DNA of 64,000 nt from Minisyncoccia bacterium. GTDB lineage: Bacteria; Patescibacteriota; Minisyncoccia; Phycocordibacterales; Zambryskibacteraceae. Positions within the stretch are counted from its first letter, which is position 1, and every line of letters starts with the position of its first letter. Shown here piece by piece: positions 1-64,000 of the stretch. A program made the translations under genes and the position numbers. Under the pieces are notes generated by a model. It was not told the DNA's origin. It ran no database searches and saw only the letters and a program-made list of their open reading frames with translations. The DNA is taken from NCBI GenBank assembly GCA_049651785.1, contig JBASCT010000022.1, forward strand, positions 44 through 64,043, written 5' to 3'.

Positions 1-178
1 CTTTTTTAGGATCCTCGGACTGCAAGAAAAGAAGTTGGGCGATAACAGTGTTGGCAACGGCATCGTCAATGTGTCCACCCAAAAATATTATTCGCTCACG
101 CAAAAGGCGCGAGTAAATGTCGTAGGCGCGTTCGCCGAACTGGCTTTTCTCTATAACGGTCGGGATGAGGTAGGCCAT
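1..178 (-). CDS. clpP: ATP-dependent Clp protease proteolytic subunit, N-terminal portion (gene continues past window start)
   Basis: Reverse translation from ATG at 176-178 reads [59 protein letters not shown], a canonical ClpP N-terminus. It is absent from the ORF track because it is truncated at the window edge. Confidence 0.8.
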
Positions 179-198
179 GCGAGATAGCCTAACAGAAA

Positions 199-229
199 AG
201 AGCCCGCGGGTGCAACCCGACAGGGCTCT
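199..229 (-). terminator. Intrinsic terminator hairpin (GAGCCC...GGGCTC with inner GC stem) followed on the minus strand by a T-run
   Basis: Inverted repeat AGAGCCCGCGGGTGCAACCCGACAGGGCTCT downstream of the 251..508 minus-strand gene; the minus-strand reading ends in TTTTCTGTT. Confidence 0.5.
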
Positions 230-250
230 TCTCTCTGAGATTACGAGTGC

Positions 251-508
251 TTAGGAGGCGTTGAATTCCGCGTCGAGATTTTCAACGTCGGTAGACTCAA
301 GGTCCGATTCGATTGAGCTCGTATCGTCCGAAATACTCTGCTCACTGATGTTCTCGACGGCCTCGTTAAGAGCCGCCTCATCGCTCGCGCCCTGCTTATT
401 CCAGAAGTAGAGCCCGGCGAGAACAAGGAGCACGAGTATCACTATCACGGCCACTTTAAGGCCAGAGCCGCTTTTCTCTCCCCCCATTGGGTTTTGTCCT
501 TCGTCCAT
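251..508 (-). CDS. Small membrane-anchored protein with acidic C-terminal tail (hypothetical)
   Basis: 85-aa ORF with one hydrophobic helix (VAVIVILVLLVLAGLYFW) and a D/E/S-rich tail. No recognisable family. Confidence 0.4.
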   Translation of the reverse strand: MDEGQNPMGGEKSGSGLKVAVIVILVLLVLAGLYFWNKQGASDEAALNEAVENISEQSISDDTSSIESDLESTDVENLDAEFNAS

Positions 509-519
509 GTTTTTATTTG

Positions 520-1191
520 CTAGCTGTTATCTGAATCATCGTTGCTGCCGTCGTCTGAGTCGTCGCTAGAACCGTCGTCATCGGGCGACTTGCCAGAAAC
601 GAGGGAGCGGATGGCATGCATGAGGTTTTGTCGCGCCTCTTTGATAAGGTCTCTCGCTTCGCTTGCCGCGGCGCGGATTCTCTGGAAGTTGTCTTGAGCC
701 GTCTCGCCCGAGAGGTCTACTGACGAGAAAGCTTCGACTTTCACTTTGGCGGCGGCAAGATTTGCTTTAGCCGCGGCGACGAACTCCTTGCTCTCTCCTA
801 CCCTCTTGCCTTCAGCCTCCTGTTTAGCAATTCTCGATTCAATCCTTTCAATAATTGCCTCAAGGCGCTCGATGGTGGCAAGCATCACGCGTCGCACATG
901 CTCGACCTGGCGCTTGGCAATATTCTGCTGGACTTCAATGCGCCTGGCGGTGGCAGTTGCTCTGCGATCGTCGATGTTTTGCTTGACATTGGCCCGCCTA
1001 GCCTCCCGCTCTTCCGTCGTCGAAGCGCGTCTCAGGTCTATGTTGGCCCGAACGTCTGCGCGCGTCTTTGTCGGAGTAACTGTGGCATTGAGCGAGGCGC
1101 CGGCACCGGCACTTTGTGCCAAGGCAAGGGCGGGAAAGACAACCGCCAAAGTAAGGCCCGTCACAACAAGTCGTTTGTAATTCATTGACAC
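520..1191 (-). CDS. Secreted coiled-coil protein with Asp/Ser-rich C-terminus (hypothetical)
   Basis: N-terminal signal peptide (LTLAVVFPALALAQS), a long R/E/A-rich predicted coiled coil and a DDDGSSDDSDDGSNDDSDNS tail. An extended -10 TGGTATAAT lies upstream on the minus strand. Confidence 0.55.
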   Translation of the reverse strand: MSMNYKRLVVTGLTLAVVFPALALAQSAGAGASLNATVTPTKTRADVRANIDLRRASTTEEREARRANVKQNIDDRRATATARRIEVQQNIAKRQVEHVRRVMLATIERLEAIIERIESRIAKQEAEGKRVGESKEFVAAAKANLAAAKVKVEAFSSVDLSGETAQDNFQRIRAAASEARDLIKEARQNLMHAIRSLVSGKSPDDDGSSDDSDDGSNDDSDNS

Positions 1192-1212
1192 TTTAAATTT
1201 AGCTCCTAATTC

Positions 1213-1241
1213 CTGCCGTTTCCGTAGAGCTCAATTATACC
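1213..1241. repeat. 29-nt motif CTGCCGTTTCCGTAGAGCTCAATTATACC (partner of 8759-8787); overlaps the -10 element of the 520..1191 gene
   Basis: Direct comparison. Confidence 0.55.
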
Positions 1242-1242
1242 A
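1234..1242 (-). promoter_or_regulatory. Extended -10 promoter element (TGGTATAAT on minus strand) for the 520..1191 gene
   Basis: Reverse complement of 1234-1242 is TGGTATAAT; AGGAG and the ATG follow about 45 nt downstream. Confidence 0.45.
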
Positions 1243-1244
1243 AA

Positions 1245-1775
1245 CTAGGCACCGGGTTTATATTTGTTCCTATAGAGTTTAGTACCTTCTTCAAAAGCTT
1301 TTTCGGCCTCACTCTTGCCCTTGAAACCCTTTATTTCAACGACCTTTTTCTGAAGCTGTTTGTAGGTGGAGTAGAAGTGCTCAAGTTCTTTGAGAGTATG
1401 CGGGTTCACGTCCTTGAGGTCACGGACTTCCTGCCAACGGGGGTCGCCCACGGGAACGGCGATAATTTTGTCATCACCTTCGCCCGAGTCAATCATATTC
1501 ATAAGCGCCACGGGCCTTGCTCTCACCAAGACTCCCGGCAGAAGCGGGTGAGTGGTTAAGAGAACAACATCCAAAGGGTCGTCGTCATGCCAGAGAGTCT
1601 GCGGCACGAAGCCGTAGTCGAAAGGGAAGTCTTGCGCCGTATGAAGCACGCGGTCGAGGGCGATAAGACCTGTTGCCTTATCGACCTCAAACTTGTTTTT
1701 CGAGCCGCGATTTATTTCAACCACGACATTCATCTCGTCTTTATTACCCGGACTAAGATCGTGCCACAAATTCAT
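1245..1775 (-). CDS. ppa: Inorganic pyrophosphatase
   Basis: 176 aa; motifs NVVVEINRGSKNKFEVD, DGDPLDVVLL-like (DDDPLDVVLL) and IIAVPVGDPRW are typical of family I PPase. Confidence 0.9.
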   Translation of the reverse strand: MNLWHDLSPGNKDEMNVVVEINRGSKNKFEVDKATGLIALDRVLHTAQDFPFDYGFVPQTLWHDDDPLDVVLLTTHPLLPGVLVRARPVALMNMIDSGEGDDKIIAVPVGDPRWQEVRDLKDVNPHTLKELEHFYSTYKQLQKKVVEIKGFKGKSEAEKAFEEGTKLYRNKYKPGA

Positions 1776-1782
1776 ATTTCAA

Positions 1783-2940
1783 TTATAAACTATTTTCTTC
1801 TTTTTTCTCGAGAGAAGCTGCGGGGGCTTCGGCGATGGCAAGTTCTTCACCCTTGGCGGACTGAATGTCTATTCGCCAGCCCGTGAGTTTGGCCGCCAAG
1901 CGCACGTTCTGTCCGCCCTTACCGATGGCAAGCGATTGCTGGTCTTCGGAGACATTAACCGTCGCCGACTTCTCTTCTGCGTTTATGTCGATGTTGAGAA
2001 TCTTAGCGGGGGAGAGCGCTTCTTCGATAAACTTGGCAGGCTCAGGAGACCACTCGATAATATCTATTTTTTCTCCGCGAAGCTCCGACATAACCGTCGA
2101 GACACGCACGCCGCGCTGGCCGACGAGCGCTCCGACCGGATCGATGTGGCTGTCAACGGCCTGGGCCGCAATCTTTGAGCGGTAACCTGCCTCGCGAGCG
2201 ATGGCCTTAATCGTGACTGTGCCGTTGGCAAGCTCGGGTGACTCGGCTTCAAAAAGTTTTTCTATGAATTTCGGATGCGAGCGCGAGAGGCGCAAAAAGA
2301 CCCCCCGAGGACTCTCTTCCACTCTATAGAGATAGGCCCTGACCCGCTCGCCTTGATTGAAGCGCTCGCCGGGAATCTGTTCCTCGTACGGCAGAAGTCC
2401 GGTCGCCCGGCCCATGTCGACAAAAATGTTGCCCCGCTCAATCCTCTGAACGGAGCCCGTGACAATCTGGCCCTCGCGCTTGCCGAATTCGGCCACGACC
2501 GAAGTCTTTTCGGCCTCGCGAATCTTTTGCGTGATGACTTGCTTGGCGGTCTGGGCGGCAATGCGGCCATAGTCACCCTTGGACTCAATGGGGAAGACAA
2601 CTTCTTCGCCGACGGCGGCGTCCTTTTTTATTTTTCTCGCATCCTCAAGAAGAATGTGATGCTCCGGATTGTATAGGTCGCGCGTATCGCCTTCCTTGAT
2701 TTCTTCCGTCTCGTTAAAAATGACATTGGAGTCGTCTACGACGATTTTTACCTGGAAAAAGTTCGTTTCGCCCGTGTTCGGGTCGAAGGTGGTGCGGATA
2801 ATTTGCCCCTTTTTGCCGTACTCTTTTTTGTAGGCCGTAGCGAGCGCCGCTTCTATCGCCTCAATTATAGAGGCGCGCGGAATACCGCGCACTTCTTCAA
2901 GTTCGCCCAAGACTGAATTGATGACTTTTAGATCAAACAT
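1783..2940 (-). CDS. nusA: Transcription termination/antitermination factor NusA
   Basis: 385 aa; NusA N-terminal domain followed by S1 and tandem KH regions (GQIVTGSVQRIERGNIFVDMG; AIGKGGQNVRLAAKLTGWRIDI). Confidence 0.9.
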   Translation of the reverse strand: MFDLKVINSVLGELEEVRGIPRASIIEAIEAALATAYKKEYGKKGQIIRTTFDPNTGETNFFQVKIVVDDSNVIFNETEEIKEGDTRDLYNPEHHILLEDARKIKKDAAVGEEVVFPIESKGDYGRIAAQTAKQVITQKIREAEKTSVVAEFGKREGQIVTGSVQRIERGNIFVDMGRATGLLPYEEQIPGERFNQGERVRAYLYRVEESPRGVFLRLSRSHPKFIEKLFEAESPELANGTVTIKAIAREAGYRSKIAAQAVDSHIDPVGALVGQRGVRVSTVMSELRGEKIDIIEWSPEPAKFIEEALSPAKILNIDINAEEKSATVNVSEDQQSLAIGKGGQNVRLAAKLTGWRIDIQSAKGEELAIAEAPAASLEKKEENSL

Positions 2941-3032
2941 ATTTGTATTTTTATGAAAGAAGTCCGCCTTGCGGCGAACTTCCCTAACTAACCCATATTA
3001 CGCCCTTATCCTATGCGACTTGGCCCTCCTTG

Positions 3033-3935
3033 TCAAGCCCGGCGGCGAGAATGGAACTTTTTGTGCGTCTCCTTAAGCTGACGGTCGGTGACGTGAGTAT
3101 AAATCTGGGTGGTCGCGATATTGGCGTGGCCCAAAAAGACTTGAACGCTTCGGAGGTCGGCGCCGTTTGAGAGGAGGTCGGTCGCGAACATGTGGCGGAT
3201 GACGTGCGGAGTCACTTTCTTCGAAATGCCGGCTTTTATAGCGTAGTGCTTGATGATTCTCTGGGCCGTGCGCGTGGTGACGGGGAAAAGAAAATCGTTG
3301 TCGATATCTTTCCGTTTATCCAAACCTGCCTGCGCAGACAGGTATTTTTTTATCGCCGTCTTGGCCTCGGGAGAGAGAAAAACAAGGCGAACCTTATCGC
3401 CCTTGCCCCGAACACTGAATTCGTCGCCGGAAAGATCGAGGTCGCGCGGCAGGGAACAGAGCTCAGAGACACGAAGCCCGGTGGAAAAAAGAGTTTCCAA
3501 GAGTGCTCTGTCCCGAAGGCCGTTTTCTTCTGAGACATCGGGCGCCTCCAAGAGACGCGTAAGTTCTTCGGGGGTTATGAGGTCTATAGAGCGCTCGCCA
3601 ACCTTGGCCAGCTCTATGGCTTCGGGTGAAAGGGTTTTAAACCCGCGTTTGGCGAGATATTTAAGAAACGCGCGCAGGGCGATGAGATAGTAATTCTGGG
3701 TTTTTTTCTTGAGTGTGTCGTTTTTGGCGGGCTGTCTATTGAGCCAGAGCCGGTACTCGCGCAAGATGTTCGGCGTAATCTCGCTTGTTTTTTTCGCCTT
3801 GGAATAGGAGAGGAATCGAGAGAGATACCGGTCGTAATTTTCTACTGTCTTTAGGCTCCGGCCCTTTTCTATCTCGGTGTATTCCAAGAATTCGCGCTTG
3901 AGTTGTTCGAGCTCGAGTGTCGCCATGTCGCACAA
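3033..3935 (-). CDS. xerC: Tyrosine site-specific recombinase, XerC/XerD family
   Basis: 300 aa; C-terminal catalytic signature HVIRHMFATDLLSNGADLRSVQVFLGHANIATTQIYTH (R..H..R..Y). Confidence 0.85.
   Translation of the reverse strand: MCDMATLELEQLKREFLEYTEIEKGRSLKTVENYDRYLSRFLSYSKAKKTSEITPNILREYRLWLNRQPAKNDTLKKKTQNYYLIALRAFLKYLAKRGFKTLSPEAIELAKVGERSIDLITPEELTRLLEAPDVSEENGLRDRALLETLFSTGLRVSELCSLPRDLDLSGDEFSVRGKGDKVRLVFLSPEAKTAIKKYLSAQAGLDKRKDIDNDFLFPVTTRTAQRIIKHYAIKAGISKKVTPHVIRHMFATDLLSNGADLRSVQVFLGHANIATTQIYTHVTDRQLKETHKKFHSRRRA
3325..3342. repeat. Copy of dispersed GC palindrome (CCTGCCTGCGCAGACAGG, one arm mismatch), inside the xerC coding sequence
   Basis: Direct reading; shares the CTGCCTGCGCAG core with copies at 8715, 32488, 33704 and 54688. 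Confidence 0.6.
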
Positions 3936-3996
3936 TATTATAACACGCTGAGATGGGTGGGTTGCAAAGTGTCGAGAGTTGTGCTATTATCAATAA

Positions 3997-4263
3997 GTGA
4001 TTTCGAAAACCAAGAAAGCAAAGCTCATTTCGGAAACCCGTATTCACGAAAAGGATACCGGTTCTCCGGAGGTGCAAATTTCCATATTGACGAATCGCAT
4101 TGAGGAATTGGCCAAACACCTAAAGACTCATGCCAAAGACAACCACTCGAGACGAGGGCTCCTTGCCATGGTCGCAGACCGCCAAGCTCACATGAGATAT
4201 TTGGAAAGGAAGAATCCGAAACGCGCCTCGGCTCTGCAGAAAAAACTTGGTTTGAAGAAATAA
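3997..4263 (+). CDS. rpsO: 30S ribosomal protein S15
   Basis: 88 aa; TGSPEVQISILTNRIEELAKHLKTHAKDNHSRRGLLAMV matches the conserved S15 core. Confidence 0.9.
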   Translation: MISKTKKAKLISETRIHEKDTGSPEVQISILTNRIEELAKHLKTHAKDNHSRRGLLAMVADRQAHMRYLERKNPKRASALQKKLGLKK

Positions 4264-4316
4264 CACGGAAATTTTACTTAAAGCTTCCGGGAATTTATCA
4301 GTATTTAGAAATTTAA

Positions 4317-4859
4317 ATGACAGTAATAAAACACAAAGCCCAGCGGGTCGGAATTTTTATAGACACGCAGAATGTTTACCATAGCGCGAAGAACATTCAC
4401 CACGCCAAAGCCAATTTCTCGGCTATTGTCAAAGACGCCTTAGCCGGACGCGTCCTAATCCGCGCCCTAGCCTACGTCGTCACGACCGAGTCGGGTGAAG
4501 AGAGCGCCTTCTTCGGCGCCCTTGAAAAGGCGGGGATTGAAATCCGCTCCAAGCCCTTACAAGTCTTCTTGGGCGGCGCCAAGAAAGCCGACTGGGATGT
4601 CGGGCTCGCCATAGACGCCGTTATCATGGCGCCCAAAGTAGACAGCATCATCCTTCTCTCCGGCGACGGCGACTATGTGCCTCTGGTTGAATATCTTCAA
4701 AATACTCACGGCTGCCAGGTCGAAGTGGTCGCCTTCGGTAAATCGGCTTCGGCACGCCTCGTCGAGGCGGCCGACGACTTCCTCGACCTTGACCAGAATC
4801 CGAGAAAATATCTTCTCAACAGCGCCGGCCCCAGAGTTCGTGAAGGTGGCTCAAGATAA
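4317..4859 (+). CDS. NYN-domain (LabA/PIN-like) protein
   Basis: 180 aa; RVGIFIDTQNVYHSAK ... ILLSGDGDYVPLV ... QVEVVAFG is the NYN/LabA-like arrangement of conserved acidic residues. Confidence 0.7.
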   Translation: MTVIKHKAQRVGIFIDTQNVYHSAKNIHHAKANFSAIVKDALAGRVLIRALAYVVTTESGEESAFFGALEKAGIEIRSKPLQVFLGGAKKADWDVGLAIDAVIMAPKVDSIILLSGDGDYVPLVEYLQNTHGCQVEVVAFGKSASARLVEAADDFLDLDQNPRKYLLNSAGPRVREGGSR

Positions 4860-4873
4860 GTTAAAATAGAGAG

Positions 4874-5713
4874 ATGGATAAGGAAGAGTCTCCTCTCAAA
4901 CAAATCCGCACCTATCAGGGTGACGTCGCCGAAGCGCTCAAAAAACAACGCGAATCTCTTTTCTCCGTTCAGCAAAAGGAACAGGCCAAAAAATCGGGCA
5001 GTCTTCGAGTCGAGCTGAGTCCCGATCGGAGGCGCCAACTTATTTCTCTCTCGCTTTGGAGTCTCGTTTTAATAGGGCTTGGCAGTCTTGGCGGCTGGTT
5101 TGCCTACAACGAATTCGCGAGAAAGACCGTCGCGCCGCCTCTCGAAGTGCCGGCCTCAAGATTTATCTTCGCCGGTAATGAAATAGAACTAACTTTGGAA
5201 GAAATTACGAGAACAGCACTCGTACAAAAAGTTACCGAAGCCGCGCGAGGGACGCCAAGAGGTGAAATAAGACATGTCGTTATAAAAAGAGCCGACGGCA
5301 TCCTTCTTCCAACCGAAGAATTTTTGCGAGCTCTTGAAATAACGGCGCCCGGCTACCTCATCCGAGCTTTTGGACCGCTCTTTATGTTCGGCGCCCTGGG
5401 AGAAGATAACTTTTTGATGATAAAACTTGTTTCGTTTGAAAGCGCCTTCGCCGGTATGCTTGCTTGGGAGAAAACGCTGGGACAAGAAATCGGACCGCTC
5501 TTCTCGACGGCCAATCTGTTGTTAAATCTCCCGTCGGGAGAACCTTTCACTGACCTGACCGACAGAAATAAAGATATTAGAGTGCTCGCAATGGGCGAAA
5601 ACCGCATCTTGCTCTACACGTTTTTTGAAAGCGACACTTTGGTTATAACCGAGAGTCTCGAGGCCATAAGAACCTTGGTCGATCGTCTCACTCAGGAAAA
5701 ACTTTCGCGCTAA
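4874..5713 (+). CDS. Membrane-anchored hypothetical protein
   Basis: 279 aa; one TM helix (LISLSLWSLVLIGLGSLGGWFAY) after a charged N-terminal segment. No recognisable domain. Confidence 0.5.
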   Translation: MDKEESPLKQIRTYQGDVAEALKKQRESLFSVQQKEQAKKSGSLRVELSPDRRRQLISLSLWSLVLIGLGSLGGWFAYNEFARKTVAPPLEVPASRFIFAGNEIELTLEEITRTALVQKVTEAARGTPRGEIRHVVIKRADGILLPTEEFLRALEITAPGYLIRAFGPLFMFGALGEDNFLMIKLVSFESAFAGMLAWEKTLGQEIGPLFSTANLLLNLPSGEPFTDLTDRNKDIRVLAMGENRILLYTFFESDTLVITESLEAIRTLVDRLTQEKLSR

Positions 5714-5737
5714 GCTCCTCTCTGCTAATATTGGGGC

Positions 5738-6097
5738 ATGCAAAGAGACCCGGAACACTTCAAGAAGAAATTGGAGGCGGAGAAAAAGCTTTTGGCCGAA
5801 GAGCTGGAAAAGGTCGGCAGACGAAATCCCGATAACCTCTCGGACTGGGAGGCGACTCCGACCGACCGCGACAGCTCACAGGCGGATGAAAACACCTTGG
5901 CTGATTCCGTCGAGGAATATGAAGAGAACCTAGCAATCGTTAACACTCTGGAGAGACGCTACCAGGAGATTAGAGATGCCTTAGCCAAAATAGAGAAGGG
6001 TACATACGGCCTCTGCGAGGTCTGCAGTGAGCCCATAGATGACAAAAGGCTTGAGGCCAATCCGTCCGCAAGATTCTGTCGCCAGCACATGAAATGA
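5738..6097 (+). CDS. DksA/TraR-family C4 zinc-finger protein
   Basis: 119 aa; coiled-coil N-terminus and C-terminal CEVCSEPIDDKRLEANPSARFCRQH (CxxC-x17-CxxH/C) as in TraR/DksA. Confidence 0.7.
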   Translation: MQRDPEHFKKKLEAEKKLLAEELEKVGRRNPDNLSDWEATPTDRDSSQADENTLADSVEEYEENLAIVNTLERRYQEIRDALAKIEKGTYGLCEVCSEPIDDKRLEANPSARFCRQHMK

Positions 6098-7623
6098 GCT
6101 TTTCGAGAGTCTATAGCGCGCAAACAAATCTTTTATCGGTCGTGCCAGTCTCGGTTGAAACGGATATTTCCCGCGGGCTCAACGCCTTTGCCGTCGTGGG
6201 ATTGCCCGACAAGGCGGTAGAGGAGGCGCGCGACAGAGTTTCGGCCGCGATAAAAAACTCCGGCTTCGATTCTCCGAAATCGAAGAATCACAAGGTCGTG
6301 GTCTCGCTCGCCCCCGCCGACCTCAAGAAGGAGGGCCCGTCCTTCGACGTCGCCATCGCCCTCTCCTACCTCTTGGCCAATAAAGACATAGCTTTCGACC
6401 CGGAGAAAAAGTTATTTCTGGGCGAGCTGGCTTTAGACGGTAAGGTGCGAAGGGTCTCCGGCATCTTGCCAATCGCCCGCTTCGCCAAAAAGAATAATTT
6501 TAAAGAACTTTTCGTGCCACTTGAGAATGTCTCCGAGGCGGCGATTATCGACAGTATCGATATTTTCGGCGTCTCGACTCTCGCGGACCTCGTTGAGCAC
6601 CTCGGCAACAAGAAAAAAATTGAAAAAGCCAGAGAGACAAAGGTTGATAAAATAAAGGCAACGTCAGCCATAGACTTCTCTGACATCAAGGGGCAAGAGC
6701 GCGCCAAGCGCGGCCTCCTCATCGCCGCCGCGGGGGGACACAATGTCGCCATGTACGGACCACCGGGCACAGGGAAGACCATGCTTGCCAAGGCCTTCGC
6801 TGGAATTTTACCGGAACTCTCGTTCGAAGAAGCGCTCGAAGTTACAAGTATTCACTCTGTCGCGGGTACCTTGTCGGAAACTTTCATCACCAATCCGCCC
6901 TTTCGTGCGCCGCACCACACCTCCTCATATGTCTCACTTGTCGGCGGGGGAACGACGCCGAGACCGGGAGAGATAACCCTCGCGCATTACGGCGTCCTTT
7001 TCATGGACGAGTTTCCCGAATTTGACAGACGAGTTATCGAGAGTTTGCGCCAGCCCTTGGAAGACAAGCTTATCTCCGTCGCGCGCGCCAAGGGCACGGC
7101 GCATTTCCCGGCGAATGTCTCGCTCGTTGCCGCCATGAACCCCTGCCCTTGCGGCAATTTCGGCTTCAGAGGCAGGCCCTGCGTCTGCACGCCTTCGGCT
7201 CTCTCGAAATACAGAAGAAAAATGTCGGGACCGATTATGGACAGGATTGATATCTGGCTTGAAGTGGATCGGGTGGTGCCAAGCGAGCTTTCCGGAACAG
7301 TCTCCGGCGCGAGAAGCGAGGAGCTTCGTCAAAGGGTTGAAGAGGCGCGAGGGCGGCAGCGCGCGCGATTTGAAAAATTGGGCAAAAAAATTTTAAGGAA
7401 CGCGGAAATGTCGGCGCGCGACATGACCTCAATCGTCAATTTGGATAAAGAGTCAAGAAAAACTCTGGACCTCGCCGCCGAGCGGCTGGGCTTCTCGCCC
7501 CGTGTTTATCACCGGATGATAAAAGTTTCGCGCACTATCGCCGACCTTGAGGGAAGTGCCGAAATTAAAAATGCCCACATTCTCGAGGCGATAGAATACC
7601 GTCCGAAAAAGTTTGATCTCTAA
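6094..7623 (+). CDS. comM: Mg-chelatase-like AAA+ ATPase, YifB/ComM family
   Basis: 509 aa; N-terminal Lon-protease-like domain, Walker A GPPGTGKTMLA, Walker B VLFMDEFPEF, and a C-terminal ChlI-like domain. Confidence 0.9.
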   Translation: MSFSRVYSAQTNLLSVVPVSVETDISRGLNAFAVVGLPDKAVEEARDRVSAAIKNSGFDSPKSKNHKVVVSLAPADLKKEGPSFDVAIALSYLLANKDIAFDPEKKLFLGELALDGKVRRVSGILPIARFAKKNNFKELFVPLENVSEAAIIDSIDIFGVSTLADLVEHLGNKKKIEKARETKVDKIKATSAIDFSDIKGQERAKRGLLIAAAGGHNVAMYGPPGTGKTMLAKAFAGILPELSFEEALEVTSIHSVAGTLSETFITNPPFRAPHHTSSYVSLVGGGTTPRPGEITLAHYGVLFMDEFPEFDRRVIESLRQPLEDKLISVARAKGTAHFPANVSLVAAMNPCPCGNFGFRGRPCVCTPSALSKYRRKMSGPIMDRIDIWLEVDRVVPSELSGTVSGARSEELRQRVEEARGRQRARFEKLGKKILRNAEMSARDMTSIVNLDKESRKTLDLAAERLGFSPRVYHRMIKVSRTIADLEGSAEIKNAHILEAIEYRPKKFDL

Positions 7624-7665
7624 ATTAGAACGCCCTTCGATGGACTCAGGGCATTTTAGCTGGCG

Positions 7666-8508
7666 CTAAAATGGATTCTTCGCGCCACGAACTTCAAAGT
7701 GAACATGTGGCCCTGTTGAGCGACCGGAGCTACCGACGGCCCCGATAGTTTCTCCCTGTGATACGACTTGCCCAACCGAGACATTCACTTTCGAGAGATG
7801 GCCGTAGAGCGTTTGCGTGCCATTGTCATGTCGGACGACGATATAGAGACCGTAGCCACCGTTATAACCGGAGGGTCTGGAAACGATAACCGTGCCTGCG
7901 GCCGAAGCAAAAACGGGCGTTCCCATGGGGGCGGCGATGTCAACGGCGTTGTAGCCGTGTATATTCTGGCTTTTCTTCCCGCCGACGATGGGTCGCATAT
8001 AGTATCCCGCGTAGGTTGGGTAACTCGAAGAGCTACCGGATTGGGCGAGAGTCGTAGGGGCGTTTACGATACCGCCAGGAATAATGATGACATCTCCGGT
8101 TTTGAGTTTGGAGTCCGCGGCAAGACCGTTATATGAAAGGACGTCGTCAAGATCGGCCTTATATTTGGTAGTAATAGATTTGAGCGTGTCGCCCGACTTC
8201 ACGATGTGGCGGACACCCGAGATCGGCAGGATGACGAGCTCCTGACCCTCTTTAATAGTAGAGCCGCGAAGGCTGTTCGCCCAGATAATCGTGTTTCTTG
8301 ATACTCCGAACATCTCGGCGATCTCGCCAAGCGTATCACCCTTGCGGACGACATAGACGCTGATCTCGCCCGTGCCGGATTTGCCAAGGTCAATGAAGAT
8401 GTCGCCCGCGCCACCATAAGATTCGAGCGCCACTTCATCAACGATAATAATTTCGGCTCCGCCCGTGCCGGTCGGATTAATATTGAGATAGCCCTCAAGG
8501 AGGGCCAT
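7666..8508 (-). CDS. Peptidase M23 with two LysM domains. It probably extends upstream by about 45 codons encoding a signal anchor, with no canonical start codon.
   Basis: Two LysM motifs (GDTLGEIAEMFGVSRNTI; GDTLKSITTKYKADLDDV) and the M23 HxxxD...HxH core (GYNAVDIAAPMGTPV...GPHVHFEV). The in-frame upstream reading KKKGLKATVLVALFLFAPLSLAAF runs to 8640. Confidence 0.85.
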   Translation of the reverse strand: MALLEGYLNINPTGTGGAEIIIVDEVALESYGGAGDIFIDLGKSGTGEISVYVVRKGDTLGEIAEMFGVSRNTIIWANSLRGSTIKEGQELVILPISGVRHIVKSGDTLKSITTKYKADLDDVLSYNGLAADSKLKTGDVIIIPGGIVNAPTTLAQSGSSSSYPTYAGYYMRPIVGGKKSQNIHGYNAVDIAAPMGTPVFASAAGTVIVSRPSGYNGGYGLYIVVRHDNGTQTLYGHLSKVNVSVGQVVSQGETIGAVGSSGRSTGPHVHFEVRGAKNPF

Positions 8509-8714
8509 GGTCTGGGAATTAAAAATTGGCGCGATGTTTGTCGGGCGAATAAGCTTGCTCGTTTCTCGGTAGGAAAAGGCGGCAAGGGATAGCGGCGCAA
8601 AGAGAAAAAGCGCGACTAAGACTGTCGCCTTGAGACCTTTCTTTTTAGGGACTGTGTCTCGGTAACTTATATAGAAGGGCTAAACTGGTCAAAAATATTC
8701 GGTCAATCAGAAAT

Positions 8715-8735
8715 GCCTGCCTGCGCGGGCGGGGC
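8715..8735. repeat. Degenerate copy of the GC palindrome family (GCCTGCCTGCGCGGGCGGGGC)
   Basis: Direct reading; intergenic between the M23 peptidase and pcrA. Confidence 0.4.
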
Positions 8736-8758
8736 TCAAATAGAGCCCTACATCTTAT

Positions 8759-8787
8759 CTGCCGTTTCCGTAGGGCTTAATTCTACC
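8759..8787. repeat. 29-nt motif CTGCCGTTTCCGTAGGGCTTAATTCTACC (26/29 identical to 1213-1241)
   Basis: Direct comparison of the two intergenic stretches; both lie upstream of minus-strand genes for exported proteins. Confidence 0.55.
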
Positions 8788-8828
8788 TTAAAATCGCCCT
8801 TAGTCAATTCTTATTTCCACATGCTATA

Positions 8829-10823
8829 GTGTCGGAAATGGCCGGAAAAAAGGGCGAAAATCTTAACCCCGAGCAGAGACGGGCGGTGCTTTTGACCGAG
8901 GGACCGCTCTTAATCCTTGCCGGCGCGGGCGCCGGCAAGACCAAGACCATTGCCGAGAGAATCAGACACTTGGTAACAAAAGGGGTTGCGCCGTCAAAAA
9001 TTTTGGCCATCACCTTTACCAACAAAGCGGCGCGCGAGATGCGGGAGAGAGTGGAAAATATTTTGAAAGAAGACAAGGAATTAAACAGGCCGATATCAAG
9101 CGCCGAGCGGCCGTTCGTCAGCACTTTCCACTCGCTCGGGGTCCACATTCTTAGGGAGCAAGCCGCGAACCTTGGCATCAAAAAATATTTTTCCATTTTC
9201 GACCGTGATGATTCAAAAAAGGCGGTTAAAGAGGCGCTTCTCGCGCTCGGCTTTGACCCAAAAACACATGAACCGGGTAAAATTCTCTCGATAATCTCGA
9301 AAGAAAAGGGTGCCGGCAGGAACTTCGAGAACTATGAGGCCTCGCGGCACGGCTACTTCGGGAAAGTGGTCGCGGCAGTCTGGCCCGAATATGACAAGGC
9401 GCTCAAAAGAGAGGGGGCGCTCGACTTCGACGACCTTATTTTGAAAACCCGTGACCTCTTGCGGACCAGGGATGATGTCAGGGATTACTATCAGAATGTC
9501 TGGAGTCACATCCACATCGACGAATATCAGGACACCAACCGCGTTCAGTACGAGATCTCGCGCCTTCTTGCCGACAAACATAAAAATATTTGCGTTGTCG
9601 GGGACGCCGACCAGAATATTTACTCCTGGCGCGGTGCCGAGATAAAAAATATTCTTGATTTCGAGAAGGATTATTCGAATACCTCGGTGATTGTCCTCGA
9701 GGAGAACTACCGTTCAACGAAAAATATCCTTGAGGCGGCAAATAATGTGATAGAGAAGAATAAAATCAGGCGCGAAAAAAATCTTTTTACCGCCAATGAA
9801 GCTGGCGAGAGGATAAGTCTTCTCGCGGGCTTCGATGAGGCGAGCGAAGCGCTCTTGATCGCCGAGAAAACTGGCGAACTCATCCGTGGCGGCACCTTGC
9901 CGGGTGAGATTGCGGTACTCTTCAGGGCAAACTTCCAATCGCGGGCGCTCGAAGAGGCGTTCATGAATCTCTCAATTCCCTACGAGCTTGTCGGCACGCG
10001 CTTTTTCGAGCGCAAGGAAGTCAAAGACATAATTTCTTACCTGCGCCTCGCCCTCAATCCCGAGAGTCTCTCCGATTTTAAGCGGGTGGCGAACGTGCCG
10101 ACGCGGGGCTTGGGCAAAACAAGTATTCTTAAAATCGCGATGGGACAAGAGGGGACTCTGCCGCCCGCCACAAAGAGAAAATTAGAGAGTTTCAGGACCC
10201 TTCTTAAGAGAATCGAAAAGGTGGCGCAGGAGAAAAAACCTAGTGAAACAATCGCTTTTATCATCAAAGAGACGGGCCTTGAAGAGGAGTGGAGGCCCGC
10301 CCGACCGAACGGTCGTTCGGGCGGGGGGGGTGGAGACGAAGGACTTTCGCGCCTTGAAAACGCCTATGAGTTGGTGAATTTCGCTTCAAGGTACGATGAA
10401 GTTGGGCCAGAGCGTGGAGTCCTTGAGCTCCTCTCGGAGGTGGCTCTGCAGAGCGACCAAGATAATATGCGCGAAGACGGTAGTGCCGTGCGCCTTATGA
10501 CAGTACACGCCTCCAAGGGGCTCGAGTTCGATGTTGTTTTCATCACCGGTTTGGAAGAAGGGCTCTTCCCGCATTCAAAAGTCGATGATGACGAGACGGC
10601 GCCCGAAGAGGCCGAGGAGGAGCGGCGGCTTTTCTATGTGGCACTCACCCGCGCGAGGAAAAAGGTTTTCTTGACTTACGCCGAGACAAGAAATATTTTC
10701 GGCTCGCGTCAGGTGGGTCTGCCTTCCACATTTCTCTCGGACATTCCGAACAAACTTTTTGAAGAAACTCTTACTAGTGAGCATGGTGGCGAGAGAAGGC
10801 CGCTTCTCGAAATAGAATTTTAG
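8829..10823 (+). CDS. pcrA: ATP-dependent DNA helicase, UvrD/PcrA/Rep family
   Basis: 664 aa; motif I GAGAGKTKT, motif II DEYQDTN, and motifs V/VI (TVHASKGLEFDVVF; LFYVALTRARK). Confidence 0.9.
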   Translation: MSEMAGKKGENLNPEQRRAVLLTEGPLLILAGAGAGKTKTIAERIRHLVTKGVAPSKILAITFTNKAAREMRERVENILKEDKELNRPISSAERPFVSTFHSLGVHILREQAANLGIKKYFSIFDRDDSKKAVKEALLALGFDPKTHEPGKILSIISKEKGAGRNFENYEASRHGYFGKVVAAVWPEYDKALKREGALDFDDLILKTRDLLRTRDDVRDYYQNVWSHIHIDEYQDTNRVQYEISRLLADKHKNICVVGDADQNIYSWRGAEIKNILDFEKDYSNTSVIVLEENYRSTKNILEAANNVIEKNKIRREKNLFTANEAGERISLLAGFDEASEALLIAEKTGELIRGGTLPGEIAVLFRANFQSRALEEAFMNLSIPYELVGTRFFERKEVKDIISYLRLALNPESLSDFKRVANVPTRGLGKTSILKIAMGQEGTLPPATKRKLESFRTLLKRIEKVAQEKKPSETIAFIIKETGLEEEWRPARPNGRSGGGGGDEGLSRLENAYELVNFASRYDEVGPERGVLELLSEVALQSDQDNMREDGSAVRLMTVHASKGLEFDVVFITGLEEGLFPHSKVDDDETAPEEAEEERRLFYVALTRARKKVFLTYAETRNIFGSRQVGLPSTFLSDIPNKLFEETLTSEHGGERRPLLEIEF

Positions 10824-10842
10824 TAATCTAGCCAACGCCCCC

Positions 10843-11523
10843 GGTTGACACGGTTGACGCTCGGTGTCAACATGAGAGAATAAATTCATGAGAAATATCA
10901 GGTTGGCGGAAGGTGAGTTCTATCACGTCTATAACAGAGGCGTAGACAAGAGGGTGGTCTTTTCTAATAAAAAAGACTTTGATCGGTTCTTGGAGGGTAT
11001 GAAAATATTTAACACGAAAGAAAATGTGGGTAACTTAACTCGCCACAGCAGTACAGAGGGAGAAGAAAAATTGGTTGATTTTGTTGCTTATTGTATTAAC
11101 TCGAATCATTTCCATTTTCTAATTACACCTCTAACAGAAAAAGGGTTGGAAAAATTTATGCACAAATTGTGTATGGGGTATTCGAAATATTTCAACGCAA
11201 AATATCATAGATCAGGCGCTCTTTTCCAGGGAAAATTTAAGGCCATCCATGTTGATACCAATGAGTATTTGTTGCATCTCAGTGCTTATGTAAATTTGAA
11301 CGAAAAAGTTCATAGACATGAGGGGAACAGTAGGTCCAGTTGGGAAGAGTATGCAGAAAGCGCTACAACTGGTTTATGTAAAAAAGACATTATACTTGGT
11401 CAATTTAAAAATCGAGGCGAATATGTAACGTTTGCTAAAAAAGCACTAAAACATATTGTTGATAAAAAATTATCCTTAAAAGACTTGGAATCCAACTCAT
11501 ATCCGTTGACACTCGGTGTCAAC
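10843..11523 (+). mobile_element. IS200/IS605-like element: Y1 (HUH) transposase gene flanked by subterminal hairpins
   Basis: Left end GGTTGACACGGTTGACGCTCGGTGTCAAC (10843-10871); right end GTTGACACTCGGTGTCAAC (11505-11523). The roughly 680-bp size matches IS200. Confidence 0.6.
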
Positions 11524-11541
11524 ATAAAGATAAAGAAATGA
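10888..11541 (+). CDS. tnpA: IS200-like / REP-associated tyrosine (Y1, HUH) transposase
   Basis: 217 aa; HUH motif NSNHFHFLI and catalytic tyrosine region HLSAYVNLN. The stop overlaps the rsmA start (ATGA). Confidence 0.75.
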   Translation: MRNIRLAEGEFYHVYNRGVDKRVVFSNKKDFDRFLEGMKIFNTKENVGNLTRHSSTEGEEKLVDFVAYCINSNHFHFLITPLTEKGLEKFMHKLCMGYSKYFNAKYHRSGALFQGKFKAIHVDTNEYLLHLSAYVNLNEKVHRHEGNSRSSWEEYAESATTGLCKKDIILGQFKNRGEYVTFAKKALKHIVDKKLSLKDLESNSYPLTLGVNIKIKK

Positions 11542-12356
11542 GGGCAAAAAAATCACTCGGACAACATTTTCTAAAATCGGAGAGGGCTCTCGGAAAAATC
11601 GTAGAGGCGGGAGAACTTAAGTCGGGCGATGCGGTACTCGAAATCGGTCCGGGTATGGGAGCTCTGACACAAAAAATGTTGGAAACAGGAGCAAGAGTTA
11701 CCGCCGTTGAAAAAGATGATGGGTTGTTCGGATTTTTAAAAAATAAATTTGAAAAAGAAATCGTTGAAAAAAAATTAACCTTAACTCACGCCGACATTCT
11801 GGATTTAGAAATTTCTTACTCCTTACTTCCTGCTCCTTACTACAAGCTCATCTCCAACATTCCCTACAACATTACCGGCGCAATCCTGGAAAAATTCCTG
11901 TCGACAAAATATCAGCCGGAACGAATGGTTCTTCTCGTTCAGAAAGAAGTGGCGGAAAGAATTGTCGCAAAAGATGGCAAAGAAAGTATTTTGTCACTTT
12001 CCGTAAAAGTTTATGGCAAACCAAGATATGTTGAGACCGTCAAGGCCGGCTCATTTGCGCCGAGACCGAAGGTGGATTCGGCAATTATCGCCATAGAAAA
12101 TATTTCCAAAGAATTTTTCAGAAAATTTCCGGAAAAAGAGTTTTTCGCGCTCCTTAAGGCAGGTTTCAAATCCAAGCGTAAAAAACTCTCTTCAAACCTC
12201 TCCAATCTTTTCGGTAAAAGTGAAATTAATGAGATTTTCAAGAAACTTGGCATAGGCAAGAACGCTCGGGCGGAGGACTTGAATCTCGATTTGTGGCAAA
12301 AATTGGCTGAAAATCTGGAAAAAATGGAAAATAAGAAGAATTTGACGAGTGAATAG
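11538..12356 (+). CDS. rsmA: 16S rRNA (adenine1518/1519-N6)-dimethyltransferase
   Basis: 272 aa; LGQHFL, SAM-binding VLEIGPGMGALT, and NIPYNIT motifs. Confidence 0.9.
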   Translation: MRAKKSLGQHFLKSERALGKIVEAGELKSGDAVLEIGPGMGALTQKMLETGARVTAVEKDDGLFGFLKNKFEKEIVEKKLTLTHADILDLEISYSLLPAPYYKLISNIPYNITGAILEKFLSTKYQPERMVLLVQKEVAERIVAKDGKESILSLSVKVYGKPRYVETVKAGSFAPRPKVDSAIIAIENISKEFFRKFPEKEFFALLKAGFKSKRKKLSSNLSNLFGKSEINEIFKKLGIGKNARAEDLNLDLWQKLAENLEKMENKKNLTSE

Positions 12357-12423
12357 AACAATTTGCGCCTTATTTCTGCCCTTTGAGTCGGGATTTCCTT
12401 CCTAATCCACAATTTCGGTCATT

Positions 12424-12468
12424 TTGTCCTTTAGAGCCGAAAAATGCCTATATTCCGTGTGGTATAAT
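12424..12468 (+). promoter_or_regulatory. Candidate promoter of the T4SS-like operon (extended -10 TGGTATAAT at 12460-12468; weak upstream -35)
   Basis: Direct reading; the first gene's ATG is at 12479 with little or no leader. Confidence 0.45.
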
Positions 12469-12478
12469 TTTCACTAAC

Positions 12479-13264
12479 ATGCGATTCGGAACAATATTTG
12501 CCCTTCTGTTCTCGGTCGTAATCGTAGGACTGGCACTTTTATGGCGTTTCTCGGACACAAAAGAGAGTGAATCTGTCCTTTATTCGGTGGAAACAGAGAG
12601 GCCCGACGACTACGAAGAGGCCTTGGCCTACTTTACCCAGCCAGCTGCCCCGCAAGCGACCACCACCGAGCCCGCCGAACCGAAACCCCTTACGGAGACC
12701 GATATTATCAGCCGCAACCTGCTTCTTAGTTACCTCGGTGTCGCCGTCGGGAACGAGGATATTGAGAAAGAGGATATGGAAAAAGTGGCGGAGCGCTATC
12801 TGGATCAGGCCGTCGGACTCCACAAGTTTGAAAAAATCGGTGCCGAGAGTCTTAAGATGGTGGCGGATAGTGAAGCGAACGCGAGGACCTACGGCCTTGG
12901 GTTCGCAAATATTTACACTACTTACGCGGCCAGCATGGCAGGTGTGATGGGTGACCTTACCGCCACCGACCAGCCGGAGAATACTTACGCGCAGTTTGTC
13001 GCGCCAATAGCAGACTCCTACTCGGGGATCGCAACGGCGCTCAAGGTCCTGCCCGTACCCGTTTCTCTCTCGCTTCTTCACTTGGAGCTTATAAACATTT
13101 ATCTCTCGAATGCGGCCGCTATGAAATCGATTGGGAAAATGAATGAGGAGCCGCTGACTGCCATGTCAGGGCTTGTGGCAATCAAAGAGAACGGGGCGAA
13201 AGAAATGGCCATTCTTAAAGAGCTTATGGAAGTCTTTACCAGCAAGTGGGGCGTAATAGAATAA
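12479..13264 (+). CDS. Signal-anchored hypothetical protein (first gene of T4SS-like operon)
   Basis: Track ORF 12383..13264. I place the start at MRFGTIFALLFSVVIVGLALLW (12479) because it provides an N-terminal hydrophobic anchor and follows the promoter. Confidence 0.45.
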   Translation: MRFGTIFALLFSVVIVGLALLWRFSDTKESESVLYSVETERPDDYEEALAYFTQPAAPQATTTEPAEPKPLTETDIISRNLLLSYLGVAVGNEDIEKEDMEKVAERYLDQAVGLHKFEKIGAESLKMVADSEANARTYGLGFANIYTTYAASMAGVMGDLTATDQPENTYAQFVAPIADSYSGIATALKVLPVPVSLSLLHLELINIYLSNAAAMKSIGKMNEEPLTAMSGLVAIKENGAKEMAILKELMEVFTSKWGVIE

Positions 13265-13268
13265 AAAT

Positions 13269-14393
13269 ATGATACGCAAAAAATATATTACGGGTCTTCT
13301 GGTTCTCTCAATTTTCGCGACAAGTTTCCTGCCGGCCTTCGCTCCCAAGGCAAAGGCACTCTTCGGCGCCTCTATCGTCTTAGACCCCACAGTCAACATG
13401 TCGATTATTTTTGATACTGGCCTTACTCTTGCCAACATGGCCGCAAGAGTCCTGGCCCAAGCGATTTTACAAAGAATGATCGAATCAACTGTTCAGTGGG
13501 CTAATGACGGCTTCGAAGGCAACCCCGCCTATGTCACCGACCCGGATAGCTTCTTCACGAACATCGCCGACAGTGTCGCGGGTGAGATTATCAGGGGTTC
13601 TGACCTTGGCTATCTCTGCTCGCCCTTCCAGAACACCATAAGACGTTCCCTCCAACAAAATTATGTAAATCGAGGTAGCTGGATGCCGCAAAATCGTTAT
13701 CAATGTACTCTAACAAATGTTGTCGGCAATATTGAAGGATTCTATGACGACTTTAGTCAGGGCGGCTGGCAGGGATGGTTTGGCATGACCCAGCGCAGTT
13801 CAAATAATCCATACGGCGCATTTCTTCAGGCACAAGCGGACCTTGATGAAAGAATTGCCAAGAGACTTGACCTCCAAAGAGAGCAGCTAGGTTGGGACAG
13901 TGGATTCTTGAGCTGGAGAGAGTGTACAGGAGGAAGAGCCCCAGGTTCCGGAGAGTGTCTCGGGTTCGGACCGACAAAAACTCCCGGCTCTGTCATCGCC
14001 AATCAGCTCAATCAGGTCTTGCCTGCGAATATGCAGAGATTTATAAATGCCCAGAATCTTGAGGACCTTGTCGCCGCCTTCGTCTCGGGCGCTCTCAACC
14101 GCTATGTCTTCAGCTCCTCCGACGGTCTCTTTAGTTCCGCTCCGCCACCACCGAGAGTCCCCCCGTCGCCACCCCCGCCGACTTCCGGCGCCGGTGCGGT
14201 TCAGACCTGCATGAACAACTGCATCAACCTCTACTGCCCGTCGAGTGACCCAAATAGCGGAAACTGTAACCAGCCGGCACTCAACCGTTGTGTGAATGGG
14301 TGCGCCGGCTTCACACCGCCCGCCCCGGTACCGGGACCGGGCGGTCCATTCTTCCCTGGCCCAGGACCCGGACCAGGCAACCCGATACCCTAA
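13269..14393 (+). CDS. Secreted protein with Pro-rich linker and Cys-rich C-terminal module (hypothetical)
   Basis: Signal peptide LLVLSIFATSFLPAFAPKAKA; PPPPRVPPSPPPPTSG followed by CMNNCINLYCPSS...NCNQPALNRCVNGCAG. Confidence 0.5.
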   Translation: MIRKKYITGLLVLSIFATSFLPAFAPKAKALFGASIVLDPTVNMSIIFDTGLTLANMAARVLAQAILQRMIESTVQWANDGFEGNPAYVTDPDSFFTNIADSVAGEIIRGSDLGYLCSPFQNTIRRSLQQNYVNRGSWMPQNRYQCTLTNVVGNIEGFYDDFSQGGWQGWFGMTQRSSNNPYGAFLQAQADLDERIAKRLDLQREQLGWDSGFLSWRECTGGRAPGSGECLGFGPTKTPGSVIANQLNQVLPANMQRFINAQNLEDLVAAFVSGALNRYVFSSSDGLFSSAPPPPRVPPSPPPPTSGAGAVQTCMNNCINLYCPSSDPNSGNCNQPALNRCVNGCAGFTPPAPVPGPGGPFFPGPGPGPGNPIP

Positions 14394-14397
14394 TTAG

Positions 14398-16485
14398 TTG
14401 ATGAAAAGATACGCCAAGAGAATTTCCGCCTTTCTCCTCGTTTTTATCCTTGTCTTCGGGATAAGTGGCGTTATCGCACCCCAAACGGCTGATGCTTGGA
14501 TATTCGAATACATACAGTGTGCCCTGAGTAACAGCTCGTTTGCTTGCGCTCTACGAGGCTTGGTTACCGGGCTCATGGAGGCGGTGCTTGCAATTGCGGG
14601 TCTTATTACCGGTCTTGCTGGAGTCATGCTTAACGGTGTTGTTTATCACACTGTCGTTAACGTGGCACAGAACTACGCCAATATTCCCGCGATAGACGCG
14701 GCCTGGACCACCGTCCGAGACCTCGCCAATATGGTCTTTATCTTCCTGCTCCTTTACGCGGCAATACGCATCATCCTCGGCTGGGGCGAGGACAGTAAGC
14801 GTCTCATCGTCAATATCATCATCGTCGCCATTCTCATAAACTTCAGTCTCTTTTTCACAAGAATTGTCATAGATGCTTCGAACATGTTGGCGCTCTTCTT
14901 CTACGGCGCCATAAGCCCTGGCGCATCAGTTAATAACTTTTCGCTTGACCCGGGTTCCACGAGCATCGCCGATCAGTTTATGAGCCGGCTTGAATTAACA
15001 AACCTTTATAATGCTGAGGGTGTTGAGACCAGCACAATCTTTGTCATGGGAATAATGGGCACGATGATGCTCATGATAGCTGCGTTTGTCTTTTTCTCCA
15101 TATCTATCATGTTTATCGTGCGGTATGTGATGCTAATTTTCGTTCTTATCCTCTCACCATTGGCCTTTCTTTCATACGCGTTTCCCGCCCTAAGAGGGGC
15201 GGGAAGTAAGTGGCTCGACACGCTGATAGGACAATCGTTTTTTGCGCCAATATATTTCATGATTACTTGGATTGCCCTAAGAGTACTGGGAGATGTAGCG
15301 AGAGTATTGGGAATCGATACCGGAGATTTGCAAGATGCAAGAAACTCCATATCACAGATTGCCACGGCCCAACCCGGCCAGCTGACCATAGAACCCTTTA
15401 TGGTGATTTTGAATTTTCTAATAGTTATTGTCTTTCTCTTGGCTTCACTATCTATCGCAAAGAGTTGGGCCAATCGGGCGGGAAATAGTGCACAAAAGGC
15501 AAACAAGTGGCTTGCTGGGGCTGCCGTTGGAACTGCGGCATTTGCCGGCAGACAAACGGTCGGTAGATATGCCGCCAGAACAGCAGAAAGGGGTGATTTG
15601 AAAGAAAGAGCGCTCGCTGGAGATAGGGGTGCTCGTCTGCAACTTTGGGCGGCAAGAAAGGGGGCCGCCGCAAGTTTTGATGCTAGAGGAGCAGGTCTTG
15701 GTATTGGTGCCGCAATGGATATGGGCAAGGCTGGTGGCAAGGGTGGCTATGCTGAATTCAGAAAGAAACAGGATGATAAGCTAGAGAAAATTGCTAAATC
15801 TTACGGTCCTTCGGAAGTAGAAATTGATCAGGCAAAACAAGCCTTGGCGAGGGCAAAAGAGAGCGGAACAGAACAAGAAAGGAGAGAGGCGCAAGCAAGG
15901 GTGGATCAGCTAGTGGGTATAAAAGGAGGAAAAGAAGGGAAAAAAGAAATCGCATCAAGAAAAGAAGATTTAAGGAGGAGAAAGGAACAGGCATTAAAAA
16001 ATGATGCGAACCTACAATCCTCCATAAACAAAGAGTTGGATATTGAGGAACAAATAAGGGATCAGGAACGCGAGGTTTCCATTGCCGCCAATCCGCACCT
16101 GAAAAGAGAGCGCGAAATGAAGCTTGATGAACTTAAAACACAATTAGAAAAACAGAAACAGGCTTCTAAAGCATTGAGTTCGTCTATTACTGAGGCCTTT
16201 GACAAAGAAATTGAGGGAATAAAAGAAACGAGTAGTTTGGCAGAAAAACATAAGCTGGCCTATGCTTCAATGATTGAAAAAGATTTCATTCCAACAATCC
16301 TCGGCTACAACAAGACAGCGGCGGCCAAAATAAGGGCTGGTAAATCAAAGAAAGATCAAGCTGTAGAGGCATTAAAGGGGCTCCAAGAAGAAGGCGTGAT
16401 TGAAGGTGGTGCCGAAAAAGAGGCGGCGGAACCAGAAACTTCACCAGAAACAACTAATTCTGAAGGTAATCCAAAGGCCGCATGA
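14398..16485 (+). CDS. Polytopic membrane protein with long K/E-rich coiled-coil tail (VirB6/TrbL-like topology)
   Basis: 695 aa; N-terminal signal, about six hydrophobic helices over residues 50-350, then about 300 aa of charged coiled coil. Assigned by topology and its position next to the VirB4-like gene. Confidence 0.55.
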   Translation: MMKRYAKRISAFLLVFILVFGISGVIAPQTADAWIFEYIQCALSNSSFACALRGLVTGLMEAVLAIAGLITGLAGVMLNGVVYHTVVNVAQNYANIPAIDAAWTTVRDLANMVFIFLLLYAAIRIILGWGEDSKRLIVNIIIVAILINFSLFFTRIVIDASNMLALFFYGAISPGASVNNFSLDPGSTSIADQFMSRLELTNLYNAEGVETSTIFVMGIMGTMMLMIAAFVFFSISIMFIVRYVMLIFVLILSPLAFLSYAFPALRGAGSKWLDTLIGQSFFAPIYFMITWIALRVLGDVARVLGIDTGDLQDARNSISQIATAQPGQLTIEPFMVILNFLIVIVFLLASLSIAKSWANRAGNSAQKANKWLAGAAVGTAAFAGRQTVGRYAARTAERGDLKERALAGDRGARLQLWAARKGAAASFDARGAGLGIGAAMDMGKAGGKGGYAEFRKKQDDKLEKIAKSYGPSEVEIDQAKQALARAKESGTEQERREAQARVDQLVGIKGGKEGKKEIASRKEDLRRRKEQALKNDANLQSSINKELDIEEQIRDQEREVSIAANPHLKREREMKLDELKTQLEKQKQASKALSSSITEAFDKEIEGIKETSSLAEKHKLAYASMIEKDFIPTILGYNKTAAAKIRAGKSKKDQAVEALKGLQEEGVIEGGAEKEAAEPETSPETTNSEGNPKAA

Positions 16486-16973
16486 CCGAAGAAGAAAAGC
16501 TTATAAAAGAACAGTGGGACAAACTACCGCCGGCACTCCAGCGGGCGATTGAATCTCTGCCTTGGAAAAGTTTGGTGAAAGAAGTTGGCCAGGCGAATGC
16601 CTTAGACAACGAGCAGTTGGTCTCGCTTGAGAGAGAGGCGATGTTTATCCTATATGGCTTTGAGAACCCCGCTGATTTTGTCTCAAACATCACAAGAGAG
16701 GTTGGGGTTTCTGAAGAAAAAGCTCTGGCGGTAGCGGCAGCCATTGCCGAAAAGATTTTTGAACCTATTTCTACAAAAATTGCTGCTGGGTCTGGCTCAA
16801 ACGCAGCTCTACCCATGGTCGAGGAGGGGGAAAAAGTTCATGATGCTCCGCATGTTGAAGCGGCACCAACACAGCCTGCGCCGCAGGCACGGCCGGAACC
16901 GAAGATAAAAACTCCTTTACCAGATTATCGTTACCCCGACGGCACGGATCCCTACCGCGAACCTCTTAAGTAG
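16482..16973 (+). CDS. Hypothetical protein (operon member; start overlaps upstream stop)
   Basis: 163 aa; ATGA overlap at 16482-16485. Confidence 0.45.
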   Translation: MTEEEKLIKEQWDKLPPALQRAIESLPWKSLVKEVGQANALDNEQLVSLEREAMFILYGFENPADFVSNITREVGVSEEKALAVAAAIAEKIFEPISTKIAAGSGSNAALPMVEEGEKVHDAPHVEAAPTQPAPQARPEPKIKTPLPDYRYPDGTDPYREPLK

Positions 16974-16988
16974 GCTCGCGGGGAAGCA

Positions 16989-17008
16989 GGGAGTAAGAAG
17001 TAGGAAGT
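16989..17008. repeat. Left inverted repeat (GGGAGTAAGAAGTAGGAAGT) abutting the ATG of the four-helix-bundle gene
   Basis: Its reverse complement matches ACTTCTTACTTCCTAC-type units in 17396-17452. Confidence 0.6.
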
Positions 17009-17392
17009 ATGATAATTGATGCAAAAATCAAAACCTTTAGGGATCTAAAAGTCTGGCAAGAGGCTCATAAGTTAGTGCTGGAAATATACAAAGTTACCAA
17101 AAGTTTTCCCAAAGAAGAGTCGTTTGGTCTAACTAGCCAGCTTAGGCGAGCATCGGTGTCTATAACCTCGAACATTTCCGAAGGTTTTAACAGAAGTTCT
17201 GCCAAAGAAAAACTACAGTTTTATTACATTGCCCTCGGTTCGCTCGCCGAGGTTCAAAATCAATTACTAATAGCGAAAGACATAGGTTATATAAAGCCAG
17301 AAATGTCTGATAAAATAGAAGAGCAGTTGATCGTGGCACAAAAATTGCTTAACGGTTTTATAAAAAGTACCCGTTCATTCTCCGAATCATGA
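17009..17392 (+). CDS. Four-helix-bundle protein of the type encoded in 23S rRNA intervening sequences
   Basis: 127 aa; FRDLKVWQEAHKLVLEIYKVTKSFPKEESFGLTSQLRRASVSITSNISEG is the characteristic signature. Confidence 0.75.
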   Translation: MIIDAKIKTFRDLKVWQEAHKLVLEIYKVTKSFPKEESFGLTSQLRRASVSITSNISEGFNRSSAKEKLQFYYIALGSLAEVQNQLLIAKDIGYIKPEMSDKIEEQLIVAQKLLNGFIKSTRSFSES

Positions 17393-17395
17393 CCC

Positions 17396-17452
17396 ATCTT
17401 ACTCCTTACTCCTTCCTTCCTACTTCTTACTTCTTACTCCTTACTTCTTAAT
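17396..17452. repeat. Right inverted repeat with tandem CTTACTC/CTTCCTA heptamer-like units
   Basis: ATCTTACTCCTTACTCCTTCCTTCCTACTTCTTACTTCTTACTCCTTACTTCTTA; starts 4 nt after the stop and ends 4 nt before the next ATG. Confidence 0.6.
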
Positions 17453-17455
17453 TTC

Positions 17456-17884
17456 ATGCGCTTTCAAGTCCCACAATTCATAGAGGTGGAAGACAAAATT
17501 TTCGGACCACTTACCTTTAAGCAATTCGTCTACGCCGGCGGCGGTATCGGCGTCGCGGTCGTTCTCTTTTTCCTCATCCCGAAGTTTCTCGCCATTCTCA
17601 TCGGCCTGCCGATAATGGCTTTCGGCTTCGCCCTCGCGTTCTACAAGATTAACGGCAAGCCGTTCATCGCCGTCGTCGAAGCGTTTGCCAAATACACTTT
17701 CACCAACAAGCTCTATCTCTGGAAAAAGGAGGAGAAAGCGCCGGTCGCGGGCGAGAGAGACAAGCCCTTGGAGCAAGTTTATGTGCCGAAGCTCTCCGAT
17801 TCGAAACTTAGAGAGCTCACCTGGGGCCTCGGGGTCAAAGATGACATAAATTCAGAGAGCGATCGGAGAGAGGATAAGATATAA
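17456..17884 (+). CDS. Small two-TM protein (VirB3/PrgI-like candidate)
   Basis: 142 aa; two hydrophobic helices (IGVAVVLFFLIPKFLAILIGLPIMAFGFALAFY) and the position directly upstream of the VirB4-like ATPase. Confidence 0.45.
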   Translation: MRFQVPQFIEVEDKIFGPLTFKQFVYAGGGIGVAVVLFFLIPKFLAILIGLPIMAFGFALAFYKINGKPFIAVVEAFAKYTFTNKLYLWKKEEKAPVAGERDKPLEQVYVPKLSDSKLRELTWGLGVKDDINSESDRREDKI

Positions 17885-17891
17885 TTAGACA

Positions 17892-18545
17892 ATGGCCCAA
17901 GCTTCGAGCCCCACACAGGAGTTCATCCCGATAAAAGAGGTGCGCGACGGCGTCGTGATGCTCAAAGATGGCGGCATGCGCGCCATCCTCCTCTGCTCGT
18001 CCTTAAACTTCTCGCTCAAGTCGGAGGACGAGAGGCAGGCTATCCTTTACCAATTCCAGGATTTCCTGAATTCGCTCGACTTTTCTATAGAAATAATCAT
18101 TCAGTCGAGAAAGCTCGACATCCGCCCCTACATCGCCCTCCTCGAGACGCAGGAAAAGAATCAGGTAAACAATCTGATGAAAATACAGGTGAGAGAATAT
18201 ATCGAGTTCATAAAGAATTTCACCGAGTCGACAAGCATTATGACCAAACACTTCTTCATCGTCGTGCCCTACAGTCCTGCCCTCCTCTCGACGGGGAAGG
18301 CGGATGGGCTCGCCGGCGGTATTACTTCGAAGCTCGGGCTCGGCGGTAAGAAAGAAGGTCCAATAACAACCGAGACAAGCTTCGACGAGAACAGGAGCCA
18401 GCTCGAAGAGCGCTTGGGCGTCGTCGAACAGGGTCTCATAAGAAGCGGTATTAGGGTCGCGCGACTGGGAACGGAAGAGGCGATAGAACTGTTCTACAAA
18501 GCGTTTAACCCCGGCGAGACCGAGAAGCCGATTAAACTCCAATAA
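17892..18545 (+). CDS. Hypothetical protein; possibly the detached N-terminal domain of the VirB4-like ATPase
   Basis: 217 aa; ends 1 nt before the 18547 ATG in a different frame. Combined length 843 aa matches VirB4/TraC proteins. Confidence 0.45.
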   Translation: MAQASSPTQEFIPIKEVRDGVVMLKDGGMRAILLCSSLNFSLKSEDERQAILYQFQDFLNSLDFSIEIIIQSRKLDIRPYIALLETQEKNQVNNLMKIQVREYIEFIKNFTESTSIMTKHFFIVVPYSPALLSTGKADGLAGGITSKLGLGGKKEGPITTETSFDENRSQLEERLGVVEQGLIRSGIRVARLGTEEAIELFYKAFNPGETEKPIKLQ

Positions 18546-18546
18546 C

Positions 18547-20427
18547 ATGGGGCTCTTCGATACACTCTTCAATAAAAAGAAGGATGGGAAGCAGGACATT
18601 GCCTCTATCCTGCCTAAAGAGATTTTCGAAGCGGGCGCCTTGGAGCTCAAAGATATTATCGCCCCCTCCGCCCTCAAGGTCGGGCCGAAAGAAATAAATC
18701 TCGGTGAGAAGGTTTTGAGAAGTTTCTTTGTAATCTCCTATCCGCGCTTCCTCTCCGAGGGGTGGTTCAGTCCAATTATCAATATGGACAAGGTCTTCGA
18801 CGTCTCAATCTTCGTCCACCCGATAGAGACCTCCAAGGTTCTGCGCCAATTCCAAAGAAAGGTTGCCGAAGTGCAGTCCCAAATTCACGGCAGAGAGGAG
18901 AAGGGTCTTGTGCGCGATCCGGTCCTTGATGTCGCCTACCAAGACCTCGAGAACCTGCGCGACCAGCTCCAACAGGCGCAAGAAAAGCTTTTTGACGTCG
19001 GTCTCTACATCACAATCTACGGCGACAACTCCGATGATTTGGATAAAATCGAGTCGGAGATAAAATCCATTCTTGAAGCAAAACTCATCTACGTTAAGCC
19101 CGCCCTCTTCCAGCAGGAACAGGGCTTCAAAAGCACCTTACCCTTAGGAAACGACCTCTTGGAGGTTCACTCTAAGCTAAATTCCTCTCCACTCTCCTCT
19201 CTCTTTCCATTTACTTCATTTGACCTGACTTCCGACAAAGGCATCCTCTACGGTATTAATAGACATAACTCCTCCCTCGTCCTCTTCGACCGCTTCTCGC
19301 TTGAGAACTACAACTCAATAATGTTCGCGAAGTCCGGCGCCGGCAAATCCTACGCCACGAAGCTTGAAATCTTGAGGACTCTTATGTTCGACACGGAGGT
19401 TATCGTCATCGACCCGGAGCGAGAGTACGAATACATGGCGGAAGCGACGGGCGGCAGATATTTCAAGATCTCCCTTAACTCCGAGCACCACATCAACCCC
19501 TTCGACCTACCCGTCCCGGGCCCGGACGAGAGCACGGCCAATGTCCTTCGTTCAAATATTATCAACCTAGTCGGCCTCTTCCGCCTGATGATGGGCGGTC
19601 TCACGGCGGAAGAAGACGCCATAATAGATCGCGCCATCACCGAGACCTATGCTCTGAAGGACATTACGGCCGAGTCAGACTTCAGAAATGTCGAGCCGCC
19701 TCTCATGTCTGACTTCGAGCTCGTGCTCGCGGGCATGGAGGGTGGCGAGTCTCTGGCCCAAAGACTTTCAAAATACACCAAAGGCACGTGGTCGGGCTTC
19801 ATCAACCGCCCTTCGAATGTCGATATCAATAAAAAGTTCGTGGTCTTCTCGCTCCGAGACATGGAGGATGAACTGAAACCCATCGCCATGTACATCGTCA
19901 CGCACTACATCTGGAATTCGATTAGGAAAGATCTTAGAAAGCGCCTCCTCGTCATTGACGAAGCGTGGTGGATGATGAAGTCGGAGGACACCGCCTCTTT
20001 CCTCATGGGCCTCGTCAAGCGAGGCAGAAAATATTTCCTCGGGGTCGCCACGATAACGCAGGACGTCGGGGACTTCTTGAAGAGTCCTTATGGACTCCCG
20101 ATTATCACCAACTCGTCAATTCAGATTCTGATGAAGCAGTCGCCAACAATTATCGACGAGCTTCAGAAAACTTTCAACCTGACGGATGAGGAAAAGTTCT
20201 TATTGCTTGAGTCCGACAGGGGAGAAGGAATCTTCTTCGCCGGCCTCAAGCACGTCGCGATAAAAAACATTGCTTCCTACACCGAGGACCAGATTATCAC
20301 CTCCGACCCGTCGCAAGTCTTGGCCATCAAGCGCGCCAAGCAAGAAGAAGTGTGGAAACAGGATGCCGAAACGGAAGCCAAGAAAGCCGAGATCCTTGCG
20401 GCCAAGGCGCAACCGAATAAACAATGA
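18547..20427 (+). CDS. virB4: VirB4/TraC-family T4SS ATPase
   Basis: 626 aa; Walker A FAKSGAGKSY, Walker B RLLVIDEAWWMM, and C-terminal motifs typical of the CagE/TrbE/VirB4 family. Confidence 0.8.
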   Translation: MGLFDTLFNKKKDGKQDIASILPKEIFEAGALELKDIIAPSALKVGPKEINLGEKVLRSFFVISYPRFLSEGWFSPIINMDKVFDVSIFVHPIETSKVLRQFQRKVAEVQSQIHGREEKGLVRDPVLDVAYQDLENLRDQLQQAQEKLFDVGLYITIYGDNSDDLDKIESEIKSILEAKLIYVKPALFQQEQGFKSTLPLGNDLLEVHSKLNSSPLSSLFPFTSFDLTSDKGILYGINRHNSSLVLFDRFSLENYNSIMFAKSGAGKSYATKLEILRTLMFDTEVIVIDPEREYEYMAEATGGRYFKISLNSEHHINPFDLPVPGPDESTANVLRSNIINLVGLFRLMMGGLTAEEDAIIDRAITETYALKDITAESDFRNVEPPLMSDFELVLAGMEGGESLAQRLSKYTKGTWSGFINRPSNVDINKKFVVFSLRDMEDELKPIAMYIVTHYIWNSIRKDLRKRLLVIDEAWWMMKSEDTASFLMGLVKRGRKYFLGVATITQDVGDFLKSPYGLPIITNSSIQILMKQSPTIIDELQKTFNLTDEEKFLLLESDRGEGIFFAGLKHVAIKNIASYTEDQIITSDPSQVLAIKRAKQEEVWKQDAETEAKKAEILAAKAQPNKQ

Positions 20428-20810
20428 ACGAAGAAGGGGAACAAATACAGGAACAAGAGCTAGAGCACCATAAGAAGTTCGGAGGAGTAACCTTTATCCT
20501 GATGCTCATCGTGGCTCTGTTTTTCGACGGTATTCAGATTCTGGTCCAGCTCATTCCGGTCGCGGGACAGATTCTCGGAAGCGTCATCGGTCTTCTCGCT
20601 TTCATGACCTTTTTCCTCTGGTTTGCCATGAAGGGCATGAGGTTTCTGACCGCAGGAAGAATTATCACCATGACAGGAACCTTGTTCGTGGAAGTTATAC
20701 CTTTAGCCAGCGCCCTGCCCGTCTGGACCCTTTCGATTGTCCTTATGTTTATCACCAGTAAGTTTGGGCGAACTACCAAAGTTGCGAGTATAATAACATC
20801 AAGGAAATGA
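20424..20810 (+). CDS. Small polytopic membrane protein (operon member)
   Basis: 128 aa with 3-4 hydrophobic helices; ATGA overlap with the upstream stop. Confidence 0.5.
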   Translation: MNEEGEQIQEQELEHHKKFGGVTFILMLIVALFFDGIQILVQLIPVAGQILGSVIGLLAFMTFFLWFAMKGMRFLTAGRIITMTGTLFVEVIPLASALPVWTLSIVLMFITSKFGRTTKVASIITSRK

Positions 20811-21514
20811 AGCCATTTTACTCCCTTTTAATAGCCCTCCTACTTGCTCCGGCGTTTAGCGTCTCGGCGCAGGAGGTAGACATCCTCTGGCAAGGTGAGA
20901 CCTACACTCCGCCGTTTTACGAAGGTCGGGCCCTCTGGTCAAATCAGTCGAGAATTACCTTGGTCGCCATACCGCAAGGCTTAGGAAATCCGACAAGCCT
21001 CAACTATAAGTGGATAAAAAATGGCACGGTGCTTGGTAATGTGAGTGGAATCGGTAGAGGCTCTCTTTTCTTCATCGATACGGTGCTCTCAAGGCCGCAG
21101 ACGATAGAGGTGGAGATTATCGCGAGCGACAAGAGCGTTCTCGCCAAGAATTCGGTCTATGTCGTCCCGCGCCCGCCCGCCTTGGCGGTGTATGAAAATA
21201 ATCCGCTCTACGGCTTCATGTTCCACAAAGAAATCAGCGAGTATGATATGCAGAGTCCCGAAGTGGTTCTGGCCGCCTTCCCGCTATTCTTCAGCACTTC
21301 TGACCGTTCTGACTTTTCCTTGGAATACGACTGGGCGAGCAATGCCGGCGACAGAAATAAAGAAAGTTCGGTAACCTATCGTGCGCCCGAAGGGGGTTCC
21401 GGCTCGGCAAGTGTAACGGTGCGGGTCAAGAGCTTGGATAATCTTATGCAGTCGGCAAGTAAAAATTTGCTCTTAAAATTTAATAGCGAGAATATTAATA
21501 ACTTCGGATTATGA
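20807..21514 (+). CDS. Secreted hypothetical protein
   Basis: Signal peptide MKPFYSLLIALLLAPAFSVSA; translationally coupled. Confidence 0.5.
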   Translation: MKPFYSLLIALLLAPAFSVSAQEVDILWQGETYTPPFYEGRALWSNQSRITLVAIPQGLGNPTSLNYKWIKNGTVLGNVSGIGRGSLFFIDTVLSRPQTIEVEIIASDKSVLAKNSVYVVPRPPALAVYENNPLYGFMFHKEISEYDMQSPEVVLAAFPLFFSTSDRSDFSLEYDWASNAGDRNKESSVTYRAPEGGSGSASVTVRVKSLDNLMQSASKNLLLKFNSENINNFGL

Positions 21515-22353
21515 AATATTTAATTGGCGCCACGCTTTCTCTGTTCCTGTTTATCGGTCTAGCGAGTTTTTCATTCGCACAAGATTACCAGCTGCTTCAA
21601 CCCCTGCCCATAGGTACCGGTGGAACGGAAGCAAGGACAATCACGCCGACTCAATATATTTCAGGCATGTTCATGTTAATTATCGGCATTGCGGGAGTTC
21701 TTGCGGTCATTATGATTATCGTCGGCGGTATTAAGTACATGACGACCGATGCCATGGGGGCGAAAAGTGACGCCAAGAAAACAATCCAAAACGCTATTTT
21801 CGGTCTGCTCCTCGCTCTCGGTGCTTGGATAATTCTCTACAGCATCGGCGGCGATCGCTTGACGAACTTTACCATTTCTCTTGACGCAATCCCGGCCGCA
21901 AGCACAACTCCGCCAATCCAACGAGAACCCTGGCCCGATGACTCCGCGCTACGCCGAGCTTTGCTCCAGAATGGAATTACCGTCCAAAGAACAACCTCAT
22001 GTTTATGGGTAGGACAAACGGCGTGTACCTCTCTTTCTGACATAGGTGGCACCGTAATTGCCGGGCTAGGAACGCTTCGGGCAAATTGTCCTACTTGCAT
22101 GATTGTTATCAACGGCGGGACAGAGTATTGGCTTCATGGTAATGGATCAAGAGTGTTGGCAGACAACCCAACGGACCATAGGCCTGGAGGGGGCGCGGTT
22201 GATTTGGACAACACCACGACCCTAAACAGATTTGTACTTGACAACGGACAAGAAATAACCGGTAGAAACAATTGTAGTAACGTTGGCCCTGCTTACAGGA
22301 TTGGAAATGCAATTTATGTTAACGAGTTTAACCACTGGCATGTCTGCTACTAA
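21511..22353 (+). CDS. Pilin-like protein (signal peptide + two hydrophobic helices, VirB2/TrbC-like topology) fused to a Cys/His-containing C-terminal domain
   Basis: MKYLIGATLSLFLFIGLASFSFA, then FMLIIGIAGVLAVIMIIVGGIKYMTTDAMGAKSDAKKTIQNAIFGLLLALGAWIILYSI. C-terminal HGNGSRVLAD...DHRPGGGAVD...EFNH resembles metallopeptidase motifs (weak). Confidence 0.5.
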   Translation: MKYLIGATLSLFLFIGLASFSFAQDYQLLQPLPIGTGGTEARTITPTQYISGMFMLIIGIAGVLAVIMIIVGGIKYMTTDAMGAKSDAKKTIQNAIFGLLLALGAWIILYSIGGDRLTNFTISLDAIPAASTTPPIQREPWPDDSALRRALLQNGITVQRTTSCLWVGQTACTSLSDIGGTVIAGLGTLRANCPTCMIVINGGTEYWLHGNGSRVLADNPTDHRPGGGAVDLDNTTTLNRFVLDNGQEITGRNNCSNVGPAYRIGNAIYVNEFNHWHVCY

Positions 22354-22359
22354 CAAAAA

Positions 22360-23616
22360 ATGAAAAAAATATTATTAATTTCCGGTGGAGTAATTCTCGT
22401 AATCGTCTTGGGAATTTTTTCCTGGATTCTCGTCTCCAAAGATCCAGAGGTGCCGGTGGGTGAGGCCCTGAGGGACTTTTTGCCGTTCGGTTCGGGCGAT
22501 GACTTCGTCGTGCCTCCCGGTGGGGGCGGGTTCAGCGAGGGCGGGGGCGGTGAAGATTCTTCGGCGGGCGAGGGTGGTGCTCCTGAGAAAATTCTTTTCC
22601 GTATTACTGACGTTCCCGTCGCTGGCTTCGTCGCCCTTAATAGGGGCACCTCTTCTACGGCCGTGCGCTATGCCGAGCGCGCCACGGGCCATATCTACGA
22701 AGTGAATCTTGGGAATCTTGAGAGAGCAAGGCTGACGAACCAGACCCTGCCGAAAATTTATGAGGCGCACTTCCGAGCGGACGGGAGCGCCGTCCTCTTC
22801 AGATCACTTAAAGATGATTCTGATGTAGTAGAAAATATTTCTCTCGCTCTTACACCGCCGAAGGCGACGGCCACTTCTTCGGAAGAAGAGTTTTACTCCG
22901 TTTCATCAACGCCTCTGCGCGGCGAACTTGGCTCAACTGCGGCCGGTTCCACAAACACTCTTTTCTATGTTCTTGAGGACGCGGGCTCTGTCGTCTCGTC
23001 CGCCTTTGACGGCTCGGGTCAGAAGACTCTTCTTTCTTCGCAATTCACCGACTGGGCTCTTGCTCCTTACGGCAACACGGGTCTTCTCGTTTATACCAAG
23101 GCTGGCGGCGCCAATACTCCCGGATATGCCTACACTCTTGGCGGCTCAGGAGGTCTTACTAAAGTTATCGGACCGGTTCCGGATTTGACGGCCCTTATGA
23201 GTCACGACGGCAAGAGGTTGGTTCTTTCCCAGAGTTATGCCGGAAGCATCAGATCTTTTATAAGAAATGTGGAAGATGATACCAGCTTCGAAATGTCTTC
23301 TCCCACCTTTGCCGACAAATGTGTCTGGAGCAGAGCAAGGCTTGCGGTCGTTTTCTGCGCCACTCCTTCAAACAATATTGGCTCGGGTGAGCCGAGCAAT
23401 TGGTATTTGGGCCGCACCTCGTTCCAAGACAAGATTTGGGTCTTTGATGCCGAAACAGAACTCTCGGAGCTTCTCGCCGAGCCGGCAAATGTTGTCGGTT
23501 TGGATCTCGACGTTGTCGAGCTGAAACTTTCTCCCAGGGAAGACTACCTGGTGTTTATAAATAAAAAAGATCTGTCACTCTGGGCGCTTAAGCTTGAGCC
23601 GGCCCCCGAGGAGTAG
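22360..23616 (+). CDS. Signal-anchored extracellular protein (last gene of T4SS-like operon)
   Basis: 418 aa; N-terminal TM helix, Gly-rich linker (PPGGGGFSEGGGGEDSSAGEGG), then a large probably beta-rich domain. Confidence 0.5.
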   Translation: MKKILLISGGVILVIVLGIFSWILVSKDPEVPVGEALRDFLPFGSGDDFVVPPGGGGFSEGGGGEDSSAGEGGAPEKILFRITDVPVAGFVALNRGTSSTAVRYAERATGHIYEVNLGNLERARLTNQTLPKIYEAHFRADGSAVLFRSLKDDSDVVENISLALTPPKATATSSEEEFYSVSSTPLRGELGSTAAGSTNTLFYVLEDAGSVVSSAFDGSGQKTLLSSQFTDWALAPYGNTGLLVYTKAGGANTPGYAYTLGGSGGLTKVIGPVPDLTALMSHDGKRLVLSQSYAGSIRSFIRNVEDDTSFEMSSPTFADKCVWSRARLAVVFCATPSNNIGSGEPSNWYLGRTSFQDKIWVFDAETELSELLAEPANVVGLDLDVVELKLSPREDYLVFINKKDLSLWALKLEPAPEE

Positions 23617-24319
23617 CCCTCATTTTCTTTCTTATCACGAGTTCCTGGCCGATACCGAAAAGGTTGTTGGTAAGCCAGTAGAGCGCGATGGCGCCGGAGA
23701 TACTGTAGGAGACAAAGAAGACGATTACGGGAAGAAAATATTTCATTTGTAGCTGCATATTGCGGGCAAGGTTTGAGCCGAAGGAATTGCCTTGCGGCGG
23801 GGTCTGGTTTCTCATTGAAATACTGAATTGGAAAAATGTTGAGAGGCCGGCGAGAAGAGCAATAACAATGCTTTTATCGGTAATATCAACCAGACCGAGA
23901 AAGTTGGTATTGATGTATTCCGGCGCTGTCACAAAAGAGTACAAGAGAGACTTATTTACCTCTGGAAACTTGAGGAAAATTTGGTAGAGCGCGAAAATGA
24001 TCGGGATCTGTATTATGATAACGAAAATTCCAGAGAAAGGGTTAACCTTCTTGTCTTTGTAGAGCGAGAGAATTTGCTTGGCTTGCTCCTCCGACTTGTC
24101 TTTGTACTTTTCTTTTATTTTCTCAAGCTCGGGAGCAATCTCGGCCATCTTCACTTGGGTGTGGATGGCCTTTCTTGAGAGGGGAAAGATGATGAGGCGC
24201 ACGACAATCGTCAGGATAATAATGATAATGCCGGCGCCAGCCCAGGGAAGCGCGTTGAAAAGAAAGATGAGAAAGTTGTAGATAGGGTTAAAAATGAAGT
24301 TGTGGTAGAGGTCGGACAT
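23588..24319 (-). CDS. yidC: Membrane protein insertase YidC/Oxa1 (short form)
   Basis: 243 aa; conserved PLSRKAIHTQVKMAEIAPELEKIKEKYK and five TM segments. Confidence 0.9.
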   Translation of the reverse strand: MSDLYHNFIFNPIYNFLIFLFNALPWAGAGIIIIILTIVVRLIIFPLSRKAIHTQVKMAEIAPELEKIKEKYKDKSEEQAKQILSLYKDKKVNPFSGIFVIIIQIPIIFALYQIFLKFPEVNKSLLYSFVTAPEYINTNFLGLVDITDKSIVIALLAGLSTFFQFSISMRNQTPPQGNSFGSNLARNMQLQMKYFLPVIVFFVSYSISGAIALYWLTNNLFGIGQELVIRKKMRATPRGPAQA

Positions 24320-24328
24320 TGGGTAATT

Positions 24329-24646
24329 CTATCCTTTAGATAAAAGTTCTGCCAGTTCGTTTTTAAGCTCTTCTCCCCTAAGCTTATCCGTGCCCGGCTT
24401 GGCAATAAGTAAAAAAAGTTTCTTTGGAAGGGCTGGTAAGAGCTCGCGCACGACAGAATAGGTTCGGCGGCGAATTTTATTGCGCACCACCGCCTTTTTG
24501 GAAATCTTTTTTGACACGGAGACGGCGAGGCGGGCCGTCTTTGACGGTGCTGTTCTCAAGAAGAAATATTTTGAATCGACTTTTTTGCCGAATTTTAAAA
24601 TAACTTCAAAAAGTTCGCGCGAGATTCTCCTGTTTCGGGGAAGCAT
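24329..24646 (-). CDS. rnpA: Ribonuclease P protein component
   Basis: 105 aa; basic, with RLAVSVSKKISKKAVVRNKIRRR (RNR motif region). Confidence 0.85.
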   Translation of the reverse strand: MLPRNRRISRELFEVILKFGKKVDSKYFFLRTAPSKTARLAVSVSKKISKKAVVRNKIRRRTYSVVRELLPALPKKLFLLIAKPGTDKLRGEELKNELAELLSKG

Positions 24647-24781
24647 TTAGGCGGCGAGTCTCCTTCTGCCCTTTCTTCGTCTATTACGAACGGTCCTTCT
24701 GCCGGTGGAACTTTTGTGTCGCGATAAAAATCCGTGAGTTCTGGCTCTTTTCCTCTTTTTTGGTTGGTAAGTTCTCGACAT
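24647..24781 (-). CDS. rpmH: 50S ribosomal protein L34
   Basis: Manual translation [44 protein letters not shown] (44 aa); not in the track because it is under 60 aa. Confidence 0.9.
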
Positions 24782-24880
24782 TTATTATTAACAAGTTATA
24801 AACATATTATAAACATTTTTTGATGATTTAACAAGTTCTCGCGAGAGCCCTAAAAGATATACTATAGTACCGATATTCCC
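24782..24880. promoter_or_regulatory. dnaA upstream region with direct repeats (TTAACAAGTT x2, TTATAAACA x2); candidate DnaA-box cluster / oriC part
   Basis: Direct reading; AT-rich 99-bp spacer between divergent rpmH and dnaA. Confidence 0.45.
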
Positions 24881-26227
24881 ATGACTGACTATAAACAGCT
24901 CTGGCAAAGTGTCCTCGTCGAGATAGAGCTGGGTATTTCAAGCGCAAACTTCGCAACCTGGTTTAAAGACACAAAAATTGTCAAAGAAGATGCCGGCATA
25001 ATCATTCTCTCCGTGCCCAACGCCTTTGTGAAAGAGTGGCTTCTGACAAAATACCACAACACCATTCTTAAAAGCCTGAGAAACGTCAACGGCGCCATTC
25101 ATGCTGTTGAGTACGTGGTGAACAAGGAGGAGGTGAGGAGAAAAGAATCAAGGCCCGAGAGCGAAACTCACACCAAGGAGCTTCCTTTACCGGAAGTGCT
25201 GGTAAACAAGGACGATAATCTCAATCCGCGCTACACCTTCGAGACGTTTGTGGTTGGGCCGTTCAACGAGCTTGCCCACGCGGCGGCTCAAGCGGTGATA
25301 AAAAAACCGGGAATCATGTACAACCCACTTTTTATCTATGGTTCAACCGGCCACGGCAAAACACACCTGATCCAGGCGGTGGGAAATTACATAAAACAAA
25401 CCAGTCCGAGCAAAAGAGTCTACTACATGACCTCGGAACAGTTCGGCCAAGAGTGGATGAACGCGCTCCAGAACAATAAAATTGCGATTTTTAAGGATAA
25501 ATACAGGAAATATGACGTTTTTATCGTTGATGATATCCAGTTTTTCTCCGATAAACAAAAGTTGCAGGAGGAAATCTTCCACCTTTTTAACGCCCTCTAC
25601 GACAGCAACAAGCAAATAATCTTTTCTTCCGACAAACACCCCTATTTCATTACCGGTCTCGAGGAGCGCCTGAAGTCGCGGCTCTCGGCCGGGATGACGG
25701 TTGATATTCCGGTCCCGGACAAAGAGTCCCGGGTCGCAATAATATCTGCTAAGGCAAAACAACAGGGAATGAATCTTTCTGGAGAAATAATAGATTACCT
25801 GGCCCACACCATAAACGGCAACATCAGAGACCTTGAGGGCGCGGTGAACACCCTTCTCTGTCACGCCCAGCTTAAAAACAAGGAGATTAGCATGACCGAC
25901 GTTAGAAACTACATTAAAAACAACATAAAACCAAAGAAGGCGGTGGCGGTCAAAGATGTTGTTAAGGTTGTCTCCGATTTCTACAACATAAAAGAAGACA
26001 GTATTTACGAAAAAACCAGACATAAAGAGGTAATAAGACCAAGGCAAATAATCATGTACCTTTTAAGGGAAGATTTTAATATTTCTTACCCGTCCATCGG
26101 CCAGAAGCTCGGCGGCAGAGATCACACCACCGTGATTCATTCGTGTGAAAAAATAAAAAATGACATAAAAGCCGACCAAGGGCTCCTGGAAGAGGTCGTT
26201 AGAATTAGAAACCTTTTGGCTGTGTAA
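24881..26227 (+). CDS. dnaA: Chromosomal replication initiator protein DnaA
   Basis: 448 aa; AAA+ Walker A GSTGHGKTHL and C-terminal DNA-binding signature GGRDHTTVIHSCEKI. Confidence 0.95.
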   Translation: MTDYKQLWQSVLVEIELGISSANFATWFKDTKIVKEDAGIIILSVPNAFVKEWLLTKYHNTILKSLRNVNGAIHAVEYVVNKEEVRRKESRPESETHTKELPLPEVLVNKDDNLNPRYTFETFVVGPFNELAHAAAQAVIKKPGIMYNPLFIYGSTGHGKTHLIQAVGNYIKQTSPSKRVYYMTSEQFGQEWMNALQNNKIAIFKDKYRKYDVFIVDDIQFFSDKQKLQEEIFHLFNALYDSNKQIIFSSDKHPYFITGLEERLKSRLSAGMTVDIPVPDKESRVAIISAKAKQQGMNLSGEIIDYLAHTINGNIRDLEGAVNTLLCHAQLKNKEISMTDVRNYIKNNIKPKKAVAVKDVVKVVSDFYNIKEDSIYEKTRHKEVIRPRQIIMYLLREDFNISYPSIGQKLGGRDHTTVIHSCEKIKNDIKADQGLLEEVVRIRNLLAV

Positions 26228-26431
26228 AAGTATGTATATTAACTATGAAAAAGCTGTTAAGAAGATGTTGAGGATTTTATCTTTTTCTCGTCTGGCCAAG
26301 ATGTGTTCGTTTCTATCTATGGCTAATCCTCAAGTTATCAGAAATAAAAATTCAGGAAACGGCGCTGGTGTTGGATTTTTTGGTCTATGCACTTATTCAC
26401 ACTACTAATAGTATTAATATAATTTTTATAT
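26228..26431. promoter_or_regulatory. dnaA-dnaN intergenic region: candidate oriC / DNA-unwinding element
   Basis: 204-bp AT-rich spacer with the DnaA-box-like TTATTCACA (26393-26401) and an AT-only stretch at 26404-26433. Confidence 0.45.
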
Positions 26432-27535
26432 ATGAAAATAGAATGTATTAAAGAACAACTCGAGGAGGCCCTAAACAAAGCTAACAAAGTTTCCGCGAGA
26501 AGCAACGCCCTACCGGTTCTTTCCGGATTATACCTTAGTGCCAGACAAAACGCTCTTGCTATAAAAGCCACCAACTTGGACCTTGGAATCTCAATTAGCA
26601 TCCCCGTCAGAATAACCGAACCGGGAATTGCCGTGGTGCCGGCACAAATAATAACTTCTTTTATCTCCTCGTTATCAAGCGACAAAAGCATAAACATAAG
26701 CACCAAAGGACAAACCCTGGAGATAAAAACAAAAAACACAAAAACGGTTATCAAAACAATCCCGAACGAAGATTTTCCGGTTATTCCGGAAATAGAAGAC
26801 GAAAAAGCTTTTTCAATACAGGCGCGAGACCTTGTTTTTGGCATAAGGTCTGTTGTCTATGCTGCGGCCGTGGGCGGAGCAAGGCCGGAACTCTCGGCGG
26901 TCTCTCTTACTCACGAGGGAGACGCGCTTGTCTTTGCCGCAACGGACTCTTTTAGGCTTGCCGAGAAGAGAATTAGAGTGAAAAAGGCCCCAAGATTTAA
27001 ACAAATTCTTATTCCACAAAAAAATGCCGTCGAGATATCAAGAATTTTTGATAAAGGAGAAGAAGATGTTTCTATTTCTGTCGAAGAACACCAAATAGCC
27101 ATGAGGGCAGGCGGTGTTTATCTCACTTCTCGCATTGTTGACGGATCCTTTCCTGACTACAAACAAATTATTCCCAAGGAGATGAAGTCAAAAGCGATTG
27201 TTTTAAAGCAAGACCTCATAAACGCCCTTAAAACAAGCCTTATTTTCTCGGACAACTTTAACCAGCTCACTTTTAAGCTCATGCCGAAAGCAAAAAGCTT
27301 TGAGCTTGAGTCAAAAAACAACGCCGTCGGCGAAAACACCGACGCCGTTGACGCCGCGCTCGAGGGCGAAGATATTTCTGTAAATATAAACCACAGATAT
27401 TTTACCGACTGTTTTCAGTCCATAATCACCGACAGTGTTTCTCTCGAGTTTGGCGGAGAGGCGCGCCCCATTCTGGTGCGCGGTGTTGGGGACACGAGCT
27501 TCCTCTACCTTGTGATGCCAATGAATCAGTCTTAG
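26432..27535 (+). CDS. dnaN: DNA polymerase III beta sliding clamp
   Basis: 367 aa; three-domain clamp profile with N-terminal MKIECIKEQLEEALNKANKVSA....LPVLSG. Confidence 0.9.
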   Translation: MKIECIKEQLEEALNKANKVSARSNALPVLSGLYLSARQNALAIKATNLDLGISISIPVRITEPGIAVVPAQIITSFISSLSSDKSINISTKGQTLEIKTKNTKTVIKTIPNEDFPVIPEIEDEKAFSIQARDLVFGIRSVVYAAAVGGARPELSAVSLTHEGDALVFAATDSFRLAEKRIRVKKAPRFKQILIPQKNAVEISRIFDKGEEDVSISVEEHQIAMRAGGVYLTSRIVDGSFPDYKQIIPKEMKSKAIVLKQDLINALKTSLIFSDNFNQLTFKLMPKAKSFELESKNNAVGENTDAVDAALEGEDISVNINHRYFTDCFQSIITDSVSLEFGGEARPILVRGVGDTSFLYLVMPMNQS

Positions 27536-29604
27536 GGCCTTCTTGAGCTAAGCCAGAGCCTTGTCGCATACTCCCAATTATTGAACTGAGAATCGTTTGA
27601 CGGATTTTGGGGAACCGGACCCCTCGGATCTTCTTTATCAATCCAATATAGAAGAGAATGAATTTCTTGCCCCGGCTCACCCGCCTCTCCTCTTAGGACT
27701 GGTTTAAGAGAGTCGTCGTCTTCCGGTTCAGGACTAAGAAACGGCTCGACGGGGAGAGACGGAAGAATCTTGTCCATAAATTCCCGCCACATTGGAGAAA
27801 CAATGAATCCTGCCACCTTTTTCTCCATCTCTGAATTGTCGTTATTGCCGGCCCAGACACCAACGGCGATATTTGGTGTGTAGCCGATAATCCAAGCGTC
27901 TCGGTAATCGTTCGAGGTGCCGGTTTTCACCGCCACGTCTCTTGAGGCAATGTAAAGGGGAGAATTAAGGCCATAAGACGGCGCCCTTGCCTCGTTGTCC
28001 GAGAGAATGCTTGAGATAATCCTCGCCGTCTGTTCGGGGAGGGCTCTCGTTGGGTAGGCCGCGCGTCTGTCTATAATATTGCCGTCCTTATCCTCAATCC
28101 AGAGAAGGGGATTGTATTTATTTCTTATTCCGTCGTTTGCGAAAACAGAGTAGGCCGAAGTTATATCGAGAAGAGAAACGGCACCGCCGCCAAGAACAAG
28201 AGAGAGACCATAAGCATCGAGGTCTGTCAGGCTTTCGATGCCAAGGGTTTTTGCAAGGTCAACGGAGTTTTTGACCCCCGCCAGATAGAGCGCCTGAACG
28301 GCCGGAATGTTTATCGACTGCGCTAGAGCACTCCTCATTGTTATAGGGCCCCGGAAATTGTCGTCATAATTTACCGGCGAATAGCAGACGTCGTCGGTCT
28401 CAAATTTATCCGGCGGGCAGGCGGGAGAGAACTGCGTCGGAGCGTCAAAGAAAACTGTTTTATCGGTATAGCCGCGATTGAGAAGCACCGAATAAACAAA
28501 GGGCTTGAAAGTCGAGCCGGGCTGTCTGTATCCGGTCGCGGCGTTGAAGTTGCCGTCAATTTCCTGATCAAAATAATCCTTCGAGCCGACCATTGCAAGG
28601 ATATCGCCATTTTTTGGATCAAGGGCAACCATGGCGTTGTTTTCCGCCCGGAAGCGTTCTTTATTTATGACGCCGTATTTTTTGGCCACAGCTTCCGCCT
28701 CTTTTTGAATCTCATAATTTAAGGTCGTCACAACCTTAAAGCCGCTGCCCGAAAGAGTTTCTTCTCCATAGGCCCGAGCAAGCTCTTCGAGGACGAAGAA
28801 GACGAAGTGGGGCGCTTTAATACTTCCCGTGTCTTGCCTTGGCCTGAATTCAGCCGCCTCATTTATCGCCGAATCAAATTCTTCCTGTGACACGAAGCCG
28901 TTCTCGAGCATCTCCGTCAGAACAAGATTTTTTCTTGTCTCAAGCTCGGCCTTGTGTGAGCCGTAGGGAGAGTAGTAGGTGGGCGCTTTTGGCAGGGCGG
29001 CGAGATAAGCGGACTCGGCCAGCGTCAGGTCTTTGGCCGGCTTGCCGAAGAAGTTTTGAGAAGCCTCCTCTATGCCGTAGATTGTGCCGCCGTAAGGTAT
29101 TTCGTTTAAATACAGAGAAAGAATTTGGTCCTTGGTAAGAACCTTTTCAAGCTTAAGAGCAAGAATCAACTCCTTTAATTTTCTGGCCGGGGTCTTGTCT
29201 TTGGTGAGAATGGAATTTTTTACCACCTGTTGGGTAATGGTTGAGCCGCCCTGGCTAAAAGAAAGGCTGGTTATATTTATAAGCACCGCCCTAAGAAAGG
29301 AGCGTAGCTGAAAGCCGTTGTGGGAGTAGAAGTTTCTGTCTTCTATGGCCAGGGCCGCCAGTCTCGCGTAAGGAGAAATCTCGTCGAGGAGCACGGTCGC
29401 ACGCTTCGTGTCCCTCGAGGTGTCGTAGAGAAGAATTTCTCCCGTGCGGTCATATATTTTTATCGAGCGATCCACCTTGCGCTCAGAAATGTCTTCCAGG
29501 GCGGGGATGCGGAACGACGAGACCCAAAGAACAAGGGCGCCGGCAACAAAAAGAACTAGGGTGACCGAGATTAAAAAACGGTTGGAATGACGCAATTTCT
29601 TCAT
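27532..29604 (-). CDS. Class A penicillin-binding protein (glycosyltransferase + transpeptidase), PBP1A type
   Basis: 690 aa; GT51 motifs EDRNFYSHNGF, GGSTITQQ; transpeptidase SxxK (STFKP), SxN and KTG (KTGTS). Confidence 0.85.
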   Translation of the reverse strand: MKKLRHSNRFLISVTLVLFVAGALVLWVSSFRIPALEDISERKVDRSIKIYDRTGEILLYDTSRDTKRATVLLDEISPYARLAALAIEDRNFYSHNGFQLRSFLRAVLINITSLSFSQGGSTITQQVVKNSILTKDKTPARKLKELILALKLEKVLTKDQILSLYLNEIPYGGTIYGIEEASQNFFGKPAKDLTLAESAYLAALPKAPTYYSPYGSHKAELETRKNLVLTEMLENGFVSQEEFDSAINEAAEFRPRQDTGSIKAPHFVFFVLEELARAYGEETLSGSGFKVVTTLNYEIQKEAEAVAKKYGVINKERFRAENNAMVALDPKNGDILAMVGSKDYFDQEIDGNFNAATGYRQPGSTFKPFVYSVLLNRGYTDKTVFFDAPTQFSPACPPDKFETDDVCYSPVNYDDNFRGPITMRSALAQSINIPAVQALYLAGVKNSVDLAKTLGIESLTDLDAYGLSLVLGGGAVSLLDITSAYSVFANDGIRNKYNPLLWIEDKDGNIIDRRAAYPTRALPEQTARIISSILSDNEARAPSYGLNSPLYIASRDVAVKTGTSNDYRDAWIIGYTPNIAVGVWAGNNDNSEMEKKVAGFIVSPMWREFMDKILPSLPVEPFLSPEPEDDDSLKPVLRGEAGEPGQEIHSLLYWIDKEDPRGPVPQNPSNDSQFNNWEYATRLWLSSRRP

Positions 29605-29655
29605 TTTTTGGACCGCTAAAGGCCCATTTTAACACATTTCACTTTTAGGCCGAAC

Positions 29656-31077
29656 GTGTTAAATTGGCTCTATATGACTAAAGAGGTCGAGGAAGTACTC
29701 GCGCGCGGCGTCAGCGGACTCGTCGACCCCGGCGGCGTCTTTACGGAAAAACTTCTTAAAAAAGCGAAAGGAGAATACCAAAAAGACATTATTATAAAAC
29801 TCGGAGTGGACCCGAGCCGTCCCGATATCCACCTTGGGCACGCCGTTATTCTTAGGAAATTGCGCCAGCTTCAGGACCTGGGCTGCAAAACAGTGTTTCT
29901 TGTCGGTGATTTTACCGCGCGCATCGGCGACCCGTCGGGCAAGAGCAAAACGAGGCCCGAGCTCGAGCAGGCGGAGGTCGACCATAACGCCAAAACCTAT
30001 ATAGACCAGGTCGGCAAAATTTTAAGAACCGAACCGAAATATTTTTCTTGGATAAGAAATTCAGACTGGTTTACCAACATCACCGATCTTAATCTGCCGA
30101 ATGATTACGAAGTCAGTATGGACGTCACGGTAGAAAAAAAGACGGCCAAAATAAGAATCACCCCAAATTCTTTCGTCGGCAAAGCAATCGTTTTCGAAAA
30201 AACGAGAATGCAGGTGCGCGACCTCGGGCTCAAAGATCGTATCTCGGTTATCACCCTTCTAAACCTTCTCTGGGCTCTCAAGCACACGACGCACTCGCGT
30301 CTTATCGAGCGCGACATGTTCCAGGAAAGGCTCTCGGCCGGCCAGGAACTTTTCATGCACGAGATGCTCTATCCCGTTTTCCAAGGTATTGATTCTTTCG
30401 TTATCTCCCAAATTTACGGCTCCTGTGACCTTGAAATTGGCGGCACCGACCAGACCTTCAACATGCTCGTGGGGCGCGACGTTATGAAGGCCAACAAATC
30501 AGAACAACAGGCGGTAATGTCGTTGGAAATCTTGCCCGGTCTCGACGGCAAGGAAAAAATGTCAAAGAGCCTCGATAACTACATCGCCATCACCGACAAG
30601 CCCAGCGAGATGTTCGGCAAGGTTATGTCTCTTCCCGACTTTGCTATTGCGATTTATTTCAAACTCGCCACCTATGCGCCTCTCTCGGAAATAAAAGAGA
30701 TAGAGAAAAAACTCTCCGATTCCAAACATAATCCAAAAGATGTGAAAATGCGCTTGGCGCACGAAATAGTCTCGATCTATCACGGCGAAGCCGCCGCCAA
30801 AGAGGCCGAAAAAGAATTCACCAACACCTTTTCCAAAAGACAAAGTCCCCAAACCCCGGAGACGGTAAAAATTTCTCGCGGCACAAAACTTTCCGAAACT
30901 CTTCTGGCTCAAGGCATCGTTGAATCGAAGACCGAATGGCGTCGCCTTATCAAAGAGGGGGCAATCACCAATGTCGAGACAGGAAAAAAAATTTCCTCGG
31001 TCGACGAGACGCTCGGCGATAAACCAGTGACCCTAAGAGTAGGGAAACATCGGTTTATTAAAATTGAGCCTCTTTAA
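29656..31077 (+). CDS. tyrS: Tyrosine--tRNA ligase
   Basis: 473 aa; HIGH-like DIHLGHAV and KMSKS (KMSKSLDNYI) motifs. The C-terminal S4-like domain is replaced or extended. Confidence 0.85.
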   Translation: MLNWLYMTKEVEEVLARGVSGLVDPGGVFTEKLLKKAKGEYQKDIIIKLGVDPSRPDIHLGHAVILRKLRQLQDLGCKTVFLVGDFTARIGDPSGKSKTRPELEQAEVDHNAKTYIDQVGKILRTEPKYFSWIRNSDWFTNITDLNLPNDYEVSMDVTVEKKTAKIRITPNSFVGKAIVFEKTRMQVRDLGLKDRISVITLLNLLWALKHTTHSRLIERDMFQERLSAGQELFMHEMLYPVFQGIDSFVISQIYGSCDLEIGGTDQTFNMLVGRDVMKANKSEQQAVMSLEILPGLDGKEKMSKSLDNYIAITDKPSEMFGKVMSLPDFAIAIYFKLATYAPLSEIKEIEKKLSDSKHNPKDVKMRLAHEIVSIYHGEAAAKEAEKEFTNTFSKRQSPQTPETVKISRGTKLSETLLAQGIVESKTEWRRLIKEGAITNVETGKKISSVDETLGDKPVTLRVGKHRFIKIEPL

Positions 31078-31082
31078 GAAAA

Positions 31083-31111
31083 ATCCGCCCCGACGCAACT
31101 TCGGGGCGGAT
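31083..31111. terminator. Terminator hairpin ATCCGCCCCGA-CGCAAC-TTCGGGGCGGAT between convergent tyrS and the ruvC operon
   Basis: 10-bp GC-rich stem; a T-run follows on the minus strand. Confidence 0.7.
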
Positions 31112-31117
31112 AATCTT

Positions 31118-31285
31118 AGAGCGGATTGACGTCGTCGAACGGCTCCTCCTCTTCTTCCTCGTCTTCGGCGAGCTCCTCTAGACTTTCATGCTCTTCATCG
31201 AGGATATCGGCGTTCTTTTCGTCTTCCGGAAGCTTAGAATCAAGATCCCCTTCTTCTTCCAATCCTTCGTCAATTTCGTCCATTT
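31118..31285 (-). CDS. Candidate 55-aa highly acidic mini-protein downstream of ruvC
   Basis: Manual translation MDEIDEGLEEEGDLDSKLPEDEKNADILDEEHESLEELAEDEEEEEPFDDVNPL, same strand as ruvC and ending at the terminator. The opposite-strand 31126..31308 ORF is Ser-only low complexity. Confidence 0.3.
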
Positions 31286-31356
31286 TTAAAATTAAAACTA
31301 ATTTTTAATAAAAATGCTCGAAAAACTTCCGGCATTTTTGAATGCTAATATTTGTA

Positions 31357-31881
31357 TCAAATACCCCTTTCAGTTGCAAGATGAGTAATCCCCAGGGCAA
31401 TCGCATCGGTCTCATCATCCAGTATTTTCAATTGACCCTTCATGCCCAAAAGCTTTTTGACCATCAAGGCAACCTCTTTCTTACCCGCCTTGCCGTAGCC
31501 GGTAACGGCCACCTTTACCGTCTGCGGGCCGTACTCATATATTTCAAGCCCGGCCTTGTCCGCCTCGTAGAGAATAACGCCGCGCGCTTCAGCTACGCCT
31601 ATGGCGCTCGTCGCGTTGGTGTTGAAAAAAAGCGTTTCGATGGCGAGCGCCTCGGGGCGCCACTCCCGTATTGTTTTTTTAAGCCTCTTGCCTATTGAAG
31701 AAAGTCTTTCGGCCCCGGTTTTTTTCTTATTTGTTTTAAAACATTCCGAAAAGATAAGTTTGGGATTGCCGCGCTCCTTCGTAAGCAGGGCAATACCGAC
31801 CCTGTCGAAACCGGGGTCAACAGCGAGAATTTTCTTAGGCCGCGTTGGTGTAGACGTCTTGGACTTCATCATTTTCTTCAA
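31357..31881 (-). CDS. ruvC: Holliday junction resolvase RuvC
   Basis: ILAVDPGFDRVGIAL ... EALAIETLFF ... ETDAIALGITH. The true start is probably an internal Met, since the annotated start overlaps yebC by 47 nt. Confidence 0.9.
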   Translation of the reverse strand: MKKMMKSKTSTPTRPKKILAVDPGFDRVGIALLTKERGNPKLIFSECFKTNKKKTGAERLSSIGKRLKKTIREWRPEALAIETLFFNTNATSAIGVAEARGVILYEADKAGLEIYEYGPQTVKVAVTGYGKAGKKEVALMVKKLLGMKGQLKILDDETDAIALGITHLATERGI

Positions 31882-32365
31882 GGGCCTCTATAAGTTTTTC
31901 AAGATTTTTCTCGTCTTCTTCGGAGAGGGCGACGGTCGTTGTCGGTCGCCATTCGCGCCCGTCTTTGACGAAGGCCCAAGTGACGGAGCCCGGTGTTGCG
32001 AGACCAAGGGCGTGTTGCGACAAAATAAATTTTACTTCTTGCGCCGCCTTATTTCTGTTTGCCGTAAGGGCCTCGATTATCAGGGCCGCCCCTCCCGGGC
32101 CGTAGGTTTCGTAAGTCACCGTCTCGAGGTTCTCGTTATCTCCGCCGGCACCCTTCTTGATTGCGCGCTCAATGTTTGAGGCCGGCATATTATATTCGCG
32201 CGCCTTCTCCACCACTGCCCGCAGGGCGGGGGAACTAGTGTCGCCTCCCGCCTCCCTTGAGGCGACGGAGATTAGGCGAGCCATTTTTGAGAAGATTTTA
32301 GACTTAGCCGCATCCGTAACCGCCTTTTTATTTTTTATTTTTGACCATTTGTTGTGGCCACTCAT
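31835..32365 (-). CDS. yebC: YebC/PmpR-family transcriptional regulator (compact form)
   Basis: MSGHNKWSKIKNKKAVTDAAKSKIFSKMARLI...VTYETYGPGGAALIIEALTANRN; 176 aa, shorter than typical YebC. Confidence 0.85.
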   Translation of the reverse strand: MSGHNKWSKIKNKKAVTDAAKSKIFSKMARLISVASREAGGDTSSPALRAVVEKAREYNMPASNIERAIKKGAGGDNENLETVTYETYGPGGAALIIEALTANRNKAAQEVKFILSQHALGLATPGSVTWAFVKDGREWRPTTTVALSEEDEKNLEKLIEALEENDEVQDVYTNAA

Positions 32366-32448
32366 CCCGTTAGAGATTAATCATGTTGTTCTAATAAGAG
32401 GCATTATATAACTTCGGAAGCGCTAGCGCTTCCTATCTCTAACGGGAC

Positions 32449-33498
32449 TCATAGGAGTTTCTTCTGGCGCCTGGTCGGAACGGTTTTGCCTGCCTGCGCA
32501 GGCAGGCCAAGGTGTTTATAAGCATGCTCCGTCAGCACTCGTCCCCTGGGACTGCGCTCTAAGAGGCCAAGCTGCAAGAGATAGGGCTCATTAAACTCCT
32601 CAACGGTCGCTTCTTCTTCCGAAAGGGCGGCGGCAAGAGTTGAGAGCCCCACCGGTCCGCCGCCAAACTTCTCCGCCACCGTTTCAAGAAGCTTTCTGTC
32701 CGAGGGCGAGAGACCCTTCTCGTCTATACCGAGAAGTTTGAGGGCAAGCTCAACGGTTTCCTTGTCCAAAGAGCGATTCTCGACCTGCGCGAAGTCGCGG
32801 GCCCGTTTGAGGAAGTAGTTTGCCGTGCGCGGCGTGAAGCGCGAGCGTTTGGCGATTTCTTTTTCGGCATTTTTTGCCATTTCGACACCGATTATTTTTG
32901 CCGAACGGCGCAAAATCTCGGCAATCTCTTCTTCGGTGTAAAAATCAAGACGAAAAACTCCGCCGGAAAATCGGCTTCTTAATGGCGAAGAGATCATTGC
33001 CACTCTTGTTGTTGCCGCCAGGAGCGTAAAGGGCGGCAACTCTAGCTGGATGGTGCGCGCCGAAGGTCCTTTGCCGATAATAATATCGAGCACTCCCGAC
33101 TCCATGGCGGGATAGAGGACCTCTTCAACCGTTTTGTTTAATCGGTGAATTTCGTCTATGAAAAGGATGTCGCCCCCAGAGAGGTTGGTGAGGATAGAGG
33201 CCAAGTCTCCGACGCGCTCTATGGCCGGGCCGGAGGTAATCTTTATCGCTCGGCCCGTTTCTTTCGCCACCAAGTGGGCCAAGGTCGTTTTACCGAGCCC
33301 CGGCGGCCCGTAGAAGAGGACGTGCTCGGGCGGAGTGCCACGCTCCATGGCCGCCCGGAGAAGAATCTTGAGATTGTCTTTGACCGCCTTCTGGCCGATG
33401 TATTCGTCCCAGCGGGACGGCCTCAACTCATTATCGAGAAAAGAAGCATAGGCACCCTCTTCTTTGTCCTTAGGCTCCTTACTTCCTTTACTTGACAT
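32449..33498 (-). CDS. ruvB: Holliday junction branch-migration ATPase RuvB
   Basis: 349 aa; Walker A GPPGLGKTTLA, Walker B ILFIDEIHRL, sensor TTRVAMISSPLRSRF. Confidence 0.95.
   Translation of the reverse strand: MSSKGSKEPKDKEEGAYASFLDNELRPSRWDEYIGQKAVKDNLKILLRAAMERGTPPEHVLFYGPPGLGKTTLAHLVAKETGRAIKITSGPAIERVGDLASILTNLSGGDILFIDEIHRLNKTVEEVLYPAMESGVLDIIIGKGPSARTIQLELPPFTLLAATTRVAMISSPLRSRFSGGVFRLDFYTEEEIAEILRRSAKIIGVEMAKNAEKEIAKRSRFTPRTANYFLKRARDFAQVENRSLDKETVELALKLLGIDEKGLSPSDRKLLETVAEKFGGGPVGLSTLAAALSEEEATVEEFNEPYLLQLGLLERSPRGRVLTEHAYKHLGLPAQAGKTVPTRRQKKLL
32488..32507. repeat. Perfect 20-nt GC palindrome GCCTGCCTGCGCAGGCAGGC inside the 3' end of the ruvB coding sequence
   Basis: Direct reading; encodes ...PAQAGKT... 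of RuvB. Confidence 0.7.
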
Positions 33499-33550
33499 AA
33501 AAATTTTTATGTGATAGACTATTTTCCAGCAAATCCGTTCTTATCCAGAG

Positions 33551-33695
33551 CATAAATCTCTAAGCAACGTGCCTCTCGGGGCATTTGGACTTTTCTCTAA
33601 GGACACTCTTGGTATCCCTTGGGATTTCTGAAGCCATCCTCAAAAGAATCGTTTAGCTTTTGGTGTATTCTGAAAGTGTTGCTTAGAGATTTATG
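33551..33695. repeat. 18-bp perfect inverted repeat pair (CATAAATCTCTAAGCAAC / GTTGCTTAGAGATTTATG) enclosing about 109 nt: structured RNA or MITE-like element
   Basis: Direct reading; lies in the 305-bp spacer between pilB and ruvB and contains the inner hairpin ATCCCTTGGGAT. Confidence 0.5.
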
Positions 33696-33703
33696 TGCTG
33701 GAC

Positions 33704-33720
33704 TCGCCTGCGCAGTCAGG
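33704..33720. repeat. Degenerate copy of GC palindrome (CGCCTGCGCAGTCAGG)
   Basis: Direct reading. Confidence 0.4.
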
Positions 33721-33803
33721 ACTCCAGACCCAATTATTCATTCTCCAAGAAACTAATCAATATTGACTAATACAATTTTAATACTTTTAGAGTTTCGCCA
33801 CAA

Positions 33804-35486
33804 TTAATCTATTGACGAAAGGTCCACCACGCGGTCGAGTTCTTCGAGCGTCGTAACACCCTTTAGCACTTTAATTACTCCATCCTCCACGAGACCCAGA
33901 AGCTTTTGTCCCTTAGCTGCCTCACGAATATCGCGTTCGGAAGGATTTTGTATAACCGCTTTTTCTATCTCATTGTCTATCAAAACAGCTTCAAAGACGC
34001 CAATTCGGCCAAGAAAGCCGATATTATTGCACTTGCCACAGCCCAGCGCCTCCCAAACGTGGGCTCTCTGAACCCCCTCTAAATAGGCGGGGTCGGGAAC
34101 ATTGGCAAGAATTTTGTCTATAATTTCCTTCTTTTTACCCTCAAGAGGCACCTCCTTTTTGCAATTCTCGCAGAGCTTACGCACGAGTCTCTGGGCGAGC
34201 GAGATGTTGAGGGCGGAGCTTATAACTTTGGAATTGACTCCGAGATCGAGCAATCTCGGGAAGGCGCCCGCGGCGTTGTTCGTGTGGAGGGTCGAGAACA
34301 CGAGGTGACCGGTGAGCGCGGCGTTGATTGCCGTTGTCGCCGTTTCCTCGTCTCTGATTTCTCCCACCATGATGATGTCGGGGTCCTGGCGCAGGGCGCT
34401 TCTGAGCCCCTCGGCGAAGCTGTAGCCCTTGTCCTCTTCGGCTTGTGTCTGGACGATGCCCTTGAGGTGGTACTCAATCGGATTTTCAATCGTGACTATT
34501 TTTATGTCCGGAGTGTAGATGTGTCTCAAAAAAGCGTAAAGAGTCGTCGTTTTACCCGAACCGGTGGGCCCCGTGGTGAGAATCATGCCGTTGGGTCTTC
34601 TAATCTGTTGCTTAATTATTTCCAAGAGACGCGGGTCAAGACCCAGAGTCTCGAGTTCCACCGCAATCGCGTTCGGGTTGAGGACTCGGAGCACTACAGA
34701 CTCGCCGTAGGGTCCGGGGAGAAGCGAGGTGCGCACCTCGATATCCTCTTCGCCGACCTTAATGGAGAATCTGCCGTCCTGAGCTTTTTCCTTGACGTTG
34801 AGTTTTAATTCGCTCACAAGTTTGATGCGCGAGAGCAAGAGTTCAAAAGTCTCCGAATCGAAGTGGAGAATGTCGGTTAAGACGCCGTCGAGTCTGTAAC
34901 GCAGACGCACCTCTTTTTCTTCCGGCTCGAGGTGGATGTCGGAGGCCTTGAGACTGATGGCACCGGCGAGAATGATTTCAAGAATTTTTGAGATCCGGTA
35001 GGCGCGCTTCAGAGACAGGACATTCTTAATCATCTTAGTGATGTCCTCAAGAGAGTTAACGCTTTTGATTATCTCGAGAATCTCTTCGTTCGAAATGTCG
35101 AGAGAGCCGGACTTGGTCTCGAAGGAGTACGACATATCTTTATAGCGCTCCCAGACCTTCTCAAGACTCTGGTGCGAGGCCATGAAGATTTCCGGTATGT
35201 AGCCCTTGGACTCGAGGAGCGCTATTGCCTCTCGCGTCTTTTCGTTCTCGGGGGAGATGACCGCAACGGCGATGCGCTTATCGGTGGCGTTGAAGACCGC
35301 CAAATCCGCCGCCCTAGCGTCGGCCTCCTTAATCACCCGCAGAGCGTCGATGTTTATAGGGTGGGAGGAAAGGTCGACATAGGTGACGCCGTGACGCCCC
35401 GACAGGGCAGAGGCGAGCTCTTCCTCTTCTCGTTCGAGAAGGGCCTTGAGCTTCTCCTTCTGCTTTTCTTCGTCGAATTTAACCAT
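33804..35486 (-). CDS. pilB: Type IV pilus / type II secretion assembly ATPase (GspE/PilB family)
   Basis: 560 aa; Walker A TGPTGSGKTTT, Asp box, Walker B IIMVGEIRD, His box TLHTN, tetracysteine CENCKK...CGKC. Confidence 0.85.
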   Translation of the reverse strand: MVKFDEEKQKEKLKALLEREEEELASALSGRHGVTYVDLSSHPINIDALRVIKEADARAADLAVFNATDKRIAVAVISPENEKTREAIALLESKGYIPEIFMASHQSLEKVWERYKDMSYSFETKSGSLDISNEEILEIIKSVNSLEDITKMIKNVLSLKRAYRISKILEIILAGAISLKASDIHLEPEEKEVRLRYRLDGVLTDILHFDSETFELLLSRIKLVSELKLNVKEKAQDGRFSIKVGEEDIEVRTSLLPGPYGESVVLRVLNPNAIAVELETLGLDPRLLEIIKQQIRRPNGMILTTGPTGSGKTTTLYAFLRHIYTPDIKIVTIENPIEYHLKGIVQTQAEEDKGYSFAEGLRSALRQDPDIIMVGEIRDEETATTAINAALTGHLVFSTLHTNNAAGAFPRLLDLGVNSKVISSALNISLAQRLVRKLCENCKKEVPLEGKKKEIIDKILANVPDPAYLEGVQRAHVWEALGCGKCNNIGFLGRIGVFEAVLIDNEIEKAVIQNPSERDIREAAKGQKLLGLVEDGVIKVLKGVTTLEELDRVVDLSSID

Positions 35487-35554
35487 CCCCCTATTATAAG
35501 CCCTAAAGCCGAGAGCTCCTAGTTTAAGCCCAATTCTAGCCCCATTTTAGCCCT

Positions 35555-35583
35555 TGACTTTTACCTACCTCTTATGGTATAAT
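35555..35583 (+). promoter_or_regulatory. Near-consensus sigma70-type promoter (TTGACT-17 bp-TATAAT with TG extension) plus AAGGAGG RBS for the lipoprotein gene
   Basis: Direct reading of 35555-35560 TTGACT and 35578-35583 TATAAT. Confidence 0.6.
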
Positions 35584-35618
35584 GGCAACAGGTTAAACGA
35601 AGGCCCAAAGGAGGGTCT

Positions 35619-36080
35619 ATGAACAGGTTCTTTACAATCATCGCAGCCGTTCTTGTGTCGGGCTGCACCGGCCTGGGTTACACGACCGTGCCGACCGTGC
35701 CGTCGTCGACTCAGTACGAGGTCAAACCCGTTTGGTTTCTCCAGCGTGGAGTCAATGCTCAAGTGATCAACTTCTGCAGCTCGCGCGCGGTGCTTTACCC
35801 GACGTATCCTTTCCCGACGAATGGTGAGGCGATTGAGTTGCCGCCCGGCCAGCCGGTCTGGGTTGCGATGGCACCGAACCTTCTTGAAATGTCGCGTGGT
35901 CTCGCGGCCACCGTCGTTTTCTATGAGAAAGGTATCCAGATGGGTACGGTTAGCCGGTCTTTCCGGATTGATCAGTACTCGACGCAGAGGGTCCAGTGGA
36001 TTCTCGGCGGCGACCGCGGCGGTGGTGGGCAGAACGTTTTCGTCGACCGCTGCCCGCGCTCACTCGACCGGAGTCGGTAA
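35619..36080 (+). CDS. Lipoprotein (hypothetical), GC-rich stand-alone cassette
   Basis: Lipobox LVSGC after the signal peptide; bracketed by a consensus promoter and a terminator. Noticeably GC-richer than its neighbours. Confidence 0.5.
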   Translation: MNRFFTIIAAVLVSGCTGLGYTTVPTVPSSTQYEVKPVWFLQRGVNAQVINFCSSRAVLYPTYPFPTNGEAIELPPGQPVWVAMAPNLLEMSRGLAATVVFYEKGIQMGTVSRSFRIDQYSTQRVQWILGGDRGGGGQNVFVDRCPRSLDRSR

Positions 36081-36100
36081 CGCCATGTGTTACCCCAACA

Positions 36101-36133
36101 AGGGCAGAGAGAAATCTCTGCCCTTTCTTTTTG
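36101..36133 (+). terminator. Rho-independent terminator AGGGCAGAGA-GAAA-TCTCTGCCCT + TTCTTTTT
   Basis: Direct reading. Confidence 0.75.
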
Positions 36134-36155
36134 CCTAAAGTGCTAAAATGCTTTT

Positions 36156-36587
36156 ATGAAATATATCTCAAAGAGTCTTATCGAAACAGGGGAGATCGCC
36201 GAGAATTTTCTCGGGAGCCTGAGGTCCTCTTCAGGAGCAACGGTCGTCGCCCTCTCCGGAGATCTCGGCTCGGGCAAAACTACTTTCGCGCAAGCGCTTG
36301 GGCAGGCGCTCGGTGTCACGGAAAGTATCCAGAGCCCAACCTTTGTCATAGAAAAAATTTACGATATTGATTTCAAAAACTTCCGCCGTCTTATACACAT
36401 TGATGCGTACCGCTTGGAAGGCGACAAAGAACTTCTACACCTCGGCTGGGAGGAAATTACCAAAGAGCCGGAAAATTTGATTCTGATAGAATGGCCCGAG
36501 AATGTCCGAGGTATTATTCCCGAGGACGCGAAGACTATCCGGTTCAGGTTTGTGGACGAACACACGCGCGAAATTTCTTATGACTAA
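36156..36587 (+). CDS. tsaE: tRNA threonylcarbamoyladenosine biosynthesis protein TsaE
   Basis: 143 aa; P-loop LSGDLGSGKTTF and a conserved HxDxYR-like HIDAYR motif. Confidence 0.85.
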   Translation: MKYISKSLIETGEIAENFLGSLRSSSGATVVALSGDLGSGKTTFAQALGQALGVTESIQSPTFVIEKIYDIDFKNFRRLIHIDAYRLEGDKELLHLGWEEITKEPENLILIEWPENVRGIIPEDAKTIRFRFVDEHTREISYD

Positions 36588-38997
36588 AGACAAAGCCAAA
36601 AAAGAGGGGAAGAAGAGATTGGTGCTTCTTGACGCGCACGCGATAATCCACCGCGCCTATCACGCCCTGCCGGAGTTTGCCGCCTCATCTGGCGAGCCGA
36701 CTGGCGCTCTCTACGGTCTCTCCACGATGCTTCTTAAAATTATTAATGAACTTAAGCCGGACTTTATTATCGCCTGTCTTGATCTCCCCGGACCGACACA
36801 TCGGCACGAAGCGTATGAAACTTATAAAGCCGGCCGGGCCAAAACCGAGGACGCTCTTGTCCTTCAGCTCGGACGCGCCAAAGAAGTTTTTGACGCCTTC
36901 GATATCCCGACCTACTCACATCCGGGCTTTGAAGCGGATGACGTTCTCGGGACGATTGTCTCAGATCTGAAAGAGAACAAAGATTTGGAAATTATTATCG
37001 CCACGGGCGACATGGACGCGCTCCAGCTCGTCGAGCCGGAGCGGGTTAAGGTCTATACTCTCAAAAAGGGTATAAGTGACACCATTCTCTATGATGAGAA
37101 AAAGGTTGAGACGCGTTTCGGCTTCGGGCCCAAACTTCTTGTGGATTACAAAGGACTGCGCGGTGATCCTTCCGACAACATCGTGGGCGTCAAAGGTATC
37201 GGAGAGAAAACGGCGACGGCCCTTATCACGACTTTCGGCACGGTAGAAGATATTTATAAAGCCCTTAAGAAAGACAAAGACGCTTATAAAAAAGCGAGCA
37301 TTACCGAAAGGATAAAAAATTTACTTCTCGACAACGAAGAAGAGGCGCTCTTTTCTAAAACCCTTGCTACTATCCGCACCGACGCGCCGATAAACTTCGC
37401 TCTGCCGGCCGCTTGGCGCGAGAGCGTGAACATAGAAAAATTGGAAGAGCTATTCAAGAAACTTGAATTTAGAACGATGGGAGAGAGGGTAAAAAATATT
37501 TTGGGGGACAGCCATGTCGAGCGGAAAACCGCGGACAATTTTCTACCCTCACAAGAAAATTCTTTGGAAGAGAAGGAGCTTTGTCTCGCGCTCTGGGTTG
37601 TAGACTCTAATCTTAGTAATCCAACCCTTGAAGAGGTGTTTCGATTTACGAAAACGAAAGATATTAAGGAGGCAAGGCAAGTTCTTGAAAAGGAACTTGA
37701 AAAGAGGGGTGCCAAAAAACTTTTTGAAGAAATAGAGAAGCCGCTCATTCCGATCGTGGGCGCCATGAACGCCCGGGGCATCAAAATTGACAAGAAAAAT
37801 CTCGGAAAGCTCTCTCTTGAATACCACAAGGAACTCGCGCGCCTTGAAGAAGCGATTTGGCGCGCGGCGGGGGAGGAACCCGCCCGAACGGCTGAAGGTG
37901 TTCAGTCGGGCGGGTTCAACATCAATTCGCCCAAGGTACTTGGCGGTATTCTCTTCGAAAAATTGGGCCTAGCCGGCAAAAACCAGAAAAAGACTCCGAC
38001 CGGAGCACTCTCAACGAAGGAGTCGGAGCTCGAGAAACTAAAAGACAAACATCCGATAGTGAAAATGATTCTTGAATACCGAGAGCTCGCCAAACTCCTC
38101 TCGACTTACATCGACGCTATCCCGCCGCTCTTGGATAAAGATTCTCGGCTCCACTCCACCTTTCTCGCGGCGGGTACGACCACGGGCCGTATGGCCTCCA
38201 ACTCGCCCAATCTCCAGAACATTCCGAATAAAACGGCGCTGGGCCGCGCCATCCGCCACGCGTTTGTCGCCGAGAAAGGCTTTCGGCTCGTTTCTTTCGA
38301 CTATTCGCAAATTGAACTTCGTATCGCCGCCATTCTCTCGAAAGACAAAAAACTTATTGAAATCTTTAAGTTAGGTACGGACGTCCACGCCGGTGTGGCC
38401 GCAAGAATCTTCAAGGTGGGGGAGAAAGATGTCGACAAGGGCATGCGCATCAAGGCGAAGACCATCAATTTCGGCATTCTCTACGGTATGGGGGTTAATG
38501 CCTTAAAGACCAATCTTGGTGTTGACCGCAAGGAAGCGCAAGAATTTTACAACGAATACTTTAAAACCTTTCACGGACTCTCGAACTATCTTGACCGCGT
38601 TAAGGCCGAGGCGGAGCGCCGTGGTTATACCGAAACGATGTTCGGAAGGCGGCGTTATTTCTCCGGTTTCCGCTCACCCCTGCCTTATGTGAAGGCGCAG
38701 GCGGAACGCATGGCGATAAATGCGCCGATCCAAGGAACGCAAGCCGATCTGACGAAACTTGCCATGAAGCAAATTGATGATTTTATAAAGAAGAATAAAT
38801 ATGGAGAGGATGTCCGCCTCCTTCTTCAAGTCCATGACGAACTTGTTTATGAAGTGAAAGACTCGCTTGTCGGCAAGGTCGCTCCCGAAATCAGAAAGAT
38901 AATGGAAAAAGCTTTCCCCGAAAAAGAGACCCTCGGAGTGCCGATAACGGTTGAAGCGCAGGCGGGGGACAATTGGGGTGAGATGAAAAAGATATGA
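36580..38997 (+). CDS. polA: DNA polymerase I (5'-3' exonuclease + polymerase domains)
   Basis: N-terminal FEN domain (LVLLDAHAIIHRAYHAL...GFEADDVLGT) and polymerase motifs A (LVSFDYSQIELRI), B (RIKAKTINFGILYG) and C (LLQVHDELV). Start reassigned to ATG 36580 (MTKDK), overlapping the tsaE stop. Confidence 0.9.
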   Translation: MTKDKAKKEGKKRLVLLDAHAIIHRAYHALPEFAASSGEPTGALYGLSTMLLKIINELKPDFIIACLDLPGPTHRHEAYETYKAGRAKTEDALVLQLGRAKEVFDAFDIPTYSHPGFEADDVLGTIVSDLKENKDLEIIIATGDMDALQLVEPERVKVYTLKKGISDTILYDEKKVETRFGFGPKLLVDYKGLRGDPSDNIVGVKGIGEKTATALITTFGTVEDIYKALKKDKDAYKKASITERIKNLLLDNEEEALFSKTLATIRTDAPINFALPAAWRESVNIEKLEELFKKLEFRTMGERVKNILGDSHVERKTADNFLPSQENSLEEKELCLALWVVDSNLSNPTLEEVFRFTKTKDIKEARQVLEKELEKRGAKKLFEEIEKPLIPIVGAMNARGIKIDKKNLGKLSLEYHKELARLEEAIWRAAGEEPARTAEGVQSGGFNINSPKVLGGILFEKLGLAGKNQKKTPTGALSTKESELEKLKDKHPIVKMILEYRELAKLLSTYIDAIPPLLDKDSRLHSTFLAAGTTTGRMASNSPNLQNIPNKTALGRAIRHAFVAEKGFRLVSFDYSQIELRIAAILSKDKKLIEIFKLGTDVHAGVAARIFKVGEKDVDKGMRIKAKTINFGILYGMGVNALKTNLGVDRKEAQEFYNEYFKTFHGLSNYLDRVKAEAERRGYTETMFGRRRYFSGFRSPLPYVKAQAERMAINAPIQGTQADLTKLAMKQIDDFIKKNKYGEDVRLLLQVHDELVYEVKDSLVGKVAPEIRKIMEKAFPEKETLGVPITVEAQAGDNWGEMKKI

Positions 38998-39434
38998 GAG
39001 ACGAGTTTTATCACAAAGACCTTTTCGGCGCGGTTGTGGACTTCTCTCCCAAAGAGGAAGAAGAAAAGCCCCTTTTTGACAAAAAGGGCAGAGAATTTAA
39101 TATTTTTATCCTAACGGACGCCTTGGGTGCCAGAAATAAAAAAGAAGCTTGGACTCTTTACCAGAAGGCCTTGGCGGCCGGGGTCTCGGTCGATGAAATA
39201 TTTTTCAAAATTTTCTGGCAAGTGAAATCTATGCTTCTGGCTTCAAAAACGAAGGGTGTCGCCGAGACCGATATGAAGCCATTCCCCTACAACAAAGCCA
39301 AAGGTTACGCCAAAAACTATTCTCCCGAGGAGCTAGAAAACCTCTCACAAAGTCTTGTCGAGGGCTATCTCCTGGCCCGCCGCGGCGAAGGGGAGATTGA
39401 GACCCTGCTCGAAAAAATACTTCTTAAACTATGA
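38994..39434 (+). CDS. Hypothetical protein coupled to polA
   Basis: 146 aa; ATGA overlap with the polA stop; no confident family. Confidence 0.4.
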   Translation: MRDEFYHKDLFGAVVDFSPKEEEEKPLFDKKGREFNIFILTDALGARNKKEAWTLYQKALAAGVSVDEIFFKIFWQVKSMLLASKTKGVAETDMKPFPYNKAKGYAKNYSPEELENLSQSLVEGYLLARRGEGEIETLLEKILLKL

Positions 39435-39452
39435 AAATGCTATGATTGTTGT

Positions 39453-40646
39453 ATGAATAACGACCCCATTGGCAAGAATGGTAACGGGCTAGCTGATGTG
39501 GAACCAACTATTTTCAACCGTAATCAAAAATTAAAGAAACTTTTAATAATACTCTCTGCTTCTGTGTTGTTGAGTGTATTTATTTTATTTAAAAACGATA
39601 CCCCCTTTTCCTCTCGGCTTGTGCCGTCTGAGAAATTAGCACCACAATTACAAGAAGGCATCGACAATGCTAGTACTAGCGAACCTATAATACTAACCGC
39701 CCGAGGCGAGGGCGGCTATGTGATTAAGGATGGAATTCTTTATTACTTTTCTCGCGAGGTGCCCGGTGTTGATATTGCGACCCTTGAAGTTATTAACGAT
39801 TATTGGGTTAGGGATAAAAATAATGCCTATAATGGAGAAAAAATTTTTGACCATGATGAGGTAGATGTTGGGTCTCTTGAAATTCTTGATGGATATGTCA
39901 TCAAAGATAACAAAAATGTTTATTCCACTATTGGTGACAAACTACAAATTGTTCCAAATGTTGATATAACAAGCTTCCAATATGTTGGAACTTGTAAAGG
40001 GTTTTCAGGTGCCCGCGGCGAAAACTATTTTCGAGACAAGTTTAATATATACCATGCAACATATGGACAAGATTTCGCTCCAAATTTTTCGATTAAAAAA
40101 TTAGATTATATAGATACTTCATCGTTTCAATATTTAGGTTTTTACTCCCCCTTTGGACCAGGGGAGATACAGCCCTCGGTGCCCTACGCGAAGGATAAAA
40201 ACAATATCTACTATGCCTGCGGCGAGATTTTAAAAGACGCGGATCCAAATAGTTTTATAGACTTTACAGACGGTTATGCCAAGGATAAGTTAACGGTTTG
40301 GTATTTGGGCGAATTGATTGAGGGAGCAGATTCGGCGACATTTCAACCATTAACTACTAAATATTACCATAACGGATATTACTGGGGTGATTTTTACGCC
40401 AAAGACAAATCAAATGTTTACGTTGGAGGCCACGTTCTTGGTGACCTTGATCCCGCGACACTTGTAATTGTTGAAGGGTGGCTCCTGGAGGACCAAGTAT
40501 TTACTATCTACTTAAAAGATAAAAATTATGTTTACGCAGCTGCTGGTTACAAAGTAACTGGAGTTAATCCCACAGACTGTACTCCAGAAACATTCTCAAA
40601 GTGCAAAAACGATGATTACCAGAGATACAATCTAGGGCCCTTCTAG
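39453..40646 (+). CDS. DKNYY-repeat membrane-anchored protein
   Basis: N-terminal TM helix; at least seven repeats of (K/R)DKNN(I/V)YY-type units (KDKNNIYYA, KDKSNVYVG, KDKNYVYAA...). AT-richer than the flanking core genes. Confidence 0.65.
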   Translation: MNNDPIGKNGNGLADVEPTIFNRNQKLKKLLIILSASVLLSVFILFKNDTPFSSRLVPSEKLAPQLQEGIDNASTSEPIILTARGEGGYVIKDGILYYFSREVPGVDIATLEVINDYWVRDKNNAYNGEKIFDHDEVDVGSLEILDGYVIKDNKNVYSTIGDKLQIVPNVDITSFQYVGTCKGFSGARGENYFRDKFNIYHATYGQDFAPNFSIKKLDYIDTSSFQYLGFYSPFGPGEIQPSVPYAKDKNNIYYACGEILKDADPNSFIDFTDGYAKDKLTVWYLGELIEGADSATFQPLTTKYYHNGYYWGDFYAKDKSNVYVGGHVLGDLDPATLVIVEGWLLEDQVFTIYLKDKNYVYAAAGYKVTGVNPTDCTPETFSKCKNDDYQRYNLGPF

Positions 40647-40667
40647 TGCGCCCAGTAGCGGTCGAAC

Positions 40668-41498
40668 CTAGTTTTTAAAGGATTTAATTGCTTGAGCAAG
40701 CAGAATTTGTTTTTCCAAGGGTTTCTTCCAAACGCTATTTAAGCGTCTCCCATTCAATCTAACTCCCGGAGAAAAATTAATTTCTTCCTGAAACTTCTGC
40801 ATATTTTCTTTTCTGCTGATTACCACCTCGTTTGGTCTTAACACTCTCGATTCAATATTAAATTCCGAAAGAAGTTTTTGGATCAGAAAAAGTCTCGAGA
40901 CATCTTTTTGGTAGCCCCTTATTTGTCTTAAATTTCTCTTAGGCCTGAAATCCATGCAACCCTCATCATCAAAAAAAGCCCTAACAAACTCTTTTTTCAA
41001 AGCTTTGGGTAGTCGATAAATAACTTTCAGCAATTCTTTTGATTTTATTTGTAAATAAGCTCCTAGGGCCACGTTATGATAACTAATACGAGATACTCCC
41101 GTTGTTGTATTCACCCACCGCCGAGGCGGGTAATTGTAAATCTCTTTCATACAGTTTTCTACCATGTCGAGCAACGACTGATTTCGGTTGTTATAGACAC
41201 AGCTAGTCCTGCTTATTGTCCCATCAAAAATTAGATGAGCCACAAGCAAGACAGTTTTCTTCTCCCATCGGTCAAATTTCTTGAAATCCCTATCACTTTT
41301 TCCCCTTCTAGCTAAGGCAAGATTTTTTGCTCTGACACCACTAGCAGTACGAATTGATTTTATCTTTTCTGCGCCCAAGGGGATGTGGTGAATGTGAGAA
41401 TAAACTGAAGTTTTAGAGCGTCCGGTAATTTTTACTATTTCTGTTAAGGTGTGGCCCGACTTGCGTAAATTGAGGCAGCGCTTCTTAAAATTATTCAT
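40668..41498 (-). CDS. HTH + double-motif LAGLIDADG-like homing endonuclease family protein
   Basis: N-terminal HTH (LRKSGHTLTEIVKITGRSKTSVYSHI) and two LAGLIDADG-like motifs (LVAHLIFDGTIS; VRAFFDDEGCMDF). Start codon 2 nt from the tRNA-Lys 3' end. Confidence 0.65.
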   Translation of the reverse strand: MNNFKKRCLNLRKSGHTLTEIVKITGRSKTSVYSHIHHIPLGAEKIKSIRTASGVRAKNLALARRGKSDRDFKKFDRWEKKTVLLVAHLIFDGTISRTSCVYNNRNQSLLDMVENCMKEIYNYPPRRWVNTTTGVSRISYHNVALGAYLQIKSKELLKVIYRLPKALKKEFVRAFFDDEGCMDFRPKRNLRQIRGYQKDVSRLFLIQKLLSEFNIESRVLRPNEVVISRKENMQKFQEEINFSPGVRLNGRRLNSVWKKPLEKQILLAQAIKSFKN

Positions 41499-41499
41499 G

Positions 41500-41570
41500 T
41501 CCCCCCACCAGGAATCGAACCTGGATCAGCGGATTAAAAGTCCGTTGCTCTACCACTGAGCTATGGAGGG
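41500..41570 (-). tRNA. tRNA-Lys (anticodon UUU)
   Basis: Manual cloverleaf CCCTCCA-TA-GCTC-AGTGGTA-GAGC-A-ACGGA-CTTTTAA-TCCGC-TGAT-CCAGG-TTCGATT-CCTGG-TGGGGGG-A; no encoded CCA. Confidence 0.8.
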
Positions 41571-41673
41571 TTACCTTAATAGGATAACAGACGCAGGTTC
41601 TATTAATCTCACTTTCTGTGGATAATCACAAAAAGTTTTAAAACTATACCTAAAAACAAGACTTCTGTCGATA

Positions 41674-42078
41674 TTAAAGCGGTATATCTAGGGCGTAGCC
41701 ACCGGCTCCAGTTACAAGAAGAGAAAGCGAGATGACGAAAATGAATAGGTAGAAAACGACATCGCGTTTAAGAATCTCGCGCGCCTTCCATTCTATGTAA
41801 AGCTCAAGCCCTGAAAAAACTACGAAAGCAAGGGCCACCACTTGGGTCCAGAGGCCGATGATAAGAAAGAAGCCGCCGACAATCTGGAGCACTGCGTAGA
41901 AAGGCACGAAAAAATTTGCTGGTCGCAAGCCCAGAGCATCAAAACTCGAGAGCCAGCCCTCTTTTTCCCCGCGGAGCTTAAGAATACCGAGGTCGATGAA
42001 CAGAAGTCCGAGCACGAGGCGCAAAATAAGCGGCGCCAGAGCCGAATACATCAGGAGTTCGGGGAAAGGATTAAGCAT
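41674..42078 (-). CDS. DoxX-family membrane protein
   Basis: 134 aa, 4 TM; N-terminal LILRLVLGLLFIDLGILKL is typical of DoxX. Confidence 0.75.
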   Translation of the reverse strand: MLNPFPELLMYSALAPLILRLVLGLLFIDLGILKLRGEKEGWLSSFDALGLRPANFFVPFYAVLQIVGGFFLIIGLWTQVVALAFVVFSGLELYIEWKAREILKRDVVFYLFIFVISLSLLVTGAGGYALDIPL

Positions 42079-42103
42079 GTTATTTATAGTGAGCTTGTCG
42101 AAT

Positions 42104-42574
42104 CTATTTTAGCACAAAGAGGGCAACGCCCGCCGCAACCGAGACATTGAGCGAAAGGGAGTTGCCCGGCGTGCCTATTTCTACAATCTCATCGGAAAGT
42201 TCGAGCGTCTTTTTCTCGACACCCGCAACCTCGCTACCTACTATTAGGGCGAATTTTTCTTTGGCTTTGAAATTTTTAAGCTGTCCCGCCCGCAGGTCTT
42301 GTTCAAGAGCAATGATTTGGAAGCCGTCTTGTTTCAATTTTTTTACCGCCGATTCTGCCGTCTTCTCGTATTCCCAAGGCACTCTTTTTTCCGCGCCCAA
42401 GGACACCTTGGCGAAATCTTGGCGCGCCCTCCGGAAGCGGTCGAGGGGCGCGGGGGTTGTACCGACCAGAACTATTTTTGAGACTCCAAAACGGTCGGCG
42501 GTGCGGAAGATTGAGGCCGTATTCTCAACACTCCTGATATTTTCAAGCACCAAGATGGAAGTTCGGTTTGTCAT
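42104..42574 (-). CDS. SpoU/TrmH-family RNA 2'-O-methyltransferase
   Basis: SPOUT motifs LENIRSVENTASIFRTADRFG, LEQDL, LIVGSEVAGV and EIGTPGNSLSLNVSVAAGVALF. Start reassigned to internal Met so that the stop/start couples with mutM. Confidence 0.8.
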   Translation of the reverse strand: MTNRTSILVLENIRSVENTASIFRTADRFGVSKIVLVGTTPAPLDRFRRARQDFAKVSLGAEKRVPWEYEKTAESAVKKLKQDGFQIIALEQDLRAGQLKNFKAKEKFALIVGSEVAGVEKKTLELSDEIVEIGTPGNSLSLNVSVAAGVALFVLK

Positions 42575-43473
42575 TTGCCTGCCCGCCGACGAGGCGGGTA
42601 GAGTTTCTGGTGCTTGTTGCAGAAGTGAGTACTTCTCGAACCAATTACGAGGCGCTCCATTTTTCCTCGGCAGCCGGGTTTCAGACATCTTTCTCCCGTT
42701 CGCTGATAGGCCCTGTGATGGTTCTGAAACTTGCCCTTGCCACCCTCAATATTTCGGTAATCGGAGGTTGAGTCTCCACCAAGATCTAGGCCCTTGCGCA
42801 AAAGCTCTTTCATCGCCCGAAAAGAGAGCTTCAAATTTGTTTCCGGAATTTTATCCGGGTGGGAGAGAGGGTGAATTCCCGCCCGCCAGAGAATTTCGTC
42901 GGAATAAATATTACCGATGCCCGAGATTAAGCTCTGGTCGAGAAGAACCTGCTTAATTTTCCCCCTTGGGCGCAAGAGGAGACGCCTCCTGAAATCCGGG
43001 AAGCCAAAATTTTTATCCAAGGGTTCGGGTCCGAGGTTTTGGAGGTGCGGGGAACGGTGGAGCGCCTCTGTTCTGACAACAGTCACTTTGGCGAATTTTC
43101 GCAGGTCGGAGAATAACAGATCTTTGCTGTTGTCGAGGGCGAATTTCAGACGGACAAACTTGGTTTCCGGCCTGTCGTAGACGAAGTGCCCTGTCATTTT
43201 CATATGGACGATGATAGTTTCTCCGCCTGCTTGCCCCGAGCCCGGTTGAGGGGAGAGATGGATTAAGATGTTTTTTGCCCTTCTTTCTGCTCTAAGAATC
43301 TTTTTGCCCACGATGCGTCTCCTAAAATTTAGAAAAAACTTTGGATCCTTAATATTATCTTTGCCTTTGTGATACTCACTTCGGTAGTCAGTAGTAACGC
43401 TAAGGATTTTCTTTCCTTTTACCGTTCTGTTTAGTCCTTTGACCGTAGTTTCTACTTCCGGCAGCTCAGGCAT
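42571..43473 (-). CDS. mutM: Formamidopyrimidine-DNA glycosylase
   Basis: MPELPEVETT N-terminus (catalytic P2/E3) and C-terminal zinc finger CLKPGCRGKMERLVIGSRSTHFC. Confidence 0.9.
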   Translation of the reverse strand: MPELPEVETTVKGLNRTVKGKKILSVTTDYRSEYHKGKDNIKDPKFFLNFRRRIVGKKILRAERRAKNILIHLSPQPGSGQAGGETIIVHMKMTGHFVYDRPETKFVRLKFALDNSKDLLFSDLRKFAKVTVVRTEALHRSPHLQNLGPEPLDKNFGFPDFRRRLLLRPRGKIKQVLLDQSLISGIGNIYSDEILWRAGIHPLSHPDKIPETNLKLSFRAMKELLRKGLDLGGDSTSDYRNIEGGKGKFQNHHRAYQRTGERCLKPGCRGKMERLVIGSRSTHFCNKHQKLYPPRRRAGK

Positions 43474-43479
43474 ATACTT

Positions 43480-44082
43480 TTAACTCTTCTTAACTCCGAT
43501 GTAGGATTTGATCTTGCGATCACCGCTTACAGCGAAAGCAATGGATCTCATATTGCCGTCGTCAAGCTCCCAGCGCATTTTTTTCAACCCTTTTCTATTG
43601 ACCGGACTCGGACCTCTTTCGATCACTATGGGCAAGGAATATCGGTCTTTTTTTATAATCTTTTTGAGATTAATAATAATTGGAACGACGCGCCTGGCTC
43701 TTTTGTTAAGAAGCCCGCTACCTGACTCAAGAGCTTTTCTAACCATTTTTCCAGTATGCGCCAGTGAATTATCTGTCCAAGAAACAGGGAGTCCGCCAGC
43801 TCTTTTCCAAACCCCCACTTCTTTGGTTAAAAGCTCACCTACATACCAGTCAACTTTTTGATAAGCAACAAGCCTCTTTTTCCAGCTGCCGATAATTTTA
43901 TCCAGTTTTTTCTCCGGCAGTTTTCTTAGCGCCTTGTAGGCTCGGGCTCTTGCCAGCAAATATTTTTTAACTGGGGGAATTTTTTTATCATTTTTTTTAG
44001 CAACACCGTATTTCCGGAGAAATTCTGTTAAAAGAAAAGTTCTCTTAACCTCAATACCGCCAACTCTTCTCATTAACTTCAT
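43480..44082 (-). CDS. Lys-rich hypothetical protein between ruvA and mutM
   Basis: 200 aa, coupled to ruvA (overlapping stop/start); no confident family. Confidence 0.45.
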   Translation of the reverse strand: MKLMRRVGGIEVKRTFLLTEFLRKYGVAKKNDKKIPPVKKYLLARARAYKALRKLPEKKLDKIIGSWKKRLVAYQKVDWYVGELLTKEVGVWKRAGGLPVSWTDNSLAHTGKMVRKALESGSGLLNKRARRVVPIIINLKKIIKKDRYSLPIVIERGPSPVNRKGLKKMRWELDDGNMRSIAFAVSGDRKIKSYIGVKKS

Positions 44083-44654
44083 GATCTTGCAGAAAGCAGT
44101 TTGAGGGCGGCGCGGACTCGCTCAGAGACACCCTTAATATCCTTAGAAACTTTTTTCAACGCCTCGCGAGCATCACGTTCGCTGTAGCCGAGAGAGACCA
44201 GAGCCTCGAGGGCGTCTCCTTCCGAGCGGGTGTCGAGGCCGCCGTCCTCTTTGGTTATCTTCAGCTTGTCTTTGAGCTCCAAGACAATTTTCTCCGCGTT
44301 CTTTTTACCGATACCGGAGACGCGCGTCAGGTATGAAGTGTCGGAGCTCGCCACGGCCTGCCGAAGCGTTTGCGGACTCGCAACGTTGAGAATGTTTAGC
44401 GCCGTCTTCGGCCCAATGCCCGAAATCGTTATCAGAAGCTCAAAAGTATCCAAGGTTTCTTTGTCGATAAACCCGTACAAATCAAGAGCGTTTTCCCGCA
44501 CGGCCAAATGCGTCCAGAGAAAAATTGGCGCCCCCACCGTTGCCTCAAGCGCGGTCTCAGCCGTGACGGCCGTGCGGTAGCCGACCCCCGAGACCTCCAC
44601 TACCAGCGAGCCGAGACCTCTGCTTTTTACCGTACCGTTAAGCGAGCCTATCAT
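44079..44654 (-). CDS. ruvA: Holliday junction DNA helicase RuvA
   Basis: 191 aa; MIGSLNG N-terminus, HhH motifs (LITISGIGPKTALNIL; LTRVSGIGKKNAEKIVLEL). Confidence 0.9.
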   Translation of the reverse strand: MIGSLNGTVKSRGLGSLVVEVSGVGYRTAVTAETALEATVGAPIFLWTHLAVRENALDLYGFIDKETLDTFELLITISGIGPKTALNILNVASPQTLRQAVASSDTSYLTRVSGIGKKNAEKIVLELKDKLKITKEDGGLDTRSEGDALEALVSLGYSERDAREALKKVSKDIKGVSERVRAALKLLSARS

Positions 44655-44697
44655 CGTCTTGTCATTATAAATGAAAGTCTGCTAAGATGCTCTCACT

Positions 44698-44958
44698 ATG
44701 GCAATTACGCAAAGCGCGAAGAAAGCCCTGCGAGTCTCGAAAAGGAGGCGAGTCTTTAATCTGCGCCGTAAAAGCGAAGTCGAGCGCGCCGTAAAATCTT
44801 TCAAAAAACTCCTAGCTTCTGGCGATAAAAAGGGGACTCTGGAAGCCATGCGCCAGGTTCAGAGTGCTCTGGATAAGGCGGTCAAAGGCAAAACCTTGAA
44901 GAAAAACAACGCCGCGCGCAAAAAGTCTCGCCTTTCAAAGCTCTTGAAGAAGCTATAA
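44698..44958 (+). CDS. rpsT: 30S ribosomal protein S20
   Basis: 86 aa; MAITQSAKKALRVSKRRRVFNLRRKSEVERAVK is S20-like. Confidence 0.85.
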   Translation: MAITQSAKKALRVSKRRRVFNLRRKSEVERAVKSFKKLLASGDKKGTLEAMRQVQSALDKAVKGKTLKKNNAARKKSRLSKLLKKL

Positions 44959-44992
44959 ACTGGAACTGTTCATCTGCGTCTACCAGAGACAA

Positions 44993-45066
44993 GCTCTCAT
45001 CGTTCAATGGATAGGACATAACTTTGCGGAAGTTAAAATGTAGGTTCGATTCCTACTGAGAGCACC
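44993..45066 (+). tRNA. tRNA with anticodon GCG (Arg, decoding CGC/CGU)
   Basis: Manual cloverleaf GCTCTCA-TC-GTTC-AATGGATA-GGAC-A-TAACT-TTGCGGA-AGTTA-AAAT-GTAGG-TTCGATT-CCTAC-TGAGAGC-A-CC; G37 is consistent with a CGN decoder. Confidence 0.65.
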
Positions 45067-45537
45067 TTAGAATCCGAAATACTCGAGAATTTTTTCTACA
45101 AACGGGAGAGCGTGGAACTCTTCTTTTAGAACCGAAGAAAGATTCTCGTGGAGTTCGTCGGCGTCGATTTCATCATTTAAGGGTACGATGATAAGGGGCA
45201 TGAGCATTTTTTGCGACTTGAGAATTATCTTTTTATGAGGATGCTCGACATCTATCCAAAAAGATTCGAGGGTGGAATAAGGATAAAATACCTTGCCGCG
45301 CACAAGACCCTTCTCGTCGACCGCCACATGGACATTGTTCGGCGGACGCTTGGCAAAGAGGGAGAGGGCGAAGGCGCCGACCAGAATCAGAATACCGAGG
45401 ATAATATTTTTGAAAATTATTGCGGCAACCGCGAGAGCAACAGCGACAATTCCGACCGCCCAGAACCAGTCTGAACTCCTAACTTTATGTTCGTATTCGT
45501 GGGCGTCCCACTCCATTCTGAAAGAGGGTCGTGGCAT
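45067..45537 (-). CDS. Membrane hypothetical protein
   Basis: 156 aa; two TM helices after HEYEHK; no family recognised. Confidence 0.45.
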   Translation of the reverse strand: MPRPSFRMEWDAHEYEHKVRSSDWFWAVGIVAVALAVAAIIFKNIILGILILVGAFALSLFAKRPPNNVHVAVDEKGLVRGKVFYPYSTLESFWIDVEHPHKKIILKSQKMLMPLIIVPLNDEIDADELHENLSSVLKEEFHALPFVEKILEYFGF

Positions 45538-45580
45538 AGATGGAAAAATTATATCATAATCAATATAACAAGATTACAGC

Positions 45581-46336
45581 ATGACCGAAGTACTTCTTTA
45601 TTCCGTCCTCGTGATGCTTGCCTCCCTTGTCGGCGTTTTCGCTGTCTGGCGCAACGTCGGCCGCCTTATCGAGCGCAATCTTAGCCTTTTGGTAAGTCTC
45701 TCGGCGGGCGTCTTTGTTGTCATAACTTACAACCTGATGAAGGAAACCATGGAGCACTCGAGCGGAGTGACAGAGGGGCTCGCCTGGATTCTCGGCGGAG
45801 CTTTCTTCTTCTGGCTGCTTTTTAAACTGGCACCCCTCTTCCACCACCACCACGATGCCAGCAGAGAAACGACTCCGCACTCTCGGATAGATGCGCGCCG
45901 GGTTATGGCCGGAGATGCCCTGCACAATTTCAGCGACGGCCTTCTGCTTGCCGCCTCTTTTGGGGTCAGCTCTGCCTTCGGTGTCTTAACCGCCTTGAGT
46001 ATTTTTGTTCACGAACTGGTGCAGGAGATGTCGGAGTTTTTTGTTTTGAAGCAGGCGGGCTACCAGACCAAGAAAGCGCTTATTTCCAATTTCGCCATAT
46101 CCTCGACAATTTTACTCGGCTCGCTTGTTGGGTTTTTCCTTATAGATAATTTTGAAATGTTCGAGGTACCGCTTCTGGGGCTGACAGCTGGCGCCTTCCT
46201 TGTTGTCGTCCTCGATGACCTTATTCCGCATTCAATCCGCGCCTCTAGATTAACTCAATTCTATGCCAGACACCTCGCTTGGTTTGTCATCGGGCTCGTT
46301 TTAATGTTTGTTGTTAGCTCTTTTGTTACACCCTAA
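45581..46336 (+). CDS. ZIP-family divalent metal transporter (ZupT-like)
   Basis: 251 aa; His-rich loop LFHHHHDA, conserved HNFSDGL and HELVQE motifs. Confidence 0.8.
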   Translation: MTEVLLYSVLVMLASLVGVFAVWRNVGRLIERNLSLLVSLSAGVFVVITYNLMKETMEHSSGVTEGLAWILGGAFFFWLLFKLAPLFHHHHDASRETTPHSRIDARRVMAGDALHNFSDGLLLAASFGVSSAFGVLTALSIFVHELVQEMSEFFVLKQAGYQTKKALISNFAISSTILLGSLVGFFLIDNFEMFEVPLLGLTAGAFLVVVLDDLIPHSIRASRLTQFYARHLAWFVIGLVLMFVVSSFVTP

Positions 46337-46337
46337 C

Positions 46338-46422
46338 TGGCGGAGGGTAGAGGACTCGAACCTCTAAGGGCTTTCACCCGCCGGTTTTCAAGACCGGTGC
46401 CATACCGTTAGGCGAACCCTCC
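46338..46422 (-). tRNA. tRNA-Ser (anticodon UGA), CCA encoded
   Basis: Manual fold GGAGGGT...CCGGT-CTTGAAA-ACCGG, long variable arm, T-arm AGAGG-TTCGAGT-CCTCT, ACCCTCC-G-CCA. Confidence 0.8.
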
Positions 46423-46434
46423 AATTAAGTTACT

Positions 46435-46671
46435 TTACTCGGTTTTTTCAATTACTTCCACCTTATATTTTCGTGCCACAAGAGAGTAGTAAATAATTTC
46501 GAGAACGCCGAAAGTGTTGATTATGAAAATAGCAACGAACCAATATTTATGTCTCAGACCTGCCGCGGTCCATAAAGCGAACCCCTTCCAGGCAAGAGAC
46601 CAGATTACCAGTAGAGCAATTGCCGCAAGCTCCGTCGGGCTGAACTGGGACAAAATTTCGAGCAAATTCAT
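46435..46671 (-). CDS. Small two-TM membrane protein (hypothetical)
   Basis: 78 aa; two hydrophobic helices. Confidence 0.4.
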   Translation of the reverse strand: MNLLEILSQFSPTELAAIALLVIWSLAWKGFALWTAAGLRHKYWFVAIFIINTFGVLEIIYYSLVARKYKVEVIEKTE

Positions 46672-46703
46672 GTTAATTCCCCAATTGTACTATAATTTCC
46701 CTA

Positions 46704-47078
46704 ATGAGACTTATGGCGATAGATTATGGCTCCAAGCGCGTCGGTATCGCCTCAACCGATGAGACCGGGAGGTTTGCTCTGCCGCGCGCCGTCTGGCCAA
46801 ACGACGACAAGCTTCTTGATAAGATTCTTGAGTTTAAGGAGAAAGAGGGGGTAGAGAAGATCGTCATCGGCGAATCTAAAAATTTTAAAGGTGGGCCCAA
46901 CCCCATTCAGAAAGAAATAGAAGAATTTAAAAAAACTCTTGAGGCGCTGGGAATCTCCGCGGTCTACCATCCCGAAATAATGACAACAGTTGAAGCAAGA
47001 CGGATTCAGGGTAATACGGAGTTCACGGACGCCTCGGCCGCCGCGCTTATCCTCAGGAATTTCCTTGATGCTGTATAA
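46704..47078 (+). CDS. ruvX: YqgF/RuvX RNase H-fold nuclease (putative pre-16S rRNA nuclease)
   Basis: 124 aa; MRLMAIDYGSKRVGIA with conserved D/E residues. Confidence 0.85.
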   Translation: MRLMAIDYGSKRVGIASTDETGRFALPRAVWPNDDKLLDKILEFKEKEGVEKIVIGESKNFKGGPNPIQKEIEEFKKTLEALGISAVYHPEIMTTVEARRIQGNTEFTDASAAALILRNFLDAV

Positions 47079-47087
47079 TAAATCCGT

Positions 47088-48086
47088 ATGGCGGTACTTT
47101 TGAGACGCAGAAGTTTAATGGACTTTTTCCCCGTGCCCGAGTTCATGCTTCTCTCGATGACGGGGATTGTTATAACCGACGACGACACTCGTTTTGTCGA
47201 GCTGAAGCGAGGCCTTTTCGGCGACGGCTTCGAGCTGGTGCACGCAAGCAAGGCCGCCAACCCCAAGGGTGCTGTTGAGTCGGGGCTTATTGTTAGTCCG
47301 CAAAATCTTGCCCCAGTGGTCAAAAAGCTCTCTGAGCACTACGGGGTACGATACGCCCGAGCCGTCCTACCGGAAGAGCGGGCCTACCTTTTCACCACCA
47401 CGATAGACTGGGTCCCGCGCGAAGGTTTGAGAGATGCCGTGGCTTTCATTATCGAAGAAAATGCGCCGGTGTCTCTCGCTGAATCCGTATTTGATTTCGA
47501 AGTAATAAATTCCGACCGAGGAGCGGGGGAGATAAAGCTTGCCGTCTCCGTTGTGCCGAAAGAGATTACAAAAAGTTACGAAGGCCTTCTGGAATCCGTG
47601 AACATCACCCCAATCTCTTTTGAGCTCGAATCGCAAGCTGTTGCCCGCGCGGTTATTCACCGCGAGGATAAGCGCCCGCAACTTATAATAAATTTGTCTC
47701 TCAAGAAAACAGGTTTTTATGTCGTCGAGGACGGCGTGGCCCAGTTCAGCACCACACCGGTATTTGGCATCGGTGCCGACGGTGCTTACGCCAATCTGGC
47801 AGACCTTCGAGCCGAGATGAGGAAGGTTATTACTTTCTGGAATGTTCGTACCGACAAAGAAGGCCGGCCGGGGAAGAAAATAGAACAAATCGTTCTCTGC
47901 GGCCAAGGAACAAATGACCCGGCCTTTGTCGACAAGCTCATGGAAGGAAGTGAAGTGGATCACCAGCTTGCTGACGTCTGGCTCAACCTCTCTTCTTCAC
48001 GCGACGCGACCCCGCCGATCCCTTTTGAGGAATCGCTTGGCTACACTCCGGCTATCGGTCTGGTCCTGCCGCGTCGAAACGAATAA
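47088..48086 (+). CDS. pilM: PilM-like type IV pilus assembly protein (actin-like fold candidate)
   Basis: 332 aa; cytoplasmic protein directly upstream of two bitopic PilN/PilO-like genes. Assigned mainly by context. Confidence 0.55.
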   Translation: MAVLLRRRSLMDFFPVPEFMLLSMTGIVITDDDTRFVELKRGLFGDGFELVHASKAANPKGAVESGLIVSPQNLAPVVKKLSEHYGVRYARAVLPEERAYLFTTTIDWVPREGLRDAVAFIIEENAPVSLAESVFDFEVINSDRGAGEIKLAVSVVPKEITKSYEGLLESVNITPISFELESQAVARAVIHREDKRPQLIINLSLKKTGFYVVEDGVAQFSTTPVFGIGADGAYANLADLRAEMRKVITFWNVRTDKEGRPGKKIEQIVLCGQGTNDPAFVDKLMEGSEVDHQLADVWLNLSSSRDATPPIPFEESLGYTPAIGLVLPRRNE

Positions 48087-48088
48087 AT

Positions 48089-48619
48089 ATGCTTAAACTC
48101 TTAACAGACGAGGGCAGAGAAAAAGTTTCCGAGGAGTACAAAGTACGCCGAGTGGTCGTTATTATTTTGGCGCTTATCGTCATTACGATTATAACTATTA
48201 TCGGACTTTTGCCGTCATATGTTCTCTCAGACAGCCGCGAAGAAGAAGCACTCGCTCGTCTGCGACTCACCGAATCTGGCGGCCAGAAAGAGGGACAAGA
48301 GCTTCGCACCTGGCTTGCCGAGACCAATAAAAGACTCTCAACCATCGCGCCGAACCTTGACACCGACAAGCCCTCCAATTTCATCGCGCGCGCCATAGCC
48401 CTAAAGCCCTCGGGTATAAAAATCACCAGTTTTTCCTGGACCAAGGCAAAGGACAAAGTCACCCTTTCTCTTAGTGGTACGGCCCTGGACCGACAGACTT
48501 TGGTACGCTTCGAAAACGAGATAGAGGCGTCGGGTCTTTTCTCTGACATTACTCTGCCGATTTCTGATCTCGCCAAGGATCGCAATATCGGTTTCCAGAT
48601 AAAATTCTCGCCGATATGA
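48089..48619 (+). CDS. PilN-like bitopic pilus assembly protein
   Basis: 176 aa; N-terminal TM helix then periplasmic domain. Confidence 0.5.
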   Translation: MLKLLTDEGREKVSEEYKVRRVVVIILALIVITIITIIGLLPSYVLSDSREEEALARLRLTESGGQKEGQELRTWLAETNKRLSTIAPNLDTDKPSNFIARAIALKPSGIKITSFSWTKAKDKVTLSLSGTALDRQTLVRFENEIEASGLFSDITLPISDLAKDRNIGFQIKFSPI

Positions 48620-49137
48620 CAAACAAAAGCTCAAAACCGATTCTCATTCTCCTCCTAATTATTTTTGCCGCCCTCATTGCGGTATTGGTCTTCGGCATTC
48701 TTGACATCAGGACAAAGAACACGGAAATCTCAAGATTGGTCAACGAGGCGGATCAGGCGGTCGAGAATGAAAGACTCATCCAGTCCATAAAGGAACTCCA
48801 GAACGAAGCGGCCGGGAATCTTGAAGCCTTTGGTCAGGCGGTCTTTATGGACGACAAGCTTGTCCCTCTTATCGAGATGATAGAGGGGCTAGGCAGAAGT
48901 TTGGGCCTCGAGACGAGGATTGCTTCCGTTTCAGAGATAGAAGATAAAAAGTCGGCCGAGCCCAAAATTATTAAAATTACAATTGAGGCAACCGATGGTT
49001 CTTGGAGTTCGGCCTTCTCTTTTTTGAGAGCGATAGAAAACTTGCCGCATAGAGTTATGGTAGAAGACGCCAGTCTTTCTAAAGAAGGGGATGACTGGCG
49101 CCTGCGCCTGACCATCTCTCTCTACTCATTCAAATAA
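48616..49137 (+). CDS. PilO-like bitopic pilus assembly protein
   Basis: 173 aa; TM helix + coiled coil + C-terminal domain; overlapping stop/start. Confidence 0.45.
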   Translation: MTNKSSKPILILLLIIFAALIAVLVFGILDIRTKNTEISRLVNEADQAVENERLIQSIKELQNEAAGNLEAFGQAVFMDDKLVPLIEMIEGLGRSLGLETRIASVSEIEDKKSAEPKIIKITIEATDGSWSSAFSFLRAIENLPHRVMVEDASLSKEGDDWRLRLTISLYSFK

Positions 49138-49138
49138 C

Positions 49139-49462
49139 ATGGAAGAAAAGAAAAACATATTTAACATAAGCGGCAAACTCCACATCCATTTTCTCCATTG
49201 GGGGAGGAGTCCGGAGAGGGATTGGAAGATAATATTTGTCTTTGCCACCATTTTCGTTTTCTGCTCCATCGCCACGAGCGCTTTTATCTTCGTCAAAATA
49301 GACAGAGGCGAAATATTCCTTGCTGAAAAAGTTAACGAAGAATCTGGAGAAACTCTCGACTTTAAAAAACTCGAAGAAACGGCTTCGTACTATAAAAACA
49401 AAGAACTCGAATTGGAAAAAATTATAAGGTCAAAACCGCAGTACGTTGACCCGTCGCTCTGA
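49139..49462 (+). CDS. Small membrane protein (PilP-position gene)
   Basis: 107 aa; one TM helix. Confidence 0.4.
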   Translation: MEEKKNIFNISGKLHIHFLHWGRSPERDWKIIFVFATIFVFCSIATSAFIFVKIDRGEIFLAEKVNEESGETLDFKKLEETASYYKNKELELEKIIRSKPQYVDPSL

Positions 49463-49484
49463 TAAAGCTACGATTGAGGCACCT

Positions 49485-49556
49485 GTCCCCGTAGCTTAAT
49501 GGATAAAGTAGAGCTCTTCTAAGGCTTTGATGCAGGTTCGATTCCTGCCGGGGACA
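49485..49556 (+). tRNA. tRNA-Arg (anticodon UCU)
   Basis: Manual fold GTCCCCG-TA-GCTT-AATGGATA-AAGT-A-GAGCT-CTTCTAA-GGCTT-TGAT-GCAGG-TTCGATT-CCTGC-CGGGGAC-A. Confidence 0.75.
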
Positions 49557-49622
49557 CAAATTGACTTCTCTCTTCCAGAGTGCTATTTTCGCCTCTAGCC
49601 TAACTATTTTGGGGAGAGACAA

Positions 49623-50261
49623 ATGGAATCTCCGAATGTGTTACCGTTCTTTGACGATCCCGGAAAATTTTTCGGCAATTGTGATATCGGCGATAAGGAG
49701 GCGCCACGCCACATAGTCGAGGCCCAAGAGCCCCGGTACCAGTACCACGCGATTCTGACAAAGGATGTTGGGCAAGTTTCTGGAGAAGACTTCCTTCGAT
49801 ACACGAGACGCCTTGTTGCAATCTGCTACCGCGTTTACCGAAGGGCGGAATGGGAACTGACCGCCGATTCAAGGGGTCCGATTAGTTTCTATATTTCCTC
49901 GAGTGGGAAGTATCAGAAACCGCCGTACTTTACGAATGACGTGAGCCAGCTCAACGAGAAGGTTTTCTTGGCGATGTTCAGGATGTCGTACTTCATGAAG
50001 CTTCGTGTCAATCAGAGGCCTATCTCTGGTCGGCAACCAAGCTCTTACGCCAAGATTTTCTGGCATTGTTACAAACCCGACATGCTCTTCGTGGCGGCCA
50101 GGCGCGACCATCGTGATGACTATCGAGGTACGGCCGCCGCCCTTGAGGGTCTGCTTTCTCGGAAATTTCTCTATGTTCCGAAAATGGCACCAACCGATGG
50201 CTTCTCCGTGGATCTCGGCATGGACATCTACAACAGGGAAGAAATGGAATTGCCTTCCTGA
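49623..50261 (+). CDS. Hypothetical protein immediately downstream of tRNA-Arg
   Basis: 212 aa; no recognisable family. Confidence 0.45.
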   Translation: MESPNVLPFFDDPGKFFGNCDIGDKEAPRHIVEAQEPRYQYHAILTKDVGQVSGEDFLRYTRRLVAICYRVYRRAEWELTADSRGPISFYISSSGKYQKPPYFTNDVSQLNEKVFLAMFRMSYFMKLRVNQRPISGRQPSSYAKIFWHCYKPDMLFVAARRDHRDDYRGTAAALEGLLSRKFLYVPKMAPTDGFSVDLGMDIYNREEMELPS

Positions 50262-50302
50262 TTTTCGACACAGGGCGTCCAACGATAGGGCGCTCTTTCT
50301 TT

Positions 50303-51004
50303 TTACAAACTTATCTCTCGAACGGATTGATTGCGATGAATTAGTTCGTCATTTCTGACGGAGAGGAAAAATTCGTACTGGTTTCTTGGGTTCCTGCCGT
50401 ACCAACGCAGGAATTCGCTCTCAACCGGTTTTTTCTTCAGCTCCTCGCCTCGGGTTTCGAGAAATTTTGAGTATTGTTCAAATGCGTGTTGTTCGAAAAG
50501 ATAATTAAGCTCGAGAGACGCCCTGGGGCTGAAAAGGTACAAAAGGTAAGAGGTCCAGAAATAGAAGAAAGCGAAAAGCATCGGCACAAAAGTGTGTCTA
50601 AGGAAGCCGGCCCTCTTCTCTTTTTTTGCCAATTGCGTTATGACGATTACATGCATGGTCTCGTTGTCTTGCGCTAGGCGGGCGTAGCGCGTGACATTTG
50701 AGAGTCGGAGGGCGCGTTTCTCATCCGAATAAAACATTGTAAGAAGTGTATAGGCGACCGAGGACCAAGAGTGGTAGGGAACACGGGCGATAACTTCCAC
50801 GGCACGAAATTTCAGATAAGACGGCTTGAAGCCGTAGAAAAGATTGCCGCAATTAACGAGAAAACCCCCGAGAATCTGGGGCAGGAATCCGGGGCGGTAG
50901 CTGTCGAAAGGTTTTTTATAAGCTTCGAGTTGTTCCGGGTTATTGAGTTCTAGGTTGAGCGCTTCTAACCCTGGTTTATCTTTTGGTGTATCCATTAGAA
51001 ACAT
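50303..51004 (-). CDS. Alternative oxidase / plastid terminal oxidase family di-iron carboxylate protein
   Basis: All four AOX iron-binding helices are present: EVIARVP (LETVAAVPG-like), NETMHV (NERMHL-like), EQHAFEQY (EEEAIHSY-like), RNDELIHRN (RADEAHHRDVNH-like). The track's longer GTG start at 51106 lies inside tRNA-Leu and is rejected. Confidence 0.75.
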   Translation of the reverse strand: MFLMDTPKDKPGLEALNLELNNPEQLEAYKKPFDSYRPGFLPQILGGFLVNCGNLFYGFKPSYLKFRAVEVIARVPYHSWSSVAYTLLTMFYSDEKRALRLSNVTRYARLAQDNETMHVIVITQLAKKEKRAGFLRHTFVPMLFAFFYFWTSYLLYLFSPRASLELNYLFEQHAFEQYSKFLETRGEELKKKPVESEFLRWYGRNPRNQYEFFLSVRNDELIHRNQSVREISL

Positions 51005-51025
51005 TATAACTGACAAAGTTACTAC

Positions 51026-51112
51026 TGGTGCCGAGGAGGAGATTTGAACTCCTACGAGGGTTCCCTCACTGCGTTCTGAACACAGCGTGTCTACCAATTT
51101 CACCACCTCGGC
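51026..51112 (-). tRNA. tRNA-Leu (anticodon CAG)
   Basis: Manual fold GCCGAGG-TG-GTG-AAATTGGTAGA-CAC-G-CTGTG-TTCAGAA-CGCAG-long variable arm-AGGAG-TTCAAAT-CTCCT-CCTCGGC-A-CCA. Confidence 0.8.
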
Positions 51113-51120
51113 TTTGCTAG

Positions 51121-51194
51121 TGCGCGCTGAGGGATTTGAACCCCCGGCCTACTGTGTGTAAAACAGTCGCTCTAACCAACTGAGCTAAGCGCGC
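51121..51194 (-). tRNA. tRNA-Val (anticodon UAC)
   Basis: Manual fold GCGCGCT-TA-GCTC-AGTTGGTTA-GAGC-G-ACTGT-TTTACAC-ACAGT-AGGCC-GGGGG-TTCAAAT-CCCTC-AGCGCGC-A. Confidence 0.8.
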
Positions 51195-51275
51195 GTGCTT
51201 CAGTTATACACTATTATTCTTAAAGCAACAATATTAGACTGGAGTAACTCATACTAGGTATGTTATACTTTACTT

Positions 51276-51944
51276 ATGAAAGTTAAAGAAAGAGAACATG
51301 CTCGTAAGTTGCGGAAAAAAGGCAAGTCAATGAACCAAATTATTGAAGAAACTGGATATTCTAAGGCTAGTGTAAGTTTTTGGACTCGTGACATTAAGCT
51401 AACTCCTTATCAAAAAAATAAGATATCGTTGCGAGGAAGGAGTATTGAATCAATTGAGAGAAGAAGAGAGAGTCGCCTTGCAAATATAGCAAATAAAAGG
51501 CGGGAGATAATAGACTTGGCAAAAGGAGATTTTACGAGTCTAACCATAAGGGAACTAAAATTAGTAGGAGCTATGATTTACTGGGGGGAAGGTAGAAAGG
51601 CCGGAAACTGGACTGTTAGTTTGGCAAATAGCGATCCGTTAATTATTAAGGTTATGATGAGATTTTTTCGGGAAGTGTGCAAGGTGCCGGAGGAAAAATT
51701 TCGTGGACATATACACACTTTTGAAAATGCTACGATATCTAAGACTGAAAGATACTGGTCCGAAATATCTGGTATACAACGAAAACAGTTTTATAAAACA
51801 TATACAAAGCCAAGCAAAGGAGGTTTGCAAAAAAGACAAACATTACCCTACGGGACCCTAGACATATATGTCAATGACACAAAATTATTTCTTACAATTA
51901 AGGGGTGGATTGAGAAAATTGCTGAATTAGCCATAAATTCATGA
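51276..51944 (+). CDS. HTH + LAGLIDADG-like protein, paralogue of the 40668..41498 gene
   Basis: N-terminus LRKKGKSMNQIIEETGYSKASVSFW aligns with LRKSGHTLTEIVKITGRSKTSVYSHI of the tRNA-Lys-adjacent gene. Motif LVGAMIYWGEG corresponds to LVAHLIFDGTI. Confidence 0.5.
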   Translation: MKVKEREHARKLRKKGKSMNQIIEETGYSKASVSFWTRDIKLTPYQKNKISLRGRSIESIERRRESRLANIANKRREIIDLAKGDFTSLTIRELKLVGAMIYWGEGRKAGNWTVSLANSDPLIIKVMMRFFREVCKVPEEKFRGHIHTFENATISKTERYWSEISGIQRKQFYKTYTKPSKGGLQKRQTLPYGTLDIYVNDTKLFLTIKGWIEKIAELAINS

Positions 51945-52699
51945 TTGACCTATCTAAAAATATTCTTTACGAAGACTCCGACTTGCTGGTGATAAACAAG
52001 CCAGCTGGACTCGTGGTGCACCCAGACGGTAGGACCAAAGAGCCGAGTGTCTCGGAGTGGTTTGAGAAAAAATTTCCCGAAGCGCGCAGCGTGGGCGAGC
52101 CCTTAGAGCTTGAAACAGGAGAAATTTTAGAACGCACGGGGGTGGTACATCGGATAGACCGAGAAACTTCTGGGGCCCTAATTCTTGCTAAAACAAAAAA
52201 AGGACACGCGGCGCTCAAAAAACAATTCCAAAATAGAGAGGTTTCAAAAATTTACCACCTTTTTGTCGCGGGCGACCTCAAGCGTGACCAAGGCACGATT
52301 GATTTGGCGATAGGCAGAAGTATTAATGACTTCCGCAAACGCTCGGCAGAACGCATTACTCGAGGCGAGAAAAGAGAAGCCCTGACGCACTTCAGAGTGC
52401 TTAGGAAACCATCCGATAAGACCTCCACTTTCGTGGAAGCAAGACCAAAAACAGGTCGAACCCATCAGATTAGAGTTCATTTCAAAGCTATTGGACACCC
52501 GGTTGTTGCCGATAAACTTTACGCGCCGAAAGGGAAATCGATTCTTGGATTCAAGAGACTAGCACTCCACGCTCGTGCCGTAACTTTCAAAAATCTCTCC
52601 GGTCAAGAAGTTGCCGTCGAAGCGCCGTACCCAGAAGATTTCGAACAAGCACTTTCTGGTCTAAAAGAAAACGCCCCGCATCACTTGGGGGCGTCTTGA
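51941..52699 (+). CDS. RluA-family pseudouridine synthase
   Basis: 252 aa; LVINKPAGLVVHP and catalytic HRIDRETSGALILAKT motif. Confidence 0.85.
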   Translation: MIDLSKNILYEDSDLLVINKPAGLVVHPDGRTKEPSVSEWFEKKFPEARSVGEPLELETGEILERTGVVHRIDRETSGALILAKTKKGHAALKKQFQNREVSKIYHLFVAGDLKRDQGTIDLAIGRSINDFRKRSAERITRGEKREALTHFRVLRKPSDKTSTFVEARPKTGRTHQIRVHFKAIGHPVVADKLYAPKGKSILGFKRLALHARAVTFKNLSGQEVAVEAPYPEDFEQALSGLKENAPHHLGAS

Positions 52700-53379
52700 G
52701 GAGCGAGTTCAAGCTCGCACTGAGTATGATTGTCGGAATGGAGACATCCGGCGAAGTGCTCAGAGGCGATGCTGTAGGCGGCTCTAGCCGCTTTACGAGG
52801 GGGTCGCTTGTGACCGTCTCGTGCGCGTTCGCCAGTTAGAACAATGTTATTTTCCGTCTTCGTTACCCGGAGCTCACCACTCGGGTGCAAATAAAAGCCG
52901 AAGAGGTACGGGGACCAGGCGCGTCTTTTGAACCTGACTGTGACTTTTGACTTATCTTTCGGATCAACGGTCAGCACGTGCTCATGAAGAGACTTGATGC
53001 TATCCAGGTCCTTTTCAACCTCAAGAAAACCAAGAACTTCTGCGAGCATCTTTTGGTACAGTTCGTACGGCACATCTACCGCCACCCGTAGGCCGGACGG
53101 CTCGATGCGCCCATGACGGCGTCTTTCTATGTCTTCACCGCTCTCGCTGTCCTCATTGACGAGCCAGTTGATGAAATAGTAATCGCCAAGACACTCTCCC
53201 ACGACTTCTATCATGCTCATGAGGTCGCCATAGCCAGGCAGCTTGAAGCGGCGCTCGACAAACTTCACCCCAACTGCTGGAGGCCAGTTTTCCGATTTCA
53301 CAAAGTACTCCTCTAAAACCGTTCCGCTCGCCAATATAGCAGAAACGGCTTCCGCCGAGTAATGGACACTGGCGGCCAA
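52681..53379 (-). CDS. Hypothetical protein
   Basis: 232 aa; no confident family. Confidence 0.4.
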   Translation of the reverse strand: MAASVHYSAEAVSAILASGTVLEEYFVKSENWPPAVGVKFVERRFKLPGYGDLMSMIEVVGECLGDYYFINWLVNEDSESGEDIERRRHGRIEPSGLRVAVDVPYELYQKMLAEVLGFLEVEKDLDSIKSLHEHVLTVDPKDKSKVTVRFKRRAWSPYLFGFYLHPSGELRVTKTENNIVLTGERARDGHKRPPRKAARAAYSIASEHFAGCLHSDNHTQCELELAPQDAPK

Positions 53380-53393
53380 AATGTGTTAGATTA

Positions 53394-53795
53394 TTGCCCA
53401 CTGCCGTTATGAAAATAATGAGTCCAGTCAATATCGAAGAGAGGCAAAAACTCGACATCCGAGCGGGCGACACTGTCCGTGTCTGGCAAAAAATATTGGA
53501 AAAGGGCAAGACCCGCTTGCAGGCCTTTGAGGGCCTGGTTCTTGCCACTAAACACGGCAAGGAGGCAGGGGCAACCCTAACTTTACGCCGTACTGCCTCG
53601 GGCGTTGGGGTTGAGAAAATTTTCCCGCTCTACTCTCCCGTAATCGACAAAATTGAAATCGTTAAGCGCTCAAAGGTCCGCCGAGCCAAGCTCTATCACA
53701 TCAGAGAAAAGGCGACCAAGGAGATCAGTCGCCAGATGAGAAATGTCCGCATGGCGAAAGACGAAGAGGTGGCAGCTGAGGCGGAAGCGAAGTAA
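53394..53795 (+). CDS. rplS: 50S ribosomal protein L19
   Basis: 133 aa; FRAGDTVRV...RLQAFEGLV...HGKEAGATLTLRR...GVEKIFPLYSP signature. Confidence 0.9.
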   Translation: MPTAVMKIMSPVNIEERQKLDIRAGDTVRVWQKILEKGKTRLQAFEGLVLATKHGKEAGATLTLRRTASGVGVEKIFPLYSPVIDKIEIVKRSKVRRAKLYHIREKATKEISRQMRNVRMAKDEEVAAEAEAK

Positions 53796-53827
53796 GATTG
53801 AAACACGCCCTCCTTCGCCGAGGCTTC

Positions 53828-53911
53828 GGACGGGCAATGCGCGGGTGGCGAAATTGGTAGACGCACTACCTTGAGGTGGTAGCGCTGGCAACGGCGTGGA
53901 GGTTCAAATCC
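53828..53911 (+). tRNA. tRNA-Leu (anticodon GAG)
   Basis: Manual fold GCGCGGG-TG-GCG-AAATTGGTAGA-CGC-A-CTACC-TTGAGGT-GGTAG-long variable arm-GGAGG-TTCAAAT-CCTCT-CCCGCGC-A. Confidence 0.75.
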
Positions 53912-53924
53912 TCTCCCGCGCACT

Positions 53925-54473
53925 ATGTTTTTTACCGGTAAGGGTGATAAGGGTACCACGAAGTTTTTCGGCACGGATGCCAGGCGTGTTTCGAAAAGCT
54001 CGAATGTGGCGGAAGCGCTCGGGAGTTTAGACGAGCTCAATTCTCTTCTCGGGCTTGTAAAGGTGAAATGTCTTGAGAAAAAGACCGAGGTTTATGACAA
54101 CTTGGCTGAGACGGTAGAAAACGTTCAGGAAAATATTTTTATCATCTCGGCCAATATCGCTGGGGCGAACAAAAATATCACGGAGGAGAAAGTGAAGGAA
54201 ATGGAGGAGATTATCCGCCAGTGCGAAAAGACTCTGCCGCCGATAAAAACTTTTACCGTTGCCGGCGGCACGGAGCTCTCGGCACTCTTTGATTTCGCCA
54301 GAACCCTGGCGCGCCGGGCCGAGAGGCGAGTGGTCTCAGTCAATGAAGAGCTTCCTATCGCGCCACCCGAAATTCTGAAGTATATGAATCGACTCTCAAG
54401 TCTTCTTTTTGCCCTCGCTCGACTCTCGAATCACCTTTCTGGTATAAAAGAGCGCGCTCCGCGATATACTTAA
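53925..54473 (+). CDS. ATP:cob(I)alamin adenosyltransferase, PduO type
   Basis: 182 aa; N-terminus TGKGDKGTTKFFGTDARRVSKSSNVAEALGSLDELNSLLG matches the PduO/MMAB family signature. Confidence 0.8.
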   Translation: MFFTGKGDKGTTKFFGTDARRVSKSSNVAEALGSLDELNSLLGLVKVKCLEKKTEVYDNLAETVENVQENIFIISANIAGANKNITEEKVKEMEEIIRQCEKTLPPIKTFTVAGGTELSALFDFARTLARRAERRVVSVNEELPIAPPEILKYMNRLSSLLFALARLSNHLSGIKERAPRYT

Positions 54474-54487
54474 AACGGAGAATTAAT

Positions 54488-54560
54488 GGCGGCTATAGTT
54501 TAGTGGTAGAACTCCAGCTTGTGGAGCTGGTCGCGAGAGTTCGATTCTCTCTAGCCGCCC
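54488..54560 (+). tRNA. tRNA-His (anticodon GUG) with genomically encoded G-1
   Basis: Manual fold G(-1)-GCGGCTA-TA-GTTT-AGTGGTA-GAAC-T-CCAGC-TTGTGGA-GCTGG-TCGCG-AGAGT-TCGATTC-TCTCT-AGCCGCC-C; G-1 pairs with discriminator C. Confidence 0.8.
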
Positions 54561-54570
54561 AAGATACAAA

Positions 54571-54600
54571 AATGTCTGTTCTTACGACAGGCATTTTTGT
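54571..54600 (+). terminator. Terminator hairpin AATGTCTGT-TCTTACG-ACAGGCATT + TTTTGTT after tRNA-His
   Basis: Direct reading. Confidence 0.6.
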
Positions 54601-54617
54601 TATCTTTGTCTTGTTTA

Positions 54618-54635
54618 GGAGAGAGAATCGAACTC
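54618..54635. repeat. Inverted partial copy of the tRNA-His T-arm (GGAGAGAGAATCGAACTC)
   Basis: Reverse complement GAGTTCGATTCTCTCTCC matches tRNA-His 54536-54552 at 16/17 positions. Confidence 0.6.
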
Positions 54636-54687
54636 GGGAAGGGGGTCGGGGAAACTCTAGTTTCCCCGTGGAGGAAGGCAGGGCGAT

Positions 54688-54703
54688 CTGCCTGCGCAGG
54701 CAG
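54688..54703. repeat. Perfect 16-nt GC palindrome CTGCCTGCGCAGGCAG
   Basis: Direct reading. Confidence 0.7.
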
Positions 54704-54752
54704 GAGCCCGTCGGAAAACCGAGGGTTTCCGAGGAGTGAGATAGCGGAGCGT

Positions 54753-54767
54753 CTCTCTAGCCGCCCA
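54753..54767. repeat. Direct repeat of the tRNA-His 3' end (CTCTCTAGCCGCCCA), about 190 bp downstream of the gene
   Basis: Identical 15-mer to 54547-54561. Confidence 0.7.
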
Positions 54768-54837
54768 CGTCAAACGTGGCCTTGCCCGTGCAGACGTGTC
54801 CCGTTCGACGGGACCCGTCAATCTATATATTATTTAA

Positions 54838-54860
54838 GTAGCGACGTCAGACGTCGCTAC
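54838..54860 (+). promoter_or_regulatory. Perfect 11-bp-arm hairpin GTAGCGACGTC-A-GACGTCGCTAC ending 4 nt before the GIY-YIG start codon
   Basis: Direct reading; preceded by two more palindromes (CCACGTCAAACGTGG 54768-54782; GTCCCGTTCGACGGGAC 54798-54814). Confidence 0.55.
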
Positions 54861-54863
54861 GAG

Positions 54864-55130
54864 ATGCAACACTTCTACATTTACGTATTATTAAGTCGTA
54901 GGGATAAAAAACTTTATATTGGCTATACCAATAATCTAAAAAGACGGCTGACAGAACACGCAAACGGGGAAGTGAAATCAACCAAAAACCGCAGACCACT
55001 AAGACTCATTCATTATGAATATTTTATTGATGAAAGAGATGCTAAATCGCGAGAGATATTTTTAAAAAGTGGGGCAGGACACAAGCAACTTAAAGATAAG
55101 TTAAAACAAACTTTCACTAACCTATCCTGA
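54864..55130 (+). CDS. Stand-alone GIY-YIG nuclease domain protein
   Basis: 88 aa; FYIYVLLSRRDKKLYIGYTNNLKRRLTEH...N has the GIY/YIG, Arg and Glu/Asn catalytic positions. The track's longer 54597 start runs through the hairpin array and is rejected. Confidence 0.7.
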   Translation: MQHFYIYVLLSRRDKKLYIGYTNNLKRRLTEHANGEVKSTKNRRPLRLIHYEYFIDERDAKSREIFLKSGAGHKQLKDKLKQTFTNLS

Positions 55131-55397
55131 CCGTCGAATTTTATTGATTTGACAAGATAGGTAAATAAGTAGATAACGATAGAGGTAGTTCGTTGACTGT
55201 GCTACTTCCTCCTCGGATTAGAGGGCAATATCTTTAGGGCAAATTAGCCCAAAAGGAACAAAATAATGAGCGCACAATTCGCAATCGCGGAGGTTTTACC
55301 GGGCAAATTGAACGCGCTGGTGAAAAACATCATGAGTCCGACTTGAGAAGCTGACCCAAATAAGGCTGTCCGACTTGTCAACTCAGGCGAGTGGATA

Positions 55398-55916
55398 GTG
55401 GTTTCAAAACCAGCGCGCCCGTGGCGTGATGAAGGGGGTATTCTCTACTTCTCGGTCACGAGTAATGGAACAACTGGCGAGGAGTGGGTCGAACGACTCC
55501 AGAAGAAAGGTTTCCGATTAGGAGACTACGCGAAGAGAGCACTTCTTTCACCGGGCTTTAAGCCAACTTTTGGCATCACGATCGAAGTTGCTGTTCTCCA
55601 TGGCTTAATCTTCGAGGATGACAATCGGCTCACTCAAAAGATTCGCACATTTGCAGCCGAGCGTAAGCTCGAAGCTCCGAGCGCCGAGATTGCCTGTCTA
55701 ATTCGTGAGAAGTTCACGGACAAGGAAATCAAGGAGATGGGTCTGTGGTACATCGTTGCCATGCACGAACCCTTCGGCTTTGACGGCGACATGTTCTTGC
55801 TCGATGCAAACCGTGACGATGGTGGGCGATGGCTCGGCACCTCCTATGGCTGGTCTGACGACTCATGGGAATGGGACAGCGGGTTCGCGTTCGTCGTGTC
55901 GCAAACGAGTAGCTGA
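55398..55916 (+). CDS. Hypothetical cytoplasmic protein (GC-rich, GTG start)
   Basis: 172 aa; followed by a strong terminator. Confidence 0.45.
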   Translation: MVSKPARPWRDEGGILYFSVTSNGTTGEEWVERLQKKGFRLGDYAKRALLSPGFKPTFGITIEVAVLHGLIFEDDNRLTQKIRTFAAERKLEAPSAEIACLIREKFTDKEIKEMGLWYIVAMHEPFGFDGDMFLLDANRDDGGRWLGTSYGWSDDSWEWDSGFAFVVSQTSS

Positions 55917-55930
55917 AGACAGTTCCCTTC

Positions 55931-55960
55931 GGGCCCCGCAATCGTTGCGGGGCCCTTTTC
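55931..55960 (+). terminator. Rho-independent terminator GGGCCCCGCAA-TCG-TTGCGGGGCCC + TTTTC
   Basis: Direct reading. Confidence 0.8.
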
Positions 55961-56011
55961 TATAAACAAAGGTTCAAATGTTATACTTTTAGTGTGAAGT
56001 AATACGCATTA

Positions 56012-56746
56012 GTGATTTTCGATTTGGATGGTACCTTGGCACCATCTAAATCGCCGATGGAGCCGGATATGACCAGGCTCTTGGCAAAACTCCTTGAGAA
56101 AACGGGGGTGGTGGTAATTTCCGGCGGCTCTTGGAGCCAGTTTGAAAAACAGTTTCTTGCGAGCGCCAATTTCTCTTCGGGACAACTGGAGCGGCTGTTT
56201 CTTGCGCCCACAAGCGGTGCCAGTTTTTTTAGATTCGCGAATGGCAAGTGGCACAGAGTTTATGCCGAAGTTTTATCTCGAGAAGAGAAAAAAAGAATCT
56301 TTGAAGCTTTCGACTACGCTCTGCCGAAGGGAGGATACGTGCCGCCGAAAAATCCCCACGGTGAACTTATCGAAGACCGCGTGACACAAGTAAGTTTCTC
56401 CGCCTTGGGACAGCAAGCACCATTGGCGCTCAAAGAAAAATGGGACCCGGATAAAAAGAGACGCCTCAAAATTGTTCCGTTTCTTAAAGAAAAACTCCCA
56501 GACCTTGAGGTACGCATCGGCGGCACCACCACCATAGACATAACCAAAAAGGGTATCGACAAAGCCTACGGCATCCAGAAGATTTCCGAAGAACTCGGGC
56601 TTTCGATAGATAGAATGCTCTTCGTCGGCGACGCCCTCTTTGAAGGGGGCAATGACGAGGCGGCCAAAAAGACCGGTATAGACTGCCGGGCCGTCCGTGA
56701 CACGGCAGATACGAAGCAACTCATACGCGAACTCATTGGTCAATAG
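56012..56746 (+). CDS. HAD-superfamily subfamily IIB hydrolase (phosphomannomutase-like candidate)
   Basis: Motif I IFDLDGTLAPS, motif II VVVISGGS, C-terminal FVGDALFEGGNDEAA (motif IV). Confidence 0.65.
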   Translation: MIFDLDGTLAPSKSPMEPDMTRLLAKLLEKTGVVVISGGSWSQFEKQFLASANFSSGQLERLFLAPTSGASFFRFANGKWHRVYAEVLSREEKKRIFEAFDYALPKGGYVPPKNPHGELIEDRVTQVSFSALGQQAPLALKEKWDPDKKRRLKIVPFLKEKLPDLEVRIGGTTTIDITKKGIDKAYGIQKISEELGLSIDRMLFVGDALFEGGNDEAAKKTGIDCRAVRDTADTKQLIRELIGQ

Positions 56747-56768
56747 GAAGTGCTACAATATTGCCATC

Positions 56769-57119
56769 ATGAAAGAATTAAAACCTTTTACTGACAATCG
56801 CCCTTGGGGCTGGTTTCGGGACTTCATAGACAATAAGTCCTGCACGGTCAAAATCCTTTTTGTAAAGAAAGGCGAAGCTTTCAGCCTTCAGAAGCACCTA
56901 AGACGCGACGAATTCTGGCGAGTCTTGAAAGGGGAGCCGGAAATCACTCTGGGAGATAAAATCATTGAGGCCAAGCCGGGCGATGAGTTTGAAGTTTCAA
57001 GGAAAACCATTCACCGAATTTATTCGCCCAATACCGACTCGGAAATTTTAGAGATCTCAAGAGGTAAATTCGACGAGAACGATATAATTAGAATCGAAGA
57101 CAAGTATGGCCGCGCCTAA
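56769..57119 (+). CDS. Cupin-2 protein resembling the cupin domain of type II mannose-6-phosphate isomerases
   Basis: RPWGWF...FSLQKHLRRDEFWRVLKGEPEITLGD...GDEFEVSRKTIHRIYSP. Start placed at internal MKELK; the track start is at 56697. Confidence 0.6.
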   Translation: MKELKPFTDNRPWGWFRDFIDNKSCTVKILFVKKGEAFSLQKHLRRDEFWRVLKGEPEITLGDKIIEAKPGDEFEVSRKTIHRIYSPNTDSEILEISRGKFDENDIIRIEDKYGRA

Positions 57120-58269
57120 AAAGAAAATTAAGAAAAAAGTTTCCAAGAAAACCCGCCCGAATGACCGGAATCATTCGGTCGGGCGAGAACCCGCGAGAAA
57201 GGTTCTCAAAAGAGCGGTTACACGTCGGGTGAAGAGGTCGGGTCAATTAGCCCCAAGAATCCTCCGTAAGTCGGAAGGGAATCCCATCATCATGCCGATT
57301 ACTACCGATTCTTGGCAGTCGAAGGCCACCTTTAACCCCGCGGCGCTCTACCACGACGGCAAGGTTCATATTATTTATCGTGCGATAGGCGATTCGGACG
57401 AGTCAGTCTTGGGTTACGCCAAAAGTTCCGACGGGCTCTCGGTTGATTCTCGCTTCGGCCACCCCGTTTTTTCCCACACGCGGCCGCGTGAAAGCTCTGA
57501 GGCTTTACCAAAAATTTCTTATACCTCCGGGGGTGGCTGGGGCGGCGGCTCGGAGGACCCGCGCCTGACGCTAATAGACGACCAAGTCTACCTTATTTAC
57601 ACCGCCTTTGACGGTTGGGGTTCTGTAAGAATCGCCCTGTCTTCCATCACCCTCGATGATTTTATTTCAAACCGCTGGAAGTGGAAAAAGCCGGTTCTAA
57701 TCTCGCCCCCGAACGAGATAAACAAAAACTGGGTACTCTTTTCCGACAAGATTAACAACAGATTTGCCATTCTTCACAGTCTTTCGCCGGAAATTCTTGT
57801 TGATTACTTTAGCGATCTTGACGAACTTGACGGCAGCCGCTTCATAAAAAGCATCCACCAAGGCAGCCCTTCTTGGTACAAGCGCGACAAGGGGATTCGC
57901 GGCGTCGGTCCTACGCCCATCAAGACAAAGTACGGCTGGCTCGTTCTCTACCACGCCATGGAGGAAGGCAACCCCAACCACTACAAGCTCTGGGCCATGA
58001 TTCTTGATCTCAATAATCCCAAAAAGATTCTTTACCGCGGTGTTGAACCCGTTCTTGAGCCGGATCAATCGTACGAGAACGACGGCTTTAAGTCTGGCGT
58101 GGTCTACTCCTGCGGTGCCGTGGTCAAAGACGGGGAACTCTTTGTCTACTATGGCGGCGCTGACACGGTTTCCTGCGTTGCCACGGCCAATTTTGAAAAG
58201 TTTCTTGAAGAAGTGGTCTCGTCCAAGCCCGCGAGACTCACCAAGAGAAAAATAAAATCAAGAACATAA
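57106..58269 (+). CDS. Glycoside hydrolase family 130 (beta-mannoside phosphorylase-like) protein with Lys-rich N-terminal tail
   Basis: NPIIMPITTDSWQSKATFNPAALYHDGKVHIIYRAIGD...DPRLTLIDDQVYLIYTAFDGW...YYGGADTVSCVATAN is the GH130/DUF377 pattern. Confidence 0.8.
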   Translation: MAAPKKKIKKKVSKKTRPNDRNHSVGREPARKVLKRAVTRRVKRSGQLAPRILRKSEGNPIIMPITTDSWQSKATFNPAALYHDGKVHIIYRAIGDSDESVLGYAKSSDGLSVDSRFGHPVFSHTRPRESSEALPKISYTSGGGWGGGSEDPRLTLIDDQVYLIYTAFDGWGSVRIALSSITLDDFISNRWKWKKPVLISPPNEINKNWVLFSDKINNRFAILHSLSPEILVDYFSDLDELDGSRFIKSIHQGSPSWYKRDKGIRGVGPTPIKTKYGWLVLYHAMEEGNPNHYKLWAMILDLNNPKKILYRGVEPVLEPDQSYENDGFKSGVVYSCGAVVKDGELFVYYGGADTVSCVATANFEKFLEEVVSSKPARLTKRKIKSRT

Positions 58270-60186
58270 ATGTTCATCACCAAGCGCTCACACCACAATC
58301 CGATCCTGACACCGACCCAAGAACACTACTGGGAAGCGTTCGCCACCTTTAACATGTCTCCCATAAAGCACGGGAAGGCGACCTACGGCCTTTACCGCGC
58401 CATATCGTCGCGCGACTCGCTGAGGGTACCCGACAGAATCTCGACGATCGGGATTGCGAAAAGTACCGACGGCACCCATTTCAGCGATCGCAAAATTTTT
58501 ATTGAACCCTCGGAGGAATGGGATAAATTCGGATGCGAAGATCCCCGAGTGACCTACTTTGAAGGGAAGTTCTATATTTTCTACACGGCCATTTCCACTT
58601 TTCCCCCTTCTCCGGATGGCATCAGGGTAGCGGTTGCCATATCAAAGGATCTCAAACATGTGGATGAAAAGCATCTTATAACCCCATTTAATGCTAAGGC
58701 GATGGCTCTTTTCCCCGAGCGCATTAACGGAAAAATCACCGCAATTTTAAGCGCCCATACCGACAGTCCGCCGACCAAAATGTCTTTTGCCCAAGTCGAT
58801 AACATCGAGCAATTGTGGGACGAGAAATTTTGGAATTCTTGGCACTCGGAAATTAACAGCCATTCCATAGATCCGCGTCGGGGCGACAAGGATCAGGTGG
58901 AAGTCGGGGCGGTACCCCTTAAGACCAAATACGGCTGGTTACTTGTCTATTCGCATATCGAAGACTATTTTTCTGACAATAAGCGATTCGGGATTGAGGT
59001 CCTGCTTCTCGAGCTCGGCAATCCGCAGAAAATCGTCGGGCACACGAAGGGTCCGATTGTTGTGCCAGAAGAGCCGTACGAAACCTCCGGCCATATCGGC
59101 AACATCGTGTTTCCGTCGGGCGCGCTTGTTGATAAAGATCTCCTTACAATTTACTACGGCGCCTCGGATACCACCGTTTGTAAAATTCGCGTCAATCTCG
59201 AGGATTTAATTTCGAGTGTTTTTGTCGAGACGGAGGCTAGGTGGCACTTCAAGCGTCTGAAAAATAATCCGATTATCGTACCCAACCCGAATCATAAGTG
59301 GGAATCAAAGGCCACCTTTAACCCGGCCGCCATAGACCTTGGCGGCAAGGTCCACATTCTCTACCGCGCCCTCTCGGATGACAACACTTCTTCCATGGGC
59401 TATGCCATAAGCGAAGATGCCGCCTTTATTAGCGAGAAGTCGAATGAGCCGATCTATGTGCCGCGCGAAAATTTTGAGATTAAAAAAGTTGAAGGAGCAA
59501 ACTCCGGTTGCGAAGACCCGCGTCTTACGAAAATGGGTAAGGACATCTTCATGTGCTACACCGCCTTTGACGGTGTCGGCCCGCCGAGAGTCGCCGTCAC
59601 TTCAATCAAAGAAGCTGATTTTTTGGCGCGTAATTGGAAGTGGACCAAACCCAGACTGATTACTCCGGAAAATGTTGACGATAAGGATGCCTGCATTTTG
59701 CCGGAGAAGATTAAGGGTTCCTACCTCATTCTCCACAGAATCGGCACGGACATCTGTGCCGACTTTCTCAAGACGCTTGATTTCAAAACGGAGACTGTTA
59801 AGAAGTGCATCAGAATTTTCGGACCGCGACCGGGCGCTTGGGACGGCACCAAGGTGGGCATCGCCGCGCCGCCGGTAAAGACCAAAAAGGGCTGGCTCCT
59901 TATTTACCACGCGGTCTCCGAACATCACCACACCTACCGCATCGGAGCCGTGCTTCTGGATCTTAAAGACCCGACGGTGGTTCTCGCGCGCTCGACTGAT
60001 CCAATTTTTAGTCCGGAAGAAGAATTCGAAAAAATCGGTATCGTAAACGGTGTTGTTTTCCCCTGCGGCATGGTTGTGCGTGACGGTCTTCTCTATATTT
60101 ACTACGGTGGCGCCGACAGAGTAACGGGTGTGGCCACCATGGAAATCGACGTTCTTGTCAATGCTCTGACAAGAAATTTGTACTAA
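58270..60186 (+). CDS. Tandem double GH130-domain protein
   Basis: Two repeats of NPI(L/I)xP...(K/E)ATFN...YRA(I/L)S...CEDPR(V/L)T...YYG(A/G)(S/A)D across 638 aa. Confidence 0.8.
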   Translation: MFITKRSHHNPILTPTQEHYWEAFATFNMSPIKHGKATYGLYRAISSRDSLRVPDRISTIGIAKSTDGTHFSDRKIFIEPSEEWDKFGCEDPRVTYFEGKFYIFYTAISTFPPSPDGIRVAVAISKDLKHVDEKHLITPFNAKAMALFPERINGKITAILSAHTDSPPTKMSFAQVDNIEQLWDEKFWNSWHSEINSHSIDPRRGDKDQVEVGAVPLKTKYGWLLVYSHIEDYFSDNKRFGIEVLLLELGNPQKIVGHTKGPIVVPEEPYETSGHIGNIVFPSGALVDKDLLTIYYGASDTTVCKIRVNLEDLISSVFVETEARWHFKRLKNNPIIVPNPNHKWESKATFNPAAIDLGGKVHILYRALSDDNTSSMGYAISEDAAFISEKSNEPIYVPRENFEIKKVEGANSGCEDPRLTKMGKDIFMCYTAFDGVGPPRVAVTSIKEADFLARNWKWTKPRLITPENVDDKDACILPEKIKGSYLILHRIGTDICADFLKTLDFKTETVKKCIRIFGPRPGAWDGTKVGIAAPPVKTKKGWLLIYHAVSEHHHTYRIGAVLLDLKDPTVVLARSTDPIFSPEEEFEKIGIVNGVVFPCGMVVRDGLLYIYYGGADRVTGVATMEIDVLVNALTRNLY

Positions 60187-60219
60187 GTATAATGGTCTCC
60201 TTATGATAGGCTTAATCCA

Positions 60220-60882
60220 ATGATATTTCCGAACTGGGCTAAAAATATTTTGTTTCTTTTGGTTCTGATGATTTCAGGACTTCTTCTTATTATCATCATT
60301 GAGGGTTTGATTTCCGGCAACGAGCTTATTCCCCTCAATACCGCAATCGAGAGTGCCATAACTCGCATGAGAACTCCGCTTTGGACCAACTTTTTTGTCG
60401 CTGTTACCAAAATCGGCAACCCGTTTGTTCTAACTTTTGCCTCAGCCCTCATGGCCTTCTTCCTCATTCTCCGCGGACGGCTCTACGACGCCGCCCTTTT
60501 CGTTACGGCCCTTGTCATAGCGATAGTCTCCCTCGTAGTTCTCAAAGAAACTTTCCAGATTGCCCGCCCGGCTTCCGACCTTCTTGCGACCGAGGGTTGG
60601 AGCTTCCCTTCGGGGCACGTCGCGGTCGCCACCGCCTTCTTTTTCATGTTTGCATACTCGTTTTACGGCAAGATGAAGACAATCAGACACAAAACTATCC
60701 TAATTCTTTCCTCATTTACAGCGACGCTCCTCATCTCGCTCTCGCGACTTTATTTGGGCGCCCACTGGACGCTTGATGTCTTGGCGGGCATTGCCTTAGG
60801 GCTCTTGTCTGTAAGCTTCACCATCCTCGTCTTCAGTTTGTTTCTTGACGGCAGGCGCTCGTTTAGAGATAGGCTCGGCTAG
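60220..60882 (+). CDS. PAP2-family phosphatase (undecaprenyl-diphosphatase-like)
   Basis: KETFQIARP ... SFPSGH ... SRLYLGAHWTLDV (KxxxxxxRP / PSGH / SRxxxxxHxxxD). Confidence 0.8.
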   Translation: MIFPNWAKNILFLLVLMISGLLLIIIIEGLISGNELIPLNTAIESAITRMRTPLWTNFFVAVTKIGNPFVLTFASALMAFFLILRGRLYDAALFVTALVIAIVSLVVLKETFQIARPASDLLATEGWSFPSGHVAVATAFFFMFAYSFYGKMKTIRHKTILILSSFTATLLISLSRLYLGAHWTLDVLAGIALGLLSVSFTILVFSLFLDGRRSFRDRLG

Positions 60883-60934
60883 AAAGAGTCCAGGAGGTTG
60901 CGCGTCTCCTACTCTGTAATATAATTCAGTAATT

Positions 60935-61723
60935 ATGATGAACACAGAATCAACACAAAACGTTTTTAAGTGGGGGAAAATTGTACTTATAGTTTTAGCA
61001 GTATTTCTTGCCGCCGAGGCTCTGGGCTCTCTCAAGGGGCTTAAGGCCATTGATCCGGCCTATAACTCGATTTCCGTCTCGGGCGAAGGGGAAATAGTCG
61101 CACCGCCGGATGTTGCTGTCTTTTCTTTCTCGGTTTCAGCCGATGCCAAATCGGTTAGTGACGCTCAAGGCGAGGTAACCGAGAAAATGAACTCGATTCT
61201 TGATGGGCTTGAAACCATGGGTGTTGAAGAAAAAGATATCAAGACTACCGATTATTCCATCTGGCCGAAGTATAAGTACGAACCCCTTATTTGTACCACG
61301 ATGTATTGCCCCCCCTCGCGACAAGTTGAAGACGGTTATACCGTGACCCACAGTGTTTCCGTCAAAGTAAGAAAAACGGAACAAGCTGGCGAAGCGCTGG
61401 CTCTGGTCGGGGAGAAAGGGGCCACCAATCTATCTGGCATTTCTTTCGTGGTTGATGATCCAGATAAAATTCTTGAAGAAGCAAGAGCCATGGCTATTGC
61501 CGATGCCAAGGAAAAGGCGAAAGCTCTTTCCAAGGATCTTGGTGTTCGCCTGGTAAGGGTGGTCAGCTTCTATGACAACACTGGTGGCGGTATTCCATCT
61601 TACGGCGAGGCGATGGGTATGGGTGGCGACATGGTAAGGAATATCAAAGCTCCTGCTCCAACAATTCCTATGGGTGAGAACAAGATTACGGTTAACGTCA
61701 CAGTGGTCTACGAAATCAGATAA
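60935..61723 (+). CDS. SIMPL-domain (DUF541) exported protein
   Basis: 262 aa; signal anchor then the SIMPL fold signature (SVSGEGEIVAPPDVAVFSFSV...ITVNVTVVYEI). Confidence 0.75.
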   Translation: MMNTESTQNVFKWGKIVLIVLAVFLAAEALGSLKGLKAIDPAYNSISVSGEGEIVAPPDVAVFSFSVSADAKSVSDAQGEVTEKMNSILDGLETMGVEEKDIKTTDYSIWPKYKYEPLICTTMYCPPSRQVEDGYTVTHSVSVKVRKTEQAGEALALVGEKGATNLSGISFVVDDPDKILEEARAMAIADAKEKAKALSKDLGVRLVRVVSFYDNTGGGIPSYGEAMGMGGDMVRNIKAPAPTIPMGENKITVNVTVVYEIR

Positions 61724-61763
61724 TAGTTGACTCGCGGCGCGAACCTATAGTATTATCAAAAGG

Positions 61764-61783
61764 CACCCCCAGGGGTGTTTTTT
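61764..61783 (+). terminator. Terminator CACCCCC-A-GGGGTG + TTTTTT
   Basis: Direct reading; separates the SIMPL gene from secE-nusG-rplK. Confidence 0.6.
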
Positions 61784-61792
61784 GTAACAGCA

Positions 61793-61975
61793 ATGTCACG
61801 ACTAACAGACTATCTCAAAGAGACTCGCGAGGAGCTAAGACACGTCTCCTGGCCAACGAGGCGTCAGTCCATCGCCTTTACCGTGGGAGTCATTGCCATC
61901 TCCCTTCTGGCCGCCGCCTATCTCGGCTTTTTCGACTTTCTCTTTTCGCAGATTCTTAAAAAGTTCATTCTCTAG
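61793..61975 (+). CDS. secE: Preprotein translocase subunit SecE
   Basis: 60 aa; ETREELRHVSWPTRRQ then a single TM helix; immediately upstream of nusG. Start placed after the terminator T-run. Confidence 0.7.
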   Translation: MSRLTDYLKETREELRHVSWPTRRQSIAFTVGVIAISLLAAAYLGFFDFLFSQILKKFIL

Positions 61976-61999
61976 TTCGATAAGCTCACTATAAATAAA

Positions 62000-62545
62000 A
62001 TGACGAAGCAACAGCTCTCCGAAGGCCGAAATTGGTACGTTATTCATACCTACGCGGGGTATGAGAATGCCGTGATGCGAAACCTCAAGCAACGCATAGA
62101 GTCACTCGGCATGGAGGACAAAATCTTTAATGTTATTGTCCCGACCGAAAAGAAAATAAAAATCAAAGGCGGTAAACGGGTCGAGGAAGAGGAGAAGATC
62201 TACCCGGGCTATATTCTCGTCGATATGATTGTGACGGACGATTCCTGGTACGTGGTCAGAAACACTCCGCGCGTAACCGGCTTCGTCGGTTCCGGAGTTT
62301 TCCCTGTGCCAATAGATAAGAAAGAGGTTGACTCACTTTTCGCCAGAATGTCTGCCGACAAGGTCATGCACACCATCAATCTTCAGGAAAATGACGCCGT
62401 CCTTGTCGTTGACGGACCATTTAAGGAACTTGAAGGCAAAGTCTCCGACATTGACGAAGAGCGGGGCAAGGTTAAGGTCCTCGTCAACATGTTCGGTCGA
62501 GAAACACCCGTTGAGCTTGATTTCTTGCAAGTCAAAAAAATTTGA
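62000..62545 (+). CDS. nusG: Transcription termination/antitermination factor NusG
   Basis: 181 aa; NGN domain WYVIHTYAGYENAV and C-terminal KOW (GKVKVLVNMFGRETPVELDF). Confidence 0.9.
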   Translation: MTKQQLSEGRNWYVIHTYAGYENAVMRNLKQRIESLGMEDKIFNVIVPTEKKIKIKGGKRVEEEEKIYPGYILVDMIVTDDSWYVVRNTPRVTGFVGSGVFPVPIDKKEVDSLFARMSADKVMHTINLQENDAVLVVDGPFKELEGKVSDIDEERGKVKVLVNMFGRETPVELDFLQVKKI

Positions 62546-62567
62546 AGTATTGTAGTTTCCTAAAACC

Positions 62568-62990
62568 ATGGCTAGAAAAGTCGTAAAAATTCTCAAACTC
62601 CAGATCCCCGGCGGACAAGCCGTGCCCGGTCAGCAATTGGGTCCCGTCTTGGGCGGTGCGGGTATTCCCATCGGAGAATTTGTTAAGCGCTTTAACGACG
62701 AGACTAAAGACCGCAAGGGCGAGATTGTACCGACAGTCGTTCACGTCTTTGAGGACAAGAAATATTCTCTGACCTATAAAACCGAACCCGCCTCGGCCAT
62801 GATTCTTAAGGCGCTGGGGAAAGAAAAAGGTTCCGGCACGCCGAACACTTCTAAAATCGGCACCCTTTCAAAAGTGAAACTAAAAGAAATCGCCGAGAAA
62901 AAGATGCCCGATTTAAACGCAGGGAGCCAAGAGGCGGCTGAAAAAATTATCGCCGGCACAGCTCGAAGCATGGGGGTCGATATAAAATAA
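62568..62990 (+). CDS. rplK: 50S ribosomal protein L11
   Basis: 140 aa; KLQIPGGQAVPGQQLGPVLGGAGI...EFVKRFND signature. Confidence 0.9.
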   Translation: MARKVVKILKLQIPGGQAVPGQQLGPVLGGAGIPIGEFVKRFNDETKDRKGEIVPTVVHVFEDKKYSLTYKTEPASAMILKALGKEKGSGTPNTSKIGTLSKVKLKEIAEKKMPDLNAGSQEAAEKIIAGTARSMGVDIK

Positions 62991-63011
62991 AGGTTTTAGT
63001 AGGAAAAAATT

Positions 63012-63039
63012 AGCCCCGTGACGCATGCGTCACGGGGCT
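63012..63039. terminator. Bidirectional terminator AGCCCCGTGACGCATGCGTCACGGGGCT between convergent rplK and thyX
   Basis: 12-bp stem; T-rich on both flanks when read from either strand. Confidence 0.75.
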
Positions 63040-63046
63040 TTGAGTT

Positions 63047-63955
63047 TCAGACCTTGCGGTACTTGGTCTTGACCGCTCTGGTCCCGTCACCCAAGGTTAC
63101 TTCTTCGTAATCCTCGAGGAGCACGGGCCAGACCTTCTTGAGGAGAGTGAAGCAAAGAAAGATGAGTGCGCGAATTTCCGTTTCGGCGCCCTCGGACGCT
63201 CTCATCTCGAAGATGTGGCGCCAGGCCCGGGTGTTGCCGGTGAAAAGAACGATGGTCTCGGTCTCGTTCGGCAGGCACGAGCGGGCCGCTTGATTGACCC
63301 TCTTCCTCGCATCGGTCTTGCGCTCGGCGGACATATCTTCGTCTCCACGCTCCTGCTTAAGGAGAAGCAGAGAAGCCCGCTCTTCGTATTCTCGAGCCGA
63401 CAGATCAATCCAGTCCTCGAAGCGACTGTGAAGCGCCTCGTCGTTCTGATATTCCGGCCGCTCGACGAAGCGCACGAGCTTTCCCGAGACGTACCTCTGG
63501 GAGAGTTGTGAGAAAGCGGTACCCGCCCGGTGACGCACCAGCTCGTGCGTGAGACTCCGGCTTACACCGTAGACGAGAACGGAAGCAGAAGCGTGCTCGA
63601 GAACCGAGCCATGCCCCGACTCCTTGAGGTGTTCGAAATACTTCGAGGCCCCTTCGTTCTTTGTCCGTTTCTCGCCTAGACTCATATAGCAGATCTGGCC
63701 GCCGACCTTGGTGATGGCTTCGCCGCTCGGGATGAGCGTTGGGTCGAGGAGATAACCATCGAACCCGAACTCTTCGAGAAACTCTGCGATGCCGTCAATG
63801 TTGGTCATGGTCTGTCCGACCACGGCGGCACCGGGCTCCTTCAAGTAACGGGTTCCAGCTTTGGTGGTGAAGACTTTCGGATGGTGGCGAGGCCACGCGA
63901 GAGTGGGATCCACAAAATACTTCGGCACAAAGACTCCTTTGTTTCCTAAGAACAA
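63047..63955 (-). CDS. thyX: FAD-dependent thymidylate synthase ThyX
   Basis: 302 aa; ThyX signature RHRAGTAFSQLSQRY (RHRxxxxxS...SxRY). Confidence 0.85.
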   Translation of the reverse strand: MFLGNKGVFVPKYFVDPTLAWPRHHPKVFTTKAGTRYLKEPGAAVVGQTMTNIDGIAEFLEEFGFDGYLLDPTLIPSGEAITKVGGQICYMSLGEKRTKNEGASKYFEHLKESGHGSVLEHASASVLVYGVSRSLTHELVRHRAGTAFSQLSQRYVSGKLVRFVERPEYQNDEALHSRFEDWIDLSAREYEERASLLLLKQERGDEDMSAERKTDARKRVNQAARSCLPNETETIVLFTGNTRAWRHIFEMRASEGAETEIRALIFLCFTLLKKVWPVLLEDYEEVTLGDGTRAVKTKYRKV

Positions 63956-64000
63956 GTTGTTCTGGCGCCCATACTATTCTTCTCTTCTCGAGAGTCAAGA

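Follow-up and report, generated by a model that had tools for sequence, protein, structure and literature searches.

What do four tightly packed genes for a mutase-type enzyme, a small cupin and three GH130 domains accomplish together in an ultra-small bacterium of the Paceibacteria (CPR)? Within the window, by which we mean the whole 64-kb stretch of DNA analysed, the four open reading frames occupy positions 56012 to 60186 of the + strand and encode, in order, a HAD-IIB protein, a cupin, GH130 A and the tandem GH130 B, which consists of domains B1 and B2. The preliminary description had reported these genes, and all of them are real. They are spaced as in an operon: the start of A overlaps the end of the cupin gene by 14 nt, and the first base of B directly follows the stop codon of A. 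On the 5′ side, a strong, intrinsic-terminator-like hairpin (55931-55955, + strand; 11-bp stem with nine G-C pairs, followed by TTTTCT) closes the upstream unit and forms the boundary of the cluster. On the 3′ side lies a gene for a PAP2-family membrane phosphatase (60220-60882, + strand), possibly co-transcribed, with no terminator found between it and B. Chance is ruled out as an explanation for the cluster by the E-values to solved structures and by the same arrangement in dozens of related genomes. On inspection, none of the four protein sequences has a signal peptide, and the 64-kb window contains no recognised glycolytic gene.

The HAD-IIB protein (56012-56746, + strand; 244 aa, GTG start) carries the motifs DLDGT, ISGGS and GDALFEGGND and scores 80 bits against TIGR01484 (cutoff 41.8) and 41.6 bits against the PMM family PF03332 (cutoff 22.4). 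All 17 of its 17 PDB matches are phosphogluco- or phosphomannomutases, led by 4bnd (E 3.4e-35, residues 2-242) and followed by eukaryotic-type PMMs (E 1e-8 to 1e-14). A Cof-type phosphatase was considered and rejected, the Cof model scoring 43 bits where 137 are required. By sequence, the enzyme is thus placed in the PMM/alpha-PGM (pgmH) branch. The protein matches Lactococcus lactis pgmH (4bnd), PMM1/2 and Leishmania PMM over its full length and has in common with them the DxDGT nucleophile motif, the type IIB cap and the GGND motif IV; the cap reads SALGQ here and in 4bnd, and SPIGR in the PMMs. Of the original label, a PMM-like HAD enzyme, the mutase type stands, while a preference for mannose is suggested by genomic context only. 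The nearest characterised relative, 4bnd, is an alpha-phosphoglucomutase reportedly strictly specific for glucose-1-phosphate, which we count against our preferred reading even though the context argues for mannose.

The cupin (57119 being its last base on the + strand) most likely starts at the ATG at 56769, giving 116 aa, because this start is annotated in an identical public contig and used by 48 orthologues; the longest open reading frame begins at 56697. It scores 61.9 bits against PF01050 (cutoff 23.6) and aligns to positions 361-467 of the 467 in TIGR01479, the isomerase domain of GMP/PMI enzymes. Its metal set Gln-His-Glu-His (Gln41, His43, Glu48, His82) is invariant, in keeping with the PMI-type domain initially proposed. 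It shares the motifs RPWG, SLQxH..R.E.W and EDDIxR.eD.YGR with the type II GMP/PMI enzymes ManC, AlgA and XanB, but has EFW for EHW, and the middle His of HHH varies. Unlike those enzymes it is a stand-alone protein with a predicted isomerase activity, and no guanylyltransferase domain was found in the 64-kb window. In related loci, a nearby ManC lacks exactly the cupin domain that stands alone here.

All three GH130 domains find their best matches in Teth514_1788/1789, Lin0857 and Uhgb_MS. We applied the published criteria for a beta-1,2 signature (PMC7660257) and counted residues over 74 orthologues of A and 83 of B. The catalytic Asp is kept in A, B1 and B2, as a phosphorylase assignment had presupposed. 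Conservation of the Glu/Lys +1 pair, the Asp donor and the Asn/Asp of the -1 subsite reaches 74/74 in A, at least 81/83 in B1 and 82-83 of 83 in B2. Because of the Glu/Lys pair and these best matches, the substrate class of all three domains is assigned, from sequence, to beta-1,2-mannosides. Beta-1,4-mannan and N-glycan cores, the latter suggested earlier as a source of mannosides, are rejected, as the domains do not resemble enzymes acting on them. Similarity is greatest to the GH130_6 enzymes of Thermoanaerobacter sp. X-514, the 1,2-beta-oligomannan phosphorylase Teth514_1788 and the beta-1,2-mannobiose phosphorylase Teth514_1789 (HMMER E 1e-47 to 3e-56, 36-42% identity, TM 0.86-0.89), although scores of 170-246 bits stay below the NCBIfam equivalog cutoff of 450. 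The two sets share the catalytic Asp, the Glu/Lys pair, the lack of a signal peptide and the arrangement as adjacent paralogues, and the Thermoanaerobacter cluster is likewise linked to Man-1-P/GDP-mannose metabolism (PMC4264767). However, the Thermoanaerobacter locus also encodes an ABC importer together with GH5 and GT4 proteins, none of which is present in the CPR cluster, and only the latter has a tandem fusion, a polybasic tail and links to a cupin-PMI and a HAD mutase. Phosphate sites are complete in both Teth enzymes but in only one of the three domains here.

What had been taken for a three-fold amplification is in fact a set of three different active sites, with Arg/His phosphate binding kept only in B2; A has lost one Arg, and B1 has lost both Arg, the His and the Tyr. 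By the standard of the preliminary description itself, these losses speak against its phosphorylase reading for two of the three domains. B (58270-60186, + strand; 638 aa) matches PF04041 in two stretches (302 bits), and its AlphaFold model has pLDDT 90 and pTM 0.88, with a fold, compared for B2, at TM 0.86-0.89 to 9fj8 and 7fip. B2 (59236-60186, + strand) bears what is, by its residues, the canonical signature of a beta-1,2-mannoside phosphorylase: Glu415-Asp416, Lys472, His489-Arg490, Lys528, His547, Tyr556 and Asp616. Its phosphate site is intact throughout (Arg, Lys/Arg, His and Tyr, each in 83/83), with Lys at the second ligand (Lys528) as in Teth514_1789. B1 (58270-59235, + strand) keeps the sugar subsites (Asn28, Arg43, Glu90-Asp91, Lys143, Asp300), and all four of its phosphate ligands are replaced (Thr164/Ser, Gln209, Ser228, Phe240). 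Across the 83 orthologues the first Arg becomes Ser/Thr/Ala, the second His/Gln, the His becomes Ser (80/83) and the Tyr becomes Phe (82/83), and two Gly positions have turned into Glu (Glu211 and Glu243; 83/83 and 82/83). B1 recalls the GH130_3 beta-1,2-mannosidases BT3780, BACOVA_03624 and Dfer_3176, which also keep the Asp donor and Glu/Lys pair, lack the phosphate-binding Arg and His and have acidic residues at the phosphate pocket (PMC4599007, PMC7660257). In BT3780 the base pair is Glu227/Glu268, for which Glu211, Glu243 or Asp165 would be the candidate counterparts in B1. Yet B1 does not derive from the GH130_3 clade (74 bits to the BT3780 model versus 170 for phosphorylase models), lacks a signal peptide and is joined in one chain to a phosphorylase domain. 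Invariant Arg 203 and 204 near its pocket might bind an anion differently, a point against our preferred reading.

GH130 A (57106-58269, + strand; 387 aa, PF04041 126 bits) joins a Lys/Arg-rich tail (residues 1-55, 57106-57270, + strand) to a catalytic core (57271-58269, + strand). The core keeps Asn77, Arg92, Glu150-Asp151, Lys207 and Asp353, as well as Arg265, His283 and Tyr293, and has a Gly-rich insertion, GGGWGGG, before the catalytic Asp. Ser225 stands in place of the phosphate-binding 'switch' Arg, which is Ser/Ala/Gly/Asn in 73/74 orthologues. This is the position of the 'H/R switch', where loss of Arg lowers phosphorolysis by Uhgb_MS 16-fold and where the strict GDP-Man transferases MTP1/2 have His (PMC12814180, PMC10913872). 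A transferase is not a simple prediction for A, since Arg-to-Ala in Uhgb_MS abolishes transferase activity instead of favouring it (PMC12814180). The Lys-rich tail noted earlier is confirmed: it has 22 Lys+Arg (40%) and two acidic residues, is the most basic 40-aa stretch among the 68 open reading frames of the window, and has counterparts of 33-128 aa in 70/74 orthologues. It is predicted to be disordered (pLDDT <50 for residues 1-50). A transmembrane helix replaces it in locus L084 and in the P0253 fusion.

The tandem GH130 protein is present in at least 591 species genomes, and all 80 of the 80 loci examined for taxon are patescibacterial; hundreds of genomes of ultra-small Paceibacteria (CPR) share the conserved four-gene unit. 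At deep divergence the conservation of B is similar to that of L11, L19 and NusG, which suggests a central function. A lies immediately 5′ of B in 61 of the 66 loci with enough flank, and two kinds of fusion exist, one of 971 aa (A+B1+B2) and one of A+B2 with a membrane anchor; from this adjacency and these fusions, the three domain types are taken to work together. Partner genes among 84 loci include the cupin (48), an RfaE-II-like nucleotidyltransferase (43) and a PMM-type HAD (34). A classical PGM/PMM occupies the mutase slot in 3/84, and a cupin-less ManC-type GMP is adjacent or near in another count of 3/84, with a fourth case in the separately fetched fusion locus L088. These replacements imply that a function, rather than a gene, is kept beside GH130. 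The recurrent nucleotidyltransferases point towards activated mannose and synthesis, but that family is absent from the 64-kb window, and a Cof-type phosphatase-like HAD fills the mutase slot in 12 related loci; we count both against the reading that follows. Co-location in CPR genomes may in part be inherited synteny. We found no published description of this module in the literature searched.

We propose, with a probability of roughly 45%, a model where the four genes form one transcription unit for a reversible Fru-6-P/Man-1-P/beta-1,2-mannoside module, most likely one that builds and re-mobilises the cell's own pool of beta-1,2-mannoside or mannan. The cupin would interconvert Fru-6-P and Man-6-P, the HAD-type phosphohexomutase Man-6-P and Man-1-P, and the three non-equivalent GH130 domains would link these steps, both reversible, to beta-1,2-mannoside chemistry in the cytoplasm. 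B2 would be an ordinary phosphorylase of the inverting type, beta-1,2-(Man)n + Pi <-> alpha-Man-1-P + (Man)n-1. A would bind the same sugars without the phosphate-holding Arg, probably at the membrane or on a polyanion, given its polybasic tail and the membrane helix found instead in some relatives, and may use another donor or nucleophile, such as nucleotide-mannose, like the Leishmania mannosyltransferases. B1, which retains its sugar subsites while two Glu occupy the phosphate pocket, probably does without phosphate, as a hydrolase-like trimming domain or as a sugar-binding partner of B2. As every step is reversible, the direction of flux, like the polymer itself, is our suggestion. The pool would be a mannogen-like reserve or buffer rather than a sign of feeding on host N-glycans. 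We know of no report of beta-1,2-mannan from these CPR bacteria.

A close parallel in mechanism is the Leishmania mannogen system. Its GT108 proteins (MTP1-7) comprise beta-1,2-mannosyltransferases that depend on GDP-Man and enzymes with both transferase and phosphorylase activity, and between them they build up and phosphorolyse a reserve of beta-1,2-mannan in the cytosol (PMC10913872, PMC12814180). Five-bladed propeller and proposed mechanism are shared (Foldseek E about 1e-10 to 6q4x, 6q4y and 6q50), and in both systems paralogues differ at the same switch position, with Arg in phosphorylases and another residue in transferases. GT108 is nevertheless another CAZy family, at 14-16% identity to the GH130 proteins of the window; the switch residue is His in MTP1/2 and Ser/Ala/Gly/Asn in A, and nothing comparable to the two-Glu pocket of B1 has been described in Leishmania. 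As a CPR mannan is not known, the likeness illustrates how the system may work, not membership of it.

It is somewhat doubtful, though the strongest of the other readings, that the unit is instead catabolic: imported beta-1,2-mannooligosaccharides from fungal, protist or bacterial glycans of partners or the environment would be phosphorolysed or hydrolysed by GH130 domains, perhaps differing in chain-length preference like Teth514_1788 and Teth514_1789, and Man-1-P would pass through mutase and isomerase to Fru-6-P at no cost in ATP. Such a route, which is that of the preliminary description corrected for linkage, is chemically possible given a mutase-type HAD, a PMI-type cupin and the catalytic Asp of the GH130 domains; it is an established GH130 theme, its logic known from Bacteroides, Ruminococcus and Thermoanaerobacter (PMC4264767), mutase and isomerase sit in the same unit as the GH130 genes, and a hydrolase-like B1 would suit degradation. 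The phosphate site that makes it ATP-sparing is complete in B2 but missing from the other two domains. In favour of import, an MFS gene is near the cluster in eight of 84 loci and ABC genes in eight, but the latter encode exporter-type fused proteins. Nothing in the neighbourhood otherwise speaks for uptake of outside glycans: unlike in the Thermoanaerobacter and Bacteroides loci (PMC4264767), no transporter, binding protein or secreted glycanase is shared across the loci, whereas nucleotidyltransferases recur. Beta-1,2-mannan would also be a rare substrate for a gene set that is near-universal among Paceibacteria of groundwater and soil and as conserved as ribosomal proteins. A mere loose association is very unlikely. 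The HAD would then be a housekeeping alpha-phosphoglucomutase, as its best characterised homologue is, and the cupin a general isomerase serving nucleotide-sugar synthesis, in an inherited gene order with no pathway shared with GH130; long syntenic blocks are common to CPR relatives (NusG, L11 and SecE lie nearby), and within 8 kb the HAD gene occurs in only 30/66 loci and the cupin in 47/66. Overlapping or abutting starts and stops argue otherwise, as do the non-homologous phosphohexomutases that fill the mutase slot elsewhere, a PMM-type HAD gene that, at a distant locus, lies 3′ of the fused A+B2, and an adjacent ManC, split from its cupin, in several loci.

Unlikely, too, is a supply line for envelope glycans, in which the unit converts Fru-6-P into Man-1-P or nucleotide-mannose and at least one GH130 domain mannosylates a glycoconjugate, either lipid-linked or on the surface; A, anchored to the membrane through its polybasic tail, would add beta-1,2-mannose, and the phosphorylase domain would recycle or edit the product. 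The membrane helices of L084 and the P0253 fusion fit this, but nucleic acid or polyphosphate would be equally plausible ligands of a polybasic tail. All beta-1,2 GH130 phosphorylases tested have some GDP-Man transferase activity, yet it is weak and the authors reporting it doubt its physiological relevance (PMC12814180). The vicinity has no conserved flippase or polyprenyl-phosphate glycosyltransferase, and the suggestive neighbours are lineage-specific. Polysaccharide genes occur at one locus, where the triple fusion lies in an operon with GT2, nucleotide-sugar dehydrogenase, epimerase and ManC genes. The PAP2 lipid-phosphate phosphatase gene, directly 3′ of B here, is found there only in the closest relatives (7 loci) and is outside the conserved core; in locus L002 it overlaps the stop codon of B.

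All four open reading frames of the same-strand cluster placed at 56012-60186 in the preliminary description are present, with the expected family matches. The first gene, preceded closely by a strong hairpin of terminator type (55931-55955), encodes a HAD-IIB protein of 244 aa (56012-56746, +; TIGR01484 80 bits vs. 41.8, PF03332 41.6 vs. 22.4). The second gene (+) encodes a cupin of 116 aa; its longest open reading frame runs from 56697, and a start at the ATG at 56769 is supported by orthologues and by an identical public contig. The third gene encodes a single-domain GH130 protein, A (57106-58269, +; 387 aa; PF04041 126 bits, cutoff 26), and its start overlaps the end of the cupin gene by 14 nt. 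The fourth, for the tandem GH130 protein B (58270-60186, +; 638 aa; PF04041 302 bits in two stretches, cutoff 26), begins at the base right after the stop of A. Each half of B, B1 (about residues 1-322) and B2 (about residues 323-638), is a full GH130 domain.

The host of the window is a member of the Patescibacteria (CPR) of Paceibacteria type, and the window is a segment of its chromosome. Its best relative is CAYUOR010000005.1, with 92% identity for B, and further close relatives are Zambryskibacteria and Nomurabacteria MAGs. Genes for replication, repair, translation, pilus, T4SS and cell wall fill the window, including dnaA/dnaN, NusA, NusG, L11, L19, PolA, RuvAB, a PBP1, type IV pilus and T4SS-like genes and eight tRNAs. 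Glycolytic genes, sought to test the entry from Fru-6-P, do not occur within the 64-kb window. In the closest relatives only, a PAP2 lipid-phosphate phosphatase and a SIMPL/DUF541 gene come after B (60220-61723 in the window; 9914-11383 in the related locus L002, where the PAP2 start overlaps the stop of B by 4 nt); other lineages have a SIMPL gene on the upstream side of the cluster instead.

All three GH130 domains appear built to handle a beta-1,2-linked mannoside. B is confidently modelled by AlphaFold (pLDDT 90, pTM 0.88), and each of its halves is a five-bladed beta-propeller with a Foldseek TM of 0.86-0.89 to 9fj8 and 7fip; no solved structure spanning both halves was found by Foldseek. 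The core of A is modelled at pLDDT mostly 80-97. The best matches of A, B1 and B2 are the Thermoanaerobacter enzymes Teth514_1788 (1,2-beta-oligomannan phosphorylase, 9fj8) and Teth514_1789 (beta-1,2-mannobiose phosphorylase, 7fip), with E-values of 2e-37 to 3e-56, followed by Lin0857 and Uhgb_MS. NCBIfam models for beta-1,2-mannoside phosphorylases (GH130_4/GH130_6; EC 2.4.1.339 and 2.4.1.340) give the same order of preference for each domain, with scores below equivalog level: in NF052550, where the cutoff is 450, A reaches 214 bits, B1 170 and B2 246, and in NF050092, with a cutoff of 550, the three reach 132-171 bits.

For the residue analysis, the orthologues of 84 loci, 83 of B and 74 of A, were aligned with four reference enzymes and read for three published criteria: the proton-donor Asp, the Arg/His pair that binds phosphate, and the +1 subsite pair, Glu/Lys for beta-1,2 or Tyr/Arg for beta-1,4 linkages (PMC7660257, PMC4599007, PMC12814180). 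The proton donor, in an (E/Y)D(P)R motif, is Asp151 in A (74/74), Asp91 in B1 (81/83) and Asp416 in B2 (83/83). Each of the three window domains has the +1 Glu/Lys pair, as do 74/74 A, 82-83/83 B1 and 83/83 B2 orthologues. Since sugar-subsite residues are conserved in every class (Asn29, Arg44, Glu92, Asp93, Lys143 and Asp282 in Teth514_1788 numbering), each class appears, by alignment, to bind a beta-1,2-mannoside. A specificity for beta-1,4-mannan or the N-glycan core is ruled out by Glu/Lys instead of Tyr/Arg, and the beta-1,4 enzymes UhgbMP, RaMP1/2 and BfMGP rank far lower for A, B1 and B2. The N-glycan cores that had been offered as a possible mannoside source must therefore be dropped, as none of the domains carries Tyr/Arg.

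The three domains part ways at the phosphate site, whose Arg/His pair is R168/H231 in UhgbMP and R161/H214 in Teth514_1788, the Arg being R202 in Uhgb_MS. The site is complete in B2, with Arg490 and His547 in 83/83 orthologues, Lys528 at the Arg195 position of Teth514_1788 (Lys/Arg in 83/83) and Tyr556 at the Tyr222 position (Tyr in 83/83). Teth514_1789 likewise has a Lys at this second phosphate-ligand position, and B2 is, judged by its residues, a canonical phosphorylase site. In A, the first Arg alone among the phosphate ligands is gone, being replaced by Ser, Ala, Gly or Asn in 73/74 orthologues (Ser225 in the window); the Arg195 equivalent is kept, shifted by one position, and His283 and the Tyr222 equivalent are retained. 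B1 has lost all four: the Arg161 position is Ser, Thr or Ala (Thr164 of the window protein in the HMMER alignment, Ser in that of MAFFT), the Arg195 position is His or Gln, the His214 position is Ser in 80/83 (Ser228) and the Tyr222 position is Phe in 82/83, with no Lys or Arg within 3 residues of the first phosphate position. Where phosphorylases have Gly, B1 has new glutamates, Glu211 (83/83) and Glu243 (82/83), and its residues 163-165 are an invariant His-Thr-Asp. By alignment, these two glutamates and Asp165 lie around the pocket that takes phosphate in phosphorylases. The picture of three phosphorolytic GH130 domains survives in part: the catalytic aspartate is present in all three, but the phosphate site is complete only in B2, and under the refuting condition of the preliminary description one domain stands and two fall.

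Work on related enzymes indicates what these changes may mean. Replacing the switch Arg, the phosphate-binding position also called the H/R switch, with Ala in Uhgb_MS lowered phosphorolysis 16-fold; among Leishmania GT108 enzymes, phosphorylases have Arg at the switch and strict GDP-mannose transferases have His, but the switch was later found to be insufficient alone (PMC12814180, PMC10913872). The switch Arg is absent from both A and B1. GH130 beta-1,2-mannosidases are set apart from phosphorylases by carboxylates that fill the phosphate pocket (PMC4599007), and the features looked for in B1 as marks of GH130_3 were the absence of the Arg/His ligands, which B1 shows, together with a carboxylate catalytic base (Glu227/Glu268 of BT3780), for which Glu211, Glu243 and Asp165 are candidates. 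Even so, model scores place B1 outside the Bacteroides clade of beta-1,2-mannosidases, at 74 bits in the BT3780 model NF058598 (cutoff 550) and 170 in phosphorylase models; GH130_3 members mostly have a signal peptide, and B1 has no N-terminal hydrophobic segment. B1 may still act like a hydrolase. The likeness of the window GH130 proteins to the Leishmania GT108 MTP family is at the level of fold only (Foldseek E about 1e-10, 14-16% identity); GT108 structures ranked below every GH130 structure, and by sequence the proteins do not belong to GT108. The activities proposed for A and B1 are read from residue patterns only.

Turning to the partner enzymes, the HAD protein carries the motifs DLDGT (residues 4-8) and GDALFEGGND (206-215) of the HAD core and a type IIB cap. 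Its assignment as a mutase, made in the preliminary description, is supported by homology: all 17 of its 17 PDB matches are mutases, the best being 4bnd, the HAD-type alpha-phosphoglucomutase of Lactococcus lactis (E 3.4e-35, residues 2-242), followed by eukaryotic-type phosphomannomutases at 1e-14 to 1e-6. A Cof-type sugar phosphatase is ruled out for the window gene, the Cof model giving 43 bits vs. 137. This nearest characterised homologue, 4bnd, acts on glucose and is reportedly specific for glucose-1-phosphate. Gene context argues for mannose, or for dual specificity, because a classical PGM/PMM-superfamily mutase (families 87 and 162) fills the slot elsewhere and because, at a distant locus, the HAD-PMM gene follows a membrane-anchored A+B2 fusion.

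The cupin likewise bears out its description as the isomerase domain of type II mannose-6-phosphate isomerases (PF01050 61.9 bits vs. 23.6), matching positions 361-467 of the 467 in the GMP/PMI model TIGR01479. It keeps the motifs RPWG and SLQxH..R.E.W, and the residues at its metal-ligand positions, Gln41, His43, Glu48 and His82, do not vary in 47-48 of the 48 orthologues; Gln-His-Glu-His is also the ligand set of the type I PMI zinc site. The protein stands alone, lacking a guanylyltransferase domain, and the 64-kb window has no ManC-like sequence. In several loci a ManC missing exactly the cupin domain is encoded nearby, and the cupin therefore looks like a split-off PMI domain.

A carries a Lys/Arg-rich N-terminal tail that had been singled out as unusual, yet 70/74 orthologues have a comparable one, 33-128 aa long, roughly 30-50% Lys+Arg, with very few acidic residues and no conserved sequence. 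A general proteome trait is ruled out: none of the 68 ORFs of the window has a 40-residue stretch more basic than that in the tail of A, which is modelled as disordered. A transmembrane-type hydrophobic helix takes the place of the tail in one orthologue (locus L084) and in the fusion protein P0253, which suggests that the role of the tail is to keep A at the inner, anionic side of the membrane; alternatively, it could bind nucleic acid or polyphosphate. The window and locus L007 have a 'type 1' A (57106-58269 in the window), 55-65% identical to Nomurabacteria copies; the next-closest loci by NusG/L11 identity (L002, L008-L011) have a 'type 2' A with 41-44% identity and Asn at the switch, a distribution that suggests replacement of one paralogue by the other.

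B has thousands of relatives. When one genome per species was scanned, at least 591 genomes had one, and all 80 fetched loci are from Patescibacteria. The conservation of B at deep divergence is close to that of L11, L19 and NusG. In 66 loci the upstream sequence extends for 3 kb or more; 61 of these have a single-domain GH130 immediately before B, 47 contain the cupin and 30 a HAD-PMM type. Clustering the neighbouring ORFs of all 84 loci returned the cupin in 48, a cytidylyltransferase-fold protein closest to RfaE domain II (heptose-1-P adenylyltransferase) in 43, HAD-PMM in 34, a Cof-like HAD in the mutase slot in 12, a DUF1361 membrane protein in 10 and classical phosphohexomutases in 3. 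Neither a nucleotidyltransferase, ManC included, nor a classical phosphohexomutase is found in the 64-kb window. Variants of the GH130 array also occur. In six loci (L004 5987-7879, L012, L075, L080, L082, L086) B is preceded by a second tandem GH130 gene, for a protein of 594-665 aa whose first half has lost most of the active-site residues, so that four GH130 domains follow one another. In three others (L006 6978-7991, L047 276-1310, L061) an unannotated protein of about 340 aa with a 'GLEDPD' motif and no Pfam or NCBIfam match sits between A and B, perhaps as a fourth, degenerate GH130-like domain. Between fpg and ruvA the window encodes a 200-aa protein (43480-44082, -) that matches no family; it has homologues (44-46% identity) between the single and tandem GH130 genes of L024 (3117-3710), L035 (4856-5452) and L039 (7392-7997).

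The recurrent partners, isomerase, mutase and nucleotidyltransferase, make up the pathway from Fru-6-P to activated mannose, here joined to enzymes that form or cleave beta-1,2-mannosidic bonds. Because every step is reversible, gene content alone gives no direction. Our favored reading, to which we give a probability of about 45% as a whole, is that the cluster turns over a beta-1,2-mannoside pool made by the cell itself, much like the mannogen cycle of Leishmania. The ATP-independent route of the preliminary description runs the other way, from mannosides into Fru-6-P, and scavenging of imported beta-1,2-mannosides would give it a source; we regard this as possible, if somewhat doubtful. Scavenging of host glycans is a less likely reading, since uptake and secreted-enzyme genes are lacking (no conserved importer, binding protein or secreted glycanase is found among the neighbours of the 84 loci), nucleotidyltransferases are among the partners, the three active sites are specialised and the cluster is near-universal and strongly conserved in groundwater and soil organisms.

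A role in envelope glycan synthesis seems improbable to us. At one locus, L088 (5947-9916), the gene for a 971-aa A+B1+B2 fusion shares 23 nt with the end of a gene for a ManC-type guanylyltransferase; the polysaccharide-synthesis operon to which it belongs also encodes a 652-aa GT2 synthase, an epimerase and a nucleotide-sugar dehydrogenase. Across the 84 loci, ManC-type guanylyltransferases number 3. Returning to a self-made pool, it is tempting to speculate, though we think it rather unlikely in this full form, that Paceibacteria, which make up much of the candidate phyla radiation, keep an intracellular, mannogen-like beta-1,2-mannan buffer, made and re-mobilised by three specialised GH130 paralogues and joined to Fru-6-P. 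In such a scheme A would be a synthase-like enzyme tethered via its polybasic tail, B1 a phosphate-independent trimming or priming domain and B2 the phosphorylase, and the split-off PMI cupin and HAD-type mutase would wire the mannan pool directly to Fru-6-P.

Routes that combine a GH130 phosphorylase, a mutase and an isomerase are textbook knowledge in gut anaerobes, and the chemistry is not new. What is new is the combination of a three-way active-site split, a tandem fusion, a polybasic tail and a split PMI cupin. The cluster, which occurs in at least 591 species genomes, is among the few sugar-active modules that nearly all Paceibacteria share; it is annotated only as 'hypothetical' or 'DUF377', and our literature search found no paper discussing this gene set. 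A search for mannoside phosphorylases in CPR returned one passing mention only, of 'two GH130 enzymes' in a Microgenomates genome. Within one operon, one active site is split three ways, into a full phosphate site, a site with no switch Arg and a Glu-filled pocket, which bears on how GH130 and GT108 toggle between phosphorylase, transferase and hydrolase. The metabolism of Paceibacteria is minimal, and how they manage their energy is poorly understood. If they do make their own beta-1,2-mannan, these bacteria would have a storage or buffering polymer that could serve as a measurable biomarker, the first defined reserve-carbohydrate cycle in these ultra-small symbionts and a bacterial system convergent with the mannogen 'metabolic rheostat' of Leishmania.

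Several other genes of the window deserve mention. A PduO-type ATP:cob(I)alamin adenosyltransferase (53925-54473; TIGR00636, 151 bits) lies between tRNA-Leu and tRNA-His, with no further cobalamin genes in the window. Two homing-endonuclease-type genes adjoin tRNA genes: a LAGLIDADG-like ORF (40668-41570, -) ends exactly at the start of tRNA-Lys, and a GIY-YIG-like ORF (54489-55130, +) follows tRNA-His. A 267-aa ORF (50303-51106, -) has a weak match to the di-iron alternative oxidase (PF01786, E 5.7e-9), which is unexpected in fermentative CPR. Finally, a run of same-strand genes (12383-23616) lies just upstream of dnaA (24881-26227) and dnaN (26432-27535). Among its products are a protein like TrbL/VirB6 (14398-16485), a P-loop ATPase of TraG/VirB4 type (18547-20427) and a T4SS pilin (21511-22353); a preprint describes such a T4SS for Patescibacteria (bioRxiv 10.1101/2025.01.22.634366).
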